Positions 1 to 64,000 of a stretch of 64,000 nt of DNA are shown piece after piece; positions within the stretch are counted from its first letter, which is position 1; every line of letters begins with the position of its first letter. The stretch comes from an uncultured Pseudobdellovibrionaceae bacterium (GTDB lineage Bacteria > Pseudomonadota > Alphaproteobacteria > Micavibrionales > Micavibrionaceae): positions 4,560-68,559 of the forward strand of contig CAZCIB010000005.1 of assembly GCA_964498755.1 (NCBI GenBank), read 5' to 3'. Under the pieces are notes generated by a model. It had not been told where the DNA came from. It worked only from the letters and a program-made list of their open reading frames with translations, and made no database searches. The position numbers were made by a program, and so were the translations under genes.

Positions 1-256
1 TCCGCTTTTCGGTAAAGCCCGCCATAAAGGGCGCGGGGTCGAAGCATTTGAGCGCGGCGACTTTCTCCAGCTTGTCCTCCGCAGGGACCCCGGCATAGCC
101 GCGCACATAGTCCGGCGTCAAATCCGGCTCGATCCCGGCTTTTCCGAGCGTTTCATTCAACAGCGCGCAGTCGAATTCCGCGAACACGCTTTCCGTTTCG
201 GCGACGACGCCGTCGAAATCGAGAAGGAAATATCTGAATGCAGGTAAATCGGTCAT
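1..256 (-). CDS. HAD-superfamily hydrolase, N-terminal part (gene runs off the left edge of the window)
   Basis: Manual minus-strand translation from ATG at 256-254 gives MTDLPAFRYFLLDFDGVVAETESVF..., which carries HAD motif I (DxDG). The frame stays open to position 1. Confidence 0.55.
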   Translation of the reverse strand, partial: MTDLPAFRYFLLDFDGVVAETESVFAEFDCALLNETLGKAGIEPDLTPDYVRGYAGVPAEDKLEKVAALKCFDPAPFMAGFTEKR

Positions 257-280
257 AAGAACCAGTTTAAATCATGTTAG

Positions 281-411
281 AACCTCGAATGAACACAAAT
301 AAATAAGGATATGCGCGAAGCGCATATCCATATCATAAACCACTAAGCGCACTAAGCTCGCTAAGACAATTGCGCCCGGAACGCTTAGTGTCCTTAGTGA
401 TCTTAGTGGTT
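281..411. repeat. Word-armed nested palindrome (family C), truncated copy: GAATG/CAAAT words, GCGCGAAGCGC mini-hairpin, ACTAAG-word hairpin
   Basis: The left half parallels 3520-3576 in layout. The ACTAAG x3 arm at 338-367 faces the CTTAGT x3 arm at 384-411. Confidence 0.8.
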
Positions 412-483
412 AAAATCTAATCCGCCTTCGGCGCTTTGTTTTAAAAGAGCTCTTAGCGTCTTCGCGTCATGGCGGCTCAAAAA

Positions 484-1005
484 CTACTCTATCAAACCTT
501 CCGGCGGATCAATAACGAGAAAGCCGTTTTCCAGATTAACTTCGGGTATATACTCGCCTGTAAAGGGCAGGTAGTAACTCGCGCCTTTCGGGGGCCGGAT
601 TTCCAGCAGCGCGCCCGCGCCGAAATCCTGCACGGCGAGGACTTGCCCGGCATCGCCGCCGTTCACGTGTTTCACGGCAAGGCCTTTTAAATCCTCGAAA
701 TAATATTCGTCCTCATCCGGTTCGGGCAGGGCGGCGCGGTCCGCCCAGAGTTCCGTGTTTTTCAGGGCCTGCGCCGCGTCGCGGTCCTGGACGCCTTCAA
801 TCTCCGCAAGGACATGTTTGGCGTCCGCATGACGGATCGTCAGTTCAAGCGTATCGCCGCCGCGCTCGGACGTGAAAATCTCGAGCGTGTCCAGCAGCGA
901 TATGTCCTCGCAAAAGGGCTGGAGTTTCACCAGCCCCTTCACGCCGTGGGCGGAGGCGATTTTCGCCATGAGGATGCGTTTGATCTCCTCTCCAGCGACA
1001 GGCAC
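484..1005 (-). CDS. rimM: 16S rRNA processing protein RimM
   Basis: 173 aa with the typical RimM N-terminus ...AKIASAHGVKGLVKL. It lies directly downstream of rpsP (conserved rpsP-rimM order). The GTG start overlaps the rpsP stop by 1 nt; an ATG at 969 is an alternative start. Confidence 0.85.
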   Translation of the reverse strand: MPVAGEEIKRILMAKIASAHGVKGLVKLQPFCEDISLLDTLEIFTSERGGDTLELTIRHADAKHVLAEIEGVQDRDAAQALKNTELWADRAALPEPDEDEYYFEDLKGLAVKHVNGGDAGQVLAVQDFGAGALLEIRPPKGASYYLPFTGEYIPEVNLENGFLVIDPPEGLIE

Positions 1006-1580
1006 TATTCCGCCTTTTTCTCTTCTTCTTCAGCAGGCGCTTCTTCCGTAGCGGCTTCCTCTTTAGGCGTTTCTTCCGCAGCAGGCTCTTCCGCAGGGGC
1101 CTCTTCAGTCGGCGCTTCCTCTGCGGCGGGTTCTTCGGCAGGCGCTTCTTCTTCAGCCGGAGCCTCCGCTTCAGCGGCGGCGGCTTCAGCCGCAGCGGCT
1201 TCGGCGTCAGCCTTGGCCTGTTCCTCGGCTTCTTTCGCGGCGGCGGCTTTTTCTTCCTTCTCGCGGATGCGTTCCTGCGCTTTTTCGCCCGGAGCGGATT
1301 TCTTCGGCGTTTCGCGGATTTCCGGCATGTTGATAATGCCCGCTTTGCCAAGGAAGCGCGCGACGCGGTCGGAAGGCTTCGCGCCCTGGCCGAGCCAGTA
1401 CTGCACCCGGTCCGTCACAAGCTTGACGCGGTTTTCATTGTCGGAGGGCAGCAGCGGGTCGTAACTGCCGACCTTTTCGATAAAGCGTCCGTCGCGCGGC
1501 GAGCGGCTGTCCGCCACGACGATGGAGTAATGCGGACGATGGGTACGGCCTCCGCGAGCCATTCTGATTTTAAGAGCCAT
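1005..1580 (-). CDS. rpsP: 30S ribosomal protein S16 with a long Ala/Glu/Pro-rich C-terminal tail
   Basis: [43 protein letters not shown] is a canonical S16 N-terminal domain. The tail is low-complexity [13 protein letters not shown] repeats. Confidence 0.95.
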
Positions 1581-1614
1581 AGTTACAGTCCTTTCGTTTG
1601 TTAAAGTTTAAGCT

Positions 1615-1925
1615 GGAATCTCGGAATCTCGGAATCTCGGAATATCCACCTGCATCGTCATCCCGGCGCCCTCTTCGCGCTTGTGTGCTATGGCGGATAA
1701 AAAAGCCGGGATCCATTGTTCGGTGATACGGGCAATAGCGCGATTGAATCGCAAAGACGCCAAGGCGCAAAGGCGCAAAGACTTCTTCGCGTCTTCGTGT
1801 CTTCGCGTTGAAAAAACGACGGTGTGGTTTGCGTTTGCCCATGGATCCCGTTTTTCAACGGGATGACGCAGGAGGGAAATATTCCGGGATTCCGGGATTC
1901 CGAGATTCCGAGATTCCGAGATTCC
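1615..1925. repeat. Composite nested palindrome (family C with embedded family A hairpins) filling the ffh-rpsP spacer
   Basis: Outer arms are GGAATCTC x3.5 (1615-1645) and GAGATTCC/GGGATTCC x5 (1879-1925). The inner hairpin has GCAAAGAC-type words (1751-1782 against 1789-1807). GGATCCCG...CGGGATGAC sits at 1841-1867. Confidence 0.85.
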
Positions 1926-1930
1926 GTTAC

Positions 1931-3496
1931 TCATCTCTTCTTCTTCCCTTTGTTCTTTTTTCCCGCGCCTGCGCCCATGCCGCCGAGGCCGGGCAGGCCG
2001 GAAGGGCCGCCGAGACCCGGCAGGGCATTACCGCCGAAATGGCGCGGCGTTTCCGCGAACGGGTTCGGGCCGAGCGGGCCGCTATCCTCAAGGCTGGCCA
2101 TGTCCTTGGCGAGCGCGTTCGGATCGGCGCTCTGCGCCATCAGGGCCGCGGCGTCGTCGCCCATCATGCCTTTCATCATGCCCATCATCTTGCCCATGCC
2201 CATCTTGCGCATGCGCTTCATCATGGTCTGCATCTGAAGTTGCTGTTTCACGAGCTTGTTGATCTCCTGTACGCTTGTTCCGGAACCGGCGGCGATGCGC
2301 TTTTTGCGCGACGCGTTCAGAAGGTCCGGCTTTTCGCGCTCTTTCAAAGTCATGGACAGGATAATCGCTTCCTGCCGTTTGATCATCGAGTCGTCGACGC
2401 CGTGCTCCTCAAGTTGTCCGGCCATCTTGCCCATGCCGGGCATCATCTGCATCAGCGCGCCCATCCCGCCCATCTTTTTCATCTGCTGGAGCTGCGTGAG
2501 CAGGTCGTTAAAGTCGAACTGGCCTTTCTTGAATTTTTTGGCCAAAGCCTGCGCTTTTTCCTGATCGACGGTTTCGGTCGCTTTTTCAACGAGGGAGACG
2601 ACGTCGCCCATGCCGAGAATACGACCCGCGATCCGGTCCGGGGCGAAAGGCTCAATGGCGTCCCATTTCTCGCCCACGCCCATGAGCTTGATCGGCTTGC
2701 CGGTGACCGCGCGCATGGAGAGAGCAGCGCCGCCGCGCGCGTCCCCGTCAACGCGGGTGAGCATAATCGCGGAAATCCCGACTTTCTCGTCGAACGTTTT
2801 GGCCGTGTTGACGGCGTCCTGCCCCGTCATCGCGTCGACGACGAGGAACGTCTCAACCGGGTTAGAGGCTTTCTTGACGGCTGCGGCCTCGTTCATCAGG
2901 GCTTCATCAATGGAGAGCCGCCCCGCCGTATCGAGCATCACAAGGTCGAAGCCTTCTTTGCGCGCGGTCTCCAAAGCGCGCTTCGTGATATCGACGGGCT
3001 GCTGGCCTTCGATAACGGGGAGCGTTTCGATGCCCGTTTGCACGCCGAGTTGCTTAAGCTGTTCCTGCGCGGCCGGGCGGTTGACGTCGAGCGAGGCCAT
3101 CAGGACTTTTTTGCGCTGCTTGTCCGAGAGCCATTTCGCGATTTTGGCGGTGGATGTGGTTTTACCCGAACCCTGCAAGCCGACCATCAAGTAGACGCTA
3201 GGCGGGCTTGCGAATTGCAGATCTTCCTTTTCCGCGCCGAGCGTTTCGACAAGGCAGTCATGGACGATCTTGACGACCTGCTGCGCCGGGGAGACGGATT
3301 TGATGACCTCTTGCCCGACGGCGCGGGTTTTGACTTTCTCGATGAACTCCTTGACGACGGGCAGGGCGACGTCGGCCTCCAGCAGCGCAATGCGGATTTC
3401 CCGCGCCGCCGCCTCGACGTCGGCCTCGGAGAGCGCGCCCTTGCCGCGGAGCCGGTCCAAAGCGCCGGAGAGTTTTTCACCCAAAGTCTGAAACAT
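1931..3496 (-). CDS. ffh: Signal recognition particle protein Ffh
   Basis: 521 aa with the GLQGSGKTT P-loop, DTAGR, and a Met-rich M domain (MMPGMGKM...). ffh-rpsP-rimM synteny. Confidence 0.97.
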   Translation of the reverse strand: MFQTLGEKLSGALDRLRGKGALSEADVEAAAREIRIALLEADVALPVVKEFIEKVKTRAVGQEVIKSVSPAQQVVKIVHDCLVETLGAEKEDLQFASPPSVYLMVGLQGSGKTTSTAKIAKWLSDKQRKKVLMASLDVNRPAAQEQLKQLGVQTGIETLPVIEGQQPVDITKRALETARKEGFDLVMLDTAGRLSIDEALMNEAAAVKKASNPVETFLVVDAMTGQDAVNTAKTFDEKVGISAIMLTRVDGDARGGAALSMRAVTGKPIKLMGVGEKWDAIEPFAPDRIAGRILGMGDVVSLVEKATETVDQEKAQALAKKFKKGQFDFNDLLTQLQQMKKMGGMGALMQMMPGMGKMAGQLEEHGVDDSMIKRQEAIILSMTLKEREKPDLLNASRKKRIAAGSGTSVQEINKLVKQQLQMQTMMKRMRKMGMGKMMGMMKGMMGDDAAALMAQSADPNALAKDMASLEDSGPLGPNPFAETPRHFGGNALPGLGGPSGLPGLGGMGAGAGKKNKGKKKR

Positions 3497-3517
3497 TTAA
3501 ATGTTTCCCTTTTTTTA

Positions 3518-3700
3518 AAAACCGCGAATGGACGCGAATGAACGCAAATAAAGCTGCGCGAAGCGCATTATATTTTAACCACTAAGAGCGCTAAGGACAC
3601 TAAGCGTTCCGGGCACAGTCTTCTTAGTGAGCTTAGCGCTCTTAGTGGTTATAAAAATTGCGCACTTCGTGCGCGGCATTCGCGTTCATTTGCGGTTAAA
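3518..3700. repeat. Three-tier nested palindrome (family C, most complete copy)
   Basis: Outer arms 3520-3549 / 3677-3697 (GCGAATG/GCAAATG words). GC mini-hairpins at 3553-3568 and 3658-3676. Inner ACTAAG-word arms 3577-3606 / 3622-3650 pair perfectly over 19 bp. Confidence 0.9.
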
Positions 3701-3869
3701 CAAACAAAACAACAACCAAAAAGCCGCAGTGAGCGATCCTATTCGCCGGCTGCGGTGTACCCGTGGGCACTGATGAAACCAACAGTGTCCGCTGAATTTG
3801 CATGGAAACTATGCGAAACGTTCCCATATGTCAAGGAATGTGTTTTGTTGTTAGTCATGCCCATGGACC

Positions 3870-3945
3870 GTCATTCCGGCGAAAGCCGGAATCTATAGGA
3901 CATCTAATTGATTCACTATGGATCCCGGCTTTCGCCGGGATGACG
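3870..3945. repeat. REPIN-like inverted doublet of GTCATTCCGGC-GAAA-GCCGGAATC hairpins (family A)
   Basis: GTCATTCCGGCGAAAGCCGGAATC at 3870-3893 faces GGATCCCGGCTTTCGCCGGGATGAC at 3920-3944. It lies just upstream of the dapF RBS. Confidence 0.85.
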
Positions 3946-3970
3946 TGTCAGGAGAAGAGCTGGAGGAGTA

Positions 3971-4921
3971 ATGAAATTCACAAAAATGCACGGGCTGTCG
4001 AACGATTTTATAATTGTCGATACGCGCTATAAGGGCGAGTTGCCGCCGAGGGAAACCATCGCCGCGCTCACGCACCGCAAGACCGGGATCGGCTGCGATC
4101 AGTTTATTCCCGTGTCCGCACCCAAAGACGACCGCGCGGATTGTTTTATGCGTATCCTGAACGCGCCGGATGCCTCTGAAGCCGAAGCCTGCGGTAATGC
4201 AACACGCTGCGTGGCCTCGATGCTGATGCGGGAAAAAGACACGGACCGCGTTATTATACAAACCGTCGCGGGGCTTTTGGAATGCCGCGCAAGGAACGCC
4301 GATAAAACGCTCATAGAGGTTGATATGGGCGTTCCCCGCCTGGAATGGAGCGAGTTTCCGTTAAGCGAGGCGTGCGATACGCTCTGGCTGCCGATTGATC
4401 TGGGGGATTTTGTCGCCGCCGGTCCCTCGCCCACTGCGCTAACGCTTTCACCTGGCAGTGAAAGCGAAGCTCCGTTGCCCTCTCCCACGGGGAGAGGGAG
4501 GGGCCCGGCGAAGCCCGAAGGGCGAAGACGGGAAGGTGAGGGGAGTCCCGCCGCCGTGAATATCGGCAACCCCCATTGCGTGTTCTTTGTCGACGATGCG
4601 CAGACATTTCCCGTCCGTGAAATCGGCCCGCAAATCGAACACCACCCGCTCTTCCCGCAAAAAACCAATGTGGAGTTCGCAACCGTAATCGACCGCGCCC
4701 ATATCCGCATGCGCGTCTGGGAGCGCGACACCGGCGAAACAGAGGCTTGTGGAAGCGCAGCTTGCGGCACGATGGCCGCCGCCGTCCGGCGCGGGCTCGT
4801 GGATCGGGAATGCGAGGTCATGCTCAATGGCGGCCCGCTGCAGTTTCACTGGCGCGAGGAAGACGGACATCTTCTGATGACCGGCCCGGTGGAATATGTG
4901 TTTTCAGGAGAAACTTCATAA
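3971..4921 (+). CDS. dapF: Diaminopimelate epimerase DapF carrying an in-frame ~41-codon repeat-derived insert
   Basis: MKFTKMHGLSNDFIIVD, CGNATRC and NIGNPHCVFFVDD...ACGSAACG are DapF signatures. It is 316 aa; the insert accounts for about 41 extra codons. Confidence 0.93.
   Translation: MKFTKMHGLSNDFIIVDTRYKGELPPRETIAALTHRKTGIGCDQFIPVSAPKDDRADCFMRILNAPDASEAEACGNATRCVASMLMREKDTDRVIIQTVAGLLECRARNADKTLIEVDMGVPRLEWSEFPLSEACDTLWLPIDLGDFVAAGPSPTALTLSPGSESEAPLPSPTGRGRGPAKPEGRRREGEGSPAAVNIGNPHCVFFVDDAQTFPVREIGPQIEHHPLFPQKTNVEFATVIDRAHIRMRVWERDTGETEACGSAACGTMAAAVRRGLVDRECEVMLNGGPLQFHWREEDGHLLMTGPVEYVFSGETS
4423..4545 (+). mobile_element. Family B nested palindromic element inserted in frame within dapF
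   Basis: TCCCTCGCCC...GCTAACGCTTTCAcctggcaGTGAAAGCGAAGCTCCGTTGCCCTCTCCCacggGGAGAGGGAGGGGCC...GGTGAGGGGA. It has the same core as 5856-6007 and 22216-22319. Translates as PSPTALTLSPGSESEAPLPSPTGRGRGPAKPEGRRREGEGS. Confidence 0.85.
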
Positions 4922-4926
4922 AAATT

Positions 4927-4962
4927 TTCCGGGAAGCGGGGGAGCTTCCCGGAAGTTTCGTT
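4927..4962 (+). terminator. Hairpin terminator candidate after dapF (between convergent genes)
   Basis: TTCCGGGAAGC-gggggа-like 6-nt loop-GCTTCCCGGAA forms a perfect 11-bp stem (4927-4937 / 4944-4954), followed by GTTTCGTT. Confidence 0.55.
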
Positions 4963-4993
4963 GGGTTGGAAAACAAAGCAGGCGTAAAAAAAC

Positions 4994-5308
4994 TCAATGC
5001 TGCGTGATCTGGGGTGCCGTGAGGGCATCCGCCGTAAAGGCGGGATTAAACGGCGCGTGGGCCATGGAGTCCTCCTCGTCTACGCCGCGTATATCAACGG
5101 CCTCGAAATCGCCAAAGCGTTTACGCGCCTCTTCCTTGATCACGTCAAGAAACTCGAGCACTTCGGCGAGCCGCGCGTCCCGGCAGGCCTCGCCGATGCC
5201 GGGCATGGCAAGATCGGTCTGAACGACAAGCGTCTTGACGGGCTTGAATCGTCCGCTGCCGACTTCTATGACATATAATTGTTTGATGCTGGGATGGTCG
5301 AAAGTCAT
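4994..5308 (-). CDS. Hypothetical protein (104 aa)
   Basis: The ORF has a strong SD (GAAGGAG, 8 nt before the ATG on the minus strand at 5309-5322). I recognise no family. Confidence 0.55.
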   Translation of the reverse strand: MTFDHPSIKQLYVIEVGSGRFKPVKTLVVQTDLAMPGIGEACRDARLAEVLEFLDVIKEEARKRFGDFEAVDIRGVDEEDSMAHAPFNPAFTADALTAPQITQH

Positions 5309-5498
5309 GAGAGGTGCTCCTTCACTGTTCTTTTAATCGATTAAATAAATTGTCTTGGCTTCTAATGTTTAAGATAGGTCTGAAATGGGATATTTTCAGG
5401 GCAGTTTTGTTACAGATTTGTAAGCATTAGAAAATGATCACATGAAGAAAACAGGGTAACAGGTTGACGTTTCGCCGGTATCGGGATATGTGTGCGCT

Positions 5499-6950
5499 AT
5501 GACAAACATAAAAAAATACGAACAAAGTTGCGAGCCTGAAAAACAGGGGCCGGAAATTGTCACGTTTGGCTGCCGCCTCAACATCTACGAGTCGGAGGTT
5601 ATGCGTGCGCACGCGCAGAATTCAGGGCTTGACGACGTTGTCATTTTCAATACCTGCGCCGTTACGAAAGAAGCCGAACGGCAGGCGCGGCAGGCCATTC
5701 GCAAGGCCCGGCGCGATCACCCGGAACGGAAAATTATCGTGACCGGCTGCGCGGCCCAGATCGATCCCGACGGCTTTGCGGGCATGAACGAGGTTGATTT
5801 TGTTGTAGGCAATGATTTGAAGTTGAAAGAAGAAGTATGGCAGGGCCTTGAGCGTCCCTCACCCTGTCCCTCACCCACTTTGCTAACGCTTTCATCTGAT
5901 GATGAAAGCGAAGCTCCGTTGCCCTCTCCCTTAAGGGAGAGGGAGGGGCCCGGCGAAGCATCGCGAAGCCGGGAGGGTGAGGGATCTGGTGAGGGACAGG
6001 GTGAGGGGCAAAACCGCCATGCGAAAATCCTCGTCAACGACATCATGTCCGTCCGTGAAACGGCCTCTCACCTGATCGAGGGGATGGAGGGCAGGGCGCG
6101 GGCATTTCTGCAGGTCCAGAACGGCTGCGATCACCGTTGCACCTTCTGCATTATCCCGTACGGGCGCGGCAATTCGCGCTCGGTTCCGATCGGGGAGATC
6201 GTTAAACAGGTCCGCGCTCTTGTTGAAAGCGGATATAAGGAAATCGTTTTCACGGGCGTTGACGTAACCTCTTACGGCCCGGATCTGCCCGGCGCGCCTA
6301 CGCTCGGGCAGATGATCCGGCGCGTTCTGGCGCTTGTGCCGGAACTGCCGCGCCTTCGTCTTTCCTCGCTCGACCCGGTGGAGATTGACGACGATCTCTG
6401 GCGGCTCATTGAAAATGAGCCGCGCCTGATGCCGCATCTCCATCTCTCGCTTCAGGCCGGGGACGATATGATCCTCAAGCGCATGAAGCGCAGACATCTG
6501 CGTCAGGACGTCATCGACATGTGCGAGCGGGCGCGCAGCTACCGCCCGGACATCGCCTTTGGCGCGGATATTATCGCGGGCTTTCCGACCGAGACCGAAG
6601 AGATGTTCCGCCGCTCTCTCGATATCGTCGAGGAATGCGCGCTCAGTTATCTGCATGTTTTCCCCTATTCGCCGCGCCCCGGCACGCCAGCCGCCAAAAT
6701 GCCGCAGGTTCCCGGCAATGTGCGTAAAGAGCGCGCCGCGAGACTGCGCGAGGCCGGGCGTGTTCAGCTTGAAAAGAACACGAGGGCGTATGTGGGACGG
6801 CGCGTCCAGGTCATCGTGGAAAAAGACGGTCAGGGGCGCACGGAGCATTTCGCCCAGGTTCAGCTTGATCAAAGCTTCGGGCAGGGTGCGCTTCTGGCGG
6901 CGGAAACAGTGGCCGCAGAAGGCGGGGTTCTGCTGGCGCAGTCGTTATAG
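5499..6950 (+). CDS. mtaB: tRNA methylthiotransferase MtaB (MiaB-like radical SAM) carrying an in-frame ~51-codon repeat-derived insert
   Basis: N-terminal MTTase domain (VTFGCRLNIYESE), radical-SAM CDHRCTFCIIPYGRG, and a TRAM-like C-terminus. dapF-mtaB-ftsY synteny. ATG at 5499; the ORF opens at GTG 5490. Confidence 0.88.
   Translation: MTNIKKYEQSCEPEKQGPEIVTFGCRLNIYESEVMRAHAQNSGLDDVVIFNTCAVTKEAERQARQAIRKARRDHPERKIIVTGCAAQIDPDGFAGMNEVDFVVGNDLKLKEEVWQGLERPSPCPSPTLLTLSSDDESEAPLPSPLREREGPGEASRSREGEGSGEGQGEGQNRHAKILVNDIMSVRETASHLIEGMEGRARAFLQVQNGCDHRCTFCIIPYGRGNSRSVPIGEIVKQVRALVESGYKEIVFTGVDVTSYGPDLPGAPTLGQMIRRVLALVPELPRLRLSSLDPVEIDDDLWRLIENEPRLMPHLHLSLQAGDDMILKRMKRRHLRQDVIDMCERARSYRPDIAFGADIIAGFPTETEEMFRRSLDIVEECALSYLHVFPYSPRPGTPAAKMPQVPGNVRKERAARLREAGRVQLEKNTRAYVGRRVQVIVEKDGQGRTEHFAQVQLDQSFGQGALLAAETVAAEGGVLLAQSL
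5856..6007 (+). mobile_element. Family B nested palindromic element inserted in frame within mtaB
   Basis: Perfect 20-bp terminal inverted repeat: CCCTCACCCTGTCCCTCACC (5856-5875) against GGTGAGGGACAGGGTGAGGG (5988-6007). Internal hairpins are GCTTTCAtctgatgaTGAAAGC and CCCTCTCCCttaaGGGAGAGGG. Confidence 0.9.
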
Positions 6951-7006
6951 GGGTAATTTTTTAACATTTATGCGTTAACCTGATTAACGGGTATCAGGAG
7001 CGCGTA

Positions 7007-7717
7007 ATGTTCGTCTTGTCTCTCTCCGCCCCGATTACGGCGGCTTTAATCCTTGCTTCAGGCGGGACGACCTGCAGCGGTGAAAAGGACTTTCGCACAT
7101 ACGTCAATCTTGTGCGCACAACGCCGGACGTCGTATACGACACGTCCAGAACAAAGAAATACCTGACCGAAAACCATTAGGAAGTTATCGATAAATGGAA
7201 GAGCAAGAACGAGGACCACGTCTGGGCTTCCAGGGAAATGGAAATAGGCGGGCTTGCGCGCGGCGGTATTGGCGTTACTTCGCGCATAAAAATGCGCGGC
7301 GCGCATCTGGATCGCTACGGCATTTACTGGTGTCCATTCATCGAACGCGTAGACATTGAAATTTTTTATGCGACGACGATTTTTATCCCGAAAGATATCC
7401 TGAAGAATTCATGCGAAGTTGCGCTCGTTAACGAACACGAGCTTGGGCATCATGAAATTAACCTTGGCGTCGTCAATAAATATGCGTCGAAACTGCGCAA
7501 AGACCTTGATTACATGATCGCCTATCTGGAAAAGGACTACGTGAAAAAGCATGAGCTGCAAAAGCGCTTCAGGGAAGTCCAGACAGGCCTTTCAGACGCG
7601 ATCGAGGTTTACGGCGAATATATGCGCATGGACATGGAAAAGCTCAACGGTCATCATGACCGGCCTGAGGAATACGAGAGGCTCTCCCGGGAAGCGCGAA
7701 ATTGCCGTGAGCGCTGA
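7007..7717 (+). pseudogene. Putative secreted HExxH Zn-metalloprotease (DUF922/COG5661-like) interrupted by an in-frame TAG at 7178-7180
   Basis: AGGAG RBS then ATG 7007. MFVLSLSAPITAALILASGG is signal-like. The same frame continues after the TAG into ORF 7238-7717, which contains NEHELGHHEI. Confidence 0.45.
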
Positions 7718-7807
7718 TTTTGTTTCGTCTTGTGGAATTGATGCGCGGATTGCCTTTGAGGGGGAACAGGTCTATTGTCAATTCAACGACATATAGAAAG
7801 AGCCCAC

Positions 7808-8992
7808 ATGATATTCTGGCGAAAAAACAAAAATGCTCAGGAGCAGGAACAGGAAAACGCGGACGATCAGTTGCTCCATCCGAGGAACGAGCCTGAACTC
7901 GAGCCGCCGACGGAATATGAAACGGATATCGATCCGGAAACGGAGCATGAGCTCGAAGAAACCGAGAACGAGATTCTTGACGAGCTTGACTTGACGCCGG
8001 TTCCGCAGCATACGCCGCTGGAAGACGCACGTACGCATGAAGAGGAAATTGCGCATGACAGGGAAGAAGAGGGCGGCGGCTGGCTCTCGCGTCTGACGCA
8101 GGGGCTCTCGAAATCCTCGCAAAAAATCTCGCAAGGCCTTGGCGACCTCATTACCAAGCGCAAACTGGATCAGGATACGCTCGACCAGCTGGAAGAGTTG
8201 CTGATCAGCGCGGACCTTGGGCCGGTGACCGCGGCGAAGGTTGTGGCGGATTTCTCTGAAGGTCGCTTTAACAAAGAGCTCGAGGAAAATGAAATCCGGG
8301 AAGCCCTGGCGGAAAGCATCGCGAAAATCCTGGAGCCCGTAGCGAAGCCGCTCGATTTGCCTGAAAAAAGCGGCGCGCCGCACGTTATACTTGTCTCGGG
8401 CGTGAACGGCGTCGGCAAGACGACGACAATTGGCAAGCTTGCCGCATGGATGCATTTCCAAAACCACAAGAAAGTTATGATCGCGGCGGGCGACACCTTC
8501 CGCGCGGCGGCCATTGAGCAGCTCGAAGTCTGGGCGGAGCGCGCCCGCTGCGCCTTCGTCTCAAGGGAACCCGGTTCTGACGCTGCGGCTGTAGCCTACG
8601 AAGCCTTTGAAAAGGCGGCGGCGGAAGGAACCGACATCCTGCTGGTGGATACGGCCGGACGCCTGCATAACAAGGCTAATTTGATGGCGGAGCTTGAAAA
8701 GATCATCCGCGTCTTGAAGAAAAAGGATGAAATCGCGCCGCACGAGGTCCTTCTGGTCCTGGACGCAACGACGGGCCAGAACGCGCATGCGCAGGTTGAG
8801 ACGTATAAGGATATCCTGAACATCACGGGCCTGATCGTCACCAAGCTGGACGGCAGCGCGCGCGGCGGCGTCGTGGTCGGGCTCGCCGATAAATTCGGTC
8901 TGCCGATCTACGCCGTCGGGGTCGGGGAGGGCATTGAGGATCTCCAGCCCTTCCATCCGCGGGAATTCGCCCGGACGCTTGTGGGGCTCTAA
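7808..8992 (+). CDS. ftsY: Signal recognition particle receptor FtsY
   Basis: Acidic N-terminal region followed by the NG domain: VSGVNGVGKTTTIGKLA, DTAGRLHNK, TKLDGSARGG. ATG at 7808 preferred over TTG at 7775. Confidence 0.95.
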   Translation: MIFWRKNKNAQEQEQENADDQLLHPRNEPELEPPTEYETDIDPETEHELEETENEILDELDLTPVPQHTPLEDARTHEEEIAHDREEEGGGWLSRLTQGLSKSSQKISQGLGDLITKRKLDQDTLDQLEELLISADLGPVTAAKVVADFSEGRFNKELEENEIREALAESIAKILEPVAKPLDLPEKSGAPHVILVSGVNGVGKTTTIGKLAAWMHFQNHKKVMIAAGDTFRAAAIEQLEVWAERARCAFVSREPGSDAAAVAYEAFEKAAAEGTDILLVDTAGRLHNKANLMAELEKIIRVLKKKDEIAPHEVLLVLDATTGQNAHAQVETYKDILNITGLIVTKLDGSARGGVVVGLADKFGLPIYAVGVGEGIEDLQPFHPREFARTLVGL

Positions 8993-8993
8993 G

Positions 8994-10502
8994 ATGCAGA
9001 TTCTTCAAAACCACGCATTCAAGCCGCGAAGTTTCGACGACCCTGAAAAAGCCTTTGAGGCGGTCAGGGAGATATACGAGCATAACGTCGCTTATCTGCG
9101 GGAAAAGTACGAAGAGTTCACTAGGGGGCAGCTGACAGACGCGCGCGTGACGGCGTATTACCCCTATATCAAGATCATTTCGCCAAATTCCAGCCGCGCC
9201 GATACGCGGCTGTCATACGGATTCGTTTCGAAGCCAGGAGAGTACGTCGCAACGCTCACAGCGCCGCATATTTTTGATCATTACTACATAGAGCAAATGC
9301 GTTTGCTGATGACCAATCATCAGGCTCCCGTTGAGGTGGGCGTGAGCGAGACGCCGATCCCGATTCATTTCGCGCTCGGGGAAAGTTATTACCCGGAACA
9401 GGAACTGCCGCCGGACTTGTCGCCGCGGGTGCCGGAAATCTTTAACGTGCCGCAGCTGGGCGAGATGGACGACGCCGTGGCGAACGGCGCTTACTCCATG
9501 AAGCCGGGGGTTCCGGGCCCGCTTTCGCTCTTTACCGCGCCGCGCGTGGATTTGAGTCTGATGCGTCTCAGGCATTATTGCGGGACGAGCGCCGAGCATT
9601 TCCAGAATTTCGTGATTTTTACGAATTACCAGTTTTATATCGACGAGTTTGTGAAAATCTGCCGCGATATCATGGCGCCGACGGACCATGCCGATCTCAA
9701 GGCGGAGCGCAGTCAGTACACGGCTTTCGTCGAGCCCGGCAACCGCGTGACCGTGAACAGAAATCTAAAAAATCCCGGCGAGGACGAGGCGGGGACGGTA
9801 ATGGCGCGCCTGCCGCAAATGCCGGCCTATCACCTGAAAATGAAAAACGGGGCAGGGATTACGATGGTCAATATCGGCATCGGCCCCTCGAACGCCAAGA
9901 CGATTACCGACCATATCGCCGTCCTCAGGCCGCATTGCTGGCTGATGCTCGGCCATTGCGCGGGCCTCAGGAATTCGCAAGGGTTAGGGGACTATGTGCT
10001 TGCGCATGGTTACCTGCGGCAGGACAACGTGATGTATCACGACCTGCACCCGAGCATTCCCATTCCGCCGCTCTCGGAAATCCAGCTCGCCCTTGAAAAG
10101 GCCGTGGCCACCGTGACGGGGTATCAGGGCTATGATTTAAAAAAGATCATGCGGACCGGGACGGTTGCGACGATAGACGACCGCAACTGGGAGCTTAGGC
10201 CCTCAACCTTCCAGACCCAGCGTTTCAGTCAGAGCCGCGCGATTGCGCTCGACATGGAATCCGGCACAATCGCCGCGAACGGATTCCGGTTTCGCGTGCC
10301 TTACGGGACGCTGCTCTGCGTGTCGGACAAGCCGCTGCACGGCCAGTTAAAGCTTCCCGGCATGGCCGACGCCTTTTACCGCGAGCGCGTCGAGCAGCAC
10401 TTGCAGATCGGTTTGCTGGCCATGGCGCTCCTGCGCGATATCGGCCCGGAACGCCTGCATAGCCGGAAACTCCGCAGTTTCAACGAGGTTGCGTTTTTGT
10501 AA
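8994..10502 (+). CDS. amn: AMP nucleosidase
   Basis: ~500 aa. The C-terminal PNP/UDP-type domain has MVNIGIGPSNAKTITDHIAVLRPHCWLMLGHCAGLR, typical of Amn. ATG lies 1 nt after the ftsY stop. Confidence 0.8.
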   Translation: MQILQNHAFKPRSFDDPEKAFEAVREIYEHNVAYLREKYEEFTRGQLTDARVTAYYPYIKIISPNSSRADTRLSYGFVSKPGEYVATLTAPHIFDHYYIEQMRLLMTNHQAPVEVGVSETPIPIHFALGESYYPEQELPPDLSPRVPEIFNVPQLGEMDDAVANGAYSMKPGVPGPLSLFTAPRVDLSLMRLRHYCGTSAEHFQNFVIFTNYQFYIDEFVKICRDIMAPTDHADLKAERSQYTAFVEPGNRVTVNRNLKNPGEDEAGTVMARLPQMPAYHLKMKNGAGITMVNIGIGPSNAKTITDHIAVLRPHCWLMLGHCAGLRNSQGLGDYVLAHGYLRQDNVMYHDLHPSIPIPPLSEIQLALEKAVATVTGYQGYDLKKIMRTGTVATIDDRNWELRPSTFQTQRFSQSRAIALDMESGTIAANGFRFRVPYGTLLCVSDKPLHGQLKLPGMADAFYRERVEQHLQIGLLAMALLRDIGPERLHSRKLRSFNEVAFL

Positions 10503-10509
10503 ACCGGCC

Positions 10510-10686
10510 TTAGTCCTGCTTACCGGGCGGTTTTTTCATCGAAACGAACAGCCCGACGGGTTTCTTGCGGCGGCATAGAACGATGGCCCGCGCCTCGCCG
10601 GACTCCAGCATGCGCACGTACCGCGCCAGGTTGGTTTTAAGCTCGTGCATGGAGGTATGCAGATAGCCGTCTTTGTCGATCAACAC
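10510..10686 (-). CDS. Truncated Phd/YefM-type antitoxin-like protein with no partner toxin
   Basis: ...SMHELKTNLARYVRMLESGEARAIVLCRRKKPVGLFVS matches the N-terminal DNA-binding half of Phd/YefM antitoxins. GTG start at 10686 follows GAGAGG. No toxin ORF follows. Confidence 0.4.
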   Translation of the reverse strand: MLIDKDGYLHTSMHELKTNLARYVRMLESGEARAIVLCRRKKPVGLFVSMKKPPGKQD

Positions 10687-10951
10687 GACAAACCTCTCTT
10701 TCTGTTTCGGGTTACTTTTGTGATATGTGAAGAGTAACGGGCCCGTTAAACGGACTAAGTCCGGTTTTTTTTGCGTTTCCAAAAAGGGGACACACACTTT
10801 TTTGCTTTAAAAGCGTGTGTCCCCGGAAAGCCCGATTGGCGCCAGGCGCAAAAAAAACGGCGCGGATTTTATCCGGCCGCAACTCGGGCGCTGATCTGAT
10901 GAGCCTATCAGAAAACGGCGCATTTGTCACATACAGCCGGATACAACAACA

Positions 10952-11171
10952 GGGGAATCGCGTGAAGTTATGAAATATATCTGCTTAAGATATTGTTTAT
11001 AAATAATTGTCATCCCGAACGCGAAGCGGAGGGATCTGTGTAAAATGGATTCTACACAGATTTCTCGCAGCAGCCTGTCCCCGCGAAGGCGGGGGCTCGA
11101 AATGACAAACATATATAAATCAATGCATTAAAGGCTCTTTGCAAATATTCATAACTTCACGCGATTACCCC
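10952..11171. mobile_element. MITE-like element with ~27-bp terminal inverted repeats enclosing a family A doublet
   Basis: GGGGAATCGCGTGAAGTTATGAAATAT (10952-10978) against AATATTCATAACTTCACGCGATTACCCC (11144-11171). CCGGATACA is present near both ends (10937-10945, 11170-11178). Confidence 0.65.
11009..11106. repeat. Family A hairpin doublet (inside the MITE-like element)
   Basis: GTCATCCCGAACGCGAAGCGGAGGGATC ... GTCCCCGCGAAGGCGGGGGCTCGAAATGAC. Confidence 0.7.
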
Positions 11172-11228
11172 GGATACACAAAGGGACGCGAAGATCGCAT
11201 CCCTCTTTAAAGCCTATGCGCTGGGGCT

Positions 11229-11510
11229 TTAAACGCTGATATCTACCAGAGAGCCGCGCCCGCCGCCAGAAGTCGGCTGGCTTTCCGCTGCGGAAGCCTG
11301 CTGGACGGGCTGGCCGCCTTGCCGGTCCTGCGCGCTAACGCTTGTTTCCTGCGTATTGCTGACAGGCGCGCCAGGTTCGCGCTGAATAACGTTATCCTGC
11401 TGTTGCTGGTTTTGCTGTTGCAGCGCGCCTGATTGCTGCGGATTTGCCGCCGCTGGCTGCGTCGCCGTTGTTACCGTATTCGCCTGAAACCCGGAAATTG
11501 GTCCAACCAT
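11229..11510 (-). CDS. Hypothetical Gln/Ala-rich low-complexity protein (93 aa)
   Basis: ORF is divergent from the DUF2336-like gene. The hairpin AGGGACGCGaagatCGCATCCCT lies just downstream (11182-11204). Low-complexity composition, so coding status is uncertain. Confidence 0.35.
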   Translation of the reverse strand: MVGPISGFQANTVTTATQPAAANPQQSGALQQQNQQQQDNVIQREPGAPVSNTQETSVSAQDRQGGQPVQQASAAESQPTSGGGRGSLVDISV

Positions 11511-11755
11511 AACAAATCCCTTCCAGTCTTATTGAACTCCAACTCCTAATATAACACGCATTCCTTAAAAAGTCCTTTTTTTTTATGAGAGCGCCACACG
11601 CATGCGCAGGAAATATACGCAACATTGTTACGGTTAAATGGCGCTTTTTAACGGTTTCGTAAATCTTTTGGGTTATGAAATGTATTAAGGTCATTGTTTT
11701 GTCTGAGCCCTAAAAAAACAGAAACGGGCAAGGGCAGAATAGCAGGGGTAAAAAA

Positions 11756-12883
11756 ATGCTGGATAACGAAACATCCCGCGTTGCGCCGCTTCTGGTGCAG
11801 CTCTACGACAGTCACAAGCTCTACGCGCTGGCAAGAGATTCCAGTGATCCCGCGCGCCGCGAGCTGTCCGGCATTATTCTCGATTTGTTCCAGAGCGATT
11901 TGAGCGCGCGCGAGGCCGAGCTTATTTCCGACGTGCTGATCAATCTGATGCGCCAGATAGAGATCGACTTGCGCGCGGCTATGGCAGAAAAGCTGGCAAG
12001 ACTGGATAATATCCCCTTACGGGTTATCCTTTTTCTCGCCGCAGACGAGATCAATGTCGCCGAGCATGTCCTGCTGCACAGCCCGGTCTTAAATGATCTA
12101 GATCTGCTTTACATCATACAATCGCAGGGGCCGGAATACTGGCGGGCGATTGCGCAACGCCAAAAGCTCGCCAGCCAGGTTGTTAGCGTCCTCGCGGAGA
12201 CGCGCGATCTGGTCACGCTTAAAAATCTGGCGGGCAATGACAATATTTCACTGACGGAGAAAGCGTACGGCGTGATCGGAGAATTTGCGGAAAGCCATGC
12301 TGATCTGGCGGAAATCACTGTGCGCCGGGAAGACGTGCCGTCTGAGTTGGCCGTGCGTCTTTATCGCATTGTCGGTCATGAAATTAAAAGCCGCATAACG
12401 ACCCGCTTTCCACAAGTTAAGGCATCTGTTGAAAAATCCTACAGGGAAGCCGTTATAGATATGGTTGAAAGCGCGGAGGCGCCGCGGGACGCCTTCCTGC
12501 CCGACGAGTCGCAAATCAACGCCGCGTTTGCCGCGCGCGACGCAGGGACGCTTGGCCTGCCGTCGATGCTTGAAACATTGCGCGCTGGAAATATCCGGTC
12601 TTTTATTGCCCAGTGCGCGGTTTACACAGGATTAGCATGCCAGACAGTCGCTGAAATCCTGAGACAGGAAAACGGGCAGGGACTTGCCGTTTTATGCCGG
12701 GCAAGAGATATCAACAAGTCAGATTTTCTGACGATTTTTCTCCTGACGGGACGGATCAGGAAGGCCGAGAAAATCGTCAGCAAGACTACAATGACGCGCG
12801 CGCTCGGCTACTATGACCGGATCAGCAAGCCGCTGGCCGAGCGGATTATGAGGAATTCACAGCAGTCAGTTGGCAGTTTTTAG
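11756..12883 (+). CDS. DUF2336-like protein
   Basis: 375 aa helical-repeat protein. ...ERELISDVLINLMRQIEIDLRAAMAEKLARLDNIPLRVILFLAADEINVAEHVLLHSPVLNDLDLLYII fits my recollection of DUF2336 proteins common in Alphaproteobacteria. Confidence 0.6.
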   Translation: MLDNETSRVAPLLVQLYDSHKLYALARDSSDPARRELSGIILDLFQSDLSAREAELISDVLINLMRQIEIDLRAAMAEKLARLDNIPLRVILFLAADEINVAEHVLLHSPVLNDLDLLYIIQSQGPEYWRAIAQRQKLASQVVSVLAETRDLVTLKNLAGNDNISLTEKAYGVIGEFAESHADLAEITVRREDVPSELAVRLYRIVGHEIKSRITTRFPQVKASVEKSYREAVIDMVESAEAPRDAFLPDESQINAAFAARDAGTLGLPSMLETLRAGNIRSFIAQCAVYTGLACQTVAEILRQENGQGLAVLCRARDINKSDFLTIFLLTGRIRKAEKIVSKTTMTRALGYYDRISKPLAERIMRNSQQSVGSF

Positions 12884-12966
12884 TAGGCAGTAGGCAGTTT
12901 TCAGCAGGCAGTTGGCGGTCGATGGTCTTACTGCCAACTACCAACTACCAACTACCAACTACCAAC
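12863..12966. repeat. Word-armed palindrome (family C) between convergent genes; overlaps the DUF2336-like stop codon
   Basis: Left arm has GTTGGCAGT/GTAGGCAGT words (12863-12918). Right arm is ACTGCCAAC then TACCAAC x4 (12930-12966). Confidence 0.8.
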
Positions 12967-12971
12967 AAGAT

Positions 12972-14177
12972 TCACGCCGCCCTGGCTCTTGCGCTCAGCG
13001 CAGCGACGCCGGGCAGGCTTTTGCCTTCCAGCCATTCCAGAAACGCCCCGCCGGCCGTCGAAACATAGGTGAACTGATCGATAACGCCCGCGTTTTCCAG
13101 CGCCGATACCGTGTCTCCACCGCCTGCGACGCTTGTGATCTGGCCGGATTGCGTGAGTTCGGCGACTTTCTGCGCTATCTCGTTCGTGCCCTTGTCGAAC
13201 GGTTTCATTTCAAAAACGCCCATTGGCCCGTTCCAGAGCACGGTTTTACATTCTTCAAGGATTTCATTGATATTGCGGATCGTCTCGGGCCCGATATCGA
13301 GGGACTCTTTGTCGTCCGGCATGGTCTCGCTGGAAACGATATCAAATGGCGCGTTCTCGCGGAATTCCGAGACTATCACGCGGTCGATCGGGAGCACGAT
13401 GCGGCAGCGGTTATCTTCCGCCGTTTTCATGATCTCGCGCGCCTCTTCAGCCATGTCTTTCTCGCAAAGCGATTTGCCGACTTCAATGCCCTTGGCGAAC
13501 ATGAAAGTATTCGCCATGCCGCCGCCAAGTATCAGATAATCCGTTTTCTTAACAAGATTGTTTAAGACGCTAAGCTTGGTTGATATTTTTGCGCCGCCGA
13601 CGACGGCCGCGACGGGCTTTTGCGGGTCTTCCAGCGCTTTGGTCAGCGCGTCGATCTCGGCCTGCATCATGAACCCGGCGGCCGTGGGCAGCAGATGCGC
13701 CAGACCTTCCGTAGAGGCGTGGGCGCGGTGCGCCGCCGAAAATGCATCGTTGACGTAGACGTCGCCGATTTCCGCGAGTTGTTTGGTGAATTCCGGATCG
13801 TTCTTTTCCTCGCCCGCGTGAAAGCGCAGGTTTTCCAGTAACCCGATCTGGCCGGGCTGCAGGCCCTTCGCAAGGTCTTTCGCAGGCGCGCCGACGCAGT
13901 CTTCGGCGAACTGAACCGGGTAGCCCCATTGTTTTTCGAGAACTTCCGGCAGGAACGAAAGAGAAAATTCGGGCTTGCGCTCGCCCTTTGGTCTGCCGAA
14001 ATGCGAGAGAAGAATCGTTTTCGCGCCTTTTTCGCTCAGGTATTCGATCGTGTCCTTCAGGCGGTCGATGCGCGTCGTGTCCGTAACCGCGCCGTCCTGA
14101 TACGGAACGTTAAGGTCGGCGCGTAACAGGACTGTTTTATTATTTAAATCAAGATCTTTAAGCGTGTTGTATTCCAT
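12972..14177 (-). CDS. pgk: Phosphoglycerate kinase
   Basis: 401 aa with RADLNVP, LSHFGRPKG and STGGGAFLEWLEGK motifs. Confidence 0.97.
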   Translation of the reverse strand: MEYNTLKDLDLNNKTVLLRADLNVPYQDGAVTDTTRIDRLKDTIEYLSEKGAKTILLSHFGRPKGERKPEFSLSFLPEVLEKQWGYPVQFAEDCVGAPAKDLAKGLQPGQIGLLENLRFHAGEEKNDPEFTKQLAEIGDVYVNDAFSAAHRAHASTEGLAHLLPTAAGFMMQAEIDALTKALEDPQKPVAAVVGGAKISTKLSVLNNLVKKTDYLILGGGMANTFMFAKGIEVGKSLCEKDMAEEAREIMKTAEDNRCRIVLPIDRVIVSEFRENAPFDIVSSETMPDDKESLDIGPETIRNINEILEECKTVLWNGPMGVFEMKPFDKGTNEIAQKVAELTQSGQITSVAGGGDTVSALENAGVIDQFTYVSTAGGAFLEWLEGKSLPGVAALSARARAA

Positions 14178-14205
14178 GGTTTGATCCTCTCTGTGTCTCG
14201 GGCGG

Positions 14206-15186
14206 TTAGCCGTATCGCTTCATCGACTCGCTCGCCTCTATTAAACGCGATCTCAGGCCGGGATCAAGCGATGAATGCCCGGCGTCCGGCACGATAAACA
14301 TATGGGATCCCGGCCAGGCTTTGTGAAGCTTGTAGGCGGATTCAATCGGGCAGATCATGTCGAAGCGGCCATGGACGATGACGCCGGGCACGCCTGCGAG
14401 TTTATGCGCCTGTTTCAGAAGGCTGTTTTCAGGGGCAATGACCTGATTTCTGAAATAATGCGCCTCGATCCGCGCGATGGTCAGCGCATGCCGGCGTTCT
14501 TCCGGGGTCTCTATGATCTCCGTTTCACCGCCCATGGAGGCGCAGGAGCCTTCGTACTGGCACCACTGCAGCGCCGCGTCCATTTGCACGGACTCGTCGT
14601 CCGTCTCTAAAAGGCGCTTGCAATAGGCTTCCATTAAGTTATCGCGTTCGTTCTCGGGGATATGTCCGACAAAACGCTCGCGCACTTCCGGGTAAAATTT
14701 CCCCATGCCGTGCAGGAACCAGTCGATTTCGCTCTGTTCGAACAGGAATATGCCGCGCAGAACCATGCCAAGGCAGTTTTCCGGGTAATTTACCCCGTAA
14801 GCCAGACCGAGCGTCGAGCCCCATGATCCGCCGAAGAGATGCCATTTTTTAACATTTAAATGCGCGCGCAGCTTTTCCATGTCTTCTATCAGATGCGCCA
14901 GCGTATTGTCTTTGAGCTCGCCAAGCGGCGTGGATCGGCCCGCGCCGCGCTGATCGAATATAATGATGCGGTAGTGATCCGGGTCAAAAAAGCGCCTGTG
15001 CTTGGGCGAGGCGCCCGCGCCCGGCCCGCCGTGCAACAGAACGACCGGGACGCCGTCGGGGTTGCCGCTCTGCTCCCAGTACAGCTGATGCCCGGAGCCG
15101 ACGTCGAGATAGCCGGTCGCATACGGCTCGATTTCGGGGAACAGGTCGAGGAGGGTGTCGTCTTGCATGGATTGTTCCGGTTTCAT
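14206..15186 (-). CDS. pip: Prolyl aminopeptidase (proline iminopeptidase)
   Basis: 326 aa alpha/beta hydrolase with LHGGPGAG, GGSWGSTL (nucleophile elbow) and a C-terminal GHS. Confidence 0.85.
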   Translation of the reverse strand: MKPEQSMQDDTLLDLFPEIEPYATGYLDVGSGHQLYWEQSGNPDGVPVVLLHGGPGAGASPKHRRFFDPDHYRIIIFDQRGAGRSTPLGELKDNTLAHLIEDMEKLRAHLNVKKWHLFGGSWGSTLGLAYGVNYPENCLGMVLRGIFLFEQSEIDWFLHGMGKFYPEVRERFVGHIPENERDNLMEAYCKRLLETDDESVQMDAALQWCQYEGSCASMGGETEIIETPEERRHALTIARIEAHYFRNQVIAPENSLLKQAHKLAGVPGVIVHGRFDMICPIESAYKLHKAWPGSHMFIVPDAGHSSLDPGLRSRLIEASESMKRYG

Positions 15187-16133
15187 TCTTGAGAAACTAT
15201 CGGCGAGTCCGTGCCCTGTAAAGACTTATCCGGAAACTCGACCGCTTGCGGGAACGCAAGGTCCATAAACGGCCCGTTCCATGAGCGCAGCCAGCCGCGT
15301 ACGCGTATATGCCTGTTGTTCCAGTCCATCGGGTTCAGGTCCTCGGCGAGAAATTTGCGCCTGTCGGCGGCTTCAATGCCAACCGTCAGGTCCGTACGCC
15401 AGTCAGGTCCGAAGTTCAGGTAAATGCGGTTGCGCACAGTCGCGACGTTTTTGACCGTGCCCTCGATGATCTGAAAACCTTCGCGCGCTTCCAGCGCCGT
15501 TTCAGGCGTCAGGATGCTGTAAGAGTCTTCCGACCAGAGCCCGGCGCCTTTTTGCCGCGCCTGTTTTTCGCGTTCATAAAGCTGCTCCGCCATTTCCGGG
15601 TTGTTTGGCGTCACGCGCACCCGCGCCAGACCTTGCGCGACGAGCGCGCCCTGCGCCCAGATATTTTTGTTATCAAGATAAAGATGCCCCAGCATATGGC
15701 CCATACGGTTCATCCGGCCTTTGTCGCTGTTGGGCGTTTGATAGAGCGAGACAGGCTGGCCTTCGAAATGTTCCTTGAGATAGGACATGGCGGCAACGCT
15801 GTACGCGCCCGGGTTTTCCGGATCGCTGTCTGGAAAGTCAAGCCCGGTCAGGGTGAGCGCGCGCCCGTCGGCAAGCGTTAAGGTCCGGTTGTCGATGACG
15901 TTGCGAACCGTGACGCGTTTCGGCCCGGTCATGCCGGTGAAGTCCGGCGGCGGAAAATCGCTCGGCGCCGCGGTCTGTTCCGGGTTCTGTTCCGCGTTTT
16001 TTTGGGGGACGTTTTCCTGCGCATGCGCATTTGCAAACGCAAAAAAACTGGCGATCAGCAAGAAAAAGATTATTTTGTGTGTCATGCGTGGAATTTGAAC
16101 GAGCCCGCGCTTGTTTGCAACCGGGAAATTCAA
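15183..16133 (-). CDS. Secreted thermonuclease (SNase)-like protein
   Basis: Signal peptide (IIFFLLIASFFAFANAHA) followed by SNase-like segments (VIDNRTLTLADGRALTLTGLD..., LVAQGLARV...). 4-nt overlap with pip. Confidence 0.6.
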   Translation of the reverse strand: MNFPVANKRGLVQIPRMTHKIIFFLLIASFFAFANAHAQENVPQKNAEQNPEQTAAPSDFPPPDFTGMTGPKRVTVRNVIDNRTLTLADGRALTLTGLDFPDSDPENPGAYSVAAMSYLKEHFEGQPVSLYQTPNSDKGRMNRMGHMLGHLYLDNKNIWAQGALVAQGLARVRVTPNNPEMAEQLYEREKQARQKGAGLWSEDSYSILTPETALEAREGFQIIEGTVKNVATVRNRIYLNFGPDWRTDLTVGIEAADRRKFLAEDLNPMDWNNRHIRVRGWLRSWNGPFMDLAFPQAVEFPDKSLQGTDSPIVSQE

Positions 16134-16141
16134 GCCGCGAA

Positions 16142-16343
16142 GGGATGCGAATAAACATGGATCTACAGCGCGCGTTGCGCGCAGATATTTTAACTACAGA
16201 GTTAAACAAGAGATAAACAGAGGGGTTTCGCGCAAACTGATATGTCTTTCTCAAAAAAAATTCTGTTTGTCTCTGCGGGCTCTGTAGTTATTAATCATGC
16301 GCTTCGCGCACAAGATACATTCGCGTTTATTCGCGCCCATCCG
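16142..16343. repeat. Three-tier nested palindrome (family C), ACAGAG-word variant
   Basis: Outer GGATGCGAATAAAC (16143-16156) against ACATTCGCGTTTATTCGCGCCCATCC (16318-16343). GC mini-hairpins at 16168-16182 and 16297-16312. Inner arms 16191-16223 / 16261-16290. Confidence 0.8.
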
Positions 16344-16369
16344 TGGTCAAAAAAGAAAAAGGATTTGGA

Positions 16370-17836
16370 ATGAAAAGTTTTGGAAATCTGACTCACAAGG
16401 TTTTATTGCCGGTTGCGGCTCTGGTCATGCTGGCAGCATGTTCTGTCAACCCCGCAACGGGAGAGCAGCAGTTCACCGCCTTTATGTCCCCGGCGCAGGA
16501 ACAGCAGGTCGGCGCGCAGGAGCATAACAAGATCATCCGGACCTTCGGCGTGTACGAGGATCAGTCCTTTAACGCCTATGTGAATCAGATCGGCCAGAAA
16601 GTCGCGCAGAATACGGAGCGCGGCGATGTGAATTACACGTTCACGGTACTGGACACGCAGATGGTCAACGCCTTTGCGCTGCCCGGCGGCTATATTTACG
16701 TTTCGCGCGGGCTTATGGCGCAGGCGAACAGCGAGGCCGAGCTCGCCGCCGTGATCGCCCACGAAATCGCGCACGTGACGGCAAGGCATTCGGCGGAGCG
16801 TTACTCGCAGGGCGTCCTGACGACGCTTGGCGCGGGGCTCATTTCCGCCGCCACTGACAGCTCGCTCGCGTCACAGGCCGCCGGGATCGGCTCGAACCTT
16901 TATATCAAGTCCTATTCCCGCTCGCAGGAGCATCAGGCCGACGAGCTCGGCGTACGCTATCTTCACCGCGCCGGTTACAGTACGGAGGCCATGGCGCAGT
17001 TCCTTGCGAATCTCCAGCAGCACAGCGCGTTTGAAGCGCGCTTAAGCGGGCGCGGCCAGCCGGGGGGCGTGTTCAACTATTTCTCGACGCACCCGGAAAC
17101 AGGCGACCGCGTCCAGCAAAGCGTCAGCCATACGCGCGACTTCCCGCCGAATGCGGGCGTCGTCAATCGTGACGGTTACCTGCAAAGGCTGGACGGCGTG
17201 ACATATGGTTACAGCGCGAAGCACGGCTTCGTGCGCGGCAATGATTTCTGGCATCCGGATATGGGCTTTACGTTTTCCGTGCCGGACGATTTCACGATCA
17301 GCAACCAGCCGACGCAGGTTCTCGCAACCTCCCGCAGCGGCGCGGCGATTATCTTTGACGCGGGCGGCGCGCCGAGCGCGGTCGATCCCTATAACTACCT
17401 GACGCAAGTGTGGATGCAGGGCGAGCCGCTGCAAAACGCCGAGCGCATTACCATCAACGGCATGCAGGCCGCCTCCGCCGCCTTTACCGGCAATGTGAAC
17501 GGCCGGCCGATGACGGTGCGGCTTGTGGCGATACAATGGGCGCCGGACCGGTTCTTCCGCTTCCAGATGGCGATACCGCAGGGCGCGGGGCAGGCTCTGG
17601 TCGAAGACCTTAAACGTACGACCTATAGTTTTCGCCGCATGACCGCGAGTGAAAAACAGTCCATCCGGCCCTACCGTCTGGACATCGTGACGGCGGGCGC
17701 GGGCGATACCGTCGCAAGCCTTGCCAGGCGCATGGCGTTTGACGACCTGAAGGAAGAGCGCTTTCGCGTCCTGAACAATTTGTCAGCTGGCGAGCAGGTC
17801 AGGGCAGGGCAGTTGTACAAGGTTGTGGTGGAGTAG
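16370..17836 (+). CDS. M48-family metalloprotease lipoprotein with C-terminal LysM-like domain
   Basis: Lipobox MLAAC, AHEIAHVTARH (HExxH) and a C-terminal ...NNLSAGEQVRAGQLYKVVV. ATG 16370 follows AAGGA; the ORF opens at GTG 16343. Confidence 0.85.
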   Translation: MKSFGNLTHKVLLPVAALVMLAACSVNPATGEQQFTAFMSPAQEQQVGAQEHNKIIRTFGVYEDQSFNAYVNQIGQKVAQNTERGDVNYTFTVLDTQMVNAFALPGGYIYVSRGLMAQANSEAELAAVIAHEIAHVTARHSAERYSQGVLTTLGAGLISAATDSSLASQAAGIGSNLYIKSYSRSQEHQADELGVRYLHRAGYSTEAMAQFLANLQQHSAFEARLSGRGQPGGVFNYFSTHPETGDRVQQSVSHTRDFPPNAGVVNRDGYLQRLDGVTYGYSAKHGFVRGNDFWHPDMGFTFSVPDDFTISNQPTQVLATSRSGAAIIFDAGGAPSAVDPYNYLTQVWMQGEPLQNAERITINGMQAASAAFTGNVNGRPMTVRLVAIQWAPDRFFRFQMAIPQGAGQALVEDLKRTTYSFRRMTASEKQSIRPYRLDIVTAGAGDTVASLARRMAFDDLKEERFRVLNNLSAGEQVRAGQLYKVVVE

Positions 17837-17879
17837 GGAATTCGTCAGAAGGGCGTGGCAAGCGTTTGCGGATTTTTAT

Positions 17880-18060
17880 ATAAACCGCCAAGACGCGAAG
17901 ACGCCACAAAACACAAAGGTAACGAGAAGAAAGCTGCGCCCAGCGCTACATGTATTCAACACAGAGATCGCAGAGGGCGCAGAGTTTTTTTCAAGAGCTT
18001 GTATTCTCTGCGTTCTCTGCGCGCTCTGTAGTTTTAAAAAACGCGCTGCGCGCAACTGCA
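17880..18060. repeat. Family C element: CCAAGACG/CGAAGACG-word arm plus CGCAGAG-word hairpin
   Basis: AACCGCCAAGACGCGAAGACGCC at 17883-17905. Inner arms 17957-17984 / 18006-18033. GC mini-hairpins at 17932-17947 and 18042-18056. Confidence 0.8.
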
Positions 18061-18207
18061 TAAAAGCCGGAGCAGGATGGCGCATAAATCATTCAATTCA
18101 CTATATTTTAAAAGGGGGCGCACACTTTTGCATAACGTGTGCGCCCACGCTCGTGGGCTTTTGGACGAGCTTCGCAAGTAACTTATGTCGTTTATTCAAG
18201 CCTTGAC

Positions 18208-18294
18208 GTCACCCCCGCGTAAGCGGGGGTCTGGCAAGCCTCAAACAATGAGAAGGTTGTTGTTTGCCGGATGCCCGCCTAAAGCGGGCATGAC
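18208..18294. repeat. Family A hairpin doublet
   Basis: GTCACCCCCGCGTAAGCGGGGGTCTGG ... CCGGATGCCCGCCTAAAGCGGGCATGAC. Confidence 0.8.
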
Positions 18295-18297
18295 GGT

Positions 18298-18471
18298 TCA
18301 GTGGTTTTGTCTCTTCTCAAACCGCATCACAACCGGCATATGATCCGAGCCCATGGCCGGGCCGACATGTTTGTACGTGGGAGTCAGGCTTGCGCTGAAG
18401 AGGATATGATCAATCGGGATCTGAAATATCGGTAATAAAAACACGCTCGGCCAGGTCGGCGCGGCGATCGG
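18298..18471 (-). pseudogene. C-terminal remnant of an endonuclease/exonuclease/phosphatase (EEP) family gene
   Basis: Manual translation gives ...PIDHILFSASLTPTYKHVGPAMGSDHMPVVMRFEKRQNH*. IDHI...SDHxPV is the EEP C-terminal signature. The frame closes upstream at TAG (18472-18474) with no N-terminal domain. Confidence 0.5.
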
Positions 18472-18489
18472 CTAGGGCTGGGCGTAGTT

Positions 18490-18677
18490 TAGCCGCGCGT
18501 CTTGCGCGCTATTCTTTAACCACAAAGTCACAAAGAACACAAAGATGAAGGGAAGAAAATTGCGCGCAGCGCAAAAAGCCCTGTCGGCCCGATTTGCTAA
18601 TGTCATTGTTATTTAAGCGCGCTTCACGCGGGCAAAAGAACTTTGTGCCCTTTGTGGCTTTGTGACTTTGTGGTTCA
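18490..18677. repeat. Family C element, ACAAAG-word variant
   Basis: AACCACAAAGTCACAAAGAACACAAAG (18518-18544) faces CTTTGTGCCCTTTGTGGCTTTGTGACTTTGTGGTT (18641-18675); the first 18 nt are exactly complementary. GC mini-hairpins at 18493-18509, 18561-18575 and 18616-18632. Confidence 0.85.
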
Positions 18678-18705
18678 TAATCCGGATGCTTTCGCGGTCA
18701 AGGAA

Positions 18706-18737
18706 GCAAAAAAAACGCGAGGCAGGTCCCTCGCGCT
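18706..18737 (-). terminator. Rho-independent terminator of rpoH
   Basis: Minus strand reads GCGCGAGGgacctgCCTCGCG followed by T8-9 (plus-strand A-run 18707-18715), 30 nt after the rpoH stop. Confidence 0.75.
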
Positions 18738-18766
18738 TTTTCCTTCATCCGGCTCCATTCTATGGC

Positions 18767-19657
18767 CTACCCGCCGATATAGAGCAAATCGTTCGTGTTT
18801 CCGGCCTTGTCGGCGATGGAGAGTTTGAGCTTGTCCATGGCGCGGGCTTCGAGCTGGCGAACGCGCTCCTTGCTGACGCCGAGCTGCTTGCCAAGTTCTT
18901 CCAGGGTCACGGCTTCATAACCCAGATGCCGCTCGCGGATAATCGTCTGCTCGCGGTCCGACAACTCGCTCAGGGCCTGCTCCAGCCACTCCGAACGCGT
19001 TGACGAATCGCGCATGGAGGTAACGATGTCTTCCGGGTTCGGCCGCTCGTCGGGCAGGAAGTTCTGCCACTCGTCATCGCCTTCCTCGCGGATGCGCGCG
19101 TTGAGCGACTGGTCATTGGCGGCGAGACGCATTTCCATGTCCTCAACGTCTCTTAAATTTACGCCCAACTCGTCGGCGATGGACTGACGGCCTTCGGCGT
19201 CCAGCGCTTCGCCGTCCTTGCGGCCCTCGATCTTCGCCCGTAGACGGCGCAGGTTAAAGAACAGCGATTTTTGCGCCGCCGTCGTGCCGGTCCGCACGAT
19301 CGACCAGTTGCGCAGGATATAATCCTGTATCGATGAACGGATCCACCACGAGGCGTAAGTCGAGAAACGAACCTCGCGCTCCGGCTCGAAGCGGTTGGCC
19401 GCCTGCATCAGGCCGACATTGCCCTCCTGAATCAGGTCGCCCATCGGCAGGCCGTAATTCCGGAATTTCGAGGCCATGGCGACAACCAGACGCGTGTACG
19501 AGCGCACCAGTTCATGCAGGGCCTTTTCATCGCCGTGCTCCTTCCAGCGGATCGCAAGATCGCGCTCGTGCTCGCGCTCAAGGATCGGCTCGCTCATCGA
19601 GTTGCGGATGTAGCTCATATTCGCTTTTTGCGTCTGGGGATCGTCTATATAGCTCAT
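18767..19657 (-). CDS. rpoH: RNA polymerase sigma-32 factor RpoH
   Basis: 296 aa with sigma-70 regions 2-4 and the RpoH box TTAAQKSLFFNLRRLRA. Confidence 0.93.
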   Translation of the reverse strand: MSYIDDPQTQKANMSYIRNSMSEPILEREHERDLAIRWKEHGDEKALHELVRSYTRLVVAMASKFRNYGLPMGDLIQEGNVGLMQAANRFEPEREVRFSTYASWWIRSSIQDYILRNWSIVRTGTTAAQKSLFFNLRRLRAKIEGRKDGEALDAEGRQSIADELGVNLRDVEDMEMRLAANDQSLNARIREEGDDEWQNFLPDERPNPEDIVTSMRDSSTRSEWLEQALSELSDREQTIIRERHLGYEAVTLEELGKQLGVSKERVRQLEARAMDKLKLSIADKAGNTNDLLYIGG

Positions 19658-19946
19658 GGCTTCCTGTCCTTTGCTGATACGTCGCGTTCAATCCGTTAAA
19701 TTATCTCTAGGTTAGTCCTATTTATAAATCCGTTCCGGGTTCCGTTAAAGTTACACTTTTGTAACCTTTATCCGCCGCTACCTTTTGAGGTCCGTATAAC
19801 CCACATTAATACGCGCGATTTTACAAAACGGATCAACGCCCGTTAAGGATTAAAAGGTACATGATTGTTGTTCATAATCATACAAGCGGGAAAATTCGCA
19901 TTTATAATCAGTGGTGTAGCTGAATTTTCAAGTTCCGCTTTTTAAA

Positions 19947-20765
19947 TCAAGCTTCGAGCATGTCTTCTATCTCGCCTTCAGGCGTGAAGCAGGCCGCTAC
20001 GAGCTTTCCTCCAAATCCACAGCCACCGTCAATCGAGGCTGTTACGCAGTTAATATTGACGCCGACATGCGCGGGATCATACCCGCGGATGACTCTGGCG
20101 AACGGTTTATATTGTTCCTGCATCGTATCAAAAAACTTTGCGCCCCACCAGAAAATATCCCCTTGCTCAGTAAGGTTTTTATGCGGATCCAGACCGGAAT
20201 GCACGAAAAGCAGGGGGAACTGTACGCTGACAGGCGTATAGGCCGCGCGGCGCAGCTGGGTCGCAAAGACGTCGTGACCTGCGTGGGCGCGTACGGACTT
20301 GCGAATCGCGTTCGTCCAGCGGGTAAGCGACATCACGCCTTCCTGCGCCGCCGTAATCCCGTCATGCGGGCTGAGGCCGTAAGCGTTCAACGTGGGGGCA
20401 AGGCCCTTGCCGAGCATCCACAGAAGGACGGCGGACGGGTCCGGCGCGAATTGCAGCTGAAGCAGTTTTTGCCACAGCTCCTCCTGTACGCCGCGCAGGT
20501 ATATCAGGTCGTCCGGCTTCATCCCGGGAATGGACAGGACCAGCCTGCGGAACGTCAGGATTTCGTCAACCGTTTCGGTCGCTTCCTTGCCATAGCCCGT
20601 ATAATTGCCGAGATAAACAATCCGGTCCCCCGGCGCGATGCGGGAGAGTAAATCGTCATGAACGGCGACAAGCCGTTCGATATCGCCGTGAATAGCGGAA
20701 ATGGCCCAGATATTGCGCGGGCGGCCAAGGGTTGCGAATCGCAAGTCAGTGTCTTTCATGGACAA
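19947..20765 (-). CDS. Metallophosphoesterase-family (Ser/Thr phosphatase-like) protein
   Basis: 272 aa. IWAISAIHGD...RIVYLGNYTGYG...YLRGVQE resembles calcineurin-like phosphoesterase motifs, with a non-canonical first motif (A instead of D in SAIHGD). Confidence 0.6.
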   Translation of the reverse strand: MSMKDTDLRFATLGRPRNIWAISAIHGDIERLVAVHDDLLSRIAPGDRIVYLGNYTGYGKEATETVDEILTFRRLVLSIPGMKPDDLIYLRGVQEELWQKLLQLQFAPDPSAVLLWMLGKGLAPTLNAYGLSPHDGITAAQEGVMSLTRWTNAIRKSVRAHAGHDVFATQLRRAAYTPVSVQFPLLFVHSGLDPHKNLTEQGDIFWWGAKFFDTMQEQYKPFARVIRGYDPAHVGVNINCVTASIDGGCGFGGKLVAACFTPEGEIEDMLEA

Positions 20766-20917
20766 GTCACAGATCGGGGTGAAAGGAATTTACAAAAACC
20801 GCCGGAACGGCGGAATTCCAGAATCACCTTCATTGTACAGGAAAAACAGAAGGATGGTATAGGCAGAGGCGGATAAAACGGCGTTTTTCCTGATTTGCGT
20901 ACAGGCGCAAATGTTTT

Positions 20918-21133
20918 AAACCGCCAAGGCGCCAATACGCCAGGCTTTCCGGTCTTCCCGCGCCGCAGGCGCATTATTTTTGAACCACGGCGATCACAGC
21001 GTACACAGCGAAGTAAGCGCAAACGTCGCTGTGATCTCTGTGCGCGCCGTGGTTTAAGAAATACAAGCCGTCTTATTACGCTTCGCATGCGTATGCCTTT
21101 TAGGATTCTTGGCGTCTTCGCGTCTTGGCGGTT
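20918..21133. repeat. Three-tier nested palindrome (family C), CCAAGGCG / CACAGCG-word variant
   Basis: Outer arms 20918-20944 / 21108-21133. GC mini-hairpins at 20959-20974 and 21079-21093. Inner arms 20982-21010 / 21027-21055. Confidence 0.85.
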
Positions 21134-21136
21134 ACA

Positions 21137-21181
21137 CAAAAACACACAAAAAAGGGCGCGGGATGTAATCGTCCGCGCCCT
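21137..21181 (-). terminator. Rho-independent terminator of carD
   Basis: Minus strand reads GGGCGCGGacgattacatCCCGCGCCC followed by TTTTTTGTGTGTTTTTGTG. Confidence 0.75.
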
Positions 21182-21211
21182 TCGGGAGAAAACTCGTTAA
21201 AGACTTAAGGC

Positions 21212-21769
21212 TTATGCCGCGGCCTGTTCTTCCTCTTCGTCTGCGTTATCGACGACGGGTTTGACCTTGTTGACGCCGAGAATGTCTTCCAGCTCTTCAG
21301 CGGCCTCTAACTCCGTGATGGATTTCACGGCCGCGACTTCGCGGGCGAGACGGCCAAGCGCGGCCTGATAAATCTGGCGCTCGCTGTAGGATTGCTCGCT
21401 GTCGTCATTGCTGCGCTTGAGGTCGCGCAGAACTTCGGCGATGGCGACCGGGTCGCCGGAATTGATCTTGGTTTCGTATTCCTGCGCGCGGCGGGACCAC
21501 ATGGCGCGGCGGATGCGCGCGCGGCCGCGAAGCGTCTGCAGCGCGTCGCCAAGACGGTCATTGGAGCTGAGTTTGCGCAGGCCTGCGGCTTCCGCCTTGA
21601 ATACCGGAATTTTAAGGCGCATGCGCTCCTGCTCGAAGCTGATGGTGTAAAGGCTTACGCTGGCGCCCGCGATGCTCTGGGTTTCAATGCCTTCGACTTT
21701 ACCCACGCCATGCGCCGGGTAAACAACGTAGTCACCTGCGACGAAATCGAAATTGTCGTTGTCAGCCAT
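21212..21769 (-). CDS. carD: CarD/CdnL-family RNA polymerase-binding transcription factor
   Basis: FDFVAGDYVVYPAHGVGKVEGIE...YTISFEQERMRLKIPV is the CarD_CdnL_TRCF domain. ATG at 21769 (MADNDNF) preferred over the longer ORF start at 21835. Confidence 0.88.
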   Translation of the reverse strand: MADNDNFDFVAGDYVVYPAHGVGKVEGIETQSIAGASVSLYTISFEQERMRLKIPVFKAEAAGLRKLSSNDRLGDALQTLRGRARIRRAMWSRRAQEYETKINSGDPVAIAEVLRDLKRSNDDSEQSYSERQIYQAALGRLAREVAAVKSITELEAAEELEDILGVNKVKPVVDNADEEEEQAAA

Positions 21770-22074
21770 ACTTCTCTCTTTTCGGTTTGTGTGGTTGATA
21801 TCAAGTCTACCGCTTTTACTCTTTCGGGACGACATCGGCCTGCGCGCTCTGTTATCAACAAGCGAACGGATTGGCGCCTCCCTCCATCTGATATCCGGCT
21901 TATTTCTGGCGGCTGTTCAAAGCGTATGTCTCCCTGTCTTCCGGTTCTCTTCGGGAGCAAAATATCGCCGCATTTCAATGCCGGTAACTCAAGATGTGAG
22001 AACGAACATAGCGCAGAATTCGTAAAAATTCAAGTTCTTATTTCGGAAATATGAAATTGGGTGTGAATATCAGA

Positions 22075-22208
22075 TGCGAGTTGTGAGTTGCGAGTTGTGA
22101 GTTGTGAGTAGCGAGTAGCGAGTAGCGAGTAGCGAGTAGCGAGTAGCGAGTAGCGAGTAGCGAGTTGTGAGTGGTGAGAAGCGAGTAGTGAGTTGTGAGT
22201 TGTGAGTG
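22075..22208. repeat. Heptanucleotide microsatellite (~19 units of GAGTTGT / GAGTAGC) forming the expanded left arm of a family C element
   Basis: Read directly: gcgagtt gtgagtt gcgagtt gtgagtt gtgagta (gcgagta)x6 gcgagtt gtgagtg ... The short complementary arm CAACTCCCAACTCACAACTCACAACTAC is at 22320-22347. Confidence 0.9.
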
Positions 22209-22215
22209 GACAGAA

Positions 22216-22319
22216 CCCCTCACCCACTTCGCTACCGTTTTCCCGTAGAAAAACGAAGCTCCGTTGCCCTCTCCCTAGGGAGAGGGAGGGCCCCATGCGT
22301 AGCATGGGAGGGCGAGGGG
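22216..22319. repeat. Family B nested palindromic element, intergenic copy
   Basis: CCCCTCACCCACTTCGCTACCGTTTTCccgtaGAAAAACGAAGCTCCGTTGCCCTCTCCCtaGGGAGAGGGAGGGCCCCATGCgtaGCATGGGAGGGCGAGGGG. Confidence 0.85.
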
Positions 22320-22343
22320 CAACTCCCAACTCACAACTCACAA

Positions 22344-25244
22344 CTACCCCGTAAACCCGACATGATGCGTGATCGCGGAAGAGACATCCTGAATCATGCG
22401 GTGCATTTTCACGAGCGGGTCGAAAATCCGCGTCTGTTCCTCGGCGTAGATTTCCTTTTCCTCGGCGCTGTAATCGGAGGCTTCGCCGTAATCGGCGGAC
22501 GCGCTCTCATCCGGATGGACCGGAAAAATTTCGCGTAAAAGAATATCGGCCGCCGGGATGTTCAGCTTGTAGACCTGTTTTAAAAGCTGGTTGCGCGAGA
22601 CGTCATGTTGCGGCGAATAATAAGGAATTTCCGTCGCCAGCAGGTAAATCTCCTGGATCAGGCAAAGCCGGACCGCGTGCAGGCAGGCCAGCGCCGTGTG
22701 TTCTTCTTCATTGCAAACGCCGGCGTCCGACTCAAAGCGCTTGAGAATGCTCATATCCGCGTAAATCTTGCGGAAAACGTGCTGGATGTCGACGGAGGGG
22801 CTGATGTGTTCCAGGATTTTGGCGACGCTGCCGCAGCGGCGCGCGTTAACGGGATCGCCGGCGTGCGATTCCCGGATCAGCCAGAACATCGGGTCGAGCG
22901 TATCAATATAGGCTTTCATCACGTCAGCCTGCGATTTGCAAGCCCCGAAGAGCGCGAGCCGCATCAGGGAGCGGAAGCGCGGCGAGTTTTCCTTCATAAA
23001 GCTGTAGAAGGCCGGGTCCGTGCGGACGGCGCTGCCAAGGCCTGAGAACGTATTCACCAGAACGCCCATCTGCGCGAGAACGGCGTTGTGCGGGATGGCC
23101 CGGTATTCGCGCGCCATTGGCGCCTTGTTCTCCGTTTTGGAATAATCGTATTGCCGTTTGGCGGCGCGGCTGCCTGTACCGCGCATGAGGTTCATGCCGA
23201 ACGCGGAGAGCAGGGAGCCGTATTGGGGGCTTTGCATCAGCTCGTCCTGAAACTCCTTGATAATGGTCAGGAATTCGGTAATGCCGGCGCGGTCCTCGTA
23301 ATAGGGATCGCCGGGTTTTTCCTGCGTTTCTTCTGTCCAGTAGCCCAGTATGCGCGTCAGCGCCGCCAGAGACGTTTCCTTTGACATGAAGTAAAGATAC
23401 CCGTCGCCGCCCTGGAAACTGCTTTCCTGGATATAGGGCATATTGCTCTCTTTCAGTTCGGCCAGGAAATGCGGCGGCGTCAGATATTCCATACGCGCGC
23501 GCATGCTCTCGGGATGGCCGCCGCGCCCTGAAGATTCCCCGTGCGTGTCAAAGCACAGCATGGCCGTATCATCCAGCTCGTATTTCACCATCAGTCTGGC
23601 GATACGCTCTTTTAAACGTTCAATAGAGCCCGACGCGGGCGTCTGCCCGATATAGCGGCCTGCGTCAGAGTAACCGGTTTGCAGGCACAGGCGTCCGCGC
23701 GCGCGGGCGTAACTGCGAAATTCAGGAACTTCCAGAAGATGATCGACGATCCGGCTCGCGCGCTTCAGGGCGCGTTCCGTTTCAAAGAGAGGGCAGATAT
23801 CGACGTGGTTTTCAATTCCGAAACGCCGCGCGTAATAAAGCGCGGACATCACCGTGAATGAACTTTCCGTTTCCGCGATCAGAAAGCGGACCGGCGTGTG
23901 GTTGTCAACATGCTGTATGATTTGCTGCATCAGCATGAACAGGCGGATCGCCGAGGCTTCTTCTTCAAGAATATTGCCAAAATGGATATTGCAGGGGCCG
24001 GCCTGGCGGAACTTGCTTAACAGCTTGTCCATATAGGTCTGGCGGAAGCGCGGGTCGGCGGGATGCGTGGTTAATTCGACATATTTGCGGATGGCGTTAT
24101 GGACCTGCGCGGCGTTGATCCTGAAATGGACATGCGCGCGGGATAAGCCGAAGTTTTCCAGCTGCGAGAGCAGTACCAGCAATTCAGTTTTGTCTTCTTC
24201 GTTTTTCGTCTTCTTGACGGCCTTCTCAATAACGTTGATGAGGGGGCCGGGACCAAGCATGCGCGCGTCCCGGCTTGCCATAAGCTCGCGCGAGGCGCGC
24301 TGTAACTTGGGGTGCCCCGGTTCGCGCTCGCCGTCATAAGCGGAAAAGAATTTGTGATGCTCGCGCAAGGGGCGCAGGCTGTTGTCCAGCAGATTCAGCG
24401 CTGGCGCCAGAGCGCTGTCCAGCGTTTCGGACTTTGCGCATAGCAGGGCCAGTTTATTGCGGTAGTATTCCGTCTGCTGGATTTGCAAATCGAGTTTCGC
24501 CGCGAATGTCGCCGTCCAGTTGATATCATTGCGGCCATCGAGGTCGAAGCCGACCCATGTCGCGATCGTGCAGAGCTTCGGGCGGATTTCCGTCCATCTG
24601 TCCGGATAGAGCTCCTGCGCGACGATGAACGCCGTTCTGTAGAGCGTTTCAACGCTGTCATGCAGGTTACCGATGGCCTCGTGCGAGAATTCTTCCTCAT
24701 CGCGCAGGGTCGGCGGCTCGAAATTTATTGCGGCGCTTTTGATCAGGTTGCTAGCGGCTTCGTCTTTTTCGTTCCCGGGCGCGGCGGCGTAATGCGCCAA
24801 TGCGCGGTTAAGCTCGCGAGTCATGCCGAATGTCGGATGCGCCGTAAACACGAAGCCGTAAAAGACCTGTGACAGCGCGGACTGAAACGTTTCAAAATCC
24901 CGTTTTGCGCCGTCATCGAATGCAAGGTTTTCAATGATATCGGATAGAGCCCCGGTATTTTTGCGCGCGTCCGTATCTCCAAGATAGCGGGCCAGCTTCT
25001 CGCCGCGCTTGATCAGGCCGTCTTGCGCCAGCTCTTCGGTTATCCGTTGCAGGTCATCCGTCGAGAGCTGTCCGCTGCGCAACTGGTCGTTCAAGTAAAG
25101 CGACAGGCGCAGGACCGGCGAAATAAAAGGATTGAGTTCCCGCCGCGCAAAATACTCGGCGTATTGCGTCTTGATTCCGTCGAGCAGGGCGGGCGCGGGT
25201 TCAGGGGATTGTTGTTTTATGGGCGTGACGCGTTCTTCGGACAT
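22344..25244 (-). CDS. ppc: Phosphoenolpyruvate carboxylase, divergent form
   Basis: 966 aa. FVFTAHPTF (compare VLTAHPTE), GFDLDGRND (compare GxDRDGNP), GYSDAGRYIG (compare GYSDSxKDAG), THGESSGRGGHP (compare FHGRGGxxGRGGxP), YRAIPHN (compare LRAIPW), and a C-terminal ...FTG. Confidence 0.7.
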   Translation of the reverse strand: MSEERVTPIKQQSPEPAPALLDGIKTQYAEYFARRELNPFISPVLRLSLYLNDQLRSGQLSTDDLQRITEELAQDGLIKRGEKLARYLGDTDARKNTGALSDIIENLAFDDGAKRDFETFQSALSQVFYGFVFTAHPTFGMTRELNRALAHYAAAPGNEKDEAASNLIKSAAINFEPPTLRDEEEFSHEAIGNLHDSVETLYRTAFIVAQELYPDRWTEIRPKLCTIATWVGFDLDGRNDINWTATFAAKLDLQIQQTEYYRNKLALLCAKSETLDSALAPALNLLDNSLRPLREHHKFFSAYDGEREPGHPKLQRASRELMASRDARMLGPGPLINVIEKAVKKTKNEEDKTELLVLLSQLENFGLSRAHVHFRINAAQVHNAIRKYVELTTHPADPRFRQTYMDKLLSKFRQAGPCNIHFGNILEEEASAIRLFMLMQQIIQHVDNHTPVRFLIAETESSFTVMSALYYARRFGIENHVDICPLFETERALKRASRIVDHLLEVPEFRSYARARGRLCLQTGYSDAGRYIGQTPASGSIERLKERIARLMVKYELDDTAMLCFDTHGESSGRGGHPESMRARMEYLTPPHFLAELKESNMPYIQESSFQGGDGYLYFMSKETSLAALTRILGYWTEETQEKPGDPYYEDRAGITEFLTIIKEFQDELMQSPQYGSLLSAFGMNLMRGTGSRAAKRQYDYSKTENKAPMAREYRAIPHNAVLAQMGVLVNTFSGLGSAVRTDPAFYSFMKENSPRFRSLMRLALFGACKSQADVMKAYIDTLDPMFWLIRESHAGDPVNARRCGSVAKILEHISPSVDIQHVFRKIYADMSILKRFESDAGVCNEEEHTALACLHAVRLCLIQEIYLLATEIPYYSPQHDVSRNQLLKQVYKLNIPAADILLREIFPVHPDESASADYGEASDYSAEEKEIYAEEQTRIFDPLVKMHRMIQDVSSAITHHVGFTG

Positions 25245-25284
25245 TGATCTGTTGTGCCGTTTTTGAGAGGGATTTGCAATCAGA

Positions 25285-26172
25285 TTAAACTGCGCGTTTT
25301 AGCGTTTTCTCAGTTATGTCTATTTTTCCTTTTGATCCAACCGGCAAAGGGAACAAATCCTCCCCATGCCCGAACGGGGCGTTCATGATGACCGGAACGT
25401 TCAGACCTGACGTATGTTCGCGGATGATGTCTTCTATCGTAAAACCGAACGGTCGGCCGCTATCGCTCATATTCTTAAACTGCCCGAAGAGCAGGGCGGC
25501 GGCGTTTTTGAGAATACCGGCATGTTTGAAATGGCAGAGCATCCGGTCCATGCGGCTAAGCTCTTCGTTGCAGTCTTCGAAAAACAAAATCGCGCCGTTG
25601 GTATCGGGCATATAATCCGTGCCGATAAGGGCCTGAAACACGCTTAAGTTTCCGCCAAGCAGCGGGCCATGCGCTTCGCCGCCCTTTAGAACATCCGCGT
25701 TATCAAGCGGCAGGGCCGTATCTTCTCCGGCGAGCAGGTCGAGCAAAGTTTGCGCGTCTTTGTGATTGTGGATATTTTTAAAAACGCTGCCATGACAGGC
25801 AATTAAACCTGTTTTTGCATATATTGCATTAAGAAGAGCGGTGACGTCGCTAAAGCCGATGATCTGTTTCGGGTTGTTTTTGATCAGGTCGAAATCAATC
25901 AGGGGGAGCATACGCAAAACCCCGTTGCCGCCGCCGGCCGCCCATATGGCCCTGATTTCCGGGTCTTTTACCAGATCGTGAAAGGCATCCGCTCTCTCTT
26001 GAGCCGTCCCGGCCATCTGGCCGCGCCGCGCGAATGTCTGGGCATGGACGTCAATACGGTAGCCTTGCGATTCCATGAAGGTTTTCGCAAGCTCGATATC
26101 AGGCTTCTCAACGTATCCGCCCGGGGCCATGACGCCGATCAGATTGCCTTTTTGGAGAGGAGCGGGTTTCAT
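25285..26172 (-). CDS. ldcA: LD-carboxypeptidase (peptidase S66, muramoyltetrapeptide carboxypeptidase)
   Basis: 295 aa with IGVMAPGG..., ...IIGFSDVTALLNAIY (Ser nucleophile motif) and ...FGHGE. Confidence 0.8.
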   Translation of the reverse strand: MKPAPLQKGNLIGVMAPGGYVEKPDIELAKTFMESQGYRIDVHAQTFARRGQMAGTAQERADAFHDLVKDPEIRAIWAAGGGNGVLRMLPLIDFDLIKNNPKQIIGFSDVTALLNAIYAKTGLIACHGSVFKNIHNHKDAQTLLDLLAGEDTALPLDNADVLKGGEAHGPLLGGNLSVFQALIGTDYMPDTNGAILFFEDCNEELSRMDRMLCHFKHAGILKNAAALLFGQFKNMSDSGRPFGFTIEDIIREHTSGLNVPVIMNAPFGHGEDLFPLPVGSKGKIDITEKTLKRAV

Positions 26173-26181
26173 GCGGAAATC

Positions 26182-27600
26182 TTACGGCGCTTCTTTCAGA
26201 GACTCAAACGCCGCGAGGGCGTTTTGACGTTCCTGCTTATGATCTACAATCGGATGCGGATACGTCTCCCCGAGCTTAACGCCCGCATCCTCCACAACCT
26301 TTTCTGGAGCTTCCCATGGCGCATGGATATGTTTCGCCGGCATTTCCCCAAGTTCCGGGACAAAGCGGCGCACGTAATCGCCTTCCGGGTCGAACTTCAG
26401 TCCTTGCGTGACCGGGTTGAATACCCGGAAATAGGGCGCGGCGTCCGCCCCGCATCCGGCGATCCACTGCCAGCCCGCGCTGTTATTGGCCAGATCGGCG
26501 TCGACGAGGCAGTCCCAGAACCATTTCTCGCCCTCGCTCCAGTGAATGCGTAAATCCTTTACAAGAAACGAGCCGACAATCATGCGCACGCGGTTATGCA
26601 TCCAGCCCGTTTCCCAGAGCTGGCGCATGCCCGCGTCTACTATTGGGTAGCCGGTAAGGCCTTTCTGCCAGGCCTTCAGCTGTTTTTTGTTCGGCTCCCA
26701 GGGGAAATTTTTAAATTTGTCCTGCATAGGCTCTTCGGGAAAATCGGGGAAATGATGCAGCAGGTTGTAACAAAACTCCCGCCAGTAGATTTCACGCAGA
26801 AAGGGTTCGCTGCGGTCGCCCGTTTCATGCCAGATCTGACGCGGGCCGATTTCTCCGTGATGCAAATGCGGCGACAGGCCGGACGTGAAATCCTTGTCCG
26901 GCCGGTCCCGGCCTGTTTTGTATTGAGAAACGGCGTCCTCAAGGAAGCGGTGAAAACGTTCCTGTGCGCCGCTTTCACCGGGCCGCCAGTATTGTTCGAG
27001 TTTCTTGTCCCAGCGAATTTCAGGCAGAAGGCCCAGTTCATCAATCGTGACGCCGGCGTCGAGTTGCGAAGGGGGGTTCAGCTGATCCGGTTCAGGCAGT
27101 GGTTCCGGCGGTTCGCGCAGCGCAATTCCGGCCTTGTAAAAAGGCGTAAAGACCTTATAGGGCGCGCCATCGTCCTTTTTTACAGTCCACGGCTCCCGGA
27201 TTAGGCCGGCGTTAAAATTCGCCGTCTCAATATTGTTTTCGCCGCACCATTTCAGAACGTCTTTCTCAAGCGCTTGCCGCCAGGGCTCGTAACAACGGTT
27301 CCAGTAAAGCGCGCCTGCTCTGGTTTCCTTGAAGAGACGGGACAGTTGCGCGATCGCGCCGCCCTTGAATACGAGCAGATTGGCGTTCTTTTTTTTCAGG
27401 CTCTTTTGCAAAGCGCGCAGGGAATGATGCAGCCACCAGCGGCTTGCTGCGCCCGGCCGCCAGTCGCCCGCCGCTTCTTCGTCAAGTATGTAGACCGGGA
27501 TAACGGGCCGCCCGGTCTGCGCCGCTTCGTAAAGCGCCGGGTTGTCATAGATACGCAGATCTTGTTGAAACCAGACAATAATAGGAGATGGCTTATTCAT
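26182..27600 (-). CDS. phr: Deoxyribodipyrimidine photolyase / cryptochrome-family protein
   Basis: 472 aa with IVWFQQDLRIYDNPAL and an FAD-binding C-terminus: WREFCYNLL, GWMHNRVRMIVGSFLVKDL, DADLANNSAGWQW. Confidence 0.88.
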   Translation of the reverse strand: MNKPSPIIVWFQQDLRIYDNPALYEAAQTGRPVIPVYILDEEAAGDWRPGAASRWWLHHSLRALQKSLKKKNANLLVFKGGAIAQLSRLFKETRAGALYWNRCYEPWRQALEKDVLKWCGENNIETANFNAGLIREPWTVKKDDGAPYKVFTPFYKAGIALREPPEPLPEPDQLNPPSQLDAGVTIDELGLLPEIRWDKKLEQYWRPGESGAQERFHRFLEDAVSQYKTGRDRPDKDFTSGLSPHLHHGEIGPRQIWHETGDRSEPFLREIYWREFCYNLLHHFPDFPEEPMQDKFKNFPWEPNKKQLKAWQKGLTGYPIVDAGMRQLWETGWMHNRVRMIVGSFLVKDLRIHWSEGEKWFWDCLVDADLANNSAGWQWIAGCGADAAPYFRVFNPVTQGLKFDPEGDYVRRFVPELGEMPAKHIHAPWEAPEKVVEDAGVKLGETYPHPIVDHKQERQNALAAFESLKEAP

Positions 27601-27655
27601 GACAGGAAGTTACGTATGACTCGCCCGTCAGGATCAACCTTGCGGTAAAAAATAA

Positions 27656-28618
27656 TCAGCCGTCCGCCGTTATTTTCTCGATGATTTCCTGCAGGGTTTC
27701 TTCAGCGTTCTGGTTGTCAATCTGACAGGTTCCGGCCGCGTGATGCCCGCCGCCGCCATATTCAAGGCACAGCTTGCCAATGTTGGTTTTGCTGGTGCGG
27801 TTGAGGATCGACTTGCCGATCGCGAATACCGTATTTTGCTTGTTTTTGCCCCATATGACATGACAGGAAATGTTGCATTGCGGGAAGAGCGCGTAAATCA
27901 TGAAGCGGTTCCCGGCCCAGATCGTGTCTTCCTTGCGCAGGTCCAGTACGACGAGATTCTTGTGGACGGTGGCGCAACGCTCTACCTGTTCCCGGAATTT
28001 GAGCTGGTGTTCAAAATAAAGGTCGACGCGCTCTTTAACATCGGGTAATGCAAGGATTTCGTTAATATCCTTATGCGTCCGGCAAAAGTCGATGAGTTGC
28101 ATCATCAGTTGATAGTTCGAGATATTGAAATCGCGGAACCGCCCGAGACCCGTGCGCGAATCCATGATGAAGCTCAAAAGCTCCCAGCCTTGCGGGTTGA
28201 GGATATCCTCTTTGGTAAACTGCGCGGAGTCCGCCTTGTCGACGGCTTCGAGCAATTCATCGCTGATATTGGGAAGGCGGGATTTACCGCCAAAATAACG
28301 GTAGACGACATAAGCCGCCGAAGGCGCGTCGGGGTCGATAACGTGGTTCGGCGGAATTTCGTCAAGGCGCTCAATCTCGCTGGCATGATGGTCAAAGGCG
28401 AGATAGACGCCTTCAACGTAGGGCAGGTTGGTCGTGATGTCATCCGGCCCGATATCAATAATGCCGTCCTGCATGTCTTTCGGATGGGCGAATGAAATCT
28501 CGTCTATCATGCCCAGCTCTTTCAGAATAACGCCGCAGACAAGGCCGTCCATGTCGCTGCGGGTTACAAGGCGGTATTTCTTGTTTTCTTCGGGAAGGAT
28601 TTTCGAATCTGTGGTCAT
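27656..28618 (-). CDS. DHH-family phosphoesterase-like protein
   Basis: 320 aa with N-terminal TRSDMDGLVCG and AFDHH (DHH motif) and a C-terminal GGGHHAAG (DHHA1-like GGGH). Confidence 0.6.
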   Translation of the reverse strand: MTTDSKILPEENKKYRLVTRSDMDGLVCGVILKELGMIDEISFAHPKDMQDGIIDIGPDDITTNLPYVEGVYLAFDHHASEIERLDEIPPNHVIDPDAPSAAYVVYRYFGGKSRLPNISDELLEAVDKADSAQFTKEDILNPQGWELLSFIMDSRTGLGRFRDFNISNYQLMMQLIDFCRTHKDINEILALPDVKERVDLYFEHQLKFREQVERCATVHKNLVVLDLRKEDTIWAGNRFMIYALFPQCNISCHVIWGKNKQNTVFAIGKSILNRTSKTNIGKLCLEYGGGGHHAAGTCQIDNQNAEETLQEIIEKITADG

Positions 28619-28732
28619 GGATGCATCACCCGTATCGTATGTCAGTTTGCGTCTTGAGGTAATTTACAAAGGGTCGCTGAAAAACAGCATAAAAATCATA
28701 GTACGCGGGCGTTAAAAACGAAAGAGCTATTC

Positions 28733-30013
28733 TCAGGCGCTTGCGCCTTCCTTCGCCGTTTTTTTCTTTTTCTTGCTGTCGCTGTGAACAAAGACAGGTT
28801 TTTTGTTTTCCTCAACCGTATCTTTCTCGACCAGCACTTTTTCGACGTCGTCCATATCCGGAATTTCGAACATGGTATCGAGCAGCAGGTTTTCGAGGAT
28901 GGAGCGCAGTCCCCGCGCGCCGGTTTTCCGCTCGATGGCTTTTTGCGCGACGACCTTGAGGGCGTCTTCAGAAAATTCGAGTTCTGTACCCTCAAGCTCA
29001 AACAGGCGTTTGTATTGTTTGACAAGCGCGTTCTTGGGCTCGGTCAGGATCGTAATCAGCGCGTCTTCGTCGAGGTCTTCAAGCGTGGCGACAACGGGCA
29101 GGCGACCGACGAATTCGGGAATCAAGCCAAATTTAAGAAGGTCTTCCGGCTCAAGATCGCGCAATACGTCGCCGGCGCGGCGATCGTCGGGGCTGCGCAC
29201 ATCGGCACCAAAGCCGATCGTCGTGCCGCGCCCGCGCTCGGAAATAATTTTATCAAGCCCTGCAAACGCGCCGCCGCAGATGAAAAGGATATTGGCGGTG
29301 TCGACTTGTAAAAACTCTTGTTGCGGATGCTTGCGCCCGCCCTGCGGCGGAACGGCGGCGATGGTGCCTTCCATCAGTTTAAGCAAAGCCTGTTGCACGC
29401 CCTCGCCGGAGACGTCGCGCGTGATCGACGGGTTGTCGGATTTGCGGGAAATCTTGTCGATTTCGTCAATGTAAACAATGCCTTTTTGCGCGCGCTCGAC
29501 GTTGTAATCGGAGGCCTGCAGAAGTTTGAGAACGATATTCTCGACGTCCTCGCCGACATAGCCTGCCTCGGTCAGAGTCGTCGCGTCGGCCATGGTAAAC
29601 GGCACGTCGAGAATGCGGGCGAGAGTCTGGGCCAGAAGCGTTTTACCGCAACCTGTCGGACCAACGAGCAGGATGTTGGATTTCGCAAGCTCAACTTCGG
29701 CGCCCGCGTCGGCGTCTTCGAGGCGTTTGTAGTGGTTGTGAACAGCGACGGAGAGCACCCGCTTGGCGCGTTCCTGGCCGATGACGTAATCGTCGAGCAC
29801 GGCCTTGATCTCGCCTGGCGTCGGCACGCCGTCGCCGGAGCGCACGATCTGCGTCTTGTCCTCCTCGCGGATAATGTCCATGCACAGCTCAACGCATTCA
29901 TTGCAGATGAACACGTTCGGCCCCGCTATCAGCTTGCGGACTTCGTGCTGGCTCTTGCCGCAGAAAGAGCAGTAAAGGGTGTTTTTGGATTCGCCGCTGC
30001 CGGATTTGCTCAT
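28733..30013 (-). CDS. clpX: ATP-dependent Clp protease ATP-binding subunit ClpX
   Basis: Zinc-binding CSFCGK...CNEC, Walker A GPTGCGKT, and IGF-type loop (TIGFGA). Confidence 0.97.
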
Positions 30014-30216
30014 TTAGGATGTTCTCTTTTCAGATACGCGATTCATTTCATTCCAATCTAGCCAAGGCGCAGGCATATACGCAAGGGCTTATATGAACAA
30101 TCATAGGGACGCATGGCAAAAAAGCAAAGGACTCATTTTTTCATAGTTAAATATTTTTCTTGAGACTTGCCGCGCAGGCGGACATGCGTTACTTCGTCCA
30201 TAACGGGGAAAGACCT

Positions 30217-30621
30217 ATGACGGATTATTCGCTTGCGGAAATACAGGAAACGTTTGAACTCCTCGGCGACTGGGAGGAGCGTTACGCCTATCTGATCGAT
30301 CTCGGGCGGAATCTGCCGACGATGCCGCAGGAGCTCAAAACCGAAGAGACGAAGGTCAAGGGCTGCACCTCGCAGGTCTGGATGGTTCCGAAAGTGGAGG
30401 CGGGGCGTTACAGTTTCCTTGCGGATAGCGACGCCCTCATCGTCAAGGGCCTGATCGGGGTTCTGCTCGCGGCCTATAACGACAAGACGCCGGAGGAAAT
30501 CGGCGCGGTGGATATCGAATCCGCCTTTCAGGAAATGGGCCTTGAACAGCATTTAAGCCCGAACCGCCGCAACGGCTTTTATGCGATGGTCGAGCGGATC
30601 AGGGGTTTTGCGTCAAGTTAG
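30217..30621 (+). CDS. sufE: Cysteine desulfuration protein SufE
   Basis: FELLGDWEERYAYLIDLGRNLP...VKGCTSQVWM is the SufE signature including the active Cys. ATG at 30217 follows GGGGAAAG. Confidence 0.88.
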   Translation: MTDYSLAEIQETFELLGDWEERYAYLIDLGRNLPTMPQELKTEETKVKGCTSQVWMVPKVEAGRYSFLADSDALIVKGLIGVLLAAYNDKTPEEIGAVDIESAFQEMGLEQHLSPNRRNGFYAMVERIRGFASS

Positions 30622-30652
30622 AGCGTTACCCGATTTGATGAAATCGCACCTT

Positions 30653-30719
30653 GTCGCCTCTGCGAAAGCGGAGGCCCAAAGTTACAGAATTTTGGATCCC
30701 CGCCTTCGCGGGGATGACA
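30653..30719. repeat. Family A hairpin doublet
   Basis: GTCGCCTCTGCGAAAGCGGAGGCCC ... GGATCCCCGCCTTCGCGGGGATGAC. Confidence 0.75.
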
Positions 30720-30741
30720 TGGAACCCAAAGGGGGCAGGGG

Positions 30742-31371
30742 TTATTTGTCCTCTTCCTCTTCCTCTTCCTCTTCCGTCTTTTCGTTGTCTGCGTTTTCCT
30801 CGGGCGTTTCGGGCTCCGCGATCCGTATGCTTCCCAGAATATCCGCGAACATGGAATCCGCAGGGTCATGCGTCGCGCCGATCAGTTCGCCTTCAACCGT
30901 AAGGACAGAGTCCTTGCCGATCCAGACCTGCGCGGTATAAATCATCCCGTCGCGCCCTGCCGTGCCTGTGCCGCTGAGCCCGGCGAGTTTTGCGCCCTCC
31001 GATTCAGAAAAATGGATGTTGTATTCCTCGATCATTTCCTTGTCCACAAGGCCGCGCAGCACGGCGATCATGGTTTCGCGGTCGGCGCGTTCGTACATGT
31101 CCGCGCCCGCCGGGTTGCAGGTCACGCGGAAATTCACGGTCGTGCGCATGCCGAATACTTGCGTGTAATTGGTCACGGCGTAGCAGCGGTTTTCTTCCGG
31201 GCATTTGCGGCTCGTGTAAGGCGCTTCCGGGAAGTCGATGGCAAAGCCGCAATTCTCCGGCTGATAGGTATGGGGCAGGGGCGTCGGCTCGCGCGGCGGC
31301 TTTTGCTTGCCTTCCTGGGCATGGGCGGGGAGGGCATATAAAAGAACGAACCAAAGCCACAGGAGCGTCAT
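30742..31371 (-). CDS. Hypothetical secreted protein with poly-Glu C-terminus
   Basis: MTLLWLWFVLLYALPAHA signal peptide; the tail is EKTEEEEEEEEDK. The longer ORF (to 31503) would translate family A repeats, so ATG 31371 is preferred. Confidence 0.55.
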   Translation of the reverse strand: MTLLWLWFVLLYALPAHAQEGKQKPPREPTPLPHTYQPENCGFAIDFPEAPYTSRKCPEENRCYAVTNYTQVFGMRTTVNFRVTCNPAGADMYERADRETMIAVLRGLVDKEMIEEYNIHFSESEGAKLAGLSGTGTAGRDGMIYTAQVWIGKDSVLTVEGELIGATHDPADSMFADILGSIRIAEPETPEENADNEKTEEEEEEEEDK

Positions 31372-31385
31372 GCCCGCCCGCCTTC

Positions 31386-31487
31386 GCGCTTGCGCGCTAT
31401 GGCGCGTAAAAGCTTTATGCGGGCATCCGGACTTCGCTAAAGAAGCTTCGTCCGGCAGGCCGGATACCCGCTCAAGGCGGGTATGAC
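31386..31487. repeat. Family A-type hairpins
   Basis: CCGGACTTCGCTAAAGAAGCTTCGTCCGG and GGATACCCGCTCAAGGCGGGTATGAC. Confidence 0.65.
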
Positions 31488-31495
31488 AGTTTATT

Positions 31496-32902
31496 TTATT
31501 CATCCATCACCCAGCTTTCCGGATCGGCCTGAACTTGTTCGCCGGTTTCCATGTTTTTGACCTCGTGCGATCCGTCCGCGTCGAATGGCGGGAACCAGAC
31601 GTGAGCAATGCCCTTGCGCTCGGCGTAGGCGAGTTGCTTTTTAATTTTCTGCGGGGCGTGGTAGAGCTCGACGTTATAGCCGCGCGTTCTTAATGTCCGG
31701 GCCGCCTGCGCCGCCGCGCTACGCTGTTCCTCGTTCGGCAGGACCATGAGGATATGCGCGGGGCTTGTCGCCTTGACCGGTAGTTTACCCTGCTGTCTAA
31801 GGCGGTCGAACAGGCGCGAAAAGCCGATGGAAATGCCGACGCCCGGCAGATGCTTGTTAATATACCCGCCTGCGAGATCGTCATAGCGCCCGCCGGAACA
31901 GATCGAGCCGTAACCGGGATCGTCCGTAAACACCGTCTCGTACACCGTGCCCGTGTAATAATCCAGCCCGCGGACGATAGAGAGATCGGCCACGACCGCG
32001 CCTTCGGGGAGGTGGAAGAGTTGATCGAGGACGAAGGAGAGTTCTTCGATGCCCTCGTCGAACAATGCCGTCACCCCGGCGGAAGCCGGGGTCCATTCTG
32101 AGCCTGTATTTGAACCTGCCGATGGATTCCGGCTTTCGCCGGAATGACGCTTCAGTAAGTCTTGCGCCAATACTTTTAAATGCTTGGATTTAGTTACTTT
32201 AGTCGCCGTAAGCTCCCTGATAGCGCGAAGATTTACCGTGTTGACGCCTAAATCCACCAATTGGCTTTCAGCTTCTTGCTGGCCAATTTTCTCAATTTTA
32301 TCGACAATGCGGGTAACTTCGGCGACGTTTTCGATTCCGAGTATTTCACACAGGCCAACCAATATCTTCCTGTTACTCACCCGTATCTGTATCTTCTCAT
32401 TCTCCATGCCGGGCAGGGAACTCAGAACCTCCCAGATAATCGCAGGCATTTCCGCGTCGAAATGCAGCGGCAGGTGATCGACGTTGATCACGTCGATATC
32501 GCACTGCATGAATTCGCGGAAGCGTCCGGCCTGCGGCCTTTCGCCGCGCCAGACGCGCTGCATCTGGTAGCGTTTGAACGGGAAGATCAGCTCGTTGAAA
32601 TGCTGCGCCGTATAGCGGGCGAGCGGCACGGTCTGGTCGAAATGGAGCGCGAGCCGGGCTTCCTTGTCGCCTTCTTCCTTGTGCAGGCGCTCGATGACGT
32701 AGATTTCCTTGTCGGCGTCGCCGCCCTTGGCCTCGATGACCGCAAGCTCCTCGACGCTTGGCGTTTCGATGGAGCAAAACCCGTAACTTTCAAAGACGCG
32801 GCGGATATGGTCCAGCCATTGCTGCTCGACCAGCCGCACTTCGGGGAGCCATTCGGGAAAGCCGCTAACGGGCCGGGGCTTGTAAATTTTCTTTTCGCTC
32901 AT
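31496..32902 (-). CDS. hisS: Histidine--tRNA ligase carrying an in-frame family A repeat insert
   Basis: Class II aaRS motifs (GFPEWLP..., YQMQRVWRGERPQAGRFREFMQCD, GGRYDDL) and an anticodon-binding C-terminal domain. ATG at 32902 (MSEKKIY). Confidence 0.9.
   Translation of the reverse strand: MSEKKIYKPRPVSGFPEWLPEVRLVEQQWLDHIRRVFESYGFCSIETPSVEELAVIEAKGGDADKEIYVIERLHKEEGDKEARLALHFDQTVPLARYTAQHFNELIFPFKRYQMQRVWRGERPQAGRFREFMQCDIDVINVDHLPLHFDAEMPAIIWEVLSSLPGMENEKIQIRVSNRKILVGLCEILGIENVAEVTRIVDKIEKIGQQEAESQLVDLGVNTVNLRAIRELTATKVTKSKHLKVLAQDLLKRHSGESRNPSAGSNTGSEWTPASAGVTALFDEGIEELSFVLDQLFHLPEGAVVADLSIVRGLDYYTGTVYETVFTDDPGYGSICSGGRYDDLAGGYINKHLPGVGISIGFSRLFDRLRQQGKLPVKATSPAHILMVLPNEEQRSAAAQAARTLRTRGYNVELYHAPQKIKKQLAYAERKGIAHVWFPPFDADGSHEVKNMETGEQVQADPESWVMDE
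32070..32148. mobile_element. Family A (REPIN-like) hairpin doublet inside hisS, in frame
   Basis: GTCACCCCGGCGGAAGCCGGGGTCC (32070-32094) ... GGATTCCGGCTTTCGCCGGAATGAC (32124-32148). Translated on the minus strand as ...HSGESRNPSAGSNTGSEWTPASAGVT... Confidence 0.85.
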
Positions 32903-32969
32903 AAAGGATGTTGTAAGGGCGGGAAGAGGAGATGGCAAGATATTGATCTCCAGCTTACAAATTTGCACT

Positions 32970-33035
32970 GTCATCCCCGTGAAGACGGGGATCCAAATTC
33001 CGATGACTTTAGGCTCCCGCCTACGCGGGAGTGAC
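32970..33035. repeat. Family A hairpin doublet
   Basis: GTCATCCCCGTGAAGACGGGGATCC ... CTCCCGCCTACGCGGGAGTGAC, between the hisS start and the cobT stop. Confidence 0.8.
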
Positions 33036-33049
33036 AGTGAATAAATAAC

Positions 33050-34900
33050 TTACCGCTTCCCTTTCTTCTCCAGTTCAAACAAATCCGTCAGCTGGCTCAT
33101 CAACGCTTCTGCGAGGGCGTCGGCGTCCGTGATCGTGATCGCCTTTTCGTAGTAGCGCGTGACGTCATGGCCGATGCCGATGGCCGTGAGTTCAACTTTT
33201 GTTCTGGATTCAATCCACTGGATGATGTTCTTCAAGTCCTGCTCGAGGATATTGGACGGGTTGACGGATAGCGTCGAGTCGTCCACCGGCGCGCCGTCGG
33301 AAATCACCATCAGGATTTTGCGCTGCTCCGGGCGGCGGACGAGGCGGTTATACGCCCAGGCCAGAGCCTCGCCGTCGATGTTCTCTTTTAAAATGCCTTC
33401 TTTGAGCATCAGCCCGAGATTTTTGCGCGTGCGCCTCCACGGCGCGTCAGCGGCCTTGTAGATAATGTGGCGCAGATCGTTGAGGCGTCCGGGCTTGCCG
33501 GGGCGGCCCTGCTCAAACCAGAGTTCGCGGGATTTTCCGCCTTTCCACGCGCTTGTGGTAAAGCCGAGGATTTCCACCTTGACGCCCGCGCGTTCCATCG
33601 TCCGGGCGAGGATATCGGCGCAGATCGCCGCAATCGTGATGGGCCGCCCGCGCATCGAGCCGGAGTTGTCGATCAGCAGCGTCACAACCGTATCCCGGAA
33701 CGGCGTTTCCTGCTCCTGCTTGTAGGTGAGCTGAATCGTTGGGTTGGCGATAATCCGCGATAGGCGCGAGGTATCCAGAACGCCTTCCTCGAGATCAAAG
33801 CTCCATGTCCGGTTTTGCCGCGCCATGAGCTGGCGCTGTAATTTATTGGCAAGGCGCGTGATGATGCTCTGCACATGGGTGAGCTGCTTGTCGAGCTGCG
33901 CGCGCAAATGATAAAGATCCGGATGGCTGGTCAGCTCGTCGGCGTGGACGATTTCGTCAAATTGCGTTGTATAGACGTGATAAAGGCCCTGCGCGCCCTC
34001 GCGGAACCCATCCGGACGCTGAACGGGGGGCGGGCCGCCGGGCTCTTCGCTCTGGCCCATCTCCTCGCCGCCGTCTTCCGGGGCGTCCCGCATATCGTCC
34101 ATCAACGCTTCAAGCGCATCGGGGTCGACGTCTTCCCCGCCGTGTTCCGATTGCGAGGATTCGGACTGCTCTTTCTGATCTTGCTGATCCGGCGCGCCGC
34201 CCTCCGCGTCTTCGGAGTCGTCCATTTCCTCGCCGGGCTGGATCTGTTCTTCGGTCTCTTCCTGAAAGACGGGGATATCGAATCCGAGCCTGTGCAGCAG
34301 GTTCGTCGCCGCGCGCGCAAATTTTGCCTGATCGCCGCAATGGTCCTTGAGCGCGGTTAAATCGGCCTTGCGATCCTCCAGCCATGGCCGCCAGAGCGTT
34401 TCGATGTTTTCAACCGCGCCCTTGTTGTTGCGCCCGGTGAGGGCAAGGCTGGCCAGCGCGTAGAGGGCCTCATGATCCGGGATGTCCTCGCGCGCATCCG
34501 CCTTGTCGTAGCCGCAGGAGGCGCAGCGCGCTTCGAGAATTTCCATGATATTGCCGCGCACGCCCTCCATATAGCGCGCGCCCTCGGCCTCGTAGCGCGC
34601 CTGCTCCAGCGCATCAAACGCCGCGCGGGCCTGCGGGTCGGACGGCGCGTATTGCGCGTGAACGGAGGGTTTGTGATTTAACAGGCGCAAGGCCTTAATA
34701 TCGGCGCTGCCGCGCAGCAGGGCGTGGTTCGCCTCTTCAAGCAGGGGCAGGGCGACCACCGGCGGGTCCGCCTTCCGGTCGCCATAGCGCACGGAACCGG
34801 AATACTGCACGTCGATATTTTTAACGCGCGACAATGCCCGCAAGGTCGAGGTCGTTGCGGTTTTGAGACGTTCTGTTTGATGCGCATTCGGATCACTCAT
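33050..34900 (-). CDS. cobT: CobT-like protein (cobaltochelatase subunit CobT family, vWA domain)
   Basis: 616 aa with an acidic central region and a C-terminal vWA/MIDAS domain ([11 protein letters not shown]). It pairs with the cobS-like AAA+ gene, as in many Alphaproteobacteria. Confidence 0.8.
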
Positions 34901-34912
34901 AATTATAGGTAT

Positions 34913-35311
34913 TTACCGCCAGTCCTCGGTCGTCAACCCCTCGATTCGTTCAAATTCTTTTGTGTTGGACGTGACGAGGACAAGATCATGCGTCAGGGCC
35001 GTGGCGGCGATCAGCAGGTCATACGGACCGATCGGCGTGCCTTGTTGTCTCAGATGCGCGCGGATGTGGCTGGCTTTTAATGCGCTGTCTTCGTCAAAAT
35101 CCAGAACCGGAATTTCAAGCATAAGGCTTGTCAGGATTGGTTTGATTTTTTTCGCCAGCGGCGGATTGAGGGCAAGGCCGTATTCGATTTCCAGGCGGCT
35201 TATGACGGATATGAAGAGTGTTGCAGTGTTTTCAGCCTTGAGGCGCTCTGCCGTGTTTCCGCGGTTCCAGATGAAATCGCTAATAGCGCATGTGTCGAGT
35301 AGGTAAGCCAT
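34913..35311 (-). CDS. vapC: PIN-domain toxin VapC
   Basis: 132 aa: MAYLLDTCAISD... (first acidic residue), ...DLLIAATALTHDLVLVTSNTKEF. Confidence 0.85.
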   Translation of the reverse strand: MAYLLDTCAISDFIWNRGNTAERLKAENTATLFISVISRLEIEYGLALNPPLAKKIKPILTSLMLEIPVLDFDEDSALKASHIRAHLRQQGTPIGPYDLLIAATALTHDLVLVTSNTKEFERIEGLTTEDWR

Positions 35312-35586
35312 TATACGTCATTCTCGTTGCAATCAAGGCCGAGCGGGTCTTCGTTCATAGGGCCGAGACTGCCGTCATTGCGGTAATCCTCAAAGCGCGG
35401 GAAGGAGTCAATGCCGTCCGGCGGCGTGTAGTTTAAAATGGCTTCAGACCATTTTTTGCGGCCGTGGCGCTGCACGTACTCATGCAAAGCCTCACGTACG
35501 ATCGTGTTGCGCTTTTTGCCCGTAGCGGCGCAGATGGCCTCGATGTCTTTTTGCAGCTCGTTTTCAACATAAACGTGGAAGTTCAT
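35311..35586 (-). CDS. vapB: VapB-type antitoxin (ribbon-helix-helix-like)
   Basis: MNFHVYVENELQKDIEAICAATGKKRNTIVREALHEYV. 1-nt overlap with vapC. ATG at 35586 follows AGAGAGG. Confidence 0.7.
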   Translation of the reverse strand: MNFHVYVENELQKDIEAICAATGKKRNTIVREALHEYVQRHGRKKWSEAILNYTPPDGIDSFPRFEDYRNDGSLGPMNEDPLGLDCNENDV

Positions 35587-35840
35587 AAGTTCACGCCTCT
35601 CTTGCATTGTAACATATTATAACATGTTATATATGTTTCGCAATTCATCTTGTTTACGCAATGGATAAGAAAAAGATGTTTTTATACGAGGAGTTACGGA
35701 GAAACGGAGAAGATACTCCGAAACTCTGCTTCTCCGCGTACATATGCGCCCTCTGGAAAATTCGAGATTCTATGGCCGTGCCAGAAGATCGCTTTGTGCG
35801 ATCTGTCAATTACGGCTCCTAACGAAGCTGATCTTAAACC

Positions 35841-35892
35841 GTCATCCCCGCCAACAAGCATGTCCCCGCGCAGGCGGGGGGGGGCGGGCATG
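35841..35892. repeat. Family A hairpin doublet (compact)
   Basis: GTCATCCCCGCCaacaagcatGTCCCCGCGCAGGCGGGGGGGGGCGGGCATGAC. Confidence 0.7.
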
Positions 35893-35955
35893 ACAGGTCT
35901 GGGATGGAAATCAAACGTGGACGGAGTAAAACAGGCTTTTTATCTCCGGCCCCGT

Positions 35956-37014
35956 TCAAGAAGACGTCACATTCAGATAACTGTTCGGGAGTTCGACGCC
36001 GAAGCAGCGCTGGTAAAATTCTGCGACGATGGACCGCTCGCTCTCATCGCATTTATTGAGGAAGGACATGCGGAATGCAAGTTCGCGGTTTCTGAATATC
36101 TCCCAGTTCTCGGCCCAGCTGATCACTGTGCGCGGCGACATCAGCGTTGAAAGATCGCCGTTGATAAAGCCCTGCCGCGTCAAATCCGCGAGCTTGACCA
36201 TCTTGCCGATTTCCTCGCGCATCTCCGCCGTATCAAAGGAGGGGACCTTGCCGATGACGATTTTCATCTCGTCCGCGTGCTTGAGATAATTCAGCGTCGC
36301 GAGAATGTTCCATCGGTCGAGCTGGGCCTGGTTGATCTGCTGGCTGCCGTGATAGAGGCCCGACGTATCGCCGAGTCCAATCGTGTTGGCTGTGGCAAAC
36401 AGCCGAAACGCAGGATGCGGGCGGATAATCGTGTTCTGGTCGAGCAAGGTTAAACGCCCTTCGGCTTCAAGAACGCGCTGGATTACAAACATGACGTCCG
36501 GGCGGCCCGCGTCGTATTCATCGAACACAAGCGCAACCGGGTTCTGGATCGACCAGGGCAGGAGGCCCTCGCGGTACTCGGTGATCTGCTTGCCTTCTTT
36601 CAGGACGATCATGTCCTTGCCGACGAGGTCCATGCGGCTGACATGGCTGTCCAGGTTAATGCGCACGCACGGCCAGTTGAGCCTTGCCGCGACCTGCTCG
36701 ATATGGGTGGATTTCCCGGTGCCGTGATAGCCCTGGATCATCACGCGGCGGTTGTAGGCGAATCCCGCCAAAATCGCGAGAGTCGTTTCATGATCAAAAT
36801 GGTAGGTTTTATCAAGCTCCGGAACGTTCGCGTTGTCCTTCAGGAAACCCGGAATTTGCAAATCGACTTCAATGCCGAACGTCTTGCGCGCGTCATAGGT
36901 CGTGTCGGGAATCGTCGAATAACGTTCCTTGCTTTTGATCGTCGTAATGTCGAACGAGGCGGCCATCGGCTCGCGCTCTTTATCCAGCTCGTCGATATCG
37001 TGTTCCATCGCCAT
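35956..37014 (-). CDS. cobS: CobS-like AAA+ ATPase (cobaltochelatase subunit CobS family)
   Basis: 352 aa with [30 protein letters not shown] and [12 protein letters not shown] (Walker B). Confidence 0.85.
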
Positions 37015-37017
37015 ATG

Positions 37018-37632
37018 TCAGCTTGTCAGTTTCTCGTACTTCTCATAGGACATTTTCAGTATGGTATAGGCCATATTGATGCTTTTGAGAAGCTCTTCGG
37101 CGTTTTTATCGTCCGGGTTGCGGTCCGGATGATGTTTCTTAACCAGCTCTTTGTAACGCGCCTTGATATCCTCCAGCGTCAGGGGCGGCTCAAGGCCCAT
37201 AATCGCCATTGCGTCGAATTCCGGCGTGTTTTCGTAGTAACTCCGATGTCTGCCCCGCTGTTGTTCCTGTTCTTTTTTGCGGTCTTTTCTTTCCCAGCCT
37301 GCGGCGTCGCGGATTTTATCCTCAAACTCCCGGAAGAAATCCGTGTTGACGCCGTAAATCCATGTAGGCCTGTCGCCGTGGACGCTGCGATGAATATGGC
37401 TTTCGATATCCTCAGCCGACATGCCGGAGAAATAATCCCACGCCTTGTTGTATTCCTGAACGTGCTCGAGACAAAAATTGTAATAACTTTCGAGCGAGCG
37501 GTCGCGCGGCGCCCTGTGTGTCGCTGCGGTCGTGCAGCCCGGCATATCGCAGAATTGCGTGGCGGCTTGCGCTTTTGAAGTCTCCGGGTCAGCGTACTCG
37601 GCTGATTTCGGTTTTAAAAAAATTCGTGGCAT
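37018..37632 (-). CDS. J-domain protein (C-terminal DnaJ domain)
   Basis: ...LEDIKARYKELVKKHHPDRNPDD...AEELLKSINMAYTILK carries the HPD motif. It occupies the conserved position next to cobS and bolA. Confidence 0.8.
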   Translation of the reverse strand: MPRIFLKPKSAEYADPETSKAQAATQFCDMPGCTTAATHRAPRDRSLESYYNFCLEHVQEYNKAWDYFSGMSAEDIESHIHRSVHGDRPTWIYGVNTDFFREFEDKIRDAAGWERKDRKKEQEQQRGRHRSYYENTPEFDAMAIMGLEPPLTLEDIKARYKELVKKHHPDRNPDDKNAEELLKSINMAYTILKMSYEKYEKLTS

Positions 37633-37691
37633 GTCTAGAATATTATGACTTCTCTGGTGGTTTTCTACAAGGCCCGCTTTATATCAGCATC

Positions 37692-37961
37692 ATGGCGATT
37701 GAAGAAGAGATTAGAGACATACTCCTGCATGCGTTCAAGCCAAGCGCGCTTGAAATAAAAAATGAAAGCTGGCGTCATAAAGGGCACGCGGAGGCCGGCG
37801 ATGCGCAGGAAACGCATTACTCCGTTCATATTGTCAGCGAAGAATTCGAAGGCAAATCACGTATTGAAGTTCACAAGCTTGTCTATGGTCAGCTCTCAGA
37901 CGTGATGTCGCGTATACATAGCCTCAAGATTAGAGCATCCTCGCCAGCCGCCGTCCGTTAG
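37692..37961 (+). CDS. bolA: BolA-family protein
   Basis: 89 aa: ...LEIKNESWRHKGHAE...HYSVHIVSEEFEGKSRIEVHKLVY... ATG at 37692. Confidence 0.85.
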   Translation: MAIEEEIRDILLHAFKPSALEIKNESWRHKGHAEAGDAQETHYSVHIVSEEFEGKSRIEVHKLVYGQLSDVMSRIHSLKIRASSPAAVR

Positions 37962-38077
37962 GTTAATATCCCAATGAACAATTAGTGGTTGTGTATGCAT
38001 TCTTTAGAATGTAACATAAGGTTGCGCTACGGGGCGTTTGGCTAATAATTGCGCGAAATCACGTGTCGGGGGGAGAA

Positions 38078-38473
38078 ATGAACGGGGAAACGGAAAAAAG
38101 CTCTTTGATCAGCAGAAACATAACGGTGTCCGGGAAAAGGACATCTGTCAGGCTGGAGCCTGAAATGTGGAATGCGCTAAAAGAAATTGCAAAACGCGAG
38201 AGCTGTACAATCCACGATCTTTGCGGCCTTGTTCATGCAAGGAAAAAGTCGTCTTCTTCTTTGACGGCCTCAATCCGGGTCTTTGTGATGCTATATTACC
38301 GCGCGGCGGCGACGGAAGAGGGACACAAGCTTGCGGGGCACGGGCGTTTTGACAATATGATTGCGCGCGCCCGGCTCAGCGTTAAAAACATTCAGCGTGT
38401 AAAATCACTGTCTTCCAGCAACTATTCCAATGCCAACATAGATCGTTCAGCGGCCTGTCTGCAGTCAGTCTGA
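38078..38473 (+). CDS. Ribbon-helix-helix domain protein (RHH_4-like)
   Basis: RNITVSGKRTSVRLEPEMWNALKEIAKRESCTIHDLCGLV matches the RHH_4 pattern SxRLEPxFWxALxEIA as I recall it. Confidence 0.65.
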   Translation: MNGETEKSSLISRNITVSGKRTSVRLEPEMWNALKEIAKRESCTIHDLCGLVHARKKSSSSLTASIRVFVMLYYRAAATEEGHKLAGHGRFDNMIARARLSVKNIQRVKSLSSSNYSNANIDRSAACLQSV

Positions 38474-38518
38474 TAAGGTTTTCGTTAAGCGGAAGAGAGC
38501 TGATCGCCGGTCGCGCCT

Positions 38519-39466
38519 CTAGGCGGCGCGGCCCATGGCAAGGAATTTACGGCGTCTCTCGGCTACAATTGAATCAATGTCCGTTCTCTTTAATTCGTGA
38601 AGGGCGGAGTCCAGCGCGTCCGCCGCGCGCACCAAAGTTTCGGACGGACTTCTGTGCGCCCCGCCCAGCGGTTCTTCAATGACGCCGTCAATAACGCCTA
38701 GTTTATCAAGGTCCTGAGCCGTAAGTTTCAAGGCCGCCGCGGCGTCATTGGCTTGCGCCGCGCTGCGCCAGAGGATCGACGCGCAGCCTTCAGGTGATAT
38801 GACTGAGTAGACGGAGTGCTCGAGCATGAGTATACGGTCCGCCACGCCAATAGCGATGGCTCCGCCGGACCCGCCTTCGCCGATGATTATTGCGATGAGA
38901 GGAACCCTGGTTTTCAGGCATTGCTCTATGGATTTTGCAATCGCTTCCGATTGGCCGCGTTCCTCCGCGCCTATGCCGGGATAGGCTCCGGCCGTATCTA
39001 TGAGCGTAACAACGGGAATCTGAAAGTGTTCAGCCATGCGCATGAGCCGTTGCGCCTTGCGGTATCCTTCGGGGCGCGCCATGCCAAAGTTGTGATGTAT
39101 GCGGCTTTCCGTGTCGCTGCCTTTTTCGTGGCCCATGACCACGCAACTTTGTCCGCGGAAACGCGCAAGCCCGCCCGGAAGCGCGGAATCCTCGGCGTAA
39201 TAGCGATCACCGGCCAGTGGCGTAAAGTCCGTAAAAAGCCCGTGAATATAGTCCATGAAGTGGGGGCGAGAGGGATGTCTTGCAACCTGGACCTTCTGCG
39301 ACGGCGTCAACTTGCCGTAGGTCTGACGGAGCAGCTTATCCGCCTTGGCTTGCATCCGGCCAATTTCTTCAGCGATATTTACATCGCCGCTGCTACTGAC
39401 GTTGCGCAGCTCGGCGATCTTGCCTTCAAGTTCGAGGATCGGCTTTTCAAAATCGAGTTGGCTCAT
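38519..39466 (-). CDS. accA: Acetyl-CoA carboxylase carboxyltransferase subunit alpha
   Basis: 315 aa with [14 protein letters not shown], ...[24 protein letters not shown] and GEGGSGGA. Confidence 0.96.
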
Positions 39467-39467
39467 G

Positions 39468-39603
39468 TCCGAGTTGCGAGTTGTGAGTAACGAGTGATAA
39501 GAGCTTATTTAAGCTGGGAGTAAGTTGCAAGTGCGAGCCAAAAAGAAAGTAACGAGCTGTCTTTAAAGACAACTCGCTACCCACAACTCGCGGCTCGCGA
39601 CTT
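39468..39603. repeat. Family C element, GAGTTGT/GCGAGTT-word variant (same words as 22075-22347)
   Basis: Left arm GTCCGAGTTGCGAGTTGTGAGTAACGAGTG... Right arm ...CAACTCGCTACCCACAACTCGCGGCTCGCGAC. Central GTCTTTAAAGAC palindrome. It abuts the accA start and the xerD stop. Confidence 0.8.
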
Positions 39604-40594
39604 ACTTGTCGGTGCCTGTTTTGGATAGAGGGTGCTTGTCCTCTACCGTTTTCTTCAGCTTGTCGCCAACGATATGCGTATATATCTGGGTCGTGGCGAT
39701 ATCGGCGTGTCCGAGCATTTTCTGAACGGACCGCAGATCAGCGCCATGGCTCAGGAGATGCGTTGCAAAAGCATGACGCAGGATATGCGGGCTGACTTTA
39801 CCCGGCTCGATTTCAGCGGCGCGCGCCAGGTCTTTCAGAAGCTGCGCAAAACGCTGGCGCGTCAGGTGGCCGCTGTCAGACGTTCTCGACGGAAACAGCC
39901 ATTTTTCCTGGCGCATTTTGCTTTCCGGGCTGATAAACTGCGGCCGGACCGCAAGATAATTGCTCAGGGCTTCCTGCGCCGGTTCGGTCAGAGGCACCAT
40001 GCGCTCGCGCCCGCCTTTGCCTTCAACCATAAGAAACTGGTTGCCGTCTCCGATTGCGGAGAGGGGAAGGCCAACAAGCTCGGAAACGCGCAGTCCCGTC
40101 GCATAAAGCATTTCAAGAAGGCACACGAGGCGGATGCTGTCGTTGCCGCCACCCTGCGCCGCAGTCTTGATAAGGGACGTGACTTCCGCCTCTGTCAGCG
40201 TTTTGGGCAGAGTGCGGCCCTGTTTCGGGCTTTCAATCGTTGACGTCGGGTCGTCCTGACGCTTGTTTTCGGAAACGAGAAAGCGATAAAACTGCCGCAG
40301 CGCGGAAAGGCGTCTGGCTACAGTGCGTACGGCAATCTGTGAGGTGTTTTCACCTTTGGTGTGGGTTTTCTCGCTGAGATCCTTGAGATAAGCCTTGAGA
40401 TCGTCCGTGCTTGCCGTATCGATATCGGTGTTTCTTTTGTCACGAAGATACACGCTTACGTCGGCGAGATCGCGCCAGTAGGCGTGCCGCGTATTCGTAG
40501 CAGCTCCTTTCTCGGTGGTGAGCATATCGAGAAACGAGTCCACGTAAGTGTGCAACTTCGGTTTGGCCATAGGCGGCCGACCTGGACGTGCCAT
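39602..40594 (-). CDS. xerD: Site-specific tyrosine recombinase XerD
   Basis: 330 aa with ...ATGLRVSELVGL..., ...HILRHAFATHLL..GADLRSVQKMLGHADIATTQIYTH (R-H-R-Y catalytic set). xerD-aroK-aroB neighbourhood. Confidence 0.88.
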   Translation of the reverse strand: MARPGRPPMAKPKLHTYVDSFLDMLTTEKGAATNTRHAYWRDLADVSVYLRDKRNTDIDTASTDDLKAYLKDLSEKTHTKGENTSQIAVRTVARRLSALRQFYRFLVSENKRQDDPTSTIESPKQGRTLPKTLTEAEVTSLIKTAAQGGGNDSIRLVCLLEMLYATGLRVSELVGLPLSAIGDGNQFLMVEGKGGRERMVPLTEPAQEALSNYLAVRPQFISPESKMRQEKWLFPSRTSDSGHLTRQRFAQLLKDLARAAEIEPGKVSPHILRHAFATHLLSHGADLRSVQKMLGHADIATTQIYTHIVGDKLKKTVEDKHPLSKTGTDK

Positions 40595-40598
40595 TTTA

Positions 40599-42365
40599 TT
40601 ATTCTCCTTTTTCGTTCAACATTCCCAGTATCGCCCCCACGGCGATCATACGGGATTCTTCTTTTAGCCCCACGGCGCGGTAACCTTCCAGCAAGGAACG
40701 CATGACGCCGGGATAGGTATTCTCTGGCTCCACGGCGCGGAAGATACTTGCGCTCAACACAATCACCTCACCAAGCGCTTTATTTTTTTGTGCCTGACTA
40801 AAGTAATTTAACAGAGTAACTGATTGCATTACATAATCTTCAACGTGTGTCAACCCTAAAATTTTTTCATAAGCCCATAATTTTGTTATCGGCTTGGCGT
40901 CATCGACTTCCATTGCATACGCGATATGAGCGAGTTGCAATATAGCCGGTGGTTCCAGGGATTGATGAAGATTATCCAGAAGATCGAAAAAAGTACTGGA
41001 ATCGTTTAGAAAAGAATCGGCGAGCAAAACCAAAGATGCTTTTCTGGCGATGTCTCGACGATCGCTTTCCGCCAAAGCGCGTATTTTTTCAGACCAGTTT
41101 TCCGGAAGAAAATTTCCTGTGCGTAAAATTAGCGCGGCGGATTGTATAAGTTCCTCCTGATTAAGCCGATCGTCCGGCGACGCGTCAATTATAACCTCCG
41201 AAAAAGGGATCAATGCAGGCCAGTGACGGCTATTCGCCAGGCGGATTGCGCGGGATATATATTCCCATTGCTGCGCCCCCCTCGGCGCGCAGGACATGCC
41301 CGCAAACAGCTCAGGCAACTGGCTTGCGTCGTTGACGTCTTCCGGCGGCGGCGGAGCGTCGCAGTCCCGGTCTTCATAAAATTCGTCAAGAGCTTCTTCA
41401 GAGAGCAAGCCGCGCCGGACGAATTCTATGGTCGCCTTGTACCGCCAGTCATAAGGAAGATTGTCATCCAGCAGCGCAAGCCCGAGAACTTCACTGCTAA
41501 GCTCATCAAACCGGATTTGAGACGCCGGCGCGTAATCTAGGCGCTTCAAGCCGAATATGGCGGCGCGTTCAAGTGGGCTGAGTTTGCTGAAGTCCTGGTT
41601 GTCGCCAAGCTGCATACGAAAGCGTTTTTGTCCGGCAAGACGCTGCAATATCTTGCTGTCTGCAAGGCTTGTTTTCTGATCGGCGTTTAAACCCTCAGCC
41701 GCCCCTTCACCCAGAGCTTTATCGCAAATAGCTGAAAGCTGAGCCCAAAACGTCGTTTGTTCGAATTGCGCGCCTGTCGAGCGGCTTTCAAGGCATGCAA
41801 GCGAAACATTTCCCGATCCCAGCATGGCGAGAACTCCGGCCTGCGCCAGATTTGGATGATACGGCTCTCCCCTGACGAGCCCATAGAGGTCAAGCGCCTG
41901 TCTGTACGCTCCAAGCTTCAGAAGCGCAAGAATGCGCAGCGTTGCCAGATCGAAGCCGGGCCGGACATCGGCGTCATTCTCGATCAGTTCAGCGTCGTTC
42001 CTTGTTTGCAGCAATGCGAGCAACAGCTTGTTGACGTCTCTGGACAGGCTGGCGCCGTCCAGTTGCAAAAGTCCGTGCGTCAGGCTCTGTCTTTGCGCGC
42101 CAAGCCAGACATCCCTGCCAAGCGCGCCTTCACTGAATGAGCTCAGATTTCCGAGGGACTCCAGCCGCTCAAGCTCTTTTGAATCGAGTTTTCCGGCTTC
42201 CGGCGATTCTACGTGACTTTCCAGAGGCGCATCCGCAACATATCCTTCTTTAGTTTCGCCGGAATCACCGGTCCCGCCCGCCATTCTGTCATTAGCCTGC
42301 GCGCCGGATTGCGGCGGTAAACAAAACAGTAGCAAACCGGTTGCGATGATACGTATCACATTCAT
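40599..42365 (-). CDS. Hypothetical secreted protein (588 aa)
   Basis: N-terminal signal peptide (IIATGLLLFCLPPQSGAQA) on a long uninterrupted ORF. I recognise no family. Confidence 0.6.
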   Translation of the reverse strand: MNVIRIIATGLLLFCLPPQSGAQANDRMAGGTGDSGETKEGYVADAPLESHVESPEAGKLDSKELERLESLGNLSSFSEGALGRDVWLGAQRQSLTHGLLQLDGASLSRDVNKLLLALLQTRNDAELIENDADVRPGFDLATLRILALLKLGAYRQALDLYGLVRGEPYHPNLAQAGVLAMLGSGNVSLACLESRSTGAQFEQTTFWAQLSAICDKALGEGAAEGLNADQKTSLADSKILQRLAGQKRFRMQLGDNQDFSKLSPLERAAIFGLKRLDYAPASQIRFDELSSEVLGLALLDDNLPYDWRYKATIEFVRRGLLSEEALDEFYEDRDCDAPPPPEDVNDASQLPELFAGMSCAPRGAQQWEYISRAIRLANSRHWPALIPFSEVIIDASPDDRLNQEELIQSAALILRTGNFLPENWSEKIRALAESDRRDIARKASLVLLADSFLNDSSTFFDLLDNLHQSLEPPAILQLAHIAYAMEVDDAKPITKLWAYEKILGLTHVEDYVMQSVTLLNYFSQAQKNKALGEVIVLSASIFRAVEPENTYPGVMRSLLEGYRAVGLKEESRMIAVGAILGMLNEKGE

Positions 42366-42379
42366 TCGGAGGCGACTTT

Positions 42380-42520
42380 CTAGAGATTTTTTAGCCGGTC
42401 ATTGGAGAGTTTTTTGGTAACAATCTTCTGTTCTACCGGAACGTCAATCACGGCAAAATAGGTAAACCCCCCGGCAAGAGCCAGAAAAACAAGGATAAAA
42501 GCGAGCTTGAGAAAAGACAT
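42380..42520 (-). CDS. Possible small membrane protein (46 aa)
   Basis: Manual translation gives MSFLKLAFILVFLALAGGFTYFAVIDVPVEQKIVTKKLSNDRLKNL*, with one hydrophobic helix. It ends 14 nt before the 588-aa gene. Too short for the ORF track. Confidence 0.3.
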   Translation of the reverse strand: MSFLKLAFILVFLALAGGFTYFAVIDVPVEQKIVTKKLSNDRLKNL

Positions 42521-42623
42521 GTAAAACCGTAATAGCCTGAATTAGCGTTTGCAACGCGTAAGCATTATGGCATAAGAATTCGTAATGGCAATTCAATTTA
42601 GACAATCAACAATAACGGACTGA

Positions 42624-43172
42624 ATGAGCGCGTCAAATGACCCTGTAAATACGCGGCCGATTGTTTTAACCGGGTTGATGGGAGTGGGAAAAACAACGGT
42701 TGGCGCATTGCTATCAGAAAAAATTCGCAGGCGGTTTTATGACGCGGACGCTGAGATCGAGGCTGGCGAAGGCTTATCCATACCCGAAATTTTCAAAAAA
42801 AAAGGCGAAGCCTATTTTCGCGACCTTGAGCGAAAGACTGTAATATCGCTGCTCAGCAAGAAAGAAAGCGCGGTTATCTCGCTCGGAGGAGGCGCCGTCT
42901 GTAATCCCGATATTTCGGCGCAATTAAAAAAAAGCGCGATTCTTGTCTGGCTGCGGGCGAACCCGGACATCTTGTTTCATCGAGTCAAAAATGATGGCGG
43001 GCGCCCCCTTCTAATGAATGACGATCCCTTGGGGACGTTGCGGGAACTGGCCACGAAGAGAGATTCCAGTTATGCGCAGGCTGATGTTATAGTAGATACG
43101 GATCATATTTCAGCCGAAGACGCGGCGGACAAAATACTGGAGAAAATTTATGACTGTAAACCTGCCCGTTAA
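42624..43172 (+). CDS. aroK: Shikimate kinase
   Basis: 182 aa with GLMGVGKTTVG (Walker A), FRDLE and LGGGAV. Confidence 0.92.
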   Translation: MSASNDPVNTRPIVLTGLMGVGKTTVGALLSEKIRRRFYDADAEIEAGEGLSIPEIFKKKGEAYFRDLERKTVISLLSKKESAVISLGGGAVCNPDISAQLKKSAILVWLRANPDILFHRVKNDGGRPLLMNDDPLGTLRELATKRDSSYAQADVIVDTDHISAEDAADKILEKIYDCKPAR

Positions 43173-44268
43173 TCTTGGCGAACGATCATACGATATCGTT
43201 ATTGGCGATCATCTTCTGGATAGCTCCGGCGATTATCTGCCTGAATCCTGTAAAAATTCCCGTATGTTTATCGTGACGGATGAAAATGTCGGGCCGTATT
43301 TTGAAGCGCGACTGCGCATCGCCTTGCAGCCTTATGCGGCGGAAGAAGTTAAAACCTATGTTCTGCCTCCGGGAGAGCAAACAAAGTCTTTTGGCGCGCT
43401 TGAAAAATTATGCTTATGGCTGCTTGAAAGCGACGCGGACAGGCGCTCAGTCATTTTTGCGCTCGGGGGCGGCGTAATTGGCGATCTCGCCGGGTTCGCG
43501 GCGGCTATAACGATGCGGGGCATTCGCTACGCGCAGGTCCCGACAACGCTTCTGGCGCAGATTGACAGCTCTATAGGCGGAAAAACTGCGATTGACGCGC
43601 CGCAGGGCAAAAACCTTGTTGGCGCTTTCCATCAGCCCGTACTTGTCCTGAGTGACGTCGATGTCCTCCGGACTCTTCCGGACAGGGAGCTGAAAGCGGG
43701 TTACTTTGAAGGCCTCAAGCATGCTGTTATTCGCGATGCCAAGCTGTTTAAATGGCTGGAAGAAAACCGCGAAGCTATATTCAGGTGCGAACCTGACGCC
43801 CTTGCGTTTTTCGTAGAGCGCAGTTGCCGGATCAAGGCCGAAATTGTCGAGGAGGACGAGGTCGAGCATGGCGTTCGCGCGCTTTTGAATTTTGGTCATA
43901 CGTTCGGGCACGCCGTTGAGGCGGCGTGCGGGTATGACGGGCGTATTTTGCACGGAGAAGCTGTCGCGATCGGGATGGTTTGCGCAAGCGAGCTTTCTTT
44001 TATGCTTGATCATTGCGCATGGGAGGACGTCGAAACTCTCCGCAGGCATCTGGCCGAATCGGGGCTGCCTGTCTCCATTGGTCAGATAAATTTGCCGGAG
44101 GGCGTCACGGCGGAAAATCTCTACGAGCGCATGAAGGGCGATAAGAAAAGCGTGTCCGGGGAGATAAAATTCATCCTGACGCGAGGCATTGGCGACGCGT
44201 TCCTTGGCGGCGCCGTTGAAGAGCGTCTCGTGCTTGAAGTGTTGGAAAAATCAATGAATACTGCCTGA
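43150..44268 (+). CDS. aroB: 3-dehydroquinate synthase
   Basis: 372 aa with LGGGVIGDLAGFAAA, VPTTLLAQIDSSIGGKT and NFGHTFGHA. Overlaps aroK by 23 nt. Confidence 0.95.
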   Translation: MTVNLPVNLGERSYDIVIGDHLLDSSGDYLPESCKNSRMFIVTDENVGPYFEARLRIALQPYAAEEVKTYVLPPGEQTKSFGALEKLCLWLLESDADRRSVIFALGGGVIGDLAGFAAAITMRGIRYAQVPTTLLAQIDSSIGGKTAIDAPQGKNLVGAFHQPVLVLSDVDVLRTLPDRELKAGYFEGLKHAVIRDAKLFKWLEENREAIFRCEPDALAFFVERSCRIKAEIVEEDEVEHGVRALLNFGHTFGHAVEAACGYDGRILHGEAVAIGMVCASELSFMLDHCAWEDVETLRRHLAESGLPVSIGQINLPEGVTAENLYERMKGDKKSVSGEIKFILTRGIGDAFLGGAVEERLVLEVLEKSMNTA

Positions 44269-44322
44269 GGCTTTAAAAAGCCTGTATTCGCGCCGCTTAA
44301 ATTCATGTAAAAATATCAGCCG

Positions 44323-45606
44323 ATGGAAACTGAAATTATACTCCTTCTGGCCGCGATCGGCGTGCTGATTTGCTTGTCCGGATTTTTTTCCGGTTCTGAA
44401 ACGGCGCTGACGGCGGCTTCCCGCGCGCGCATGCACAATCTTGCGAAAGAGGGCAAAAGAGGCGCGGTCATAGTCAACAAAATCCGCGAGCATAAAGAGC
44501 GCATGATCGGCGCGATCCTGCTCGGGAACAATCTCGTCAACATTCTGGCGTCGGCGCTGGCTACTTCGCTTTTTATTAAAATGGTGGGTGAGGCCGGCGT
44601 ATTTTACGCCACCGCCATTATGACGATGCTGGTCCTGATATTCGCCGAAGTCCTGCCGAAGACCTATGCGCTGCACTCGGCCGATAAAATGGCGATGGCG
44701 ATTGCGCCGGTCATGCAATGGGTGATCCGGATTTTTTCGCCGGTGACGGAGCTGGTCTCCCGAATTGTTCGCCTGACCTTGAAAATTTTCGGGGTTGATA
44801 TTTCCGTCGTGAACGTCGGCGATCACATGGAAGTGTTGCGCGGCGTGATCGAGTTGCACCACGGCCCGGAAAAGGAAACGCTGGATCAACGCGCCATGTT
44901 GCGTTCGATTCTCGACCTTGCCGAAGTCGACGTTGAGGAGATCATGACGCACCGCCGTAACGTGTCCATGATCGATTCGGATAATCCTCCGGAGACTATT
45001 ATTGCGCAAGTACTGGACAGTCCTTATACGCGGCTTCCCGTCTATAAAGGCGAACAGGACAACATTATCGGCGTGATTCACGCCAAGTGGCTGCTGCGCG
45101 AGCTTAAGGATCAGGGCGGGGAGATGAACCGCATCGAAATCGACAAGGTCGCCGCCGAGCCGTGGTTCATCCCGGATACGACGTCTTTATACGATCAGCT
45201 GCAGGCCTTCAGGCGCAGGCGCGAGCATTTCGCGCTTGTGGTCGATGAGTACGGCAGCTTTATGGGGATAGTGACGCTCGAGGATATTCTGGAAGAGATC
45301 GTCGGAGATATTGACGACGAGCACGATATCGCCGTTGCCGGCGTACGCAAAATGCCAGGCGGAAGTTACCTGATCGACGGAACGGTCACGATCCGTGATC
45401 TGAACCGCGAATTCGACTGGGAGTTGCCGGACGATGACTATTCGACCGTCGCCGGGCTTGTGCTCTATGAATCGCAGCGCATTCCTGAAACCGGGCAGAG
45501 TTTCACGTTCTTTGGCTACCGCTTCGACATTGTCCGCCGCCAGCGCAACCAGATCACGCTCATGCGCGTCACCCCGCCAAAAGACGAAAATAGAAGCGCG
45601 GCTTAA
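44323..45606 (+). CDS. HlyC/CorC-family transporter (DUF21-CBS-CorC_HlyC)
   Basis: 427 aa with an N-terminal four-helix DUF21 region, a CBS pair and a C-terminal CorC/HlyC transporter-associated domain. Confidence 0.85.
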   Translation: METEIILLLAAIGVLICLSGFFSGSETALTAASRARMHNLAKEGKRGAVIVNKIREHKERMIGAILLGNNLVNILASALATSLFIKMVGEAGVFYATAIMTMLVLIFAEVLPKTYALHSADKMAMAIAPVMQWVIRIFSPVTELVSRIVRLTLKIFGVDISVVNVGDHMEVLRGVIELHHGPEKETLDQRAMLRSILDLAEVDVEEIMTHRRNVSMIDSDNPPETIIAQVLDSPYTRLPVYKGEQDNIIGVIHAKWLLRELKDQGGEMNRIEIDKVAAEPWFIPDTTSLYDQLQAFRRRREHFALVVDEYGSFMGIVTLEDILEEIVGDIDDEHDIAVAGVRKMPGGSYLIDGTVTIRDLNREFDWELPDDDYSTVAGLVLYESQRIPETGQSFTFFGYRFDIVRRQRNQITLMRVTPPKDENRSAA

Positions 45607-45989
45607 CGAATAAACCTGATATCGATCTCAAGCGTATGATTGAGACCTTCCCATGCGGCGTCGGCAGTCAGGACGGGAAGCCCCCTTTCTTTTGCGGCGG
45701 CAAGGCAGATCCGGTCTCCGAGCGATAGGCCTTTGTGTTTTGTAGGTTCGCGTAATTCTATCGCCCTGCTTGCGATGGGCGTTGTGACGTCCAGACAGGG
45801 CATGCCTATGCGTTCGATCCAGCCAAGCGCGTCCTTAGCCTCGAGCCCGCCATTTACGAGCGTTGCGCCGACTTCACAGAGATTGACGCTGGTAATCAGC
45901 GCGTGATCCGACAGGTCGTATACGATATCCCAGCCGGGCTCCTCGTAAATCAGGGCCAGCATGGCCGAAGCGTCCAGTAAAACGCGCAT
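45603..45989 (-). CDS. vapC: PIN-domain toxin VapC
   Basis: 128 aa: MRVLLDASAMLA..., ...LSLGDRICLAAAKERGLPVLTADAAW. Its 3' end overlaps the converging transporter gene by 4 nt. Confidence 0.85.
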   Translation of the reverse strand: MRVLLDASAMLALIYEEPGWDIVYDLSDHALITSVNLCEVGATLVNGGLEAKDALGWIERIGMPCLDVTTPIASRAIELREPTKHKGLSLGDRICLAAAKERGLPVLTADAAWEGLNHTLEIDIRFIR

Positions 45990-45991
45990 GC

Positions 45992-46261
45992 TTATTCCCC
46001 GCCCTCCCTTGCCGCTTCTTCTCTTCGCGTTTGGAACAGGCTTTCCGTCAAGCTGTCATGTTCATGGCCGAGCTTTTGACGCAGATATTTCTGCGCCGCG
46101 CGTATGGCGTTTTTTCTGTTCATGACCTGAAGCGCGTAATCATCGATGCGCAAAGTGAGTTCATCGCCCGGTTTGATATCGAGCGCCTTGCGCTGCGCCG
46201 CCGGGATAACGATCCGCCCGGCCTTGTCGATTGTCACGGTATGGGGTTGCGTGTAATCCAT
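45992..46261 (-). CDS. vapB: AbrB/MazE/SpoVT-family antitoxin VapB
   Basis: MDYTQPHTVTIDKAGRIVIPAAQRKALDIKPGDELTL is a SpoVT/AbrB swapped-hairpin motif. ATG at 46261; the longer ORF would run into repeats. Confidence 0.75.
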   Translation of the reverse strand: MDYTQPHTVTIDKAGRIVIPAAQRKALDIKPGDELTLRIDDYALQVMNRKNAIRAAQKYLRQKLGHEHDSLTESLFQTRREEAAREGGE

Positions 46262-46335
46262 GGCACAAAATCCTGTATATGGTATTAATGGGATATTATA
46301 CCATAAAAGATGAATTTTGCCACAAGGTTCAAAAG

Positions 46336-46496
46336 CCTCTCCCTTCAGGGAGAGGCAACGAGGCTTACCGTTTTCGAAGAAAACGTTAGCCGCAGTGGTG
46401 AGGGACAAGGCAATGGCGATATCCCTCACTCGCTCAGCTATAGCTTTGCCTTCGCCAAAGCGAAGCTTCGCTGCCCTCTCCCTGAAGGGAGAGGGA
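46336..46496. repeat. Two family B half-elements arranged head-to-head (a ~160-bp palindrome)
   Basis: 46336-46405 is the reverse orientation of the CCCTCAC...GCTAACG-hairpin-...CCTCTCCC-GGGAGAGG module. 46422-46496 is the same module in forward orientation. Confidence 0.8.
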
Positions 46497-46540
46497 ATAA
46501 GGGGCGTTTTACTCCGTACCCAATTATTGTCCCCAATTAT

Positions 46541-49297
<2,757 letters not shown>

Positions 49298-49473
49298 GTG
49301 TTCTTTTCTGTCCTTATTTATATAGCCTGATATAAAGCTCTGCGGAAACGCCGTCAATCAAAGCCTTGTTTAAACATTCCCGGCGCTCTGGAAATCTTTA
49401 TTCTTAGGCCTTGCGCTTTTATGTGATCTCAGGCATGAATCACGCTTTAGGGATTCAAACGGAGTATCAAGGA

Positions 49474-50541
49474 ATGTCGGAATCACAAGGAAAAAAAAAT
49501 ACAGGCTTGTACGCCATTGTGGGCGTGCTCGTCGTCGTCGCTGTTGGAGCCCTCGTGTTCCTATCCGGAAATATGGGCGATAAGGAGAACAATTCGCAAC
49601 GGAACACGATTGTTGCGGAAGCGTCCGAGGGGCAAACGGAAACGCAAAACAGCCAGACTGCCGCAGCTGAAAACGAGCCGGCCGCCGGTACGGCGGAAGC
49701 TGACGTGACGGAGGAAGCGGAACGACTTGAAATCAAGCCCGGCAACCCGACTGTAGCCGTTGTCAATGGGGAAGAGATCAAACGGTCCGACGTTTTTTCG
49801 TTTATCGCGAACCTGCCTGAAAACGTCCGCCAGCTGCCCGTACAGCAGCTCTTCAAAATGTCGCTTGAGCAGCTTGTGAACGCAAAGCTCGTTGAAAAGC
49901 GCGCGACCCAGGCGAACCTTGAGAGTAACGAGCAAGTTCAGGAGCAGCTTGAGCAAGCGAAAGAGCAGATCATGCGCACTGTTTTCCTGCAACAGCAGGT
50001 CGACGAACGGATCACTGAAGAGAGCCTGCAGGAGCTGTATCAGGCTTATACCGAGCAAATCGGCGAAACGCCCGAGAGAAAAGCGCGGCATATTCTGGTT
50101 GAAGACAAGGCGACCGCTGAAAAGCTGATCAAGGAAGCCAAGGGCGGCGCGGATTTCGAAGAACTCGCCAGAGAACACTCCACGGGTCCCTCCGCCGCTG
50201 AAGGCGGGGATCTTGGATGGTTCGCCAAAAATGAAATGGTCGCCGAGTTCGCGAACGCCGCCTTTAACATCGAGCCGGGCAATGTCGGTGACGAGCCGGT
50301 TGAAACGCAGTTCGGCTGGCATGTCGTCAAAGTTGAAGACGCCCGCACGCGTCAGCCGCCTTCTTTCGAGGAAGCCAAGCCGATGATTGAAAGCCAGCTG
50401 CGCCGTCAGGTTCTGGACCAGATGGTCAATGAGTGGCGGGAAGAGGCCGAGATCGAGGTGTATAACATCAATGGCGAGGAAATTGCCGAGGCTGAAGCGG
50501 AAACATCCGGTGAAGCTGCAACTGAAACGTCCGCCAATTGA
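49474..50541 (+). CDS. Membrane-anchored parvulin-type peptidyl-prolyl isomerase (SurA/PpiD-like)
   Basis: N-terminal transmembrane helix and parvulin domain: ARHILVEDKATAEKLIKEAKGGADFEELAREHSTGPSAAEGGDLGWF...QFGWHVVKVED. Confidence 0.85.
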   Translation: MSESQGKKNTGLYAIVGVLVVVAVGALVFLSGNMGDKENNSQRNTIVAEASEGQTETQNSQTAAAENEPAAGTAEADVTEEAERLEIKPGNPTVAVVNGEEIKRSDVFSFIANLPENVRQLPVQQLFKMSLEQLVNAKLVEKRATQANLESNEQVQEQLEQAKEQIMRTVFLQQQVDERITEESLQELYQAYTEQIGETPERKARHILVEDKATAEKLIKEAKGGADFEELAREHSTGPSAAEGGDLGWFAKNEMVAEFANAAFNIEPGNVGDEPVETQFGWHVVKVEDARTRQPPSFEEAKPMIESQLRRQVLDQMVNEWREEAEIEVYNINGEEIAEAEAETSGEAATETSAN

Positions 50542-50561
50542 TTATAACGAAATCTTGTTTA

Positions 50562-50626
50562 GCATCCCGATGGATGCCGGGATCCAGCCGAATAAAAAGC
50601 TCTGGATCGCGGCTTTCGCCGGGATG
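50562..50626. repeat. Family A hairpins
   Basis: GCATCCCGATGGATGCCGGGATCC ... GGATCGCGGCTTTCGCCGGGATG. Confidence 0.7.
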
Positions 50627-50647
50627 TTTTTTTATTGAGCTCCTTTT

Positions 50648-51058
50648 ATGACGTCATCATTGCCCTTGATTTTTGTCTCCGCCGCCGCACTCGTCGACGC
50701 GGAAGGGCGCGTTCTTCTGGCGCAAAGGCCCGAAGGCAAGAAAATGGCCGGCCTCTGGGAATTTCCGGGCGGCAAGGTCCATGAAGGAGAAACGCCGGAA
50801 GCGGCGTTAGTGCGCGAGTTGAAGGAAGAGCTGGGCATTGACGCGCTTGCGAAGGAGCTTGAGCCAGCCTGCTTCGCCTCGCACGCCTATCAGGATTTTC
50901 ATCTATTCATGCCGCTTTACGTTTGCAGGAAATGGGAAGGGGAAGTGCGGGCCATGGAGCACACGGCTCTGGAATGGGTTTCGCTTGATCGCATGAAAAG
51001 TTACGCTATGCCGGAGGCGGATATGCCGTTGGTTGATTTATTGCAAAAGATACTTTGA
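50648..51058 (+). CDS. mutT: Nudix hydrolase, MutT-type 8-oxo-dGTP diphosphatase
   Basis: The Nudix box GLWEFPGGKVHEGETPEAALVRELKEELGI fits the consensus. Confidence 0.85.
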   Translation: MTSSLPLIFVSAAALVDAEGRVLLAQRPEGKKMAGLWEFPGGKVHEGETPEAALVRELKEELGIDALAKELEPACFASHAYQDFHLFMPLYVCRKWEGEVRAMEHTALEWVSLDRMKSYAMPEADMPLVDLLQKIL

Positions 51059-51780
51059 TGTTTGGCTCCGTATACGATTACCGGGATTTTTACGCAAAGC
51101 CCGTTGGCAGGGTCGTTCAGAAAACACTCTCGGACAAGATCCTCGAATGCTGGCCGGATTGCAATAACCTCTCTTTGCTTGGACTGGGATATGCCGCCCC
51201 GTTTATGCCGGTCTATGAGGAAAAAGCCGCGCAGGTCATGCTTTCCATGCCCGCGTCTTTAGGCGCGCACCACTGGCCGGATGACATGCCCGGCAAGGTT
51301 TGTCTGGCGGAAGACACTGAACTGCCCTTTGAGACGAACAGCATAGACCGCATATTGATCGTTCACGGTCTGGAGCGCACGGAGCTTGTTCCTTCTTCGC
51401 TCGAGGAAATCTGGCGCGTTCTTAAAAGTAATGGCCGCGTTCTGATAATTGCTCCGAACCGCCTTGGCTTATGGTCGAAGGCGGAATGGACGCCGTTCGG
51501 GCACGGCCGCCCGTACTCGCAAATGCAGCTGACGAGCATGCTCAAGGACGCTTTGTTTGTGCAGGAACGCTGTTGCGAATCACTTTTCATGCCGCCTTTA
51601 AAATCGCGGCTGGTCATGCGCGGCGCGCGTTTTTTTGAAACTTTTGGGAAATACGTCTACCCGGTCCTTGGCGGCGCGCTCGTGATTGAAGCCAGCAAGC
51701 AGCTCTATGCGCCGTCAAGCGGCGCGAAAGCTCCGGCGCGTCTGGTGGTCAGGAGCAGGGTTGCCGCGATTGGAAGTTGA
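51055..51780 (+). CDS. Class I SAM-dependent methyltransferase
   Basis: 241 aa. ...LLGLGYA..., ...DRILIVHGLE...LEEIWRVLKSNGRVLIIAPN is a Methyltransf_11-like pattern. 4-nt overlap with mutT. Confidence 0.6.
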   Translation: MMFGSVYDYRDFYAKPVGRVVQKTLSDKILECWPDCNNLSLLGLGYAAPFMPVYEEKAAQVMLSMPASLGAHHWPDDMPGKVCLAEDTELPFETNSIDRILIVHGLERTELVPSSLEEIWRVLKSNGRVLIIAPNRLGLWSKAEWTPFGHGRPYSQMQLTSMLKDALFVQERCCESLFMPPLKSRLVMRGARFFETFGKYVYPVLGGALVIEASKQLYAPSSGAKAPARLVVRSRVAAIGS

Positions 51781-51792
51781 GAGCCGCGACTC

Positions 51793-52854
51793 TTAGCTAT
51801 AAAGCCCGAACGGATCGTCCGGATTGACGCCGTCCATAAACGGCAGTTTGCGGTCAACATTGGTCGTCTGGTAAACGGCGCCGACCCAGTTGCCGATCAT
51901 CGATTTTGCGCTGTCGCGCCATGTGTTTTCCAAAAAGCGCTCGATTTCATTTTCCGGGAACGGAATATCCGTATCGCCCGCAAGTATCCGTTCTTTATAT
52001 GGCTCAAGGATTTCAAGCGAGCGCGGCCCGAAATAGTTTTCCGGCCAGGGCGGGTAATCGGCGCGCGCGCCTTCAACAAAGTTTTGTACCTCGCGCCTGT
52101 ACTCTTTCATCAGGCTGATCGCGTCATATTCCGGATGACCTTGAAAGCAGATCAGACGAAACCCGTCCGGGCTCGTCGCGACGTGAACGCCGGCGTCCTC
52201 GCTGTCGACCAGTACGCGCATACCCGCGTTTTCAAACTGCCGCCATGTGATTTCGCTGTAACGCGAATGCGGGACGTCAAAAATCGTGTTCATGTTGCGC
52301 ACGACAGGGTGCTTGCGGTTGCGGACCCGATGACCGTAGACGCCCCATTGCTTCTCGTCGCGCCAGTGCGGCGCCTCGCCGAAAACGTAGTTCATTACCG
52401 CGTGTGAAGCCAGACAGGAACAAAGAGTCGAGGTTACGTTCTCATGCGCCCACTCAATCAGATCGCGCAGAGGATGCCAGAACGCCTCATCGGCCACGGC
52501 CGGGTTTGTTTCCTCATTTGCGCCGGTAACGATTAACGCGTCAAGCCCTTCTTCGCGCAGCTTGTCAAAGGATTCATAAAAACGCTGAAAATGCTCCCGG
52601 GCGTTGTCGCCGCGGTTGCCGACGGGCAGGGTAAAGGGATGAATATAAAACTGCGCGATCTTGTTACTGTCCCCGACAAGCCGGAAAAACTGACGCTCGG
52701 TCGCCTCTATCGCCGCGTCCGGCATCATGTTGCAAAAGCCGATATGAAGCTCGCGGATATCCTGTTGCAGCGCGCGCCCTTCATGCATCACAGTCCAGCC
52801 TTCGGCTTCTATCCGTTCGAAGGTTGGCAGCTTGGAATGACGAATCAGTGGCAT
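51793..52854 (-). CDS. metA: Homoserine O-acyltransferase MetA (succinyl/acetyl specificity not assignable)
   Basis: MPLIRHSKLPTFERIEAEGW..., QDIRELHIGFCNMMPD, and ...CLASHA... with the active Cys. ATG at 52854; the upstream ORF extension is unlikely. Confidence 0.88.
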   Translation of the reverse strand: MPLIRHSKLPTFERIEAEGWTVMHEGRALQQDIRELHIGFCNMMPDAAIEATERQFFRLVGDSNKIAQFYIHPFTLPVGNRGDNAREHFQRFYESFDKLREEGLDALIVTGANEETNPAVADEAFWHPLRDLIEWAHENVTSTLCSCLASHAVMNYVFGEAPHWRDEKQWGVYGHRVRNRKHPVVRNMNTIFDVPHSRYSEITWRQFENAGMRVLVDSEDAGVHVATSPDGFRLICFQGHPEYDAISLMKEYRREVQNFVEGARADYPPWPENYFGPRSLEILEPYKERILAGDTDIPFPENEIERFLENTWRDSAKSMIGNWVGAVYQTTNVDRKLPFMDGVNPDDPFGLYS

Positions 52855-52930
52855 GGGTATCGACTCCGTTTGATTTCTTGAGCTGTTCAGAGTAAGACTT
52901 TGCTTATAACGGCATGATTTCAAGAAGTCT

Positions 52931-53836
52931 ATGACAAAGAAACTCGACGAAATACGGAACCAGATCGACGATCTCGATAACCGGATACATGATTTGCTCA
53001 TGGAGCGGGCGTCGCTGATCGGCGCAATTATCGATGAAAAGAAAAAAGGCAAGCTTCAGATCGTGCAGCCCGCAAGAGAAGCCGTTATGATCCGCCGCCT
53101 GCTTGGCCGGCATGAAGGAGACTTGCCAAAGGCCGCGATTGTGCGTATCTGGCGCGAGCTCGTCGGCGCGGTCACGTTGCTGCAAACGGGACTGAAAGTC
53201 GCCGTGACGGTGACCGATGAGCGCAGTATGCAGTTCTGGGACATGGCGCGGGATTATTTCGGCAGCGTGTTGCCGATGGTCAAGGTCAGTAATCCGCTGG
53301 CCGCTGTCGGCATGGTACGCGAGGGCGAGGCGACGTTCGCCGTTGTCCCCTGGCCGCAGGATGGCGCGGAAAATCCATGGTGGATATATCTGAACAGTCA
53401 GGAACAGAACGCGCCGCGCGTGGTTGTGCGTCTGCCATATGGAGACATAGAGGGAATTCCTACAGGCACGGAAAATATGGCGCTCATCGTATCGAATATT
53501 GCTTATGATGAAACCGGCGATGATATGAGCTTTCTGGCCCTTGAAATCGATCAGAGCGTCAGCCGCGCAAGAATTGTCGACAAGGCGAAAAAGGCTGGTC
53601 TCGTTCCCGTTTCCCTCAATTCCCGCAAATGCCCGAATCAGTCCATGCCCACGATGCATTTGCTTGAGGTGGAAGGGTATGTCGATTCGTCGGACAGCCG
53701 CCTTCAGGAAATACTGGCCGATCTTGAGGATCCTTACGGACGCATTGCATGTATCGGCGGGTATCCCAAGCCGCCAATATTTGAAAATCTTGGTAATAAA
53801 GTTGAAATTACTCACAAGCGCGTCGCGGCTGAATAA
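52931..53836 (+). CDS. Chorismate mutase-family protein with C-terminal extension domain
   Basis: N-terminal CM_2 domain: LDEIRNQIDDLDNRIHDLLMERASLIGAI...REAVMIRRL. Lies next to the prephenate/arogenate dehydrogenase gene. Confidence 0.7.
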   Translation: MTKKLDEIRNQIDDLDNRIHDLLMERASLIGAIIDEKKKGKLQIVQPAREAVMIRRLLGRHEGDLPKAAIVRIWRELVGAVTLLQTGLKVAVTVTDERSMQFWDMARDYFGSVLPMVKVSNPLAAVGMVREGEATFAVVPWPQDGAENPWWIYLNSQEQNAPRVVVRLPYGDIEGIPTGTENMALIVSNIAYDETGDDMSFLALEIDQSVSRARIVDKAKKAGLVPVSLNSRKCPNQSMPTMHLLEVEGYVDSSDSRLQEILADLEDPYGRIACIGGYPKPPIFENLGNKVEITHKRVAAE

Positions 53837-53838
53837 AA

Positions 53839-54804
53839 ATGCTCAAGCAAATTACGATTATCGGAATCGGCCTGATCGGCTCTTCGGTCGCACGGGCGGT
53901 AAAGCATCATAATCTTGCGGAAAAGCTCGTCTGCGCGGATGCGGACGAGGACGTCGTCTTGCGCGTGGAAAAGCTTGGCTTCGCGGATGATGCGACGCAA
54001 AATGCCTCAGAGGGCGTAAAGGATGCCGATCTTGTGATCCTCGCGACGCCGCTCGGCGCGTTTGGAAAAGTGACGCAGGAAATCGCGCCGCACATGAAAG
54101 CGGGAGCTGTTCTAACCGATACGGGCTCGGTTAAGCAGGACGCCATTAGCGCCATACAGCCTTTTGTCCCGGATCATGTCAGCTTCGTTCCTGGGCATCC
54201 GATAGCCGGAACGGAACAGTCCGGTCCTGAAGCGGGATTTTACGAGCTGTTCATCAACCGCTGGGCCGTTCTGACGCCCTTGCCGGATACGGACGCGCAG
54301 GCGCTCGGCAAAATGGTGCAGTTCTGGGAATCTTGCGGATCGCGCGTGGAAATCATGGATCCGCAGCGCCATGATCTCGTGCTGGCGATTACCTCGCATC
54401 TGCCGCATCTGATTGCGTATTCCATTGTGGGAACGGCAACCGACCTTGAGGAGCACCTGCATTCAGACGTGATCAAGTTTTCCGCCTCAGGTTTCCGCGA
54501 TTTTACGCGGATTGCGGCCTCGGACCCCGTTGTCTGGCGCGATATTTTCCTTGGCAATAACGAGGCTGTGCTGGAAGTTTTACAGCGTTTCAACGAGGAT
54601 CTGACCGCGCTGCAAAAAGCCATACGCTGGAAAGACGGGCGGACGCTTGAGAAATTTTTCACGCGTACGCGTCATATCCGGCGCGAGGTCATTGAGGCGG
54701 GGCAGGCGGATTACGTCTATCCGGATTCTTCCGGGGATATTCAAAGACAGGAAGGGACGCCACCTTTACCGGCCCTGCAAAGACCGTACTGTTCCGAAGA
54801 GTGA
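53839..54804 (+). CDS. tyrC: Prephenate/arogenate dehydrogenase family protein
   Basis: ITIIGIGLIGSS Rossmann motif, ...GHPIAGTEQSG..., ...SHLPHLIAY... Confidence 0.85.
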   Translation: MLKQITIIGIGLIGSSVARAVKHHNLAEKLVCADADEDVVLRVEKLGFADDATQNASEGVKDADLVILATPLGAFGKVTQEIAPHMKAGAVLTDTGSVKQDAISAIQPFVPDHVSFVPGHPIAGTEQSGPEAGFYELFINRWAVLTPLPDTDAQALGKMVQFWESCGSRVEIMDPQRHDLVLAITSHLPHLIAYSIVGTATDLEEHLHSDVIKFSASGFRDFTRIAASDPVVWRDIFLGNNEAVLEVLQRFNEDLTALQKAIRWKDGRTLEKFFTRTRHIRREVIEAGQADYVYPDSSGDIQRQEGTPPLPALQRPYCSEE

Positions 54805-55516
54805 TCGTCTGGTTCATGTAAAGTTCACCCGTTTCTTCATCGGTCTGGCTGGCGGCGGCGAGAATGGTGGAGAACAGCAGCGCCTGCTTTTTCTCTATAA
54901 CGCCCGCTTCCTGAAGCGTTTCGAAAAAGGCGAGGTGCCGTTCAAGCCGCACGTCAAGCTTACCCTCGGGCTGTAGGGCATTATTCAGAGAAAACGCGCC
55001 TTTGCCGCGCAGCTCAAGGTCTGGGCGTATAATCTGCAGGTCTTCGATTACAAGCTCCCCGCCGCTTGCCTGCCATTGCCTTAAGGATTCATGGGTCATG
55101 TCCGGCGGGATGTTTTCAGGTATTTGCGCCGACAACAATGCGGATTTAATCGTCCAGAGGCCTTTTTGATCCTGCGGTTCGGCAAGGCGCGCGCCTTTTG
55201 GCAGCTCGATGTCTATTGTCTGCCCGGGCAGGAAAAAGCCGGTCGCTTTTACTTGCGGAAAATCAATAACGACCCGCTCAAGCCATGACAGCCGCCCCGA
55301 CAAAGTGACTTCGTGCGGACCCGGAAAGCCGGAGATGTCAGGCTTTGTCCCTGTAAAGGCAATGTCCTTGTCTCCGCTCTGTTCGATAAAGGCGGTGACT
55401 TCCTTGCGGATTTCGTAGGCCATGTAAAACCAGAAGCCGCAATACGCCGTCCCGCCAAGGACGATGACGAAAGACAGAAGAACAAAGGCGATTTTAAGTT
55501 TTTTGAGCATCTTCAC
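54689..55516 (-). CDS. Membrane-anchored hypothetical protein (possibly DUF2125)
   Basis: 275 aa with an N-terminal transmembrane helix (IAFVLLSFVIVLGGTAYCGFWFY). First gene of a minus-strand run with plsC. Its 3' end overlaps tyrC by 116 bp. Confidence 0.5.
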   Translation of the reverse strand: MKMLKKLKIAFVLLSFVIVLGGTAYCGFWFYMAYEIRKEVTAFIEQSGDKDIAFTGTKPDISGFPGPHEVTLSGRLSWLERVVIDFPQVKATGFFLPGQTIDIELPKGARLAEPQDQKGLWTIKSALLSAQIPENIPPDMTHESLRQWQASGGELVIEDLQIIRPDLELRGKGAFSLNNALQPEGKLDVRLERHLAFFETLQEAGVIEKKQALLFSTILAAASQTDEETGELYMNQTITLRNSTVFAGPVKVASLPVFEYPRKNPDRRNPPAPPQ

Positions 55517-56255
55517 GTAACCTGCTTGAAGCTTTTTCCAGAACTGTTTCCACCTCTTTTAACACGTCTGCGGCGGGTCTGCCAGTCGCATGTATCGGCG
55601 GCAGGAATTCGAACACGCACACGCCGCCGCGTTTCATCCAACCTTCGCGCGGCCAGAACATTCCACTGTTTAAAGCCATGGGAACAATCGTCAGTCCCGT
55701 TTCTTCCTGAATGCGCGCGACGCCCATTTTGTATGGCTTGTCCTTCGTCGTTTGATATGTCCAGACGCGCGTGCCTTGGGGGAAGATTACAATCGCGCGG
55801 CCCTGTTCCTTGATGCGTTTTGCGCCGTCAATGACCTGGCGCATGGCTTCCTTGCCCTGCGAGCGGTCGATGGCGATGGGATCTATTCTGGCCAGGAAGT
55901 TCCCCCATATCGGGATATCCAGCAGCTCCTTTTTCAGCACGATCGCCGGATCGTCGAAAATGCGGTGGAGTTTCAGCGTTTCATAAGGAGACTGATGCTT
56001 GGCCGCGACGATATAGGCCCCATCTGGCGGGAGATGTTCAAGGCCGCGCACCTCTATATCCAGCCTCAGAATGAACTTCTCAAGAGCGTAAACAACGCCG
56101 ACATACCATTTGAGAATTTTCAGGGCCTGATCTCTTTTTACAAAAGGCAGGGCAGGCGTTAAAGCCACGCATGCAAGCGCGGTAAAGCCGTAGAACGCGA
56201 CGTTAAAAAGGCTCGCGCGTATGAATTCCAGCGCCGTATTCATTGATGATCCCAC
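55494..56255 (-). CDS. plsC: 1-acyl-sn-glycerol-3-phosphate acyltransferase (lysophospholipid acyltransferase family)
   Basis: 253 aa with AAKHQSPYET (HX4-type acyltransferase motif variant) and IFPQGTR. Confidence 0.75.
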   Translation of the reverse strand: MGSSMNTALEFIRASLFNVAFYGFTALACVALTPALPFVKRDQALKILKWYVGVVYALEKFILRLDIEVRGLEHLPPDGAYIVAAKHQSPYETLKLHRIFDDPAIVLKKELLDIPIWGNFLARIDPIAIDRSQGKEAMRQVIDGAKRIKEQGRAIVIFPQGTRVWTYQTTKDKPYKMGVARIQEETGLTIVPMALNSGMFWPREGWMKRGGVCVFEFLPPIHATGRPAADVLKEVETVLEKASSRLREDAQKT

Positions 56256-56794
56256 AGGCCTGATTTGATTAAAGCGTGCGTCGCGAGCAGTTTGTTGTAT
56301 TCGCGTAACAGCAGCCTCCAGTTCGCTTTTCCGCCGCGGTAAAGCAGATCCGTTTTAACCGGGTGCGTAATAATTTCAATATTGCCCGTAGCGTTCCACA
56401 ATTCCGCATAAGAGCGGCGCAGGTGATAGTCGGAAGTTACAAGCCTGACGCTCTTGACGTCTTTGCCATCAAGCCATTGCCTGGCCTGAATCGCGTTTTC
56501 ATGCGTGCTTGTCGCCATGTAATCCAGCGTTATGCAGCATTCAGGCAGGCTAAAGCTCTGCCCCTGATAGCGGGACAGGTTCTCGACCTTGAAAGACTTT
56601 ACGACGCTGGTGATGAAAAGCTCATTCGCGCGGCCTTCCGAGAACAGGGCAAGCCCCTCCGTGATCCGAGCCTTGTTGCCGGTAAAGACAATGATCGCGT
56701 CGGTTTTCTCCAGATGCGTTCCTGTTTGCAACGCAGCCGTATCGTAAACATACGCTGTGTAACCCAGCAGCCAGAGCGCGACGAGTCCGATCAT
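56240..56794 (-). CDS. YdcF/ElyC-like DUF218 protein
   Basis: 184 aa with an N-terminal transmembrane helix; DAIIVFTGNKARITEGLALFSEGRANELFITS and VTSDYHLRR are typical of DUF218. Confidence 0.7.
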   Translation of the reverse strand: MIGLVALWLLGYTAYVYDTAALQTGTHLEKTDAIIVFTGNKARITEGLALFSEGRANELFITSVVKSFKVENLSRYQGQSFSLPECCITLDYMATSTHENAIQARQWLDGKDVKSVRLVTSDYHLRRSYAELWNATGNIEIITHPVKTDLLYRGGKANWRLLLREYNKLLATHALIKSGLWDHQ

Positions 56795-56842
56795 GGTTTA
56801 AAACAGTCCTGTTTATTCGTGTATTCCGACATGGCTCTCTTT

Positions 56843-57784
56843 CTACGGCATCTGCGAAAGCGTTCTAAAAACCGTATGCCGTGCCGTGAGCGCCGCAATC
56901 CCGGCGGCGACCAGCGGCATCGTCATCAAAAGCGCAATATGAACAAGGCTGAGCGAAAGATCGGGGACAAGCTGGATATCGGCCTTGCCGCCCGCCCATC
57001 CGGTCAATGCCAGCGACGCCAGCGCCAGAACCGTCCCAATCGCCCCGCCTTTTGCCGCCAGCAGCATGGCGTGCCGCTGAAACTGCCCGGTGATATACTC
57101 ATCGCTCGCCCCCATCAGGTGCAGGAGCTCGACTTCCGCCTGATGCATGGCCATGCGCGAACGTACGGCGCCTGCAATGGCGGTAATTGTCGTCGCGCCA
57201 ATGACGACAGCGAGAATGAAGGCGGCGAGCTGGAGCGCGCTGGAAAAACGAATCAGGTCGCCAAGCCAGGCGTCATGCGTATCGATGCGCGAAACAGGGT
57301 CAATTGCCTCGATGCGTTCCGACAAGCCGTTGATAATTTTCTCTTCCGTTTTTTTCATTTCAACCTTTACAAGCCCCGGCACAGGCACGTCGGCAAAGTT
57401 CAGGTTTTCGCCGAGCCATGGCGATACAAGCGCCAGAACGTCCTCCTTGTTCAAAGCTTCAGCCGAGGTGACATGAGGGTGGTTTCCGAGAAGGCTGACA
57501 ATGCGCGTCGCAATGGCCTCGATCTCTTCAGGCCCGCGCGTTTCCTGATTTTCGCCGGATGCGGGAATTTCTATCGTCAGCTTGTTTTCAAGCCCGGAAG
57601 ACCAGCGTTCTGATAAGGCGCCAAGCGCCATGGAGGCCGACAGGGCCAGAATGGCCAGAAACGTCATAAGCGCAATAAGCAGGAGCAAAAAGCCCGTCCC
57701 GCTGTCCTTGTCAAGCGGGATATCGTAACGGCGCGGCTGCGCGCGCCCGACGGCTTTTGGTCTGGTCAGGAGACGGCGTATCAC
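56843..57784 (-). CDS. ftsX: Cell division permease-like protein FtsX
   Basis: 313 aa with four predicted transmembrane segments. Immediately downstream of ftsE, overlapping it by 4 nt. Confidence 0.85.
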   Translation of the reverse strand: MIRRLLTRPKAVGRAQPRRYDIPLDKDSGTGFLLLLIALMTFLAILALSASMALGALSERWSSGLENKLTIEIPASGENQETRGPEEIEAIATRIVSLLGNHPHVTSAEALNKEDVLALVSPWLGENLNFADVPVPGLVKVEMKKTEEKIINGLSERIEAIDPVSRIDTHDAWLGDLIRFSSALQLAAFILAVVIGATTITAIAGAVRSRMAMHQAEVELLHLMGASDEYITGQFQRHAMLLAAKGGAIGTVLALASLALTGWAGGKADIQLVPDLSLSLVHIALLMTMPLVAAGIAALTARHTVFRTLSQMP

Positions 57785-58479
57785 AGGACCCCCTCCATTT
57801 TCCTTTGTACCCAGTTTTTGGGCTCTTCAACATGCAGGCTGCCGGCATCCAAAATCATACGCTTGTGGGGGAATTTGTTCATCATAATCTCGTTGTGCGA
57901 AGCGATGACGATCGTCGTGCCCATGCGGTTGAGCTGCTCGAACAAATTCATCAGGCGAAAGCCGATTTCATCGTCGAGGTTCCCCGTCGGCTCGTCCGCC
58001 AGTAACAACCTTGGCCGCGTAATCACGGCGCGGGCGACGGCAATGCGCTGCTGCTGACCGCCCGACATGGTATCGGGCAGGGCATGCATATGATCGCCTA
58101 GGCCAACCCATTCCAGCAATTCCTCGACATTATTGCGGATTTCATTCTCCGGTCTGCCCGATATGCGCAAAGGCAGGGCAACGTTATCAAATGCCGATAT
58201 ATGCGTAAGCAAACGGAAATCCTGGAAGACGACGCCGATTCTGCGGCGTATCGCCGTTAACTGTCTGCGGCTGAGTTGCGCGATATTCTGGTCGAACATG
58301 CGCACGATCCCGCGCGTCGGCATCCGTCCCAGAAACAACAGCGACATCAGCGAGGTTTTTCCCGCGCCGCTGGGTCCGCTCAGGAAGTGAAAGGATCCCG
58401 GCTCCAGGTTAAAGGAAATATCGCTTAGAGCTTCCGGGCCGATGCCGTATCGCAGGCCGACATGTTCAAACGCGATCAT
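57781..58479 (-). CDS. ftsE: Cell division ATP-binding protein FtsE
   Basis: 232 aa ABC ATPase with GPSGAGKTS, LSGGQQQRIAVARA and LLLADEPTGNLD. Confidence 0.92.
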   Translation of the reverse strand: MIAFEHVGLRYGIGPEALSDISFNLEPGSFHFLSGPSGAGKTSLMSLLFLGRMPTRGIVRMFDQNIAQLSRRQLTAIRRRIGVVFQDFRLLTHISAFDNVALPLRISGRPENEIRNNVEELLEWVGLGDHMHALPDTMSGGQQQRIAVARAVITRPRLLLADEPTGNLDDEIGFRLMNLFEQLNRMGTTIVIASHNEIMMNKFPHKRMILDAGSLHVEEPKNWVQRKMEGVL

Positions 58480-59228
58480 GGCGTCTCCCCGCTGCCGCGT
58501 TCAACGTCGCGCGGCTTTTGCCGGTCCAGAATGAACTGGACCGTATCAGCCTTGATCGTTGGATTGTCAATCTGCGCCGCCGTTCGCGCGGCGTGCGCGT
58601 ATTTCCCCGTTTTGGCGAAAATCTTGGCGACGATCCGGTGCGCCTTGTTGCGGAAGGCGGGGTCGTCGACATGTCTGATGCTGGCGAGCGCAGCCTCGAT
58701 GTCTCCACGCTCGGCCTGTATTTCCGCGCTTTCGGCAAAAGCCTTGTTCCGCAGGGCGGCGTTTTCCATGGCGCGCGCCGTTTGGGTCGCCCCGGCGTCG
58801 TCACCGGCGAAGGCCTGCGACATCGCTATGTAAGTCAGGGCAATCGCGTAAGAGGCTTCATGCTCGATCTTTTCCGCTTCCTCTTTCAGGCGCGCAAATA
58901 GCGCGTCGCGCTCCTCGCCTGCCAGCCCGATATCGGACGCCGCCATGCCAATGCCGCGGATCGTCATCGCCCTTGTGTCGGGATTGCCGATCCGCGCGAT
59001 CAGGGAAATAGCTTCATCCGTGCGGCCCTCGAAAGCCAGCGTTTTGGCGTATTCGCGCAGAGCCTTGTCGCGCCACGGGGCATGATCGATTGCCGTAATA
59101 GTCTGCTCCAGCATGTCCAGTAAGCAGGTCCGTTCACCATTCGCGCAAGCCGCTGTTTCATCCGCTCTGGCGGACGGCATAGAAAGCAGGAGCGCGAGCG
59201 CAAAACAAAAAATCAGGCGTAAAGACAT
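58476..59228 (-). CDS. Hypothetical periplasmic helical-repeat protein
   Basis: Signal peptide MSLRLIFCFALALLLSMPSARA. Ala-rich TPR/HEAT-like repeats. 4-nt overlap with ftsE. Confidence 0.55.
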   Translation of the reverse strand: MSLRLIFCFALALLLSMPSARADETAACANGERTCLLDMLEQTITAIDHAPWRDKALREYAKTLAFEGRTDEAISLIARIGNPDTRAMTIRGIGMAASDIGLAGEERDALFARLKEEAEKIEHEASYAIALTYIAMSQAFAGDDAGATQTARAMENAALRNKAFAESAEIQAERGDIEAALASIRHVDDPAFRNKAHRIVAKIFAKTGKYAHAARTAAQIDNPTIKADTVQFILDRQKPRDVERGSGETP

Positions 59229-59304
59229 GCGAAAAGGGGACTCCGTATCGGAAAACTTTGGTATACAATAAAGAATTGATGTCATGTGTTGAAGCGTAAT
59301 TTTT

Positions 59305-60030
59305 ATGATCCTGACCTGTCCCGACTGCCAGACCCGCTATCTTCTTGACCGGCATATACTTGAGCCGGACGGACGGCTTGTGCGCTGCTCCGCCTGCGGA
59401 CATACATGGCGGCAACTGCCGGATGGCTCGGAAGAGGAACAGGATGGCGAAGCGGATGAAGCGGATATCCGCGAGATTCGTGAAGAGGAACGCTTTGAGG
59501 CGGATGAAGCGGCTCGCGATCCCATTCCCGACGCAGTTATCCCGGGCGCAGAGGATTACGCGAAACCGGATCTGGAAGACGAGAATATGCTCTTGCCGGT
59601 TCTCTCGGGGTTTGCCGCCTCCGTATTTTTGTTTCTGGCCTTTGCGAGCGCGCTGGTCGTTTCGCGTCAGGGCGTGGTGAACGGCTGGCCTGCCGCTTCG
59701 CTTTTATACGCGACGCTTGGCTTCGAAGTCAGGATGCCCGGCGACGGCCTGATCTTTGACCGCGTGAAAGCGGCGACCGGGCAAGATTCGGAAGGCAATG
59801 AAATCCTGTCAATTGAAGGGCGTATCATTAATCTGACCGGCGAAGAAATCGCTTTGCCGCGTGTTCAGGCGACTTTACTGGATCAGGACGCCGTACCGGT
59901 TGAGAGCTGGTCCGTGATGATTGAAGATAAATCCGTATCCCCCGAGCAATGGATTTCATTCGAAACCCGCCATAGCGCCGCAGACGGAGAGCAGGCGCGC
60001 GTCGGGTTTGTTTTTGAAGGGGCGGAGTGA
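59305..60030 (+). CDS. MJ0042-type zinc-ribbon protein with C-terminal DUF3426-like domain
   Basis: MILTCPDCQTRYLLDRHILEPDGRLVRCSACGHTW zinc ribbon, an acidic linker, one transmembrane helix and a C-terminal beta-rich domain. Confidence 0.75.
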   Translation: MILTCPDCQTRYLLDRHILEPDGRLVRCSACGHTWRQLPDGSEEEQDGEADEADIREIREEERFEADEAARDPIPDAVIPGAEDYAKPDLEDENMLLPVLSGFAASVFLFLAFASALVVSRQGVVNGWPAASLLYATLGFEVRMPGDGLIFDRVKAATGQDSEGNEILSIEGRIINLTGEEIALPRVQATLLDQDAVPVESWSVMIEDKSVSPEQWISFETRHSAADGEQARVGFVFEGAE

Positions 60031-60058
60031 TTTACTTCTCTCACTTCATTGCAGCTTG

Positions 60059-62617
60059 CTAAAACTGCCGCAGCAATCTTCTAAGATACTCAAGCTCAAT
60101 CTCGGGGCGGCTGAAATCCCCAGAGCGTTCGCGCAGAATTTTCATGATCTCCTCGATGCGCTTGCGCTCATGTTCTTCCGGAATTTCCACTGTCCCGAAA
60201 ATATCGCGCCCGTTGTCGGGTTCCCCGTCCCCGTCACTTCCGCGCGGGCGGCCCAGCGGGTCAAGCGACGCGCCGCCAAGACTAAGCAGCGTCATTTGGC
60301 GCATGCGGGCCATCATCTGCTGATTCATGTCTTCCATCGCGTCCTGTAAATGCGCGATCGCTTTTTCCTGATGCGGGATCGCGCCGCCGGGATTATTGCC
60401 CTTTAGCATGGCCGAAGACCCGCGCATTTCCTGTTCGGCCAGGCCCATATTTTCCGGCGCCTCTTTCATCTTTTCGCCTGCCTCGCGCATCAGTTGACCG
60501 AGTATAAGGCGTAAGGATTCCTGCTCCGTATAGCTGCCTTGCGTATTAATCGTATTCTGCGATTCCGTGTCTGGTGAAGGCGGTGGCAAGGCGCTATCAG
60601 GCTGTAACAGTCGCGGCGCGTTCGTATCCGGCGCCCACCATTCAGGGTATTTCTGGAGCTGGCTGCGCTGCGCGGCTTCGGCCTGCGAGCGGGATTTTTC
60701 CAGCAGAGCCTGTTGCTTTTCAATCAATTCCTGCAGCTCGTTAATGCCTTCCTGCATGAACTGCACGTCTTCGGGCAGCTTTCCGATTGCGGAAGGATCA
60801 AGCATCTCCGTCATGCGCTGGATTTGCGAGAGCATTTCAAGCGCGGACTCGCGGTTACCGGACAACGCCTCGGCGCGCAGTTTGTCCAGAAAAGAAGACA
60901 GCGCGCTCAAATCCAGCTCCCGCATGCCTTCAGTCGGCGGAATAAAGGGCAGGGGATCCCCGCTTTCCGCGCGTTTTTGCATCTCGCGCGCCATTTCCTG
61001 GAAGTATTGCGCGAGGGCCTGTTGCAGTTCCTGCATGGCCTGCGCGATTTCAGCGTCCGTGGCGTCGGGATCGGCCAGCGTTTTTTCGACATTGCGCTGC
61101 GCGTCCTCCAGCGTTCGCAGAGCCATTTCAAGCGATCCGCCGTCGAGGCGCATGGCCGTGTCCCAGAGCAGCTCAATAACGCTGAGAAGGCTCGCTTCAT
61201 TCTGTTGGTATCTCAGGCGCGACGCCGCCACGCGCGCGGACAGAAACGCAATCGGGTCGTCATTGAGGGATTCCGGCGTGTTTAAAAGCGCTTCCAGCCC
61301 CTCGATAATTTCCTTTTGCGCGGCGTAACCATTCCAGACAAGGCGTTTGCGCATCTCTATCAGCAGCTGCGCCGTCGGGTGCGAGAACTGGCGTTCCGGC
61401 AGGGTCATTTTGACCGTAACGGTTTCAGAAGCCTGTTTGACCGCGTCATATGCGGTAAAAGACAGGATAACGGGCAGGCCTGCCCATGTATGACGCGCCA
61501 GATCATAGACGGGGGATGTTTCGGTTTCTTCGCCCGCCGGACTCATAATCAAACGCCTGTCCGTCACAGGCCGGCCGCGCGGCGGCTCGCCGGCTTCCGG
61601 ATCGAGCGTCATGACAAGTTCAAGATCGCGGACGCCAAAATCGTCCCTGACCTTGAAGGGAATTTGAAAACGCCCCTGCGAAAGAAATTCCGTCTCGCCG
61701 TTCAAAGCCAGTTCCGGAACCGTATCTTCAACGTATTTATATGCGAGAACCGTATTCCGGATCAGCCCCTGCCGCACAGAGAGCTTTTCAGCGGGGCGGA
61801 TTTCGAACGCGAGGCTGTAATTGTTTTCATCAACCTGTTTAAAGGGCGTACGCTCGTCATTAACGCGCAAGACCGGATCGCCAAGACCGCCGCTGACAAG
61901 GATTTTGACGTTCGCGCCCTCGGGAATTTCGAGAGGTTCTTGCGTCAGGCTGCCCTGAATGACGGTTTCCGCAAGGCCTGTATATTCCGGCGGCGTAATC
62001 CTGAAGACGACGTTCGGCGGGAAGGCTTCCTCGAACTGAAACATATCGCCGCGGATTGGCAGGAGACCGCCGGAAAGCGCGCTGCTCCAGTACGGCCCCG
62101 CGACGATCAGCCCGCATATGAACAAAAGCGCGCAGAAATAACGCAGCGCGTAGGGATCTTTTCGCGTCAAATGCGCACGAGGCGCGTTAATCCTCGCCTT
62201 CTCGATCGCGCCGTGAAATTTTTGCGCGCGCAGCTCCCAGAGCGTACGCGTTTTTGAGGTCGAGGGATTGGAAAGACGGTCTTCTATGCTGCTGAACGGT
62301 CTGTGCGCAAGTCCGGAATCCGTTTCGATTCGCCGCCAGATTTCCACGCGTTCCGGTAACTTGAAATGACGAAAGTCCCGGCGCAGAAGAACTCCCAGCC
62401 CGAGAAGAAAGACGATAGCCGCGCCAATTTCAAATCCCTGTCCGAACAGGGCTGGCAATCCCAGCAGCCAAAGTCCGAAAAAGAACAGCGTCCAGCAGAC
62501 GGGACGCCACAGGGCTTTCGCCGCATTTTCTGCGAGAATTACCGCAAACGCTCGGCGTTCCTTGCCCTGAAGTCTGCGCCGCGCGTACGAAATGTGGCTA
62601 TCAAGATAAGGGTCCAT
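60059..62617 (-). CDS. TIGR02302/DUF4175-like large membrane protein (alphaproteobacterial low-complexity family)
   Basis: 852 aa with N-terminal transmembrane helices and a long coiled, Gln/Glu-rich C-terminal half. Position next to lysA matches my recollection of the TIGR02302 family. Confidence 0.6.
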   Translation of the reverse strand: MDPYLDSHISYARRRLQGKERRAFAVILAENAAKALWRPVCWTLFFFGLWLLGLPALFGQGFEIGAAIVFLLGLGVLLRRDFRHFKLPERVEIWRRIETDSGLAHRPFSSIEDRLSNPSTSKTRTLWELRAQKFHGAIEKARINAPRAHLTRKDPYALRYFCALLFICGLIVAGPYWSSALSGGLLPIRGDMFQFEEAFPPNVVFRITPPEYTGLAETVIQGSLTQEPLEIPEGANVKILVSGGLGDPVLRVNDERTPFKQVDENNYSLAFEIRPAEKLSVRQGLIRNTVLAYKYVEDTVPELALNGETEFLSQGRFQIPFKVRDDFGVRDLELVMTLDPEAGEPPRGRPVTDRRLIMSPAGEETETSPVYDLARHTWAGLPVILSFTAYDAVKQASETVTVKMTLPERQFSHPTAQLLIEMRKRLVWNGYAAQKEIIEGLEALLNTPESLNDDPIAFLSARVAASRLRYQQNEASLLSVIELLWDTAMRLDGGSLEMALRTLEDAQRNVEKTLADPDATDAEIAQAMQELQQALAQYFQEMAREMQKRAESGDPLPFIPPTEGMRELDLSALSSFLDKLRAEALSGNRESALEMLSQIQRMTEMLDPSAIGKLPEDVQFMQEGINELQELIEKQQALLEKSRSQAEAAQRSQLQKYPEWWAPDTNAPRLLQPDSALPPPSPDTESQNTINTQGSYTEQESLRLILGQLMREAGEKMKEAPENMGLAEQEMRGSSAMLKGNNPGGAIPHQEKAIAHLQDAMEDMNQQMMARMRQMTLLSLGGASLDPLGRPRGSDGDGEPDNGRDIFGTVEIPEEHERKRIEEIMKILRERSGDFSRPEIELEYLRRLLRQF

Positions 62618-62643
62618 CAGAATACAGATAATGCGTGGTCAGT

Positions 62644-63912
62644 CTACAGCCAGTCCGGAATGACATCCTGTTCTATTAATTCCATTATATCCTGCCTTGG
62701 CCGGATAACCGCAAACTTGTCTCCGCTCACAAGGATTTCCGGCGGCATGGGGCGGGTATTGTAGTTCGAGCTCATGACTGCGCCATATGCGCCGGCCGAG
62801 CGGATCGCAAGCAAATCGCCTGCTTTCAATTCCGGCATAGGCCTCTGAACCGCAAAAGTATCCGCTGTTTCGCAAACCGGGCCAACAATGTCATAAGGCT
62901 GAGCATCCGTTTTGCTTTCCGTGACGGGAATAATTGTATGCCAGGCGTCATAAAGCGCGGGCCGGATCAGATCATTCATGCCCGCGTCCACGACGGCGAA
63001 TTTGCGGCCTGCGCTCTCCTTGATATAGAGAACTTCGGTCAAAAGGATCCCCGCATTGCCGGTCAGAAAGCGCCCGGGCTCAATGACGAGCGGTATATCG
63101 AGAGGCCCCAGAACCTCGCTTATTGCGTTGACGTACTCTTGTATGTTGAGCGGATTTTCCGCGCTGTCCCTGTAGACAATGCCCAGTCCGCCGCCGATAT
63201 CCAGCGTTTTGATGGGCAGGCCATCCCGCTTCAGCCCCAGCGCCAGATCAGCTAGCTTTTCGAACGCGGTCCGGAAATGTTCGGCCTTCAGAACCTGTGA
63301 GCCGATATGAACGTGAATGCCCTGTATATCAAGATGCGCACTATTCGCCGCCTCTTTATACAGCCGTTCAACATCGCTGCGGAGCATGCCGAATTTGTCC
63401 TGCGCGCGCCCGGTTGTGATTTTATTATTGGTTTCCGCGTCCACGTCAGGATTGAGCCGCAAGGCGACGGGGGCTTTTAAATTCAGCTCTTCAGCAATAT
63501 CCTCTATGCGGCGCAGTTCCTGTTCCGACTCGACATTGATCTGGCGCACGTTATTCCGAAGCGCAAGCCTGATTTCATCCCGGCTCTTGCTGACGCCGGA
63601 AAAAACAATTTTCTCCGCCGGTATGCCGGCTTTAATACAGCGCAAGAGCTCCCCGCCGGAAACGATGTCTGCGCCCGCGCCCAGATTCGCCATGATTTTT
63701 AGGATAGCCTGGTTACTGTTGGCCTTGCATGCGTATGCAATCACAACATCCTGTTTCACTGTGTTCTTCAGCGTAGCGTCAAGCAGTTCAAACTGCGCCA
63801 TTATATGCGCCGCCGAATAAACATAAGCCGGCGTGCCGGTTTCGCTGACAGCGGACAAGAGATTTTGATCCTCGCAGTGAAGCAGCGCGTCCTTAAAGTT
63901 GAAAAAGCTCAT
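62644..63912 (-). CDS. lysA: Diaminopimelate decarboxylase
   Basis: 422 aa with YACKANSNQAIL (PLP Lys), DIGGGLG and ...GPVCETAD... Confidence 0.95.
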   Translation of the reverse strand: MSFFNFKDALLHCEDQNLLSAVSETGTPAYVYSAAHIMAQFELLDATLKNTVKQDVVIAYACKANSNQAILKIMANLGAGADIVSGGELLRCIKAGIPAEKIVFSGVSKSRDEIRLALRNNVRQINVESEQELRRIEDIAEELNLKAPVALRLNPDVDAETNNKITTGRAQDKFGMLRSDVERLYKEAANSAHLDIQGIHVHIGSQVLKAEHFRTAFEKLADLALGLKRDGLPIKTLDIGGGLGIVYRDSAENPLNIQEYVNAISEVLGPLDIPLVIEPGRFLTGNAGILLTEVLYIKESAGRKFAVVDAGMNDLIRPALYDAWHTIIPVTESKTDAQPYDIVGPVCETADTFAVQRPMPELKAGDLLAIRSAGAYGAVMSSNYNTRPMPPEILVSGDKFAVIRPRQDIMELIEQDVIPDWL

Positions 63913-63918
63913 GGAAAT

Positions 63919-64000
63919 TTACTCGTAAGGATTGTCTTTAAAATCGGAGCTGCCGCTATCTGCGCCGTTCTCTTGCGGATAGGTACGGGGAAACGGCTTG
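63919..64000 (-). CDS. 3' end of an unidentified ORF upstream of lysA (partial, runs off the right edge)
   Basis: Minus-strand frame is open from the window edge to TAA at 63921-63919 (...PFPRTYPQENGADSGSSDFKDNPYE*). A small lipoprotein often precedes lysA, but the N-terminus is not visible here. Confidence 0.3.
   Translation of the reverse strand, partial: KPFPRTYPQENGADSGSSDFKDNPYE

Follow-up and report, generated by a model that had tools for sequence, protein, structure and literature searches.

Intervening sequences whose open reading frames (ORFs) belong to the PF05635 family (S23p, or 23S_rRNA_IVP) occur in Coxiella, Leptospira and others. In the 23S intervening sequence of Coxiella, the S23p ORF lies in a stem formed by terminal inverted repeats that is cleaved by RNase III, and the sequence carries tandem heptameric repeats whose number varies between strains (PMC4990558). 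Such ORF-bearing sequences are viewed as selfish elements, and the mechanism of their mobility is not known (PMC4990558). A second precedent is provided by the STRR sequences of cyanobacteria, which are intergenic 7-bp repeats that form hairpins and have no known function (PMC2670836). These have been described in heterocystous cyanobacteria only, and we found no link to a gene in the literature.

The elements examined here combine features of both precedents. They were encountered in a 64-kb window, by which we mean the whole stretch of DNA analyzed, from a Micavibrio-like alphaproteobacterium. The element at positions 3518-3700 was studied most closely. From its sequence and that of its relatives, we consider it probable that these elements are gene-less, MITE-like derivatives of widespread small hairpin cassettes that resemble intervening sequences.

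Architecture of the window elements

The element at 3518-3700 lies between divergent genes and is a palindrome of two tiers, with arms built from arrayed 6-8 nt words (Table 1). The outer arms are 90% complementary over 3520-3540 / 3677-3697 and hold three GCGAATG/GCAAAT words on the left and two on the right. The inner arms are 91% complementary, with ACTAAG/CTTAG words every 9-10 nt. The predicted fold has a free energy of -100.6 kcal/mol, compared with -51.0 +/- 3.9 for shuffled sequences (z = -12.7). A first-pass annotation, made by a reader of the sequence, had delimited a tiered palindrome at these coordinates, and both the inverted repeats and the fold agree with it. A profile search with the six-frame translation revealed no gene remnant in the central loop.

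Between the tiers lie two GC-rich mini-hairpins. Because these pair with each other in the minimum free energy (MFE) fold, the element can be read as one long palindrome with two direct modules per arm. Individually, each mini-hairpin with its inward T-run fits a permissive terminator pattern (50 matches versus 27 expected). The mini-hairpins are left unaccounted for by the gene-less cassette model developed below.

About ten related elements occupy the window, all of them intergenic. Every copy listed in the first-pass annotation was recovered and five align over the entire layout; the copy at 17880-18060 has an outer left arm without a right partner. Three of these copies gave fold z-scores of -7.4, -9.1, and -10.9. 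The copy at 281-411 has the same outer words, hairpin, and ACTAAG inner palindrome as 3518-3700, and the reverse-complemented right arm of 20918-21133 closely matches the left arm at 17883-17906 (first 24 nt). The copy at 1615-1926 is a composite: two CGTC-type REPs in inverted orientation lie in its interior, together with an inner palindrome built from GCGAAGAC/GCAAAGAC words. The words recur with a 7-nt period in three window elements and with an 8-10 nt period in the others; long stem-forming inverted repeats with tandem heptamers are found at 22072-22345, 39468-39603, and 12863-12966.

Table 1. Components of the element at 3518-3700 and related elements in the window
Feature	Position	Strand	Composition	Context or evidence
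Outer left arm	3520-3549	+	A-run, then AACC + GCGAATG-GAC-GCGAATG-AAC-GCAAAT	Inverted repeats; MFE pairing with 3677-3697
GC tri-loop mini-hairpin 1	3555-3567	+	TGCGCGAAGCGCA; inward neighbor TTATATTTT	Terminator-like on + strand; alternative pairing with hairpin 2
Inner left arm	3573-3604	+	TTTT + AACC + ACTAAG / GCTAAG / ACTAAG, of the GxxExxY-cassette type	Inverted repeat
Loop	3605-3622		18 nt	Site of the ~130-aa ORF in gene-bearing versions
Inner right arm	3623-3654	+	CTTAGT words + GGTT + ATAAAA	Inverted repeat; fold
GC tri-loop mini-hairpin 2	3660-3674	-	GCGCACTTCGTGCGC, which is GCGCACGAAGTGCGC on the minus strand; inward neighbor AATTTTTAT	Terminator-like on - strand
Outer right arm	3677-3697	+	CATTCGC-GTT-CATTTGC + GGTT	Inverted repeats; fold
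Paralogous copy	281-411	+	TCGAATG/ACAAAT outer words; GCGCGAAGCGC hairpin; ACTAAG inner palindrome 338-365 / 384-411	Downstream of rimM
Composite	1615-1926	+	Outer (CGGAATCT)n arrays	ffh-rpsP spacer; arrays touch ffh stop codon; inverted repeats, fold
Heptamer-array hairpin	12863-12966	+	GGCAGTW / CCAACTA x5	Between convergent DUF2336 and pgk genes
Three-tier copy	16142-16343	+	GCGAATA outer words; GC hairpins at 16168-16182 and about 16300-16310; AACT-ACAGAG inner palindrome	Between divergent genes; fold, alignment
Copy	17880-18060	+	AACC-GCCAAGAC-GCGAAGAC outer left arm; GC hairpins; CAGAG/CTCTG inner palindrome 17962-18028	
Copy	18490-18677	+	AACC-(CACAAAG)3 / (CTTTGTG)4-GGTT arms around two GC hairpins	
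Two-tier copy	20918-21133	+	AACC-GCCAAGGC outer arms; GAACC-CACAGCG inner palindrome 20977-21060	
Heptamer arrays	22072-22345	+	Long GAGTTGY/GAGTAGC array + inverted CAACTCA partner	Touches PEP carboxylase stop codon
Heptamer-arm hairpin	39468-39603	+	GAGTTGC/GAGTTGT	Fills the spacer of two tandem minus-strand genes, from the stop codon of one to the start codon of the next

Two finer details proposed for the arms were also borne out. A/T-rich flanks with (A/T)ACC and GGT(T/G) heads occur at 3573-3580 / 3647-3654, 338/411, 18518/18675, and 20919/21133. The word cores pair while the spacers between them do not, as direct reading of the arms of 281-411 illustrates (20 of 21 word positions matched, compared with none of four spacer positions). 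Readings of the words as DnaA boxes, CtrA boxes, attC sites, or stop codons in all frames were rejected because the consensus positions do not match.

These elements are real and non-random, and chance is excluded as their source. Word arrays number 34 in the window, compared with a mean of 5.8 and a maximum of 13 in dinucleotide shuffles, and six arrays are strictly paired, whereas none were in 200 shuffles. Runs of at least three [AG]C-N-AAG words, defined by a spacing of 7-11 nt and with CTT-N-G[TC] as the inverted partner, occur nine times in the window and only six times in 1.42 Mb of control loci from other alphaproteobacteria, which is an approximately 30-fold difference in density.

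The same arms in other bacteria

A pattern of the AACC + CACTAAG x3 type (AACCACTAAG-N3-4-CTAAG-N3-4-CTAAG) matched at least 120 metagenome contigs with GC contents of 0.30-0.64, a sample that is biased because it was picked by the ACTAAG array itself. The one contig with an assigned taxonomy (L190) belongs to Bacteroidia, and the elements are not restricted to one lineage. All but one of the array copies are intergenic, and the genes identified on these contigs with NCBIfam have housekeeping functions only.

Among 126 distinct copies, the dinucleotide CA, which the pattern did not impose, precedes the second word in 110 and the third in 111. The words are spaced by 8 nt and then 9 nt (98 and 105 of the 126, respectively), and A/T-rich sequence flanks the arrays. 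A partner array in inverted orientation lies downstream in 68 copies, compared with nine in the upstream control. Spacer complementarity is 54% versus a null value of 44%, which argues that pairing is not the main feature being conserved. Many copies are solo or have no gene.

Many of the contigs carry arms about 450-550 nt apart with a gene between them. In at least seven metagenome loci whose arms are 440-560 nt apart, the enclosed ORF was matched to TIGR04256/PF13366 (E about 1e-42). This gene encodes an approximately 130-aa protein of the PD-(D/E)XK superfamily, known as GxxExxY (TIGR04256 / PDDEXK_3 / PF13366), and tblastn located it in 15 of the array-selected loci. In predicted RNA folds, the two arms pair with each other around the ORF. 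Longer autonomous versions were looked for, and only this ORF was found between the arms. A survey of the PD-(D/E)XK superfamily listed GxxExxY as "unknown" and as having undergone multiple transfers (PMC3424549).

An independent but small sample consisted of seven loci carrying close GxxExxY homologs and chosen on protein homology alone, together with 29 N-terminal peptides. Inverted RC-N-AAG arrays (CAC-N-AAG type) surround the gene in six of the seven loci. The gene lies in the ffh-rpsP spacer in a Micavibrionales relative (L205) and in another alphaproteobacterium (L222-224), between trpD and trpC in a member of the Rhodocyclaceae (L225-226), and between mutase subunit genes in Draconibacterium (L219-221); the remaining two of the six are from Fischerella (L213-218) and a viral contig (L210). 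The seventh locus (L209), likewise viral, bears arrays composed of other words. At least three words are present on both flanks in four of the seven loci and on one flank in two more, whereas none of 3450 control ORFs had arrays on both flanks. This word-run test was used instead of a shared-6-mer score between the gene flanks, which gave no separation from controls.

The association of gene and arms crosses phyla. Heads of the (A/T)ACC and GGT(T/G) types flank the gene in five loci (L205, L222, L225, L219, and L213), and the same head and heptamer accompany it in four phyla or classes in which the proteins are about 55-65% identical. The peptide NHQDTKTP, which is a translated array, forms the N-terminus of 29 of 120 annotated homologs. 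In Fischerella, AACC-CACTAAG / CTTTGTG-GGTT hairpins stand beside the gene, and hairpin copy number and word variant vary among strains whose proteins are identical. Such rapid change in array length and word identity between strains means that slippage certainly acts on the arrays. We found no description of this gene-array link in the literature searched on GxxExxY, PDDEXK_3, TIGR02436, or heptamer repeats, and searches for the words themselves returned primers only.

The D-E-K nuclease triad of the GxxExxY protein is invariant across 41 homologs. Searches of solved structures returned only a weak Cas4 match, and a fold search returned lambda exonuclease, Cas4, and MGME1, all weakly (E > 0.01), so that these matches give no mechanistic clue past that of a minimal PD-(D/E)XK nuclease. 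PADLOC yielded no defense-system match of note. Homologs number in the thousands in our search, and few (four loci) are on viral contigs.

A second type of cassette was recognized in the closest relative (L081), where a PF05635 / 23S_rRNA_IVP gene, whose product is a four-helix-bundle protein, lies between inverted arrays of the heptamer CGAGTTR. These heptamers are the GAGTTGY words of the window elements at 22072-22345 and 39468-39603. The window families GGAATCTC, GCGAATG, and GGCAGTW/CCAACTA have no gene-bearing counterpart in the sampled loci, and scans of these loci for GCGAATG, GGAATCTC, and GAGTTGY gave no match or one attributable to chance.

Different states of the ffh-rpsP spacer

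Orthologous copies of the ffh-rpsP spacer can be compared directly. This spacer has no element in two loci (L204 and L208), a full GxxExxY cassette in two others (L205 and L222), and a retained right arm without the gene in the closest relative (L081). Two further loci (L004 and L005) carry gene-less hairpins, and the window carries its large composite. Thus, gene-bearing and gene-less states coexist among orthologous spacers. Words and copy number turn over rapidly.

Gene-less cassettes as a proposed origin

Homology and profile searches of the window turned up neither GxxExxY nor 23S_rRNA_IVP, whether as a gene or as a remnant. Consequently, the window elements could belong with such cassettes only as gene-less derivatives, and the link rests on the similarity of the arms and on the relatives described above. 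A full cassette begins with an A/T run, (A/T)ACC, and three to four CAC-N-AAG heptamers at 8-10 nt spacing, continues with the approximately 130-aa GxxExxY gene, and ends with three to four CTT-N-GTG words, GGT(T/G), and another A/T run. A sister type has different heptamer arms (GAGTTGY here) around the gene for the four-helix-bundle "23S rRNA intervening-sequence protein." Both occupy intergenic spacers that are presumably transcribed, often in conserved operons and flush with stop codons. On loss of the gene, the two arms would stay behind as a long hairpin, and nesting or tandem duplication of such units would create tiers.

In RNA, the arms are expected to form a long stem that may be cut by RNase III, by analogy with 23S rRNA intervening sequences. 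Such cutting would allow operons to tolerate the insertions, with stable stem ends left behind. The encoded nuclease, or machinery that copies the cassette, may recognize the word arrays, and this would explain why words are kept and spacers are not. Arrays would lengthen and shorten by slippage, and the two arms could be held alike by selection on the word and by arm-to-arm correction.

Both RNase III processing and mobility driven by the nuclease are inferred in this scheme. Neither target-site duplications nor "empty site" polymorphisms with exact boundaries were seen, and the mobility of the units is therefore offered as a proposal only. The causality could also be reversed, with genes homing into pre-existing hairpins of this type. 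Terminator or binding-site roles may be secondary properties of the elements.

The gene-less cassette model also bears on the original description of the elements as an architecture propagated without a fixed sequence. The layout does define the family, but the sequence proved to be more conserved than had been thought. The AACC head and the heptamer CAC-N-AAG are common to Bacteroidota, Cyanobacteria, Alphaproteobacteria, and Betaproteobacteria. Much of the apparent swapping of words reflects a free third position (ACTAAG, ACCAAG, ACAAAG, ACGAAG), and the remainder represents distinct cassette families, such as that in which GAGTTGY accompanies a different gene. A non-autonomous mobile element, one of the options named in the first-pass annotation, was a reasonable suggestion.

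No described family had been recognized at the outset, and a search of the whole window against Rfam gave no match at the gathering threshold. At E <= 1, the region 3480-3975 matched generic hairpin look-alikes that fell far below threshold and were mostly miRNA precursors. A consensus hairpin likewise had no BLAST match among PLSDB plasmids, possibly as a result of low-complexity masking. The gene-bearing counterparts, with either GxxExxY or 23S_rRNA_IVP, tie the elements to cassettes of the 23S intervening-sequence type and to cyanobacterial STRR hairpins.

The gene-bearing cassettes resemble 23S intervening sequences in placing a small ORF in the loop of a long inverted-repeat stem, and tandem heptamers are found in the stems of both, with the PF05635 gene of the closest relative framed by window-type heptamers. 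In contrast, the window elements are situated between protein-coding genes, in mRNA spacers, rather than in a 23S rRNA helix (Rfam detected no rRNA in the window), they contain no ORF, of the PF05635 family or any other, and most have an 8-10 nt word period and a partner gene from another family, GxxExxY. With STRR sequences they share tandem 7-bp words in inverted intergenic arrays that vary in sequence but preserve their structure, and in Fischerella hairpins of this kind adjoin the GxxExxY gene. They differ from STRR sequences in their alphaproteobacterial host, their mostly 8-10 nt periods, and their AACC/GGTT heads.

Alternative explanations

It is unlikely that the hairpins are structural RNA modules of the host that arose in place, whether as stems for mRNA stabilization or processing, as terminators, or as devices for translational coupling. 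The GxxExxY and IVP genes would then be later guests in the loops, and the window elements would never have been cassettes. The elements do touch stop codons and occupy spacers of tandem genes, their flanks are A/T-rich, the GC mini-hairpins with inward T-runs fit a permissive terminator pattern, many array copies are solo or have no gene, and STRR hairpins have been proposed to stabilize transcripts or couple translation (PMC2670836). However, if the hairpins were unrelated local inventions, it would be difficult to account for the recurrence of one head and heptamer alongside the gene across four phyla or classes. Moreover, the elements at 3518-3700 and 16142-16343 lie between divergent genes, the simplest state of the ffh-rpsP spacer is one without a hairpin, and spacer complementarity barely exceeds its null value.

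The arrays might instead be iteron-like sites for a DNA- or RNA-binding protein of the host, with the inverted layout reflecting a multimer and no relation to mobility. Conserved words with variable spacers, three to four words per arm, and a period of 8-10 nt, close to one helical turn, would suit such a protein. We regard this as improbable because the many different words in the window would require many proteins, the arrays are distributed across phyla, and they are tightly linked to one small nuclease gene family, a linkage that favors a protein of the cassette itself over a host factor.

More improbable still is that they are classical insertion-sequence MITEs, or REP/REPIN elements whose movement depends on RAYT, an IS200/IS605-like transposase. 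Like REP, BIME, and REPIN elements, the window elements are intergenic, multicopy palindromic units joined in mosaics and inverted dimers. True CGTC-tagged REPs are also present in the window, in some cases within the elements, and CGTC REP dimers nested within longer palindromes have been reported (PMC3733652). Yet the word-array arms carry no GTAG/CGTC tag, consist of 25-50 nt of tandem words rather than a short conserved stem of 8-13 bp, and are not near-identical between copies (as judged from the window inverted repeats and alignment). Their associated gene encodes a PD-(D/E)XK nuclease, not RAYT, and neither a transposase nor a RAYT gene was noticed among the annotated window ORFs. The genome of M. 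aeruginosavorus reportedly lacks insertion sequences (PMC3189940), which also counts against this explanation. The initial view that the REP, BIME, Correia, and RPE families do not describe these elements was sound.

Repeated short motifs just inside the termini, inverted at each end, are a feature of Tn7 and Mu and of the eukaryotic Ac/Ds and En/Spm. The window elements likewise have several short inverted motifs per end, and gene-less derivatives outnumber gene-bearing copies, as they do for MITEs. They differ from such transposons in that there is no recognized transposase, no direct repeat or target-site duplication was seen around the inspected units, and the units are short, about 60-200 nt, or about 500 nt when the gene is included.

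Finally, neutral slippage that left microsatellite-like arrays near their complements by chance is effectively refuted, despite the fast shifts in array length and word variants between strains, by the counts of paired arrays, by the density of RC-N-AAG runs, and by the conservation of head motif, spacing, and flanks across phyla.

Broader implications

A bolder proposal, which in our estimation is likelier to be wrong than right, is that CAC-N-AAG arrays are recognition sites of the GxxExxY nuclease and that the two together constitute a previously unrecognized, self-propagating mini-cassette present across phyla. It would spread by homing or by hairpin- or cruciform-directed movement, would be tolerated in operons through removal of its stem by RNase III, and would unite STRR hairpins, ORF-containing rRNA intervening sequences, and the nested palindromes of alphaproteobacteria. 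If GxxExxY genes are always framed by inverted arrays of one conserved heptamer, this would supply the protein family with a substrate that can be tested and would make a selfish lifestyle likely. It would also give STRR hairpins and ORF-bearing intervening sequences a shared origin. To our knowledge, the origin and mobility of both have gone unexplained since the early 1990s.

More practical consequences may follow from the arrays themselves. They give rise to annotation artifacts, including spurious MNHQDTKTP N-termini and spurious ORFs that run across arrays, and their variation is fast enough for use as strain markers. Hairpins in essential operons, such as those in ffh-rpsP, in trpD-trpC, and between mutase subunit genes, may shape the processing of the mRNAs in which they reside.

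A nested palindrome upstream of ffh

The element at 3518-3700 was described in the first-pass annotation as a three-tiered palindrome whose arms are arrays of short words, and direct reading of the sequence bears out this anatomy (see table). According to a repeat finder, the inner arms are 91% complementary and the outer arms 90%. As single-stranded RNA, the element has a predicted folding energy of -100.6 kcal/mol, compared with -51 +/- 3.9 kcal/mol for shuffled sequences (z = -12.7). The two GC hairpins pair with one another in this fold, which makes the element one long palindrome, and each half-arm of the modeled structure comprises two direct modules (A/T run, AACC, and words). The GC tri-loop hairpins carry inward T-runs and are terminator-like by pattern.

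The element ends 23 nt 5' of the ffh start codon, beyond the RBS. On one side of it is ffh and on the other a non-coding block that is kept upstream of ffh in relatives, and because of this position the element was probably inserted into the ffh leader. The block itself, on the minus strand of the window (the ffh strand), reads ...CAGTGCCCACGGGTACACCGCAGCCGGCGAATAGGATCGCTCACTGCGG CTTTTTGG and ends in a terminator-like hairpin. It is conserved in five relatives (L083, L204, L205, L206, and L208), and a divergent related block is present in a sixth (L004). An Rfam search returned no match for it, even at E <= 1, and the block is a possible unannotated sRNA or part of the ffh leader.

Repeat features of the window and of related loci (L-numbers denote fetched loci)
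Source	Coordinates	Setting	Feature
Window	3520-3549	Element 3518-3700	Outer left arm: A-run, then AACC-GCGAATG-GAC-GCGAATG-AAC-GCAAAT
Window	3555-3567	Element 3518-3700	GC tri-loop hairpin TGCGCGAAGCGCA
Window	3573-3604	Element 3518-3700	Inner left arm: TTATATTTT-AACC-ACTAAG-AGCG-CTAAG-GAC-ACTAAG
Window		Element 3518-3700, between inner arms	18-nt loop
Window	3623-3654	Element 3518-3700	Inner right arm, mirror: CTTAGT...GGTT-ATAAAA
Window	3660-3674	Element 3518-3700	Second GC hairpin
Window	3677-3697	Element 3518-3700	Outer right arm: CATTCGC-GTT-CATTTGC-GGTT
Window	281-411; 1615-1926; 12863-12966; 16142-16343; 17880-18060; 18490-18677; 20918-21133; 22072-22345; 39468-39603		Other copies
Window	3722-3800	Upstream of ffh	Non-coding block
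Window	3869-3945; about 1656-1712, 1848-1880, 11008-11104, 18207-18300, 30690-30722, 35845-35895, 50560-50625		CGTC REP sites
Window	5854-6007	MiaB-like ORF 5490-6950	Inverted CCCTCACC word arrays
Window	22268-22290; 46336-46355; 46475-46494		Small hairpins CCTCTCCC-N4-GGGAGAGG
L206	about 8430-8480		Small hairpin, same family
Window		ffh-rpsP spacer	(CGGAATCT)6 flush with ffh stop; encloses REPs and inner GCGAAGAC/GCAAAGAC palindrome
L204, L208		ffh-rpsP spacer	Plain spacer, 45-51 nt
L083, L206		ffh-rpsP spacer	CGTC-type REPs
L004		ffh-rpsP spacer	Single-tier ACGAAG/ACAAAG hairpin, ACC...GGT heads; another such hairpin past rpsP
L005		ffh-rpsP spacer	Hairpin of TTGGAAAT words
L081		ffh-rpsP spacer	(CCGAATCT)4 flush with ffh stop, plus (CTTGGTG)3-GGTGA
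L206; L205; L081	8514-9350; 7271-7708; 11736-12490	ffh-rpsP-rimM region	Small inserted genes
Alphaproteobacterial MAG		ffh-rpsP spacer	TAACC-(ACCAAG)3 ... CTTGGTG-T-CTTTGTG-T-CTTGGTG-GTT-taaaattttt
Rhodocyclaceae		Between trpD and trpC	GxxExxY cassette, four words per side
Draconibacterium		Between two methylmalonyl-CoA mutase subunits	Left arm GAAC-ACAAAG-AC-GCAAAG-AC-ACTAAG, then gene
Draconibacterium		After gene	Right arm CTTTGTG-A-CTTAGTG-T-CTTCGTG-TT-aaaaaa
Fischerella			Gene and 2-3 gene-less hairpins in tandem
Viral contig L210			GxxExxY cassette, heads ATTCACC...GGTGAAT

Other copies in the window

All of the other copies that had been listed were found in the window. The layout they were said to share was also recovered, in that five copies align end to end with AACC, the GC hairpins, AAC(C/T)AC, and GT(G/A)GTT as anchors. 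Predicted folds of three further copies give z-values from -7.4 to -10.9. The whole window holds 34 word arrays, compared with a mean of 5.8 and a maximum of 13 in dinucleotide shuffles, and six strictly paired arrays, compared with none in 200 shuffles. Runs of RC-N-AAG occur in the window at about 30 times their density in a 1.42-Mb set of other alphaproteobacterial loci. Neutral slippage noise is statistically ruled out.

The 64 kb available from the source genome carry rimM, rpsP, ffh, dapF, a MiaB-like gene, ftsY, pgk, a sigma-32-like gene, and genes for CarD and PEP carboxylase. By Ffh, the closest genomes are Micavibrio-type alphaproteobacterial MAGs (72% identity), and relatives in the protein database reach 86% and 84%. 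Copies abut the stop codons of ffh (at 1931) and the PEP carboxylase gene (at 22344), one occupies the whole stop-to-start spacer at 39467-39601, and two are flanked by divergent genes. Given these placements, terminator function alone is insufficient as an explanation.

Other repeats were also encountered. A second, separate family consists of CGTC-tagged REP hairpins (CGTCATCCCG...CGGGAT), which often form inverted dimers; the 1615-1926 element has two of them nested within it. This family, CGTC-1, has been reported for Micavibrio aeruginosavorus (PMC3733652), whose genome was reported to contain practically no repeats or mobile elements at >=50 bp and 97% identity (PMC3189940), a threshold that would miss elements of the window type. 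The small CCTCTCCC-N4-GGGAGAGG hairpins lie within or next to other repeat elements in both the window and L206. The arrays in the MiaB-like ORF lie where its UPF0004 domain has ended and its Radical_SAM domain has yet to begin, and the ORF encodes 486 aa versus 416-422 aa in relatives, so the gene appears to have received an in-frame insertion of a palindromic element.

Turnover between ffh and rpsP

Syntenic loci of relatives were fetched and their ffh-rpsP spacers compared. This spacer is a hot spot where elements turn over on a scale of 15-30% divergence at the protein level. Word-level substitution separates whole arrays (CGGAATCT in the window versus CCGAATCT in L081). The Micavibrionales relative L205 (Ffh 77%) was fetched without regard to arrays. 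Its ffh stop is followed by ttttGAACC-ACCAAG-AC-ACCAAG-AC-ACCAAG, a GxxExxY ORF, CTTGGTG-T-CTTGGTG-C-CTTGGTG-GTGA-gaatttttt, and then rpsP. At the same position L081 is without the GxxExxY gene and yet retains an L205-type right arm, which is direct evidence that arms survive gene loss. Full, decayed, and empty states are all seen at one orthologous site.

The small genes inserted in the ffh-rpsP-rimM region of relatives are a GNAT acetyltransferase, short ORFs that have no annotation, and an endonuclease-like domain (DUF559/MTES_1575) joined to rimM on its upstream side by fusion. Selfish or accessory genes in general appear to use this operon as a landing site.

A putative nuclease gene between the arms

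In a subset of loci, the arms stand 440-560 nt apart around an ORF of 126-137 aa with the motif GPGLLES.YE...ELK...QLLTYL...GLLINFN, which matches TIGR04256 ("GxxExxY protein") and Pfam PDDEXK_3 with E-values of about 1e-40 to 1e-44. By tblastn, the gene is present in 15 of the array-selected loci and also in L205. For an independent sample, homologues of the L205 protein were picked by protein similarity alone and their DNA was then fetched; named sources include Alphaproteobacteria, Rhodocyclaceae, Draconibacterium, Marivirga, Luteolibacter, Cloacimonetes, Fischerella, and Hapalosiphon. CAC-N-AAG-type architecture accompanies six of the seven close homologues in this small sample, L205 among them. 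The seventh, on viral contig L209, has arrays of different words, and two distant viral homologues (32-35% identity) are without arrays. None of 3450 control ORFs had runs on both flanks in a degenerate word test. In the RNA folds predicted for two full cassettes, the arms are paired and the ORF sits in the loop. No gene-bearing form of the GGAATCTC, GCGAATG, or GGCAGTW word families was found in the fetched loci.

The N-terminus (M)NHQDTKTP is annotated in 29 of the best 120 GxxExxY homologues (P0254-P0373). This peptide is the translation of AAC-CAC-CAA-GAC-ACC-AAG-ACA-CCA, which is the AACC-ACCAAG-AC-ACCAAG array in frame. Either the array truly encodes an N-terminal tail, or gene callers have run the ORF on into it. 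Downstream of an identical GxxExxY gene, strains of Fischerella thermalis (L213-L218, 1615-1840) carry two or three tandem gene-less hairpins and also vary in the number of CTTTGTG words and in the ACTAAG or ACCAAG variant. Such differences beside an identical protein indicate that arrays evolve at the strain level.

The PD-(D/E)XK triad (D89, E99, and K101) and the GPGLLE..YE motif are kept in 41 homologues. An AlphaFold model is confident (pLDDT 89) and resembles only generic superfamily members (lambda exonuclease, Cas4, and MGME1) at E > 0.01; a sequence search of solved structures gave no match. From the retained triad and this model, the protein is predicted to be, probably, an active small nuclease. 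A survey of the superfamily lists the function of PDDEXK_3 as unknown and records multiple transfers (PMC3424549).

Distribution and word code

In one metagenome scan, the pattern AACCACTAAG-N3-4-CTAAG-N3-4-CTAAG matched at least 120 contigs. Those listed have GC contents of 0.30-0.64 and originate from soils, lakes, sea, sludge, and gut. Coding density is prokaryotic on contigs of at least 5 kb, where the arrays are intergenic except in one case. The ABC-F protein of one contig (L190) matches a Bacteroidia MAG at 87% and assigns the contig to Bacteroidia. The elements are not confined to one lineage.

Among 126 distinct metagenome copies, an unforced CA precedes word 2 in 110 and word 3 in 111, which establishes the heptamer CACTAAG as the repeat unit. 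The first word interval is 8 nt in 98 copies and the second 9 nt in 105, and A/T makes up 70-88% of the 5' flank. Two or more CYNNGTG words occur within 250 nt downstream of 68 copies, versus nine in the upstream control, and CTTTGTG, CTTCGTG, and CTCTGTG are frequent partner-arm words. Spacer complementarity between arms is weak (54% versus 44 +/- 5% with permuted partners), so word and spacing are conserved rather than perfect pairing.

Relation to known hairpin elements

A second cassette type was encountered in L081 (Ffh 86%), where a PF05635 "23S rRNA-intervening sequence protein" (IVP) gene between leuD and leuB is bordered by TTGCGAGTTACAAGTTCGAGTTGCGAG and CTCGTAACTCGAACTCGTAACTCG. The border word is the GAGTTRY heptamer of the window copies at 22072-22345 and 39468-39603. 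Around the other PF05635 genes of the fetched loci, the arrays consist of still different words. This arrangement of inverted arms and heptamers around an IVP-type ORF is documented for rRNA intervening sequences (IVSs), such as that of Coxiella, in which an S23p ORF lies inside a 28-bp stem of terminal inverted repeats, tandem GACAGAT heptamers vary in number among strains, RNase III cuts within the stem, and origin and mobility are unresolved (PMC4990558). The window elements likewise resemble cyanobacterial STRR 7-bp repeats, which form intergenic hairpins of unknown function (PMC2670836). Our literature search found no report linking GxxExxY genes with such arrays.

Interpretation

Window elements and the arms of GxxExxY cassettes have head, word, spacing, flanks, and intergenic habit in common, and the heptamer window elements have these features in common with IVP cassette arms. 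Hairpin units duplicate in tandem, and word number and variant change among strains with identical protein. By analogy with rRNA IVSs, the arms would pair in RNA and the stem would be processed by RNase III, which would render insertion into an operon harmless and may stabilize flanking mRNA ends. The words are putative recognition sites of the cassette nuclease, and this role would account for a conserved word with free spacers. Nesting could result from insertion of one unit into the center of another, or from its duplication there. Slippage and arm-to-arm correction may homogenize the words inside an element. Spacing values within arrays are 8-9-10 nt.

Under the main alternative, the hairpins would be RNA modules of the host, with the genes as guests in the loops. 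However, one head and one heptamer accompany one gene family across phyla, which disfavors independent local origin. Arrays that serve as binding sites for a host protein are possible, but the many word types make this explanation uneconomical. The elements do not belong with REP/RAYT, from which they differ in stem form and in the defining tag.

The feature at 3518-3700 is genuine, and the copies in the window carry no gene. We place it with the IVS-like and STRR-like hairpin elements, and thus it is of an already known kind. No earlier description appears to exist of the nuclease family as partner, of the AACC/CAC-N-AAG code that is conserved, or of the spread of these elements across phyla.

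Follow-up and report, generated by a model that had tools for sequence, protein, structure and literature searches.

The diaminopimelate epimerase gene dapF reads without interruption through a full-length copy of a palindromic DNA element, and we consider it probable that this segment is selfish DNA of the REP/MITE type, translated within a dapF that still functions and tolerated there as a disordered loop. The element is another case of in-frame palindromic repeats, here from an unrelated-looking, G+C-rich family in many environmental Alphaproteobacteria. According to the mechanism that we propose, the segment would belong, as a single copy, to a non-autonomous REP/MITE-like family of palindromic DNA repeats measuring ~100–125 bp, and a copy in an essential gene would persist only if it lies in a stop-free frame, adds whole codons and sits in a loop or inter-domain linker. 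The dapF copy would be transcribed and translated into a disordered, Pro/Ser/Gly/Glu/Arg-rich stretch of 41–45 residues, and the enzyme would presumably stay functional with this stretch placed in the hairpin turn before the GNPH strand. Families of this type provide a natural record of the protein sites at which 25–65 extra residues are tolerated, and of the ways in which new loops, linkers and gene fusions can arise from repeats. There is also a consequence for annotation, in that low-complexity 'PSP...GEG' stretches in MAG proteins are to be read as repeat insertions and not as domain features.

An in-frame palindromic element in dapF and its copies in the window

The host gene of the insert, dapF (3971–4921, forward strand), is an open reading frame (ORF) of 316 aa that was identified by its match to Pfam PF01678 (DAP_epimerase; E = 8e-56) and by matches to solved DapF structures; it is regarded as an essential gene, and the neighbouring mtaB is a second host of the element. 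The copy in dapF is full-length and in sense orientation (4422–4549, forward strand; 128 bp), and was delimited by its inverted-repeat ends and by similarity to other copies. An initial reading of the DNA made from the sequence alone (hereafter the sequence-only reading) had reported an in-frame element causing neither stop codon nor frameshift, which we confirm: the ORF continues through the element and contains exactly the peptide that had been quoted. Two of its details needed revision, as the inverted-repeat ends move the extent from 4423–4545 to 4422–4549, and the insert length of 41 codons becomes a net gain over homologues of about 45 codons, still in frame. The insert peptide, PSPTALTLSPGSESEAPLPSPTGRGRGPAKPEGRRREGEGS, is preceded by ...LGDFVAAG and followed by PAAVNIGNPHCVFFVDD / PAAVNIGNPHC...; ...VAAGPSPTALT... 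is an example of a junction peptide predicted for the dapF product, and AAGPSPTALTLSPGSESEAPLPSPTGR an example of a peptide predicted from the insert of this uncultured host. When folded as DNA, the dapF copy reaches −33.9 kcal/mol (z = −2.9).

An 8-bp direct repeat, CGCCGCCG, is read on both sides of the dapF element (left copy 4414–4421, right copy 4549–4556; spacing 135 bp, or 45 codons) and could represent a target-site duplication. However, inspection by eye found such a duplication at the dapF copy alone and at none of eight other full copies, and the CGCCGCCG repeat may be a chance occurrence in GCC-rich coding DNA.

Within the window, by which we mean the whole 64,000-nt stretch of DNA analysed, the element is present at four loci. 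Its 21-nt core, GAAGCTCCGTTGCCCTCTCCC, is matched exactly at three of them (4466, 5910 and 22255) and with two mismatches at the fourth (46462); these four matches compare with 0.02 expected, and a count of four was reached in 0 of 100 shuffles of the window. The central hairpin, CCTCTCCC-N2-7-GGGAGAGG, occurs five times in the window versus 0.00 expected. These counts bear out the earlier proposal that the same core recurs at 22216–22319, at 46336–46496 and inside mtaB. The last of these genes (5490–6950, forward strand; 486 aa; Pfam UPF0004 and Radical_SAM) encodes a tRNA methylthiotransferase and holds a full-length, in-frame sense copy in its inter-domain linker (5856–6007, forward strand, with the canonical element at ~5868–5983). 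This copy has an extra, perfect 20-bp outer inverted repeat (5856–5875 / 5988–6007): a 12-nt gain on the left, CCCTCACCCTGT, is the exact complement of the right arm and yields a perfect 20-bp outer stem. A hammerhead-like CUGAUGA...GAAA motif can be seen in hairpin 1 of the mtaB copy; as a functional motif it was dismissed as chance, since other copies do not have it.

The remaining copies are intergenic. One is full-length (22216–22319, forward strand; 103–104 nt), has stops in both coding frames and lies just 3′ of the stop of a 966-aa ORF on the reverse strand (22344–25244). Two left-half copies stand head to head near 46 kb, one degenerate (46335–46404, reverse strand) and one (46423–46496, forward strand) just 3′ of the stop of a 938-aa ORF on the reverse strand (46541–49357). 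A terminator scan of this 46-kb locus gave no passing site.

Anatomy and structure of the element

Nine full copies, some from the window and some from MAGs, were aligned and gave the consensus CCCTCACCC-ACTnCGCTAACG-(hairpin 1)-CGAAGCTCCGTTG-CCCTCTCCC-loop-GGGAGAGGG-AGGGGCCCG-(hairpin 3)-(C)GGGAGGGTGAGGGG. Every full copy ends in a terminal inverted repeat of 9–10 bp (CCCCTCACCC / GGGTGAGGGG), and ACTGCGCTAACG and CGAAGCTCCGTTG are conserved single-stranded stretches. As a single strand, either RNA or DNA, the element is predicted to fold into a four-way junction in which an outer stem closes three hairpins. In the dapF copy (all on the forward strand), the 5′ arm of the outer stem, CCCTCGCC (4424–4431), pairs with the 3′ arm, GGTGAGGG (4535–4542), both in individual folds and, for the 5′ arm, in the consensus fold. 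Hairpin 1 (CGCTTTCAC ... GTGAAAGCG; 4443–4466) varies in stem sequence among copies with its pairing kept, the central hairpin (CCCTCTCCC-ACG-GGGAGAGGG; 4478–4498) is invariant across all copies, and hairpin 3 (4504–4532) has a conserved CCCG/CGGG base and a variable tip. Across the family, hairpin bases and unpaired stretches are almost invariant, and it is at the tips of hairpins 1 and 3 that the copies differ.

Of 20 copies, 19 can form hairpin 1, and between them they use ~10 different stem sequences. Over 21 distinct segments with position-anchored pairs, 93% of its pairs are standard; exchanging the 3′ arms between copies lowers this share to 66%, and none of 5000 shuffles reached the observed value. 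The orthologous mtaB copy in the record L019 shows the same behaviour at the level of single positions, with three stem positions changed on both arms (compensatory). Such two-arm changes could reflect selection for a structure needed in copying; they could also stem from template-directed repair or correction in DNA quasi-palindromes. A separate observation is that the unpaired stretches are nearly identical even in distant genomes; such conservation is unusually high for a decaying selfish repeat and could point to some function outside the readings considered here. A search of the whole window against Rfam returned no family at gathering score, and around both genic copies only noise appeared at E up to 10.

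The dapF segment as an insertion

We aligned the window DapF with 22 homologues picked from the best 120, comprising the closest ones and unusually long ones (51–74% identity overall). Eighteen of the 22, the closest included, have no insert in the dapF loop, and the closest homologues checked share 56–74% identity with the window protein; the orthologue alignment called for by the sequence-only reading therefore comes out in favour of an insertion. Typical homologues are 268–281 aa long. A phmmer comparison with solved structures splits the window DapF into residues 2–134 and 194–314, and the ~59 residues of the gap correspond to ~20 in the sequence of the crystal structure. In nucleotide sequence, the dapF copy matches the mtaB copy with 87% identity over 94 nt (local BLAST) and also matches the intergenic copies. 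As the same nucleotide repeat is also found between genes, the dapF segment is, on this comparison of sequences, an insertion and not an ancestral loop.

Two opposing explanations have to be set against this result, and we regard both as highly improbable. The segment could be a lineage-specific ancestral DapF loop that merely resembles intergenic sequences, and three more distant DapFs (P0107, P0116 and L008) do have extra Pro/Ser/Gly-rich residues at or near the site. However, the closest DapF homologues checked have no such segment, its DNA is that of the mtaB and intergenic copies, the inserts of P0116 and L008 are oppositely oriented, and that of P0107 belongs to another subfamily. A homologous segment in other lineages had been named beforehand as the finding that would speak for an ancestral loop; what the three distant proteins carry are other element copies or subfamilies rather than a conserved loop, and the ancestral-loop reading is already contradicted by the present sequence comparison. 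The second explanation, an assembly or chimera artefact in which a repeat was collapsed into dapF, draws on the fact that misassembly classically strikes repeats and that the source is probably a metagenome-assembled genome. Yet a separately built contig, in the Logan assembly of SRR7048223, contains dapF with its insert in identical form, plus the start of the mtaB copy, although it may share reads with the source genome. Furthermore, the reading frame is exact on both sides of the insert, the mtaB copy has a diverged orthologous counterpart in an unrelated ocean-survey record (L019; AACY023832030), and the same type of in-frame copy occurs in many other genomes. The Logan identity together with the diverged mtaB copy makes a simple assembly artefact unlikely.

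Copies in other alphaproteobacterial genomes

The exact core was found in 13 stretches from ~9 species-level alphaproteobacterial MAGs plus 8 metagenome contigs, the MAGs being labelled Rhodospirillales, Alphaproteobacteria and uncultured Rickettsiales; a search of viral contigs gave no matches to it. Three candidates (L009, L023 and L025) show no flanking similarity and were rejected as chance matches. By DNA alone, ~18 real copies were found, of which 11 lie in frame inside conserved genes. The genic MAG copies occur in either orientation and always in a stop-free frame. In-frame elements are located between the two domains of NadE, in TrmD (two genomes), in the linkers of an E2 acyltransferase and of a lipoyl-E1-beta protein, at the junction of a fused E1 alpha/beta protein, in a loop of DHFR, in DapF, in MtaB (two genomes) and in the C-terminal tail of a DUF559 protein. 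In two stretches, L027 and L028, the element joins DUF559 and RimM as one ORF.

Searching plasmids with the dapF copy returned partial matches alone, and these led to a right-half module of the element in Azospirillum, which consists of the central hairpin, AGGGGCCCG, hairpin 3 and GGGAGGGTGAGGGG. This module is present at no fewer than 330 places in 43 Azospirillum replicons (PLSDB), nearly all of them intergenic and free of annotated features, and its copies often stand as inverted doublets with a spacer of ~40 nt. In Azospirillum sp. B510, one doublet lies in frame within a gene annotated as urea carboxylase, where it encodes the segment PSPVPGEGGAHAQAWEGEG; as this strain is cultured, its copy makes translation and tolerance testable at the bench. 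The REP/REPIN-like behaviour in Azospirillum suggests that the element is a composite of REP-type units. At the protein level, a profile of the element peptide yielded two marginal matches alone in a collection of 5.8 billion proteins, perhaps owing to composition-bias filtering.

We also looked for a source of mobility. A tblastn search with E. coli RayT found no match in the window and the other loci (283 kb), and the same query found none in Azospirillum among 32 matching plasmid records, a search that would miss a RAYT on a main chromosome or a far-diverged one.

Reading frames of genic and intergenic copies

Of the three sense frames, two contain stops supplied by the conserved GCTAACG and GGTGAGGG, which also place stops in one of the antisense frames. 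Two frames are open in every genic copy, namely the sense frame encoding PSPT.LT...EAPLPSP...GEG and the antisense frame encoding PSPS...GEGNEAS...SAVGEG; some copies have a further open antisense frame. All 13 genic copies (13/13) use an always-open frame. The intergenic copies behave differently: in five of seven, one of the two coding frames is interrupted by a stop, the length of hairpin 1 shifts the frame in five of seven, and all seven show a stop or a shift. Central-loop length likewise shifts the frame of the right arm, which reads GRGRGP in dapF and REREGP in mtaB. What is conserved among genic copies is openness and net length, and no particular peptide. Compared across these sequences, the frame pattern is the signature of a filter by translation and not of a selected peptide. 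Which genic copies survive can be read directly from this pattern, and it is from the pattern that we infer the cause.

Recurrent inserts at the MtaB and DapF sites

The linker occupied in the window MtaB is an insertion site in other genomes as well. Among the 121 closest MtaB homologues, 13 have a PSP...GEG-type insert of 21–67 residues in the same inter-domain linker, which measures 6–8 residues in 90 of the 104 measurable sequences and reads GGGGAGAGGGGG in its empty form in L026. In a neighbour-joining tree built with the linker left out, the carriers are spread over at least 11 separate positions, and for 11 of the 13 the nearest neighbour (78–91% identity) has no insert. Several element subfamilies are represented among these inserts, and L010 carries the element in the same linker as the window in opposite orientation. 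Judging from the tree, this distribution suggests that a single permissive site was colonised repeatedly, the alternative being that inserts were lost many times. A closely related filled/empty pair (P0126 and P0226, 91% identity) gave no readable junction, its linker being too diverged.

The DapF site shows a comparable pattern on a smaller scale. The window copy is in sense orientation, L008 has an antisense half copy that replaces a native segment, P0116 has an antisense right half, and the insert of P0107 belongs to a related subfamily and is of ambiguous orientation. The inserts of P0107 and P0116 share their boundaries in proteins that are 80% identical; an in-situ inversion between them was considered and is not established, given the ambiguous orientation in P0107.

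A broader reading of these sites is possible, and we offer it only tentatively: a long-lived REPIN-like family of Rhodospirillales-type Alphaproteobacteria might be a recurrent source of loop and linker peptides, inserted in either orientation at the same sites (at least ~10 events at the MtaB linker and at least three at the DapF loop) and sometimes replacing segments or joining genes. The choice of sites might be guided by short homology to the element's own GGGAGAGGG / GGTGAGGG motifs. If true, a REPIN-like family would repeatedly enter permissive sites of housekeeping enzymes.

The DapF protein with its insert

The DapF alignment described above shows no variation at either catalytic cysteine (C74 and C260) or in the GNPH motif. 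AlphaFold2 models the window DapF with a mean pLDDT of 86.7 and a pTM of 0.83, with pLDDT below 50 solely at residues 153–185, within the insert, and Foldseek aligns the model with PDB entry 9mro_A at a target-normalised TM-score of 0.90. In the model, the insert resembles a disordered loop that leaves the fold at the hairpin turn ahead of the GNPH strand. Structure prediction thus returns a low-confidence loop in a predicted fold that matches solved DapFs, and it agrees with the earlier placement of the insert just before the GNPHC strand. The position is compatible with the fold in the DapF model, and the inserts of other proteins are placed either between two Pfam domains or inside one, at a loop that interrupts it. 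The sequence-only reading had left a choice between a tolerated peptide and a functionally compromised gene. Tolerance is favoured, with frame, cysteines and predicted fold all intact and the loop itself known as a low-confidence part of a model; the dapF insert would then be translated and harmless.

Two further explanations concern the fate and the purpose of the segment. The element could be removed before or during translation, as an intron-like RNA, an intein or a site of translational bypassing, for which the GC-rich 'byp' elements of a yeast mitochondrion are an example, and the mature DapF would then be free of the insert. A very stable structure, with hairpins conserved through compensatory change, would suit such a process, which we nevertheless judge very unlikely. 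Nothing intron-like appeared in Rfam up to an E of 10, and no family matched at gathering score. Inteins measure at least about 130 aa and have splice-junction residues, and the insert, with 41–45 aa, a Pro at its start and Ser-Pro at its end, is far too small and lacks Cys/Ser...His-Asn junctions. Moreover, every genic copy, in either orientation, is stop-free and keeps the downstream frame, and the intergenic copies differ; a stop-free, frame-keeping pattern is expected from selection by translation, and removal would not need it. Somewhat less improbable, yet still unlikely, is that the element is a module of benefit to its host, either as an RNA structure that influences mRNA stability or translation rate or as a recruited flexible linker peptide. 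The nearly invariant unpaired stretches in distant genomes would fit, as would the repeated use of the same linkers, the half copy standing in for a native segment in the L008 DapF, the union of DUF559 and RimM in one ORF in L027 and L028, and the position of both intergenic window loci just after stop codons. Against this, presence is patchy and the nearest neighbours are usually without the insert, the peptide varies with orientation and with the loop length that shifts the right-arm frame, which leaves no conserved peptide sequence, disorder is predicted for the insert, and the 46-kb locus has no terminator-like site. A selfish repeat tolerated in a working enzyme thus remains the probable explanation.

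Comparison with known palindromic repeats

Our literature search, with incomplete coverage, found no description of this repeat family, and the motif string returned unrelated papers alone. The closest counterpart is the Rickettsia palindromic element (RPE), reportedly described by Ogata and colleagues in 2000 (Science) and 2002 (Genome Res). The proposal that the RPE phenomenon occurs in this DNA holds at the level of the phenomenon: we find a multi-copy palindrome of ~100–150 bp that is in frame in conserved genes and located at fold-compatible sites. For RPEs, a published review gives ~150-bp repeats in which about half of 44 R. conorii insertions are in frame, in unrelated genes and at positions compatible with the fold (PMC10969869). 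Both families are thus 100–150-bp multi-copy palindromes of alphaproteobacterial hosts, with many copies in frame in unrelated housekeeping genes, where the insert encodes a peptide at fold-compatible sites, and the genic share here (~58% of the unbiased copies) is near the RPE half. In contrast to RPEs, the present element looks unrelated in sequence and is G+C-rich, and its base composition and motifs give the impression that homology to the families RPE-1 to RPE-10 is unlikely. It further differs in its four-way junction with two variable-sequence hairpins, in coding in both orientations, in its frequent half copies, in spanning many environmental lineages rather than one intracellular genus, and in the apparently independent colonisation of one linker many times. 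Protein-coding palindromic repeats of Wolbachia, reportedly described by Ogata, Suhre and Claverie in 2005, would be a second reported case, in an alphaproteobacterium other than Rickettsia, of palindromic repeats that stay in frame; by description, they differ in belonging to A+T-rich intracellular hosts.

REP/REPIN sequences are short palindromes mobilised by RAYT tyrosine transposases (PMC3116915, PMC3337134). The present element shares with them short imperfect palindromes in high copy, mostly intergenic in Azospirillum and often arranged as inverted doublets (as at the 46-kb locus), persistence across related lineages and maintained hairpins. However, REPs are extragenic by definition and the present copies are often translated inside genes: the REP trait is seen for the Azospirillum right half and the 46-kb locus, but not for dapF, mtaB or 11 of the ~18 MAG copies, which are genic. 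The search with E. coli RayT also found no RAYT around the copies or in the matching Azospirillum plasmid records, and no GTAG-type head is evident.

MITEs with terminal inverted repeats include Correia, ERIC, Nezha, Chunjie and others (PMC10969869). Like these, the element is small, has no transposase coding capacity, adopts a stable fold and is now and then fused in frame to host ORFs, and its terminal inverted repeats of 9–10 bp, CCCCTCACCC / GGGTGAGGGG, are found on all full copies. Unlike MITEs, it shows no consistent target-site duplication among the full copies inspected and may lack a parent insertion sequence with matching ends, and its conservation reaches the internal unpaired stretches, not just the ends.

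Copies of the element in and beside genes of other genomes

Besides the in-frame copies in dapF and mtaB, the palindromic element, or parts of it, was found in and next to several genes elsewhere. In MAG AC1.162 (JAWKVT010000001.1), the DapF encoded at L008 383-1195 has a normal length of 270 aa although it contains one half of the element in antisense orientation (PPLPLGEGNEASLPQEVIDAVGEG). This half copy occupies the place of a native segment of ~26 residues (RLEW...HLPL), and part of the protein appears to have been replaced by the repeat. In Azospirillum sp. B510 (L033; plasmid pAB510b, NC_013856.1 437977-438634), the gene annotated as urea carboxylase (uca, WP_012976900.1) contains two right-half modules in frame, arranged as an inverted doublet. 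Since B510 is a cultured strain, translation of such an insert could be tested there.

In three MAGs, a copy of the element directly separates a gene for an endonuclease-like DUF559 protein from rimM (L003 2366-2850, L027 10222-11067 and L028 1-600). In L003, DUF559 has the element as its C-terminal tail, and a single called ORF comprises DUF559, the element and RimM in both L027 and L028.

An MtaB linker that lacks the insert is found at ~6340-6390 of L026, where it reads tggGGAGAGGGGgct (W-G-E-G) and includes GGGAGAGGG, an arm of the element's central hairpin. This arm could be the footprint of a lost copy, it could mark a preferred target, or it could have arisen by chance.

Three intergenic left-half copies in an uncultured Rickettsiales MAG (L004 3260, L006 1164 on the minus strand, and L012 5460) share an upstream CCTTGGAGAGGGAA-N(2-8)-ATG that directly abuts CCCTCACCC. 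This motif, which looks like a ribosome-binding site followed by a start codon, belongs to a longer repeat unit in that MAG.

Other repeats and a small ORF in the window

The intergenic copy of the element at 22216-22319 is flanked by tandemly repeated 7-nt units (GCGAGTA / TGTGAGT) and by the reverse complement of this array (22062-22207 and 22320-22345), through which the palindrome reaches far past the element ends. A second palindromic repeat family, TGGATCCCGGCTTTCGCCGGGATGACG, is unrelated to the dapF/mtaB element and would translate as WIPAFAGMT in one frame; it occurs at 1841-1874, 3872-3951, 30692-30725, 32122-32155 and 50602-50635, with an inverted pair immediately upstream of the dapF start. 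Ten in-register copies of a 15-nt-period repeat at 1022-1213 probably belong to minus-strand coding sequence for a low-complexity segment rich in Ala and Glu.

Between dapF and mtaB lies an ORF of 104 aa (4994-5308, minus strand). No Pfam match was recorded for this ORF as called in L001, or for its similarly sized counterpart of 101 aa, which is found at the corresponding site of one further alphaproteobacterial contig (L017).

Follow-up and report, generated by a model that had tools for sequence, protein, structure and literature searches.

A probable BoxC/TMECO-word repeat lying in frame within the inter-domain linker of an alphaproteobacterial MtaB

Described repeat families and the element in mtaB

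Several families of small structured repeats have been described in bacterial genomes. The Rickettsia palindromic elements (RPEs; Ogata et al. 2000), as summarised in PMC10969869 and PMC3733652, are dispersed palindromic sequences of about 100–150 nt in an alphaproteobacterial host; a large share of their copies lies in frame inside unrelated housekeeping genes, and the fold of the host protein accommodates the added peptide. The BoxC/PIT/TMECO sequences, known from E. coli and other Proteobacteria, are repeats with an intrastrand triplex motif, defined in their strict form by the pattern CCCTCNCCC-N3-6-GGGNGAGGG-N3-GGGNGAGGG and always intergenic in E. coli MG1655 (Holder et al. 2015, PMC4666352). 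In several species, intragenic REPs tagged with GTAG or CGTC add 20–80 residues to proteins and are regarded as neutral passengers (Di Nocera et al. 2013, PMC3733652).

The element described here occupies positions 5856–6007 on the forward strand of the window, by which we mean the whole 64,000-nt stretch of DNA analysed, and lies within mtaB, an essential gene for tRNA modification. In its behaviour it resembles the RPEs: the window holds five dispersed, palindromic copies with units of 84–116 nt, copies of the repeat lie in frame inside unrelated housekeeping genes of an alphaproteobacterial host, and the peptide added would be compatible with the host fold. It differs from the RPEs in that the relatives of its host are Micavibrio-like and Rhodospirillales-labelled metagenome-assembled genomes (MAGs) rather than Rickettsia, in being G+C-rich with CCCTC(A/T)CCC words, and in a usage within genes that involves both orientations and re-occupation of the same linker in many lineages.

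The words themselves point to BoxC/TMECO. The element and the E. coli repeats have in common the three 9-mers CCCTCTCCC, GGGAGAGGG and GGGTGAGGG (complement CCCTCACCC), which the TMECO table of PMC4666352 lists for E. coli and which MG1655 DNA also contains. They also share the succession C-block, loop, G-block, loop, G-block, present on both strands of the element, the lack of an associated mobility gene and the occurrence of inverted pairs. Set against GGGAGAGGG, GGGTGAGGG would form only triplets allowed in the purine motif (G*G-C, A*A-T, T*A-T). The strict pattern has no match in the window, but three appear when loop 2 is widened to 20–45 nt, and these match the mtaB copy on either strand; among related loci it is found unaltered in L016 (mfd) and in L033 and L035 (both mtaB). 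Loop 2 of the window element measures 31–45 nt and contains a hairpin, against 3 nt in TMECO; a further conserved box, ACTNCGCTAAC ... GAAGCTCCGTTG, sets the element apart, as does the intragenic, in-frame position of its mtaB and dapF copies. A blastn comparison of the element with E. coli genomes returned no match, so that the link to BoxC rests on the shared 9-mers and their layout and not on alignable homology.

Likeness to the remaining families is looser. REPs are likewise small palindromic repeats found inside genes, but they are single hairpins of 20–40 nt with a tetranucleotide tag and a link to RAYT transposases, whereas the window element combines three hairpins with a closing stem over 95–152 nt. 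No consistent GTAG/CGTC tag was found in 66 copies, and no RAYT gene among the 10 window ORFs scanned. With MITEs the element shares short length, dispersal, inverted ends, strong structure and the lack of transposase coding; its core inverted ends, however, measure 9–10 nt against the MITE criterion of 15–30 nt, and it has no visible target-site duplication. A Pfam scan of the 10 neighbouring ORFs yielded no transposase or other mobility gene, only housekeeping genes. We know of no parent insertion sequence for the element.

The host gene and the architecture of the repeat

The host ORF (5490–6950, forward strand) encodes 486 aa from a GTG at 5490, with an ATG at 5499 as a possible alternative true start. 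It matches the MtaB profile TIGR01579 with 439 bits; the domain scan places UPF0004 at residues 23–107 and Radical_SAM at residues 208–378, and the cluster cysteines including CxxxCxxC are invariant in an alignment of 25 sequences. The element is read in frame as residues 123–173, between the two domains, where the peptide quoted in the initial annotation is indeed found. At this linker 82 of the 120 closest MtaB orthologues have an insert-less segment of 14 aa where the window protein has 69 aa, an excess of 55 aa over the modal orthologue and of 54 aa over the nearest one (L036), whose site is empty. The initial annotation put the addition at about 51 codons; 152 nt leaves a remainder of 2 on division by three, and the linker is 55 aa longer than the modal one. 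Judged from sequence and orthologue alignment, the stretch is an in-frame copy of a dispersed repeat of roughly 95–116 nt, inserted relative to most orthologues, as had been proposed. AlphaFold models residues 123–201 as coil without secondary structure (pLDDT below 50) between confidently predicted domains; the insert peptide, rich in Pro, Ser, Gly and Glu, is thus a predicted disordered loop, and translation of the repeat most likely yields a floppy linker.

The canonical repeat unit spans 116 nt (5868–5983) and is bounded by 9-nt arms, CCCTCACCC at 5868–5876 and GGGTGAGGG at 5975–5983. Its bounds are identical in eight long-form copies of 84–116 nt from several genomes, and in the RNAalifold consensus these same arms close a four-way junction. 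Both internal hairpins reported at the outset were recovered, together with a third, all on the forward strand. Hairpin 1 (5887–5910) has a 10-bp stem (5887–5896/5901–5910) and a 4-nt loop, and its sequence varies while its pairing is conserved. Hairpin 2 (5922–5943; CCCTCTCCC-TTAA-GGGAGAGGG, formed by CCCTCTCCCTT/AAGGGAGAGGG) is invariant, with 9 of 9 pairs unchanged in the consensus structure, and forms the duplex block among the BoxC/TMECO words. Hairpin 3 (5949–5973; CCCGGC...GCCGGG) has a stem present in both the minimum free energy (MFE) and the consensus structures, and an inner sequence that differs among copies. The segment 5850–6012 has a folding energy of -56.6 kcal/mol, compared with -27.6 in shuffled sequences (z = -9.1). 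The claim that hairpin 1 changes its sequence while staying a hairpin is borne out by 66 distinct copies: these contain 34 different 5' arms, at least 5 bp form in 64 of the 66, and the mean MFE of hairpin 1 is -9.7 as opposed to -2.5 for shuffles. Two readings suggested by details of this architecture were rejected: the GCTAAC/GTTG boxes do not fit the integron attC pattern RYYYAAC/GTTRRRY and have no integron context, and the cloverleaf shows no tRNA features.

The most conspicuous palindrome at the locus is a longer one, pairing 5856–5875 (CCCTCACCCTGTCCCTCACC) with 5988–6007 (GGTGAGGGACAGGGTGAGGG) at 20 of 20 positions, as the initial annotation stated. Its outer parts are tandem words. 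On the left, an extra arm unit CCCTCACCCTGT (5856–5867, forward strand) contributes 12 nt, or the four codons PSPC; on the right, two extra units ATCTGGTGAGGG and ACAGGGTGAGGG (5984–6007, forward strand) contribute 24 nt encoding SGEGQGEG, and the word GGTGAGGG occurs three times on that side. The word CCCTCACC is present nine times in the window against an expectation of 1.06, a count reached in none of 100 shuffles, and it surrounds the mtaB element with two copies on the left and three on the right, in keeping with the word-built arms described earlier. The left unit is lineage-specific: an orthologous metagenome read, L052, has a 12-nt gap in its place, and retains the right units in degenerate form (GGTGAGATACAGGACGAGGG). 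On this comparison of copies the 20-nt repeat, first taken for the terminus of the element, is a local, lineage-specific extension of the arms, and the core arms shared by the copies are 9 nt long. No closely related empty site was found for the mtaB copy, and its ends are therefore not fixable to the base; no target-site duplication is visible, no direct repeats flank the copies, and no target-site motif is evident when filled sites are compared with the empty sites of L036 and L018.

Copies in the window and in related genomes

Besides the mtaB copy, the window contains a sister copy at 4419–4543 (forward strand; 83% identity over 125 nt) inside dapF (3971–4921). Compared with three orthologues, and with most of 14 others, the window DapF has an insert of some 47 residues, and the copy falls within it, so that this copy, too, is an insertion relative to orthologues. 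Both genic copies have the same orientation and frame, with SEAPLPSP in each translation, as first observed. The further copies listed initially were also recovered: a long-form, intergenic copy at 22217–22318 (forward strand), flanked by further inverted arms of tandem 7-nt words, and two short-form copies (arm, hairpin 1 and hairpin 2) in inverted arrangement at 46336–46496, intergenic and adjoining secA.

Copies were found in at least 25 further loci, in MAGs and metagenomes from Micavibrio-like and other alphaproteobacteria; carriers include CAYOOP01, JACKJB01, JACKIU01, JANQRF01 and Ga0187893. The closest relatives of MtaB and DapF come from MAGs labelled Micavibrio, Rhodospirillales or Alphaproteobacteria. 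Nine matches to a 20-nt core (L019, L021, L022, L047, L060, L075, L080, L092 and L095) lie in unrelated genes and have no hairpins; they were judged to be chance matches and left out of the copies. A profile of the encoded peptide, built from six forward-frame peptides, found no match at E <= 0.1 among 5.8 billion proteins, probably owing to a short and compositionally biased query.

Twelve copies lie in confirmed genes—MtaB (three), DapF, NadE, pyruvate dehydrogenase (PDH) E1beta, E2, Mfd, TrmD (two), DHFR and an E1-like protein—the mtaB and dapF copies contributed by the window and the other ten by related genomes. Almost all are situated at domain boundaries, and all twelve keep the host frame and are free of stops. 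The forward frame is used by five of them and the reverse by seven, with one frame for each orientation (EAPLPSP forward, GEGNEAS reverse). The reversed copies are those in the mtaB of L023, at the same site as in the window, and in the E2 acetyltransferase, Mfd, both TrmD, DHFR and the E1-like protein.

Persistence of the insert and occupation of the MtaB linker

What could be the nature of such an insert in a conserved enzyme? We consider it probable that the element is a non-autonomous, self-folding repeat built of BoxC/TMECO words, inserted into the MtaB linker, resembling RPEs in behaviour and carried as a tolerated passenger. Its three hairpins, arranged in a four-way junction, would have entered the inter-domain linker, to be translated as a passive linker extension that is tolerated rather than useful; translation is here inferred from the frame and the conservation of the ORF. 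Survival in genes would be limited to tolerant linkers, to lengths that keep the frame and to one or other of two stop-free frames, a forward and a reverse one. Once the element was inserted, its arms may have grown by palindrome-templated duplications of 12 nt, which preserve the frame, and the pairing of the hairpins may have been maintained by selection acting on nucleic-acid structure or, alternatively, by template switching between the arms.

The comparison with L052 provides a clean natural experiment, with a host gene under constraint, a peptide evolving neutrally and a hairpin that has stayed paired. This read, 91% identical to the window, carries the same mtaB insert, also open; the insert is therefore present in an independent data set and is not an artefact. 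The mtaB codons flanking the insert diverge with dN/dS of 0.067 and dS of 0.41 (231 codons), whereas the insert codons show dN/dS of about 1.0 and dS of 0.145, with five synonymous differences (48 codons). Outside the insert mtaB is under strong purifying selection, and the insert peptide drifts neutrally. Eight of the nine differences in hairpin 1 fall into four base pairs, three of which remain paired through double compensatory substitutions. Together with the lower dS of the insert, these paired changes could mean that nucleic-acid structure is selected in place and that the insert is not purely a passenger.

This would amount to a function in situ, as an mRNA structure that slows the ribosome between the two domains or as a DNA junction or triplex with an effect on replication or recombination, and it overlaps in part with the passenger reading; we hold it to be unlikely. 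Besides the paired differences, it is favoured by a synonymous divergence of the insert about one-third of that of the flanks, by the very stable fold and by the many lineages in which the same MtaB linker is filled. The counts are small, however, with only the five synonymous differences, and template switching within a strand at quasi-palindromes, or gene conversion by another copy, is expected to yield paired changes even in the absence of selection. Older genic copies decay, as illustrated by L034, whose hairpin 1 is mismatched; MtaB works without the insert in most orthologues; and TMECO of E. coli is described as having no regulatory role (PMC4666352).

Related modules are found at the MtaB linker in at least 10 scattered lineages, and the 13 insert-bearing MtaBs require 10–12 state changes on all 100 bootstrap neighbour-joining (NJ) trees. 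This count argues against a single ancestral insertion followed by many precise losses and by inversion or remodelling in place, as opposed to repeated insertions at a hotspot. Such a history would account for the left flank W-x-x-[L/I]-x common to all insert-bearing MtaBs and the frequent right flank x-x-H-P-K, for the similarity of the hairpin-1 cores (CTTTC..GAAAG) in the window, L052, L001 and L034, whose copies share one orientation, and for short extra residues at the site in P0067 and P0004, which could be footprints. It appears unlikely to us all the same: the conserved length and sequence of the empty linker in 82 sequences would not be recreated by repeated deletion, and the inserts differ in orientation (L023) and in the content of their modules, L033 and L035 having strict TMECO units and P0005, P0030 and P0088 other words.

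Domestication, whereby the insert peptide would serve MtaB, for instance as a needed flexible tether, is very unlikely. The exact inter-domain position would suit it, as would the retention of the insert since the split of the window and L052 lineages and the copies elsewhere in linkers of PDH E2/E1beta lipoyl domains, where flexible Pro-rich linkers are functional. It is contradicted by the insert dN/dS near 1.0 against 0.07 in the flanks, by free length variation (the 12-nt indel), by the absence of the insert from most orthologues and by its predicted disorder. It is scarcely credible that the stretch goes untranslated, whether through removal from the mRNA or through bypassing by the ribosome; the very stable local structure might allow it, but all twelve genic copies are stop-free in the host frame, later changes such as the 12-nt units come in multiples of three, the L052 orthologue has an open copy too, and no Rfam family matches the element (two sub-threshold chance matches lie near 3859–3956). 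The initial proposal that only one orientation and frame is stop-free, and that only such insertions survive in genes, is refuted, despite the agreement of the two genic copies in the window and the stop-prone conserved boxes (TAA in GCTAAC, TGA in GGGTGAGGG), by the three of six frames open in the mtaB copy (+0, -0 and -1, with a minus-strand ORF at 5717–6046 spanning it) and likewise in the dapF copy, and by the seven reversed genic copies. Open alternative frames are an outcome that the initial annotation had itself named as refuting.

To our knowledge, selfish repeats in frame within working genes are textbook material for Rickettsia only. The repeat in mtaB is a fresh example of selfish repeats within functional genes outside that genus, extending RPE-type behaviour to another alphaproteobacterial lineage; the predatory genus Micavibrio is among the closest named relatives of this lineage. 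The words of the repeat are those of the BoxC/TMECO sequences, whose function is not known and whose E. coli copies had been described as exclusively intergenic. A single MtaB linker re-occupied in both orientations offers a tractable system for work on the movement of such repeats and on the question whether linkers attract or tolerate them, and for annotation the repeat explains odd low-complexity stretches rich in PSP...GEG in conserved enzymes. More tentatively, the inter-domain linkers of housekeeping enzymes in this alphaproteobacterial group, namely MtaB, DapF, TrmD, PDH E1beta/E2, NadE, Mfd and DHFR, might have been repeatedly rewritten by BoxC/TMECO-type repeats that retain their structure. 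The paired substitutions, the lowered rate of synonymous change and the symmetric growth of the arms hint at such retention within coding sequence. If so, structure-dependent copying or repair, or a selected mRNA or DNA structure, would operate within essential genes, and the long-unexplained BoxC/TMECO repeats would be seen to play a part in evolution by supplying new protein linkers.

Micavibrio has separately been reported as a host of CGTC-1 REPs (PMC3733652). A CGTC-type dimer is present at 3869–3945 of the window.

The mtaB element and its host gene

The open reading frame at 5490-6950 encodes MtaB (TIGR01579, 439 bits), with UPF0004 at residues 23-107 and Radical_SAM at residues 208-378. 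The in-frame element at 5856-6007 supplies residues 123-173, which lie in the linker between the two domains, where the initial annotation had placed them. Comparison with orthologues, the check proposed at that stage, bears this out: 82 of the 120 closest MtaB proteins lack the insert and have a segment of 14 aa against 69 aa in the window protein, and the site is empty in the nearest orthologue (P0004, locus L036). The stretch is an insertion in a working gene. It would be translated as a disordered linker: residues 123-201 are predicted as coil with pLDDT below 50 (AlphaFold with the orthologue alignment), and both flanking domains are modelled confidently.

Positions 5856-5875 and 5988-6007 are complementary at 20/20 positions, and the two internal stems described initially were recovered as hairpin 1 (5887-5910, 10-bp stem) and hairpin 2 (5922-5943, CCCTCTCCC-TTAA-GGGAGAGGG). 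The fold of 5850-6012 reaches -56.6 kcal/mol (z = -9.1 against shuffles), and the word CCCTCACC occurs 9 times within the window versus 1.06 expected. The inverted repeat, perfect as claimed, nevertheless does not mark where the element ends. L052, an independent metagenome read (AACY023832030.1), has no counterpart of the left 12-nt unit CCCTCACCCTGT, and its outer right units are degenerate; the perfect repeat of 20 nt thus arose recently in the window lineage, as an arm extension that preserves the frame. All copies have in common the unit 5868-5983, whose arms are 9 nt long, and the flagged stretch of 152 nt is not divisible into whole codons.

L052 was the sole close relative to be found. 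It matches window 4920-6349 at 91% identity and has the element in the same position with the reading frame conserved, so that dN/dS and compensatory change could be tested. By the Nei-Gojobori method, the 231 MtaB codons outside the insert give dS 0.414, dN 0.028 and dN/dS 0.067, and strong purifying selection has therefore continued to act on mtaB while it carried the insert. The 48 insert codons give dS 0.145, dN 0.145 and dN/dS of about 1.0, and the insert peptide is unconstrained and neutral. Synonymous sites changed less in the insert than in the flanks, a contrast based on only 5 synonymous differences. Pairing is conserved in hairpin 1, where 9/20 positions differ, 8 of them within four base pairs: three of these pairs are still paired in L052 (T-A to C-G, A-T to G-C, T-A to C-G), and the remaining one becomes T/T.

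Reading frames and re-used sites

The dapF copy (4419-4543, within dapF 3971-4921) is 83% identical to that in mtaB and has the same orientation and reading frame, as the initial annotation stated; it lies within an insert of ~47 residues that the window DapF has relative to three orthologues and to most of 14 others. That DapF (3971-4918) matches at 100% identity a recorded protein (P0121, L097) from an NCBI assembly and from Logan run SRR7048223, which makes the source genome public. The further proposal, that a single orientation and frame is stop-free and hence survivable, is refuted by open frames and by copies of both orientations in confirmed genes. Three of six frames are open in the mtaB copy (+0, which is used, -0 and -1) and likewise in the dapF copy, and a minus-strand ORF (5717-6046) spans the entire mtaB element. 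Among related genomes, with host genes confirmed by Pfam, the forward frame EAPLPSP is read in mtaB of loci L001 and L052, NadE (L003) and PDH E1beta (L014); the reverse frame SLSLxGEGNEAS is read in mtaB of L023 (at the same site), E2 acetyltransferase (L008), Mfd (L016), DHFR (L028), an E1-like protein (L031) and, at one shared site in two different MAGs, TrmD (L024 6734-6837, L005 5544-5609). One frame per orientation is used in genes. As read from the sequence, conserved boxes are stop-prone (TAA/TAG in GCTAAC/GTTAGC, TGA in GGGTGAGGG) and remove the other frames to an extent set by hairpin length.

Thirteen of 118 MtaBs (the window protein and those 117 of 120 listed matches that could be scored) have 11-57 extra residues at the site of the window insert. 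These require 11 state changes on an NJ tree with the insert masked, and 10-12 in each of 100 bootstrap replicates. The inserts are oriented as in the window in L001, L034 and L052 and oppositely in L023; those in L033 and L035 are strict TMECO-type units (TMECO being E. coli intrastrand triplex-motif repeats), and other lineages have different G/C-rich words. Re-use of the same site recurs in DapF (P0227, P0236, P0180) and TrmD. It may reflect targeting, or tolerance alone. The flank W-x-x-[L/I]-x is common to all insert-bearing MtaBs, and for some of them an older common origin, instead of separate insertions, is thus possible. The DapF orthologues, from other lineages, carry PSP...GEG-type inserts in the inter-domain loop, with the reverse-frame signature PSPSH..LPLPQGEG in P0236.

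The gene copies would be survivors of a filter that demands a tolerant site, a frame-preserving length and a stop-free frame. Arm growth and the continued pairing of the stems could arise from palindrome-templated copying or from selection on structure. No transposase was found among the 10 window ORFs scanned, and no target duplication was seen.

The repeat family and its known counterparts

Species-representative genomes contain 31 stretches with the 20-nt core AAGCTYCGYTGCCCTCTCCC, and metagenome contigs 59. Most come from alphaproteobacterial MAGs that bear the label Rhodospirillales, Rickettsiales or Alphaproteobacteria; some few matches lack the hairpins and were dismissed as chance. The long form runs CCCTCACCC-ACTNCGCTAAC, hairpin 1, GAAGCTYCGTTG, CCCTCTCCC-loop-GGGAGAGGG, hairpin 3, GGGTGAGGG, and the short form stops after hairpin 2. 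The RNAalifold consensus of nine long copies is a four-way junction, with covariation in hairpin 1 and no variation in hairpin 2 or the closing stem. That hairpin 1 varies in sequence while remaining a hairpin, as initially noted, holds across the family: 66 distinct copies have 34 different 5' arms, 64 of them keep a stem of at least 5 bp, and the mean MFE is -9.7 versus -2.5 kcal/mol for shuffles (66 copies; Wilcoxon p = 2e-12).

The window also holds an intergenic long-form copy (22217-22318). Two short forms at 46336-46496, inverted relative to each other, occupy the gap that separates the 3' end of secA from a gene for a CNNM/CorC transporter, and their hairpin-2 blocks make up a perfect inverted repeat of 20 nt. 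Tandem 7-nt words (GAGTTGT, GAGTAGC and similar) at 22072-22207, left of the long-form copy, have their complements at 22319-22345, which creates long inverted arms, including a perfect 17-nt pair, by the same word-wise growth as in the mtaB copy. On Ga0187893/Ga0187892 metagenome contigs (L039-L093), almost all of ~40 short-form copies are intergenic, and genomes therefore differ strongly in how often copies lie within genes. A near-identical hairpin 1 (GGCTTTTCC..GGAAAAGCC) and a left flank conserved as (A/G)CACCGTAAC unite these copies, as if a single master copy had recently multiplied in a burst.

Rickettsia palindromic elements (RPE) are dispersed, ~100-150 nt long and almost half in frame in housekeeping genes (PMC10969869; PMC3733652), and the present element, a dispersed palindrome in frame in housekeeping genes, resembles them in behaviour. 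Intragenic REPs, which are small hairpin repeats, have been recorded in several species (PMC3733652). With the E. coli BoxC/PIT/TMECO repeats the element has three 9-mers in common (PMC4666352; MG1655 DNA). The strict TMECO pattern has no match within the window; both strands of the mtaB copy fit it once a second loop of 20-45 nt is allowed. E. coli TMECO are always intergenic and have no known function or mobility gene (PMC4666352), whereas strict TMECO/BoxC units lie in frame inside genes of related genomes (L033 683-716 and L035 1925-1958, mtaB of two lineages; L016 2665-2697, mfd). Blastn found no alignable similarity between the element and E. coli, no Rfam family matches it, and a literature search returned no description of it or of in-frame BoxC-type repeats. 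The element is an RPE-like in-frame palindromic repeat built from BoxC/TMECO words; the feature first flagged is real, and its interpretation was partly right.

Other repeats in the window

Just upstream of dapF, a 30-nt inverted pair (CGTCATTCCGGCGAAAGCCGGAATC.../...GATGACG, 3869-3945) resembles two copies of a CGTC-tagged REP joined head to head; this REP, with an 8-bp stem that begins with AT and a loop of 4 nt, is of the type reported for Micavibrio (PMC3733652); sub-threshold Rfam matches to snoZ266 and mir-205 on it are surely chance. The spacer before dapF also contains a 32-nt inverted repeat (3573-3654; 91% complementary, CTAAG-like words, 18-nt gap). A perfect 18-nt inverted pair of CACAAAG-type words (18518-18535/18658-18675, 122 nt apart) and a 23-nt pair (10952-10974/11148-11170, 96%, 173 nt apart) probably represent other repeat families. 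The rpsP ORF (1008-1580, minus strand) encodes 191 aa, of which the S16 domain covers residues 9-70 only, leaving a long C-terminal tail.

Follow-up and report, generated by a model that had tools for sequence, protein, structure and literature searches.

Within the 64-kb stretch of DNA analyzed here (the window), the gene for histidyl-tRNA synthetase (hisS) carries a pair of inverted hairpins that is translated as part of the protein. It is likely that a dimer of CGTC-1 REP elements was inserted once into a loop of the enzyme (HisRS), was tolerated and became trapped there, and that its hairpins are kept by the repeat population to which they belong.

The host gene occupies positions 31496–32902 of the minus strand and encodes a 468-residue class II enzyme, the same protein as database entry P0001. 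The mechanically called ORF begins too far out, at 32974, and that over-extended frame enters another repeat dimer upstream. The hisS product matches Pfam PF13393 (tRNA-synt_His) and PF03129 (HGTP_anticodon), has a solved homologue in PDB 3net (E = 3e-86), and keeps all the invariant HisRS columns in two alignments (A1 and A2). It includes the HisRS catalytic core with motif 2 (GERPQAGRFREF, from residue 120) and motif 3 (GVGISIGFSRLF, from residue 354), HisRS-specific motifs such as RGLDYYTG (from residue 311), and the anticodon-binding domain. The repeat insert comprises residues 252–278 and so lies between class II motifs 2 and 3, as in the original prediction, which had also held that the doublet is read in frame. 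Indeed, the minus-strand ORF runs across the insert as ...LLKRHSGESRNPSAGSNTGSEWTPASAGVTALFDEG... with neither a stop nor a frameshift. The predicted tryptic peptide spanning the insert begins NPSAGSNTGSEWTPASAGVTALFDEG.

The complete dimer is 81 bp long (32069–32149, minus strand) and contributes 27 codons (RHSGESRNPSAGSNTGSEWTPASAGVT). Its two inverted 25-nt units were found exactly as first described, at 32070–32094 (plus) and 32124–32148 (minus). When the C preceding GTCA and the CCA tail are included, the arms (32069–32096 and 32122–32149) measure 28 nt each, are 82% complementary, and stand 25 nt apart, with the CGTC heads pointing outward and the CCA tails facing the spacer. Unit 1 (32122–32149, minus) reads CGTC-ATTCCGGC-GAAA-GCCGGAAT-CCAT on the coding strand and is translated as RHSGESRNP. 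Unit 2 (32069–32096, plus), which is reversed in the gene, reads CGTC-ACCCCGGC-GGAA-GCCGGGGT-CCAT, and its coding-strand translation is WTPASAGVT. The spacer between the arms (32097–32121, minus) is translated as SAGSNTGSE; taken from the TCC end of one 25-nt unit to the GGA end of the other, it is 29 nt long (32095–32123).

Each unit alone forms a perfect 7–8 bp hairpin with a 4-nt loop, and the RNA of the dimer folds into one long hairpin (MFE −49.4 kcal/mol, z = −5.65; −24 kcal/mol and z = −4.29 when folded as DNA). An Rfam search of 31300–33200 returned no intron, riboswitch, or other known RNA at E ≤ 1, and no intrinsic terminator was found within hisS on the coding strand. An intein was also considered and ruled out, as the segment consists of 27 repeat-derived residues. 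The view of the insert as a disordered loop is supported by structure prediction: the AlphaFold2 model has a helix at residues 239–253, a coil with pLDDT below 50 at 262–272, and a second helix at 279–294, with the blocks flanking the insert at a pLDDT of about 96. The insert is thus predicted to form a low-confidence coil, or disordered loop, between two confident helices.

CGTC-1 elements have been described as having a CGTC head, an 8-bp stem that opens with A-T, a 4-nt loop, and a CCA tail (PMC3733652), and as occurring mostly in Alphaproteobacteria as inverted dimers with 20–100 bp spacers (Di Nocera, De Gregorio, Rocco 2013, BMC Genomics 14:522, PMC3733652). Both hisS units begin with CGTCA and have the 8-bp stem with complementary A/T in its first two positions, the 4-nt loop, and the CCA tail, with a C-G pair at the second stem position of unit 2 as a variant of the A/T rule. 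They also recur elsewhere in the window, often as inverted pairs. By these sequence features, we assign them to the CGTC-1 REPs, which correspond to the Neisseria dRS3/NTS repeats, to the Ssn-related motif (SRM), and to Rickettsia RPE-6, the last equivalence being taken from PMC3733652. The SRM is defined as HGTCWYN(0-2)YYVSBRHN(0-5)WNVSBRGN(0-2)RNCYNB (PMC11893778). Unit 1 matches this degenerate motif, and unit 2 fails the published regular expression at a single loop position. Motifs of the SRM type are distributed very widely across phyla.

A hairpin scan found 10–11 CGTC units in the window, including four dimers. The degenerate unit pattern occurs six times versus 0.00 expected from 100 dinucleotide-preserving shuffles, and the SRM motif four times (32122–32149 among them) versus 0.44 in shuffles. 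A CGTC-type dimer with a 16-nt spacer lies directly 5′ of hisS (32966–33039, unstranded; repeat and hairpin scans), and a single hairpin closely follows the hisS stop codon on its 3′ side (31462–31487, minus; hairpin scan). The remaining copies are an intergenic dimer between ffh and dapF with a 25-nt spacer and the same CCGGC subtype as the hisS dimer (3869–3945, unstranded), an intergenic dimer of the CCCGC subtype with a 36-nt spacer (18207–18294, unstranded; hairpin scan), a single intergenic hairpin (30694–30718, minus; pattern and hairpin scans), and another downstream of ffh (1843–1867, minus; hairpin scan). A second repeat family is present in frame in dapF (4415–4576) and mtaB (ORF 5490–6950, repeat copy 5866–5959), giving three housekeeping genes in the window with in-frame repeats, as had been claimed.

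Alignment with orthologues establishes that the doublet is an insert, since, of the 120 best HisRS homologues, 117 lack it, as does PDB 3net. It is not private to the window genome. An insert at the same site, again with a 29-nt spacer, is present in two related lineages of uncultured alphaproteobacteria from independent assemblies, L001 and L002, whose HisRS proteins are 73–76% identical and whose neighborhoods are syntenic with the window (CobT-hisS-hypothetical-SufE-ClpX). The L001 dimer is the sole copy in 21 kb, and the repeats that flank hisS in the window are conserved in neither lineage.

In about 20% of orthologues, the same HisRS loop is occupied by some other palindromic insert, and about 79% have none. 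One such type is a dimer with an 18-nt spacer whose unit 1 is read in a different frame (P0013, P0048, P0119), and another is a head-to-head GTCATTGCGAG palindrome (17 orthologues). Furthermore, the whole insertion-domain segment has been replaced between hisS loci that are 94–97% identical elsewhere. The segment is exchanged as a cassette between near-identical genomes. Repeated de novo insertion at a hot spot, considered as the sole cause of the scattered insert types, is weakened by this segment replacement.

Comparison of the three orthologous dimers shows that the hairpin nucleotides are far more conserved than the spacer or synonymous sites. Between the window and L001, third codon positions are identical at 19 of 19 sites in the units versus 49–54% in the HisRS core, and Fisher tests of unit versus spacer conservation gave p = 4e-5, 2e-6, and 2e-4. 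L002 exhibits compensatory G-C to C-G swaps in both stems, with 97.9% of stem cells paired, and pairing between the arms across the three orthologues extends to 86.7% of cells. Covariation statistics are weak with only three orthologous copies, as 51/500 and 21/500 shuffles reach the observed values. The spacer is free to drift, with 12, 20, and 18 differences in 29 positions among the copies. Conserved hairpins with a drifted spacer are likewise seen in an independent gene, in the CobN insert of two Bauldia genomes, and the second HisRS dimer type has compensatory stem pairs that change amino acids.

It is possible, if doubtful, that CGTC hairpins in coding sequences are no inert fossils, and that they would be kept over long periods by selection at the nucleic acid level, for example as live Ssn-type recognition sites or mRNA structures, and mark the edge of the swapped HisRS insertion-domain cassette. 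If so, palindromic repeats would have a role in the modular recombination of parts of an essential gene. An unlikely alternative is that the hairpins, as RNA or single-stranded DNA structures, or else the encoded loop, were selected for a function at hisS. The structure might serve mRNA stability or translation, or Ssn-type sites might limit recombination into an essential gene, for which the NTS-gene-NTS logic described in Neisseria provides a model. Such a function would fit the invariance of synonymous positions in the units when those of the spacer and core are saturated, the compensatory stem changes, which include a synonymous-synonymous pair (CCC/GCG to CCT/GCA), and the very stable RNA fold. 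It would also fit the CGTC hairpins on both flanks of the window gene and the solitary dimer of L001, which has no evident pool of copies nearby from which conversion could draw. However, those flanking repeats are not kept in L001 or L002, no terminator-like or Rfam feature is present, and most orthologues do without such an insert or hold one of a different type in the loop. Equal nucleotide conservation is also predicted by the family's own constraint or by conversion, and the presence of these elements in many unrelated proteins argues against functional constraint (PMC3733652). A requirement on the part of HisRS is probably not what preserves the hairpins.

The same site and the 29-nt spacer in independent assemblies indicate one old insertion rather than misassembly, and comparison of the loci shows a common origin for the three hisS dimers. 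Spacers of 29 nt are rare in unrelated dimers (6/121, and 10/120 among the matches listed; 5–8%), and the TT/CC arm asymmetry is common to all three copies. We judge it quite improbable that the dimers instead represent independent insertions at a preferred target site, even though the other dimer types in this loop would suit such a site and the L002 copy differs from that of the window in its stem subtype (CCCGC in both stems) and in its spacer (20/29 differences, homology not detectable). A crude NJ tree also interleaves the three insert-bearing sequences with insert-free ones such as P0004, P0005, and P0006, so that purely vertical descent would call for losses or else for lateral exchange. 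Against independent insertion, the window and L001 spacers are clearly homologous yet diverged, which is unexpected for a recent event: they share 17/29 positions, compared with 5–11/29 for ten unrelated 29-nt spacers among the matches listed. Moreover, neither a target-site duplication nor a shared flanking motif can be seen at the hisS insert. Metagenomes were also scanned for dimers sharing this arm asymmetry, and the matches listed include no further hisS copy and no related spacer.

The L002 copy, with its spacer unlike that of the window and its stems switched to CCCGC, speaks against single descent and could mean that the element was replaced there.

A repeat-mediated assembly chimera or an inactivated hisS copy is extremely improbable: although the contig is metagenome-assembled and repeats can mislead assemblers, the insert recurs at this site in a different NCBI assembly, GCA_964491785.1, and in the Logan assemblies of several runs, the frame is intact, every invariant HisRS residue is kept, and the syntenic context is conserved.

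In the explanation that we favor, a dimer of CGTC-1 REPs would have entered, once, the loop on the C-terminal margin of the HisRS insertion domain. The recipient lineage would have been an ancestor of at least three uncultured alphaproteobacteria or would have exchanged DNA with them. The element can be read through because five of the six reading frames of the unit are open and its length is 81 bp. The 27 added residues would lie at the surface, remote from the catalytic motifs, as a disordered loop joining two helices, and the essential enzyme appears to tolerate them. Because imprecise deletion would be lethal, the element would be trapped in hisS. Its hairpins would stay intact as members of a genome-wide repeat population, either because a trans-acting enzyme recognizes them, with an Ssn-type GIY-YIG single-strand nuclease as the probable candidate, or because other copies correct them by short-patch gene conversion.

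These findings extend a Rickettsia-type phenomenon to non-rickettsial, moderately GC-rich alphaproteobacteria, and HisRS would join the essential enzymes known to carry translated palindromic repeats. They also link one hairpin that has three names in the literature (RPE, CGTC-REP/dRS3, and NTS/SRM-Ssn). Both hisS here and cobN of Bauldia litoralis ATCC 35022, a cultured bacterium, provide orthologous copies within a gene. In these, protein-coding constraint, hairpin constraint, and neutral drift (in the spacer) can be told apart, which opens the maintenance of the repeats and its agent to experiment. When the 42-aa insert peptide was used to look for proteins with the same signature, no candidates came up.

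REPINs have GTAG-type heads and are tied to the RAYT tyrosine transposase (Bertels and Rainey 2011, PMC3116915). The original prediction of a REPIN-like doublet holds for the architecture, in that the hisS dimer shares with REPINs the inverted REPs, the short spacer, the capacity to fold as one long hairpin, and long persistence in lineages. It does not hold for the family: the head is CGTC, and CGTC REPs are not associated with RAYT transposases (PMC3733652), for which crude motif scans of the window and the relatives' loci found no gene. Nor do the dimers form a near-identical population, as those elsewhere in the window have unrelated 25-, 36-, and 16-nt spacers, and none of ten metagenomic dimers with 29-nt spacers among the matches listed resembles the hisS dimer.

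The L002 unit equals the NTS consensus, CGTCATTCCCGCGMAVGCGGGAATCYRG (PMC11893778), and the orthologous window unit differs from it only by the CCGGC stem subtype. NTS/SRM sequences are associated with Ssn, a small GIY-YIG single-strand DNA nuclease of class cd10448 whose gene the motif typically flanks, and which has strand-specific cleavage beside the hairpin and transformation control as its functions (PMC11893778, 2025). For the window organism, this link is a prediction, and a motif scan of the window, the relatives' loci, and 250 loci, all small parts of genomes, found no Ssn-like ORF. Only 2% of NTS copies in N. meningitidis lie within genes, and coding copies were not analyzed (PMC11893778).

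Rickettsia RPEs, as summarized in PMC10969869 and PMC3733652 from Ogata et al. 2000, are palindromic repeats found in frame in unrelated housekeeping genes at fold-compatible positions, and the classic RPE-1 is given there as about 150 bp. The hisS dimer likewise lies in frame in a housekeeping ORF at a structurally permissive site, but its hosts are free-living-type MAGs labeled Rhodospirillales or Alphaproteobacteria, with about 55% G+C, rather than Rickettsia.

Rickettsia and other alphaproteobacteria were already known to carry in-frame palindromic insertions, so that hisS is a new example rather than a new phenomenon. A catalogue of 2013 describes in-frame CGTC-1 dimers that code for 20–30 residues in housekeeping genes, tRNA synthetases among them; in Erythrobacter litoralis, for instance, GlyRS-beta, IleRS, and TruB have dimers of 22–30 residues, and the supplementary list gives the peptide signatures RH.G..R.. 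and IPASAGMT (PMC3733652). The hisS dimer agrees with this catalogue in unit anatomy, inverted in-frame arrangement, encoded length, and peptide signatures. In contrast, HisRS is missing from its list, and it does not include orthologous conservation across species, compensatory stem changes within coding sequences, or recurrent occupation of one loop. What goes beyond the 2013 catalogue is an in-gene hairpin pair conserved at synonymous sites, with compensated stems and a drifted spacer, and a single HisRS loop that carries several types of palindromic insert among orthologues and is exchanged as part of a cassette.

The hairpin doublet within hisS lies where the original prediction had placed it, with one unit, GTCACCCCGGCGGAAGCCGGGGTCC, at 32070-32094 and a second, GTCATTCCGGCGAAAGCCGGAATCC, on the opposite strand at 32124-32148. 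With inclusion of the CCA tail and of the conserved C preceding GTCA, the arms extend over 32069-32096 and 32122-32149. These 28-nt arms are 82% complementary and separated by 25 nt, and each unit alone forms a hairpin in which a perfect stem of 7-8 bp carries a GNRA-like tetraloop. The whole element folds as RNA with -49.4 kcal/mol (z = -5.65). A degenerate unit pattern is matched six times in the window, compared to zero in 100 dinucleotide-preserving shuffles, and a hairpin scan of the 64-kb window yields 10-11 units, with four dimers.

The proposed in-frame placement between class II motifs 2 and 3 is likewise borne out. The minus-strand hisS ORF is uninterrupted across the element, its 468-residue product matches a database protein at 100%, and Pfam matches both the HisRS core and the anticodon-binding domain. 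The element comprises 81 bp, or 27 codons, corresponding to residues 252-278, and is located between motif 2 (from residue 120) and both RGLDYYTG (311) and motif 3 (354).

The units are built from a CGTC head, an 8-bp stem that opens with A-T and closes a 4-nt loop, and a CCA tail, and fit the definition of CGTC-1, a family of the “CGTC-tagged REPs” described by Di Nocera et al. in 2013 (PMC3733652). This family is found mainly in Alphaproteobacteria and has been equated with Neisseria dRS3 and Rickettsia conorii RPE-6 (PMC3733652). In a 2025 paper on Ssn, small GIY-YIG nucleases that bind these hairpins when the DNA is single-stranded and cleave adjacent to them, dRS3 was extended to the 28-nt NTS CGTCATTCCCGCGMAVGCGGGAATCYRG and a degenerate “Ssn-related motif” was defined (PMC11893778). 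Four units in the window match this motif versus 0.44 expected, including the hisS unit at 32122-32149, and the unit at 32069-32096 misses it at one loop base. The orthologous unit in L002, a hisS locus of a related uncultured alphaproteobacterium, is identical to the Neisseria NTS consensus.

CGTC-type hairpins are also present on both sides of hisS, with a dimer at 32966-33039 immediately upstream of the start and a lone hairpin at 31462-31487 right after the stop. This bracketing resembles the “NTS-gene-NTS” layout discussed for Neisseria, and neither flanking copy is conserved in L001 (a second related hisS locus) or L002. Because of the upstream dimer, ORF callers over-extend the hisS start from 32902 to 32974, which falls within that repeat.

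Orthologue alignment delimits the insert. The segment is present in only 3 of the best 120 HisRS homologues (64-100% identity), and the alignment with 3net, the closest homologue of solved structure (E = 3e-86), covers both flanks and leaves a gap at the insert. An AlphaFold2 model built from the 120-sequence alignment (mean pLDDT 80) shows a helix (239-253), a coil, and a second helix (279-294), wherein pLDDT falls below 50 at residues 262-272 and is ~96 in the blocks flanking the insert. The presumed surface exposure agrees with this low-pLDDT coil, and the prediction corresponds to a disordered loop on the protein surface, at the C-terminal border of the HisRS insertion domain.

The best-supported explanation is that the element is a tolerated passenger. 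A unit that is open in five of six reading frames would be read through, a length divisible by three would keep the hisS frame, and a permissive loop would allow HisRS to tolerate 27 extra residues. Because hisS is essential and the element has these properties of length and location, only its precise removal would be survivable.

The insert recurs in proteins P0003 (GCA_964491785.1, locus L001) and P0002 (Logan assemblies, loci L002 and L003); the sources of all sequences are metagenome assemblies. Both relatives have the gene order CobT-hisS-hypothetical-SufE-ClpX and carry the dimer at the same hisS codon with a 29-nt spacer, as in the window. For the three orthologue pairs, 2, 8, and 10 of 52 unit positions are different, versus 12, 20, and 18 of 29 spacer positions (Fisher p = 4e-5, 2e-6, and 2e-4, respectively). 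In the conserved HisRS core, identity at third codon positions is 49-54%, and within the two units 19 of 19 such positions are identical between the window and L001. This excess conservation of the hairpins is real. In L002, a G-C to C-G swap is present in both stems, and 97.9% of stem alignment cells are still paired. For the alternative fold, a long hairpin between the arms, pairing is 86.7% and includes three double changes. The covariation analysis was based on three hisS and two cobN orthologues, and the hisS counts, which were equalled by 51 of 500 and 21 of 500 shuffles, are only suggestive with n = 3.

This conservation could result from continuing constraint by the family's putative trans-acting enzyme, from short-patch conversion by other copies, or from selection acting on an RNA or DNA structure at the hisS locus. 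We consider it unlikely that the hairpins have a genuine local function at hisS; no Rfam family overlaps the element, nor does any terminator-like site on the hisS coding strand. Even less probable is that the three hisS copies represent independent insertions. All have the 29-nt spacer, whereas spacers of unrelated dimers range from 11 to 40 nt and measure 29 nt in only 6 of 121 and 10 of 120 cases among the matches listed. Furthermore, 17 of 29 spacer positions are the same in the window and L001, compared to 5-11 for ten unrelated 29-nt spacers. The common site, spacer length, and spacer sequence instead show that the copies go back to one origin and diverged later. That the insert is an artefact or pseudogene is very improbable, as misassembly is excluded by the presence of the dimer in three independent assemblies.

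The loop that would accommodate this tolerated passenger is occupied in other ways as well. Repeat-derived peptides are found just before the conserved EG...EL.F in ~21% of the 120 HisRS orthologues, and 3 of the 120 carry the window-type CGTC dimer. A second CGTC dimer type with an 18-nt spacer occurs in three proteins (P0013, P0048, and P0119), where unit 1 is read in another frame (SSPRTRGS...IPAFAGIT). Their stems stay perfect via C-G to T-A double changes, and the CGTC heads are decayed in two of the three. Two further proteins (P0099 and P0114) have a related signature at the protein level. A different, head-to-head palindrome, GTCATTGCGAG...GAAGCAATCC, translated as SGLLRDFIARNDVIARS.SDEAIQ, lies in the same loop of 17 of 120 orthologues. 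Its DNA is 84-93% identical among four lineages (loci L004, 10745-10819; L127, ~3745-3819; L128, 3808-3882; L129, ~3754-3828), with protein cores ~70% identical. Units of this type were also observed in intergenic regions of unrelated phyla (loci L033, L038, L062, and L079).

In a crude NJ tree built from 381 columns of the HisRS core, insert types are scattered, and nearest neighbours often lack an insert. This scatter need not reflect repeated targeted insertion. L128 and L251 are hisS loci of two Logan assemblies, the former with the palindrome and the latter lacking it. Their identity is 97.4% as far as the beginning of the variable region and 94% again from 11 nt past the palindrome. Between these flanks, L128 3639-3893 and L251 3633-3911 are unrelated segments of 255 and 279 nt encoding the insertion-domain region, with that of L251 markedly AT-rich. 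Similarly, P0024, P0039, P0053, and P0087 have HisRS cores that are 91-93% identical and unrelated variable regions. Near-identical flanks around an unrelated segment show that the insertion-domain segment is exchanged as a cassette between near-identical genomes, with repeats carried along.

A scan for the exact CCGGC-type dimer, using one genome per species, recovered at least 120 loci (L007-L126). The matches listed include Alpha-, Beta-, and Gammaproteobacteria, Thermodesulfobacteriota, Verrucomicrobiota, Elusimicrobiota, Acidobacteriota, Chloroflexota, Gemmatimonadota, and others, and the distribution of their spacer lengths has maxima at 19 and 28 nt. An identical 26-nt hairpin unit occurs in dimers from at least 10 phyla, which suggests that the system may have spread horizontally or that a conserved partner enzyme may impose very strong constraint.

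Among the matches listed, 18 of 121 dimers from other genomes are within long open frames, and three (~2.5%) reside in real genes with Pfam domain sequence on both sides, near the 2% reported for Neisseria NTS (PMC11893778). One of these in-frame CGTC-1 dimers is in a flavin amine oxidase gene of a Methyloversatilis MAG (L034, 6774-6853), between NAD-binding and amine-oxidase matches, and uses another frame (VIPAKAGIQ...DSGFRRND). The other two are in CobN of a Bauldia litoralis MAG (L020, 2353-2421; spacer 17 nt) and of B. litoralis ATCC 35022 (L097, 7205-7294; spacer 38 nt). Around the insert, the two CobN sequences share 71% identity, and the dimer occupies exactly the same position in both; the spacers differ by a 7-codon indel and the stems by compensatory T-A/C-G changes. 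The hisS pattern is repeated here in another gene and lineage. Because ATCC 35022 is a cultured strain, translation and function of the CobN insert are testable there.

The broader claim that dapF and mtaB also contain repeat-derived segments holds for a second family, unrelated to CGTC units, with the core hairpin CCCTCTCCC...GGGAGAGGG. Its copies lie in frame at 4415-4576 in dapF (CDS 3971-4921) and at 5866-5959 in mtaB (ORF 5490-6950), are 87% identical over 94 nt, and encode peptides such as SEAPLPSPTGRGRGP / SEAPLPSPLREREGP ...EGEGS. Further copies are located at 22254-22290 and 46457-46482.

Three features described herein were not found in two earlier accounts (PMC10969869, PMC3733652): in-gene dimers that persist among orthologues through substitutions preserving the hairpins, the occupation of a single HisRS loop by several insert types, and exchange of that loop region as a cassette. 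The underlying phenomenon is already known. Housekeeping genes with palindromic repeats in frame have been recognized since the Rickettsia RPEs (PMC10969869). In-frame CGTC-1 dimers encoding 22-30 residues were reported in GlyRS-beta, IleRS, and TruB of Erythrobacter litoralis, as was a CGTC-3 dimer in CobN of Rhodopseudomonas palustris (PMC3733652). HisRS is absent from the list of Di Nocera et al., and the peptide signatures listed there are shared with the hisS insert (PMC3733652). Therefore, the hisS insert is not a new phenomenon, and represents a further case of the in-frame palindromic repeats described previously.
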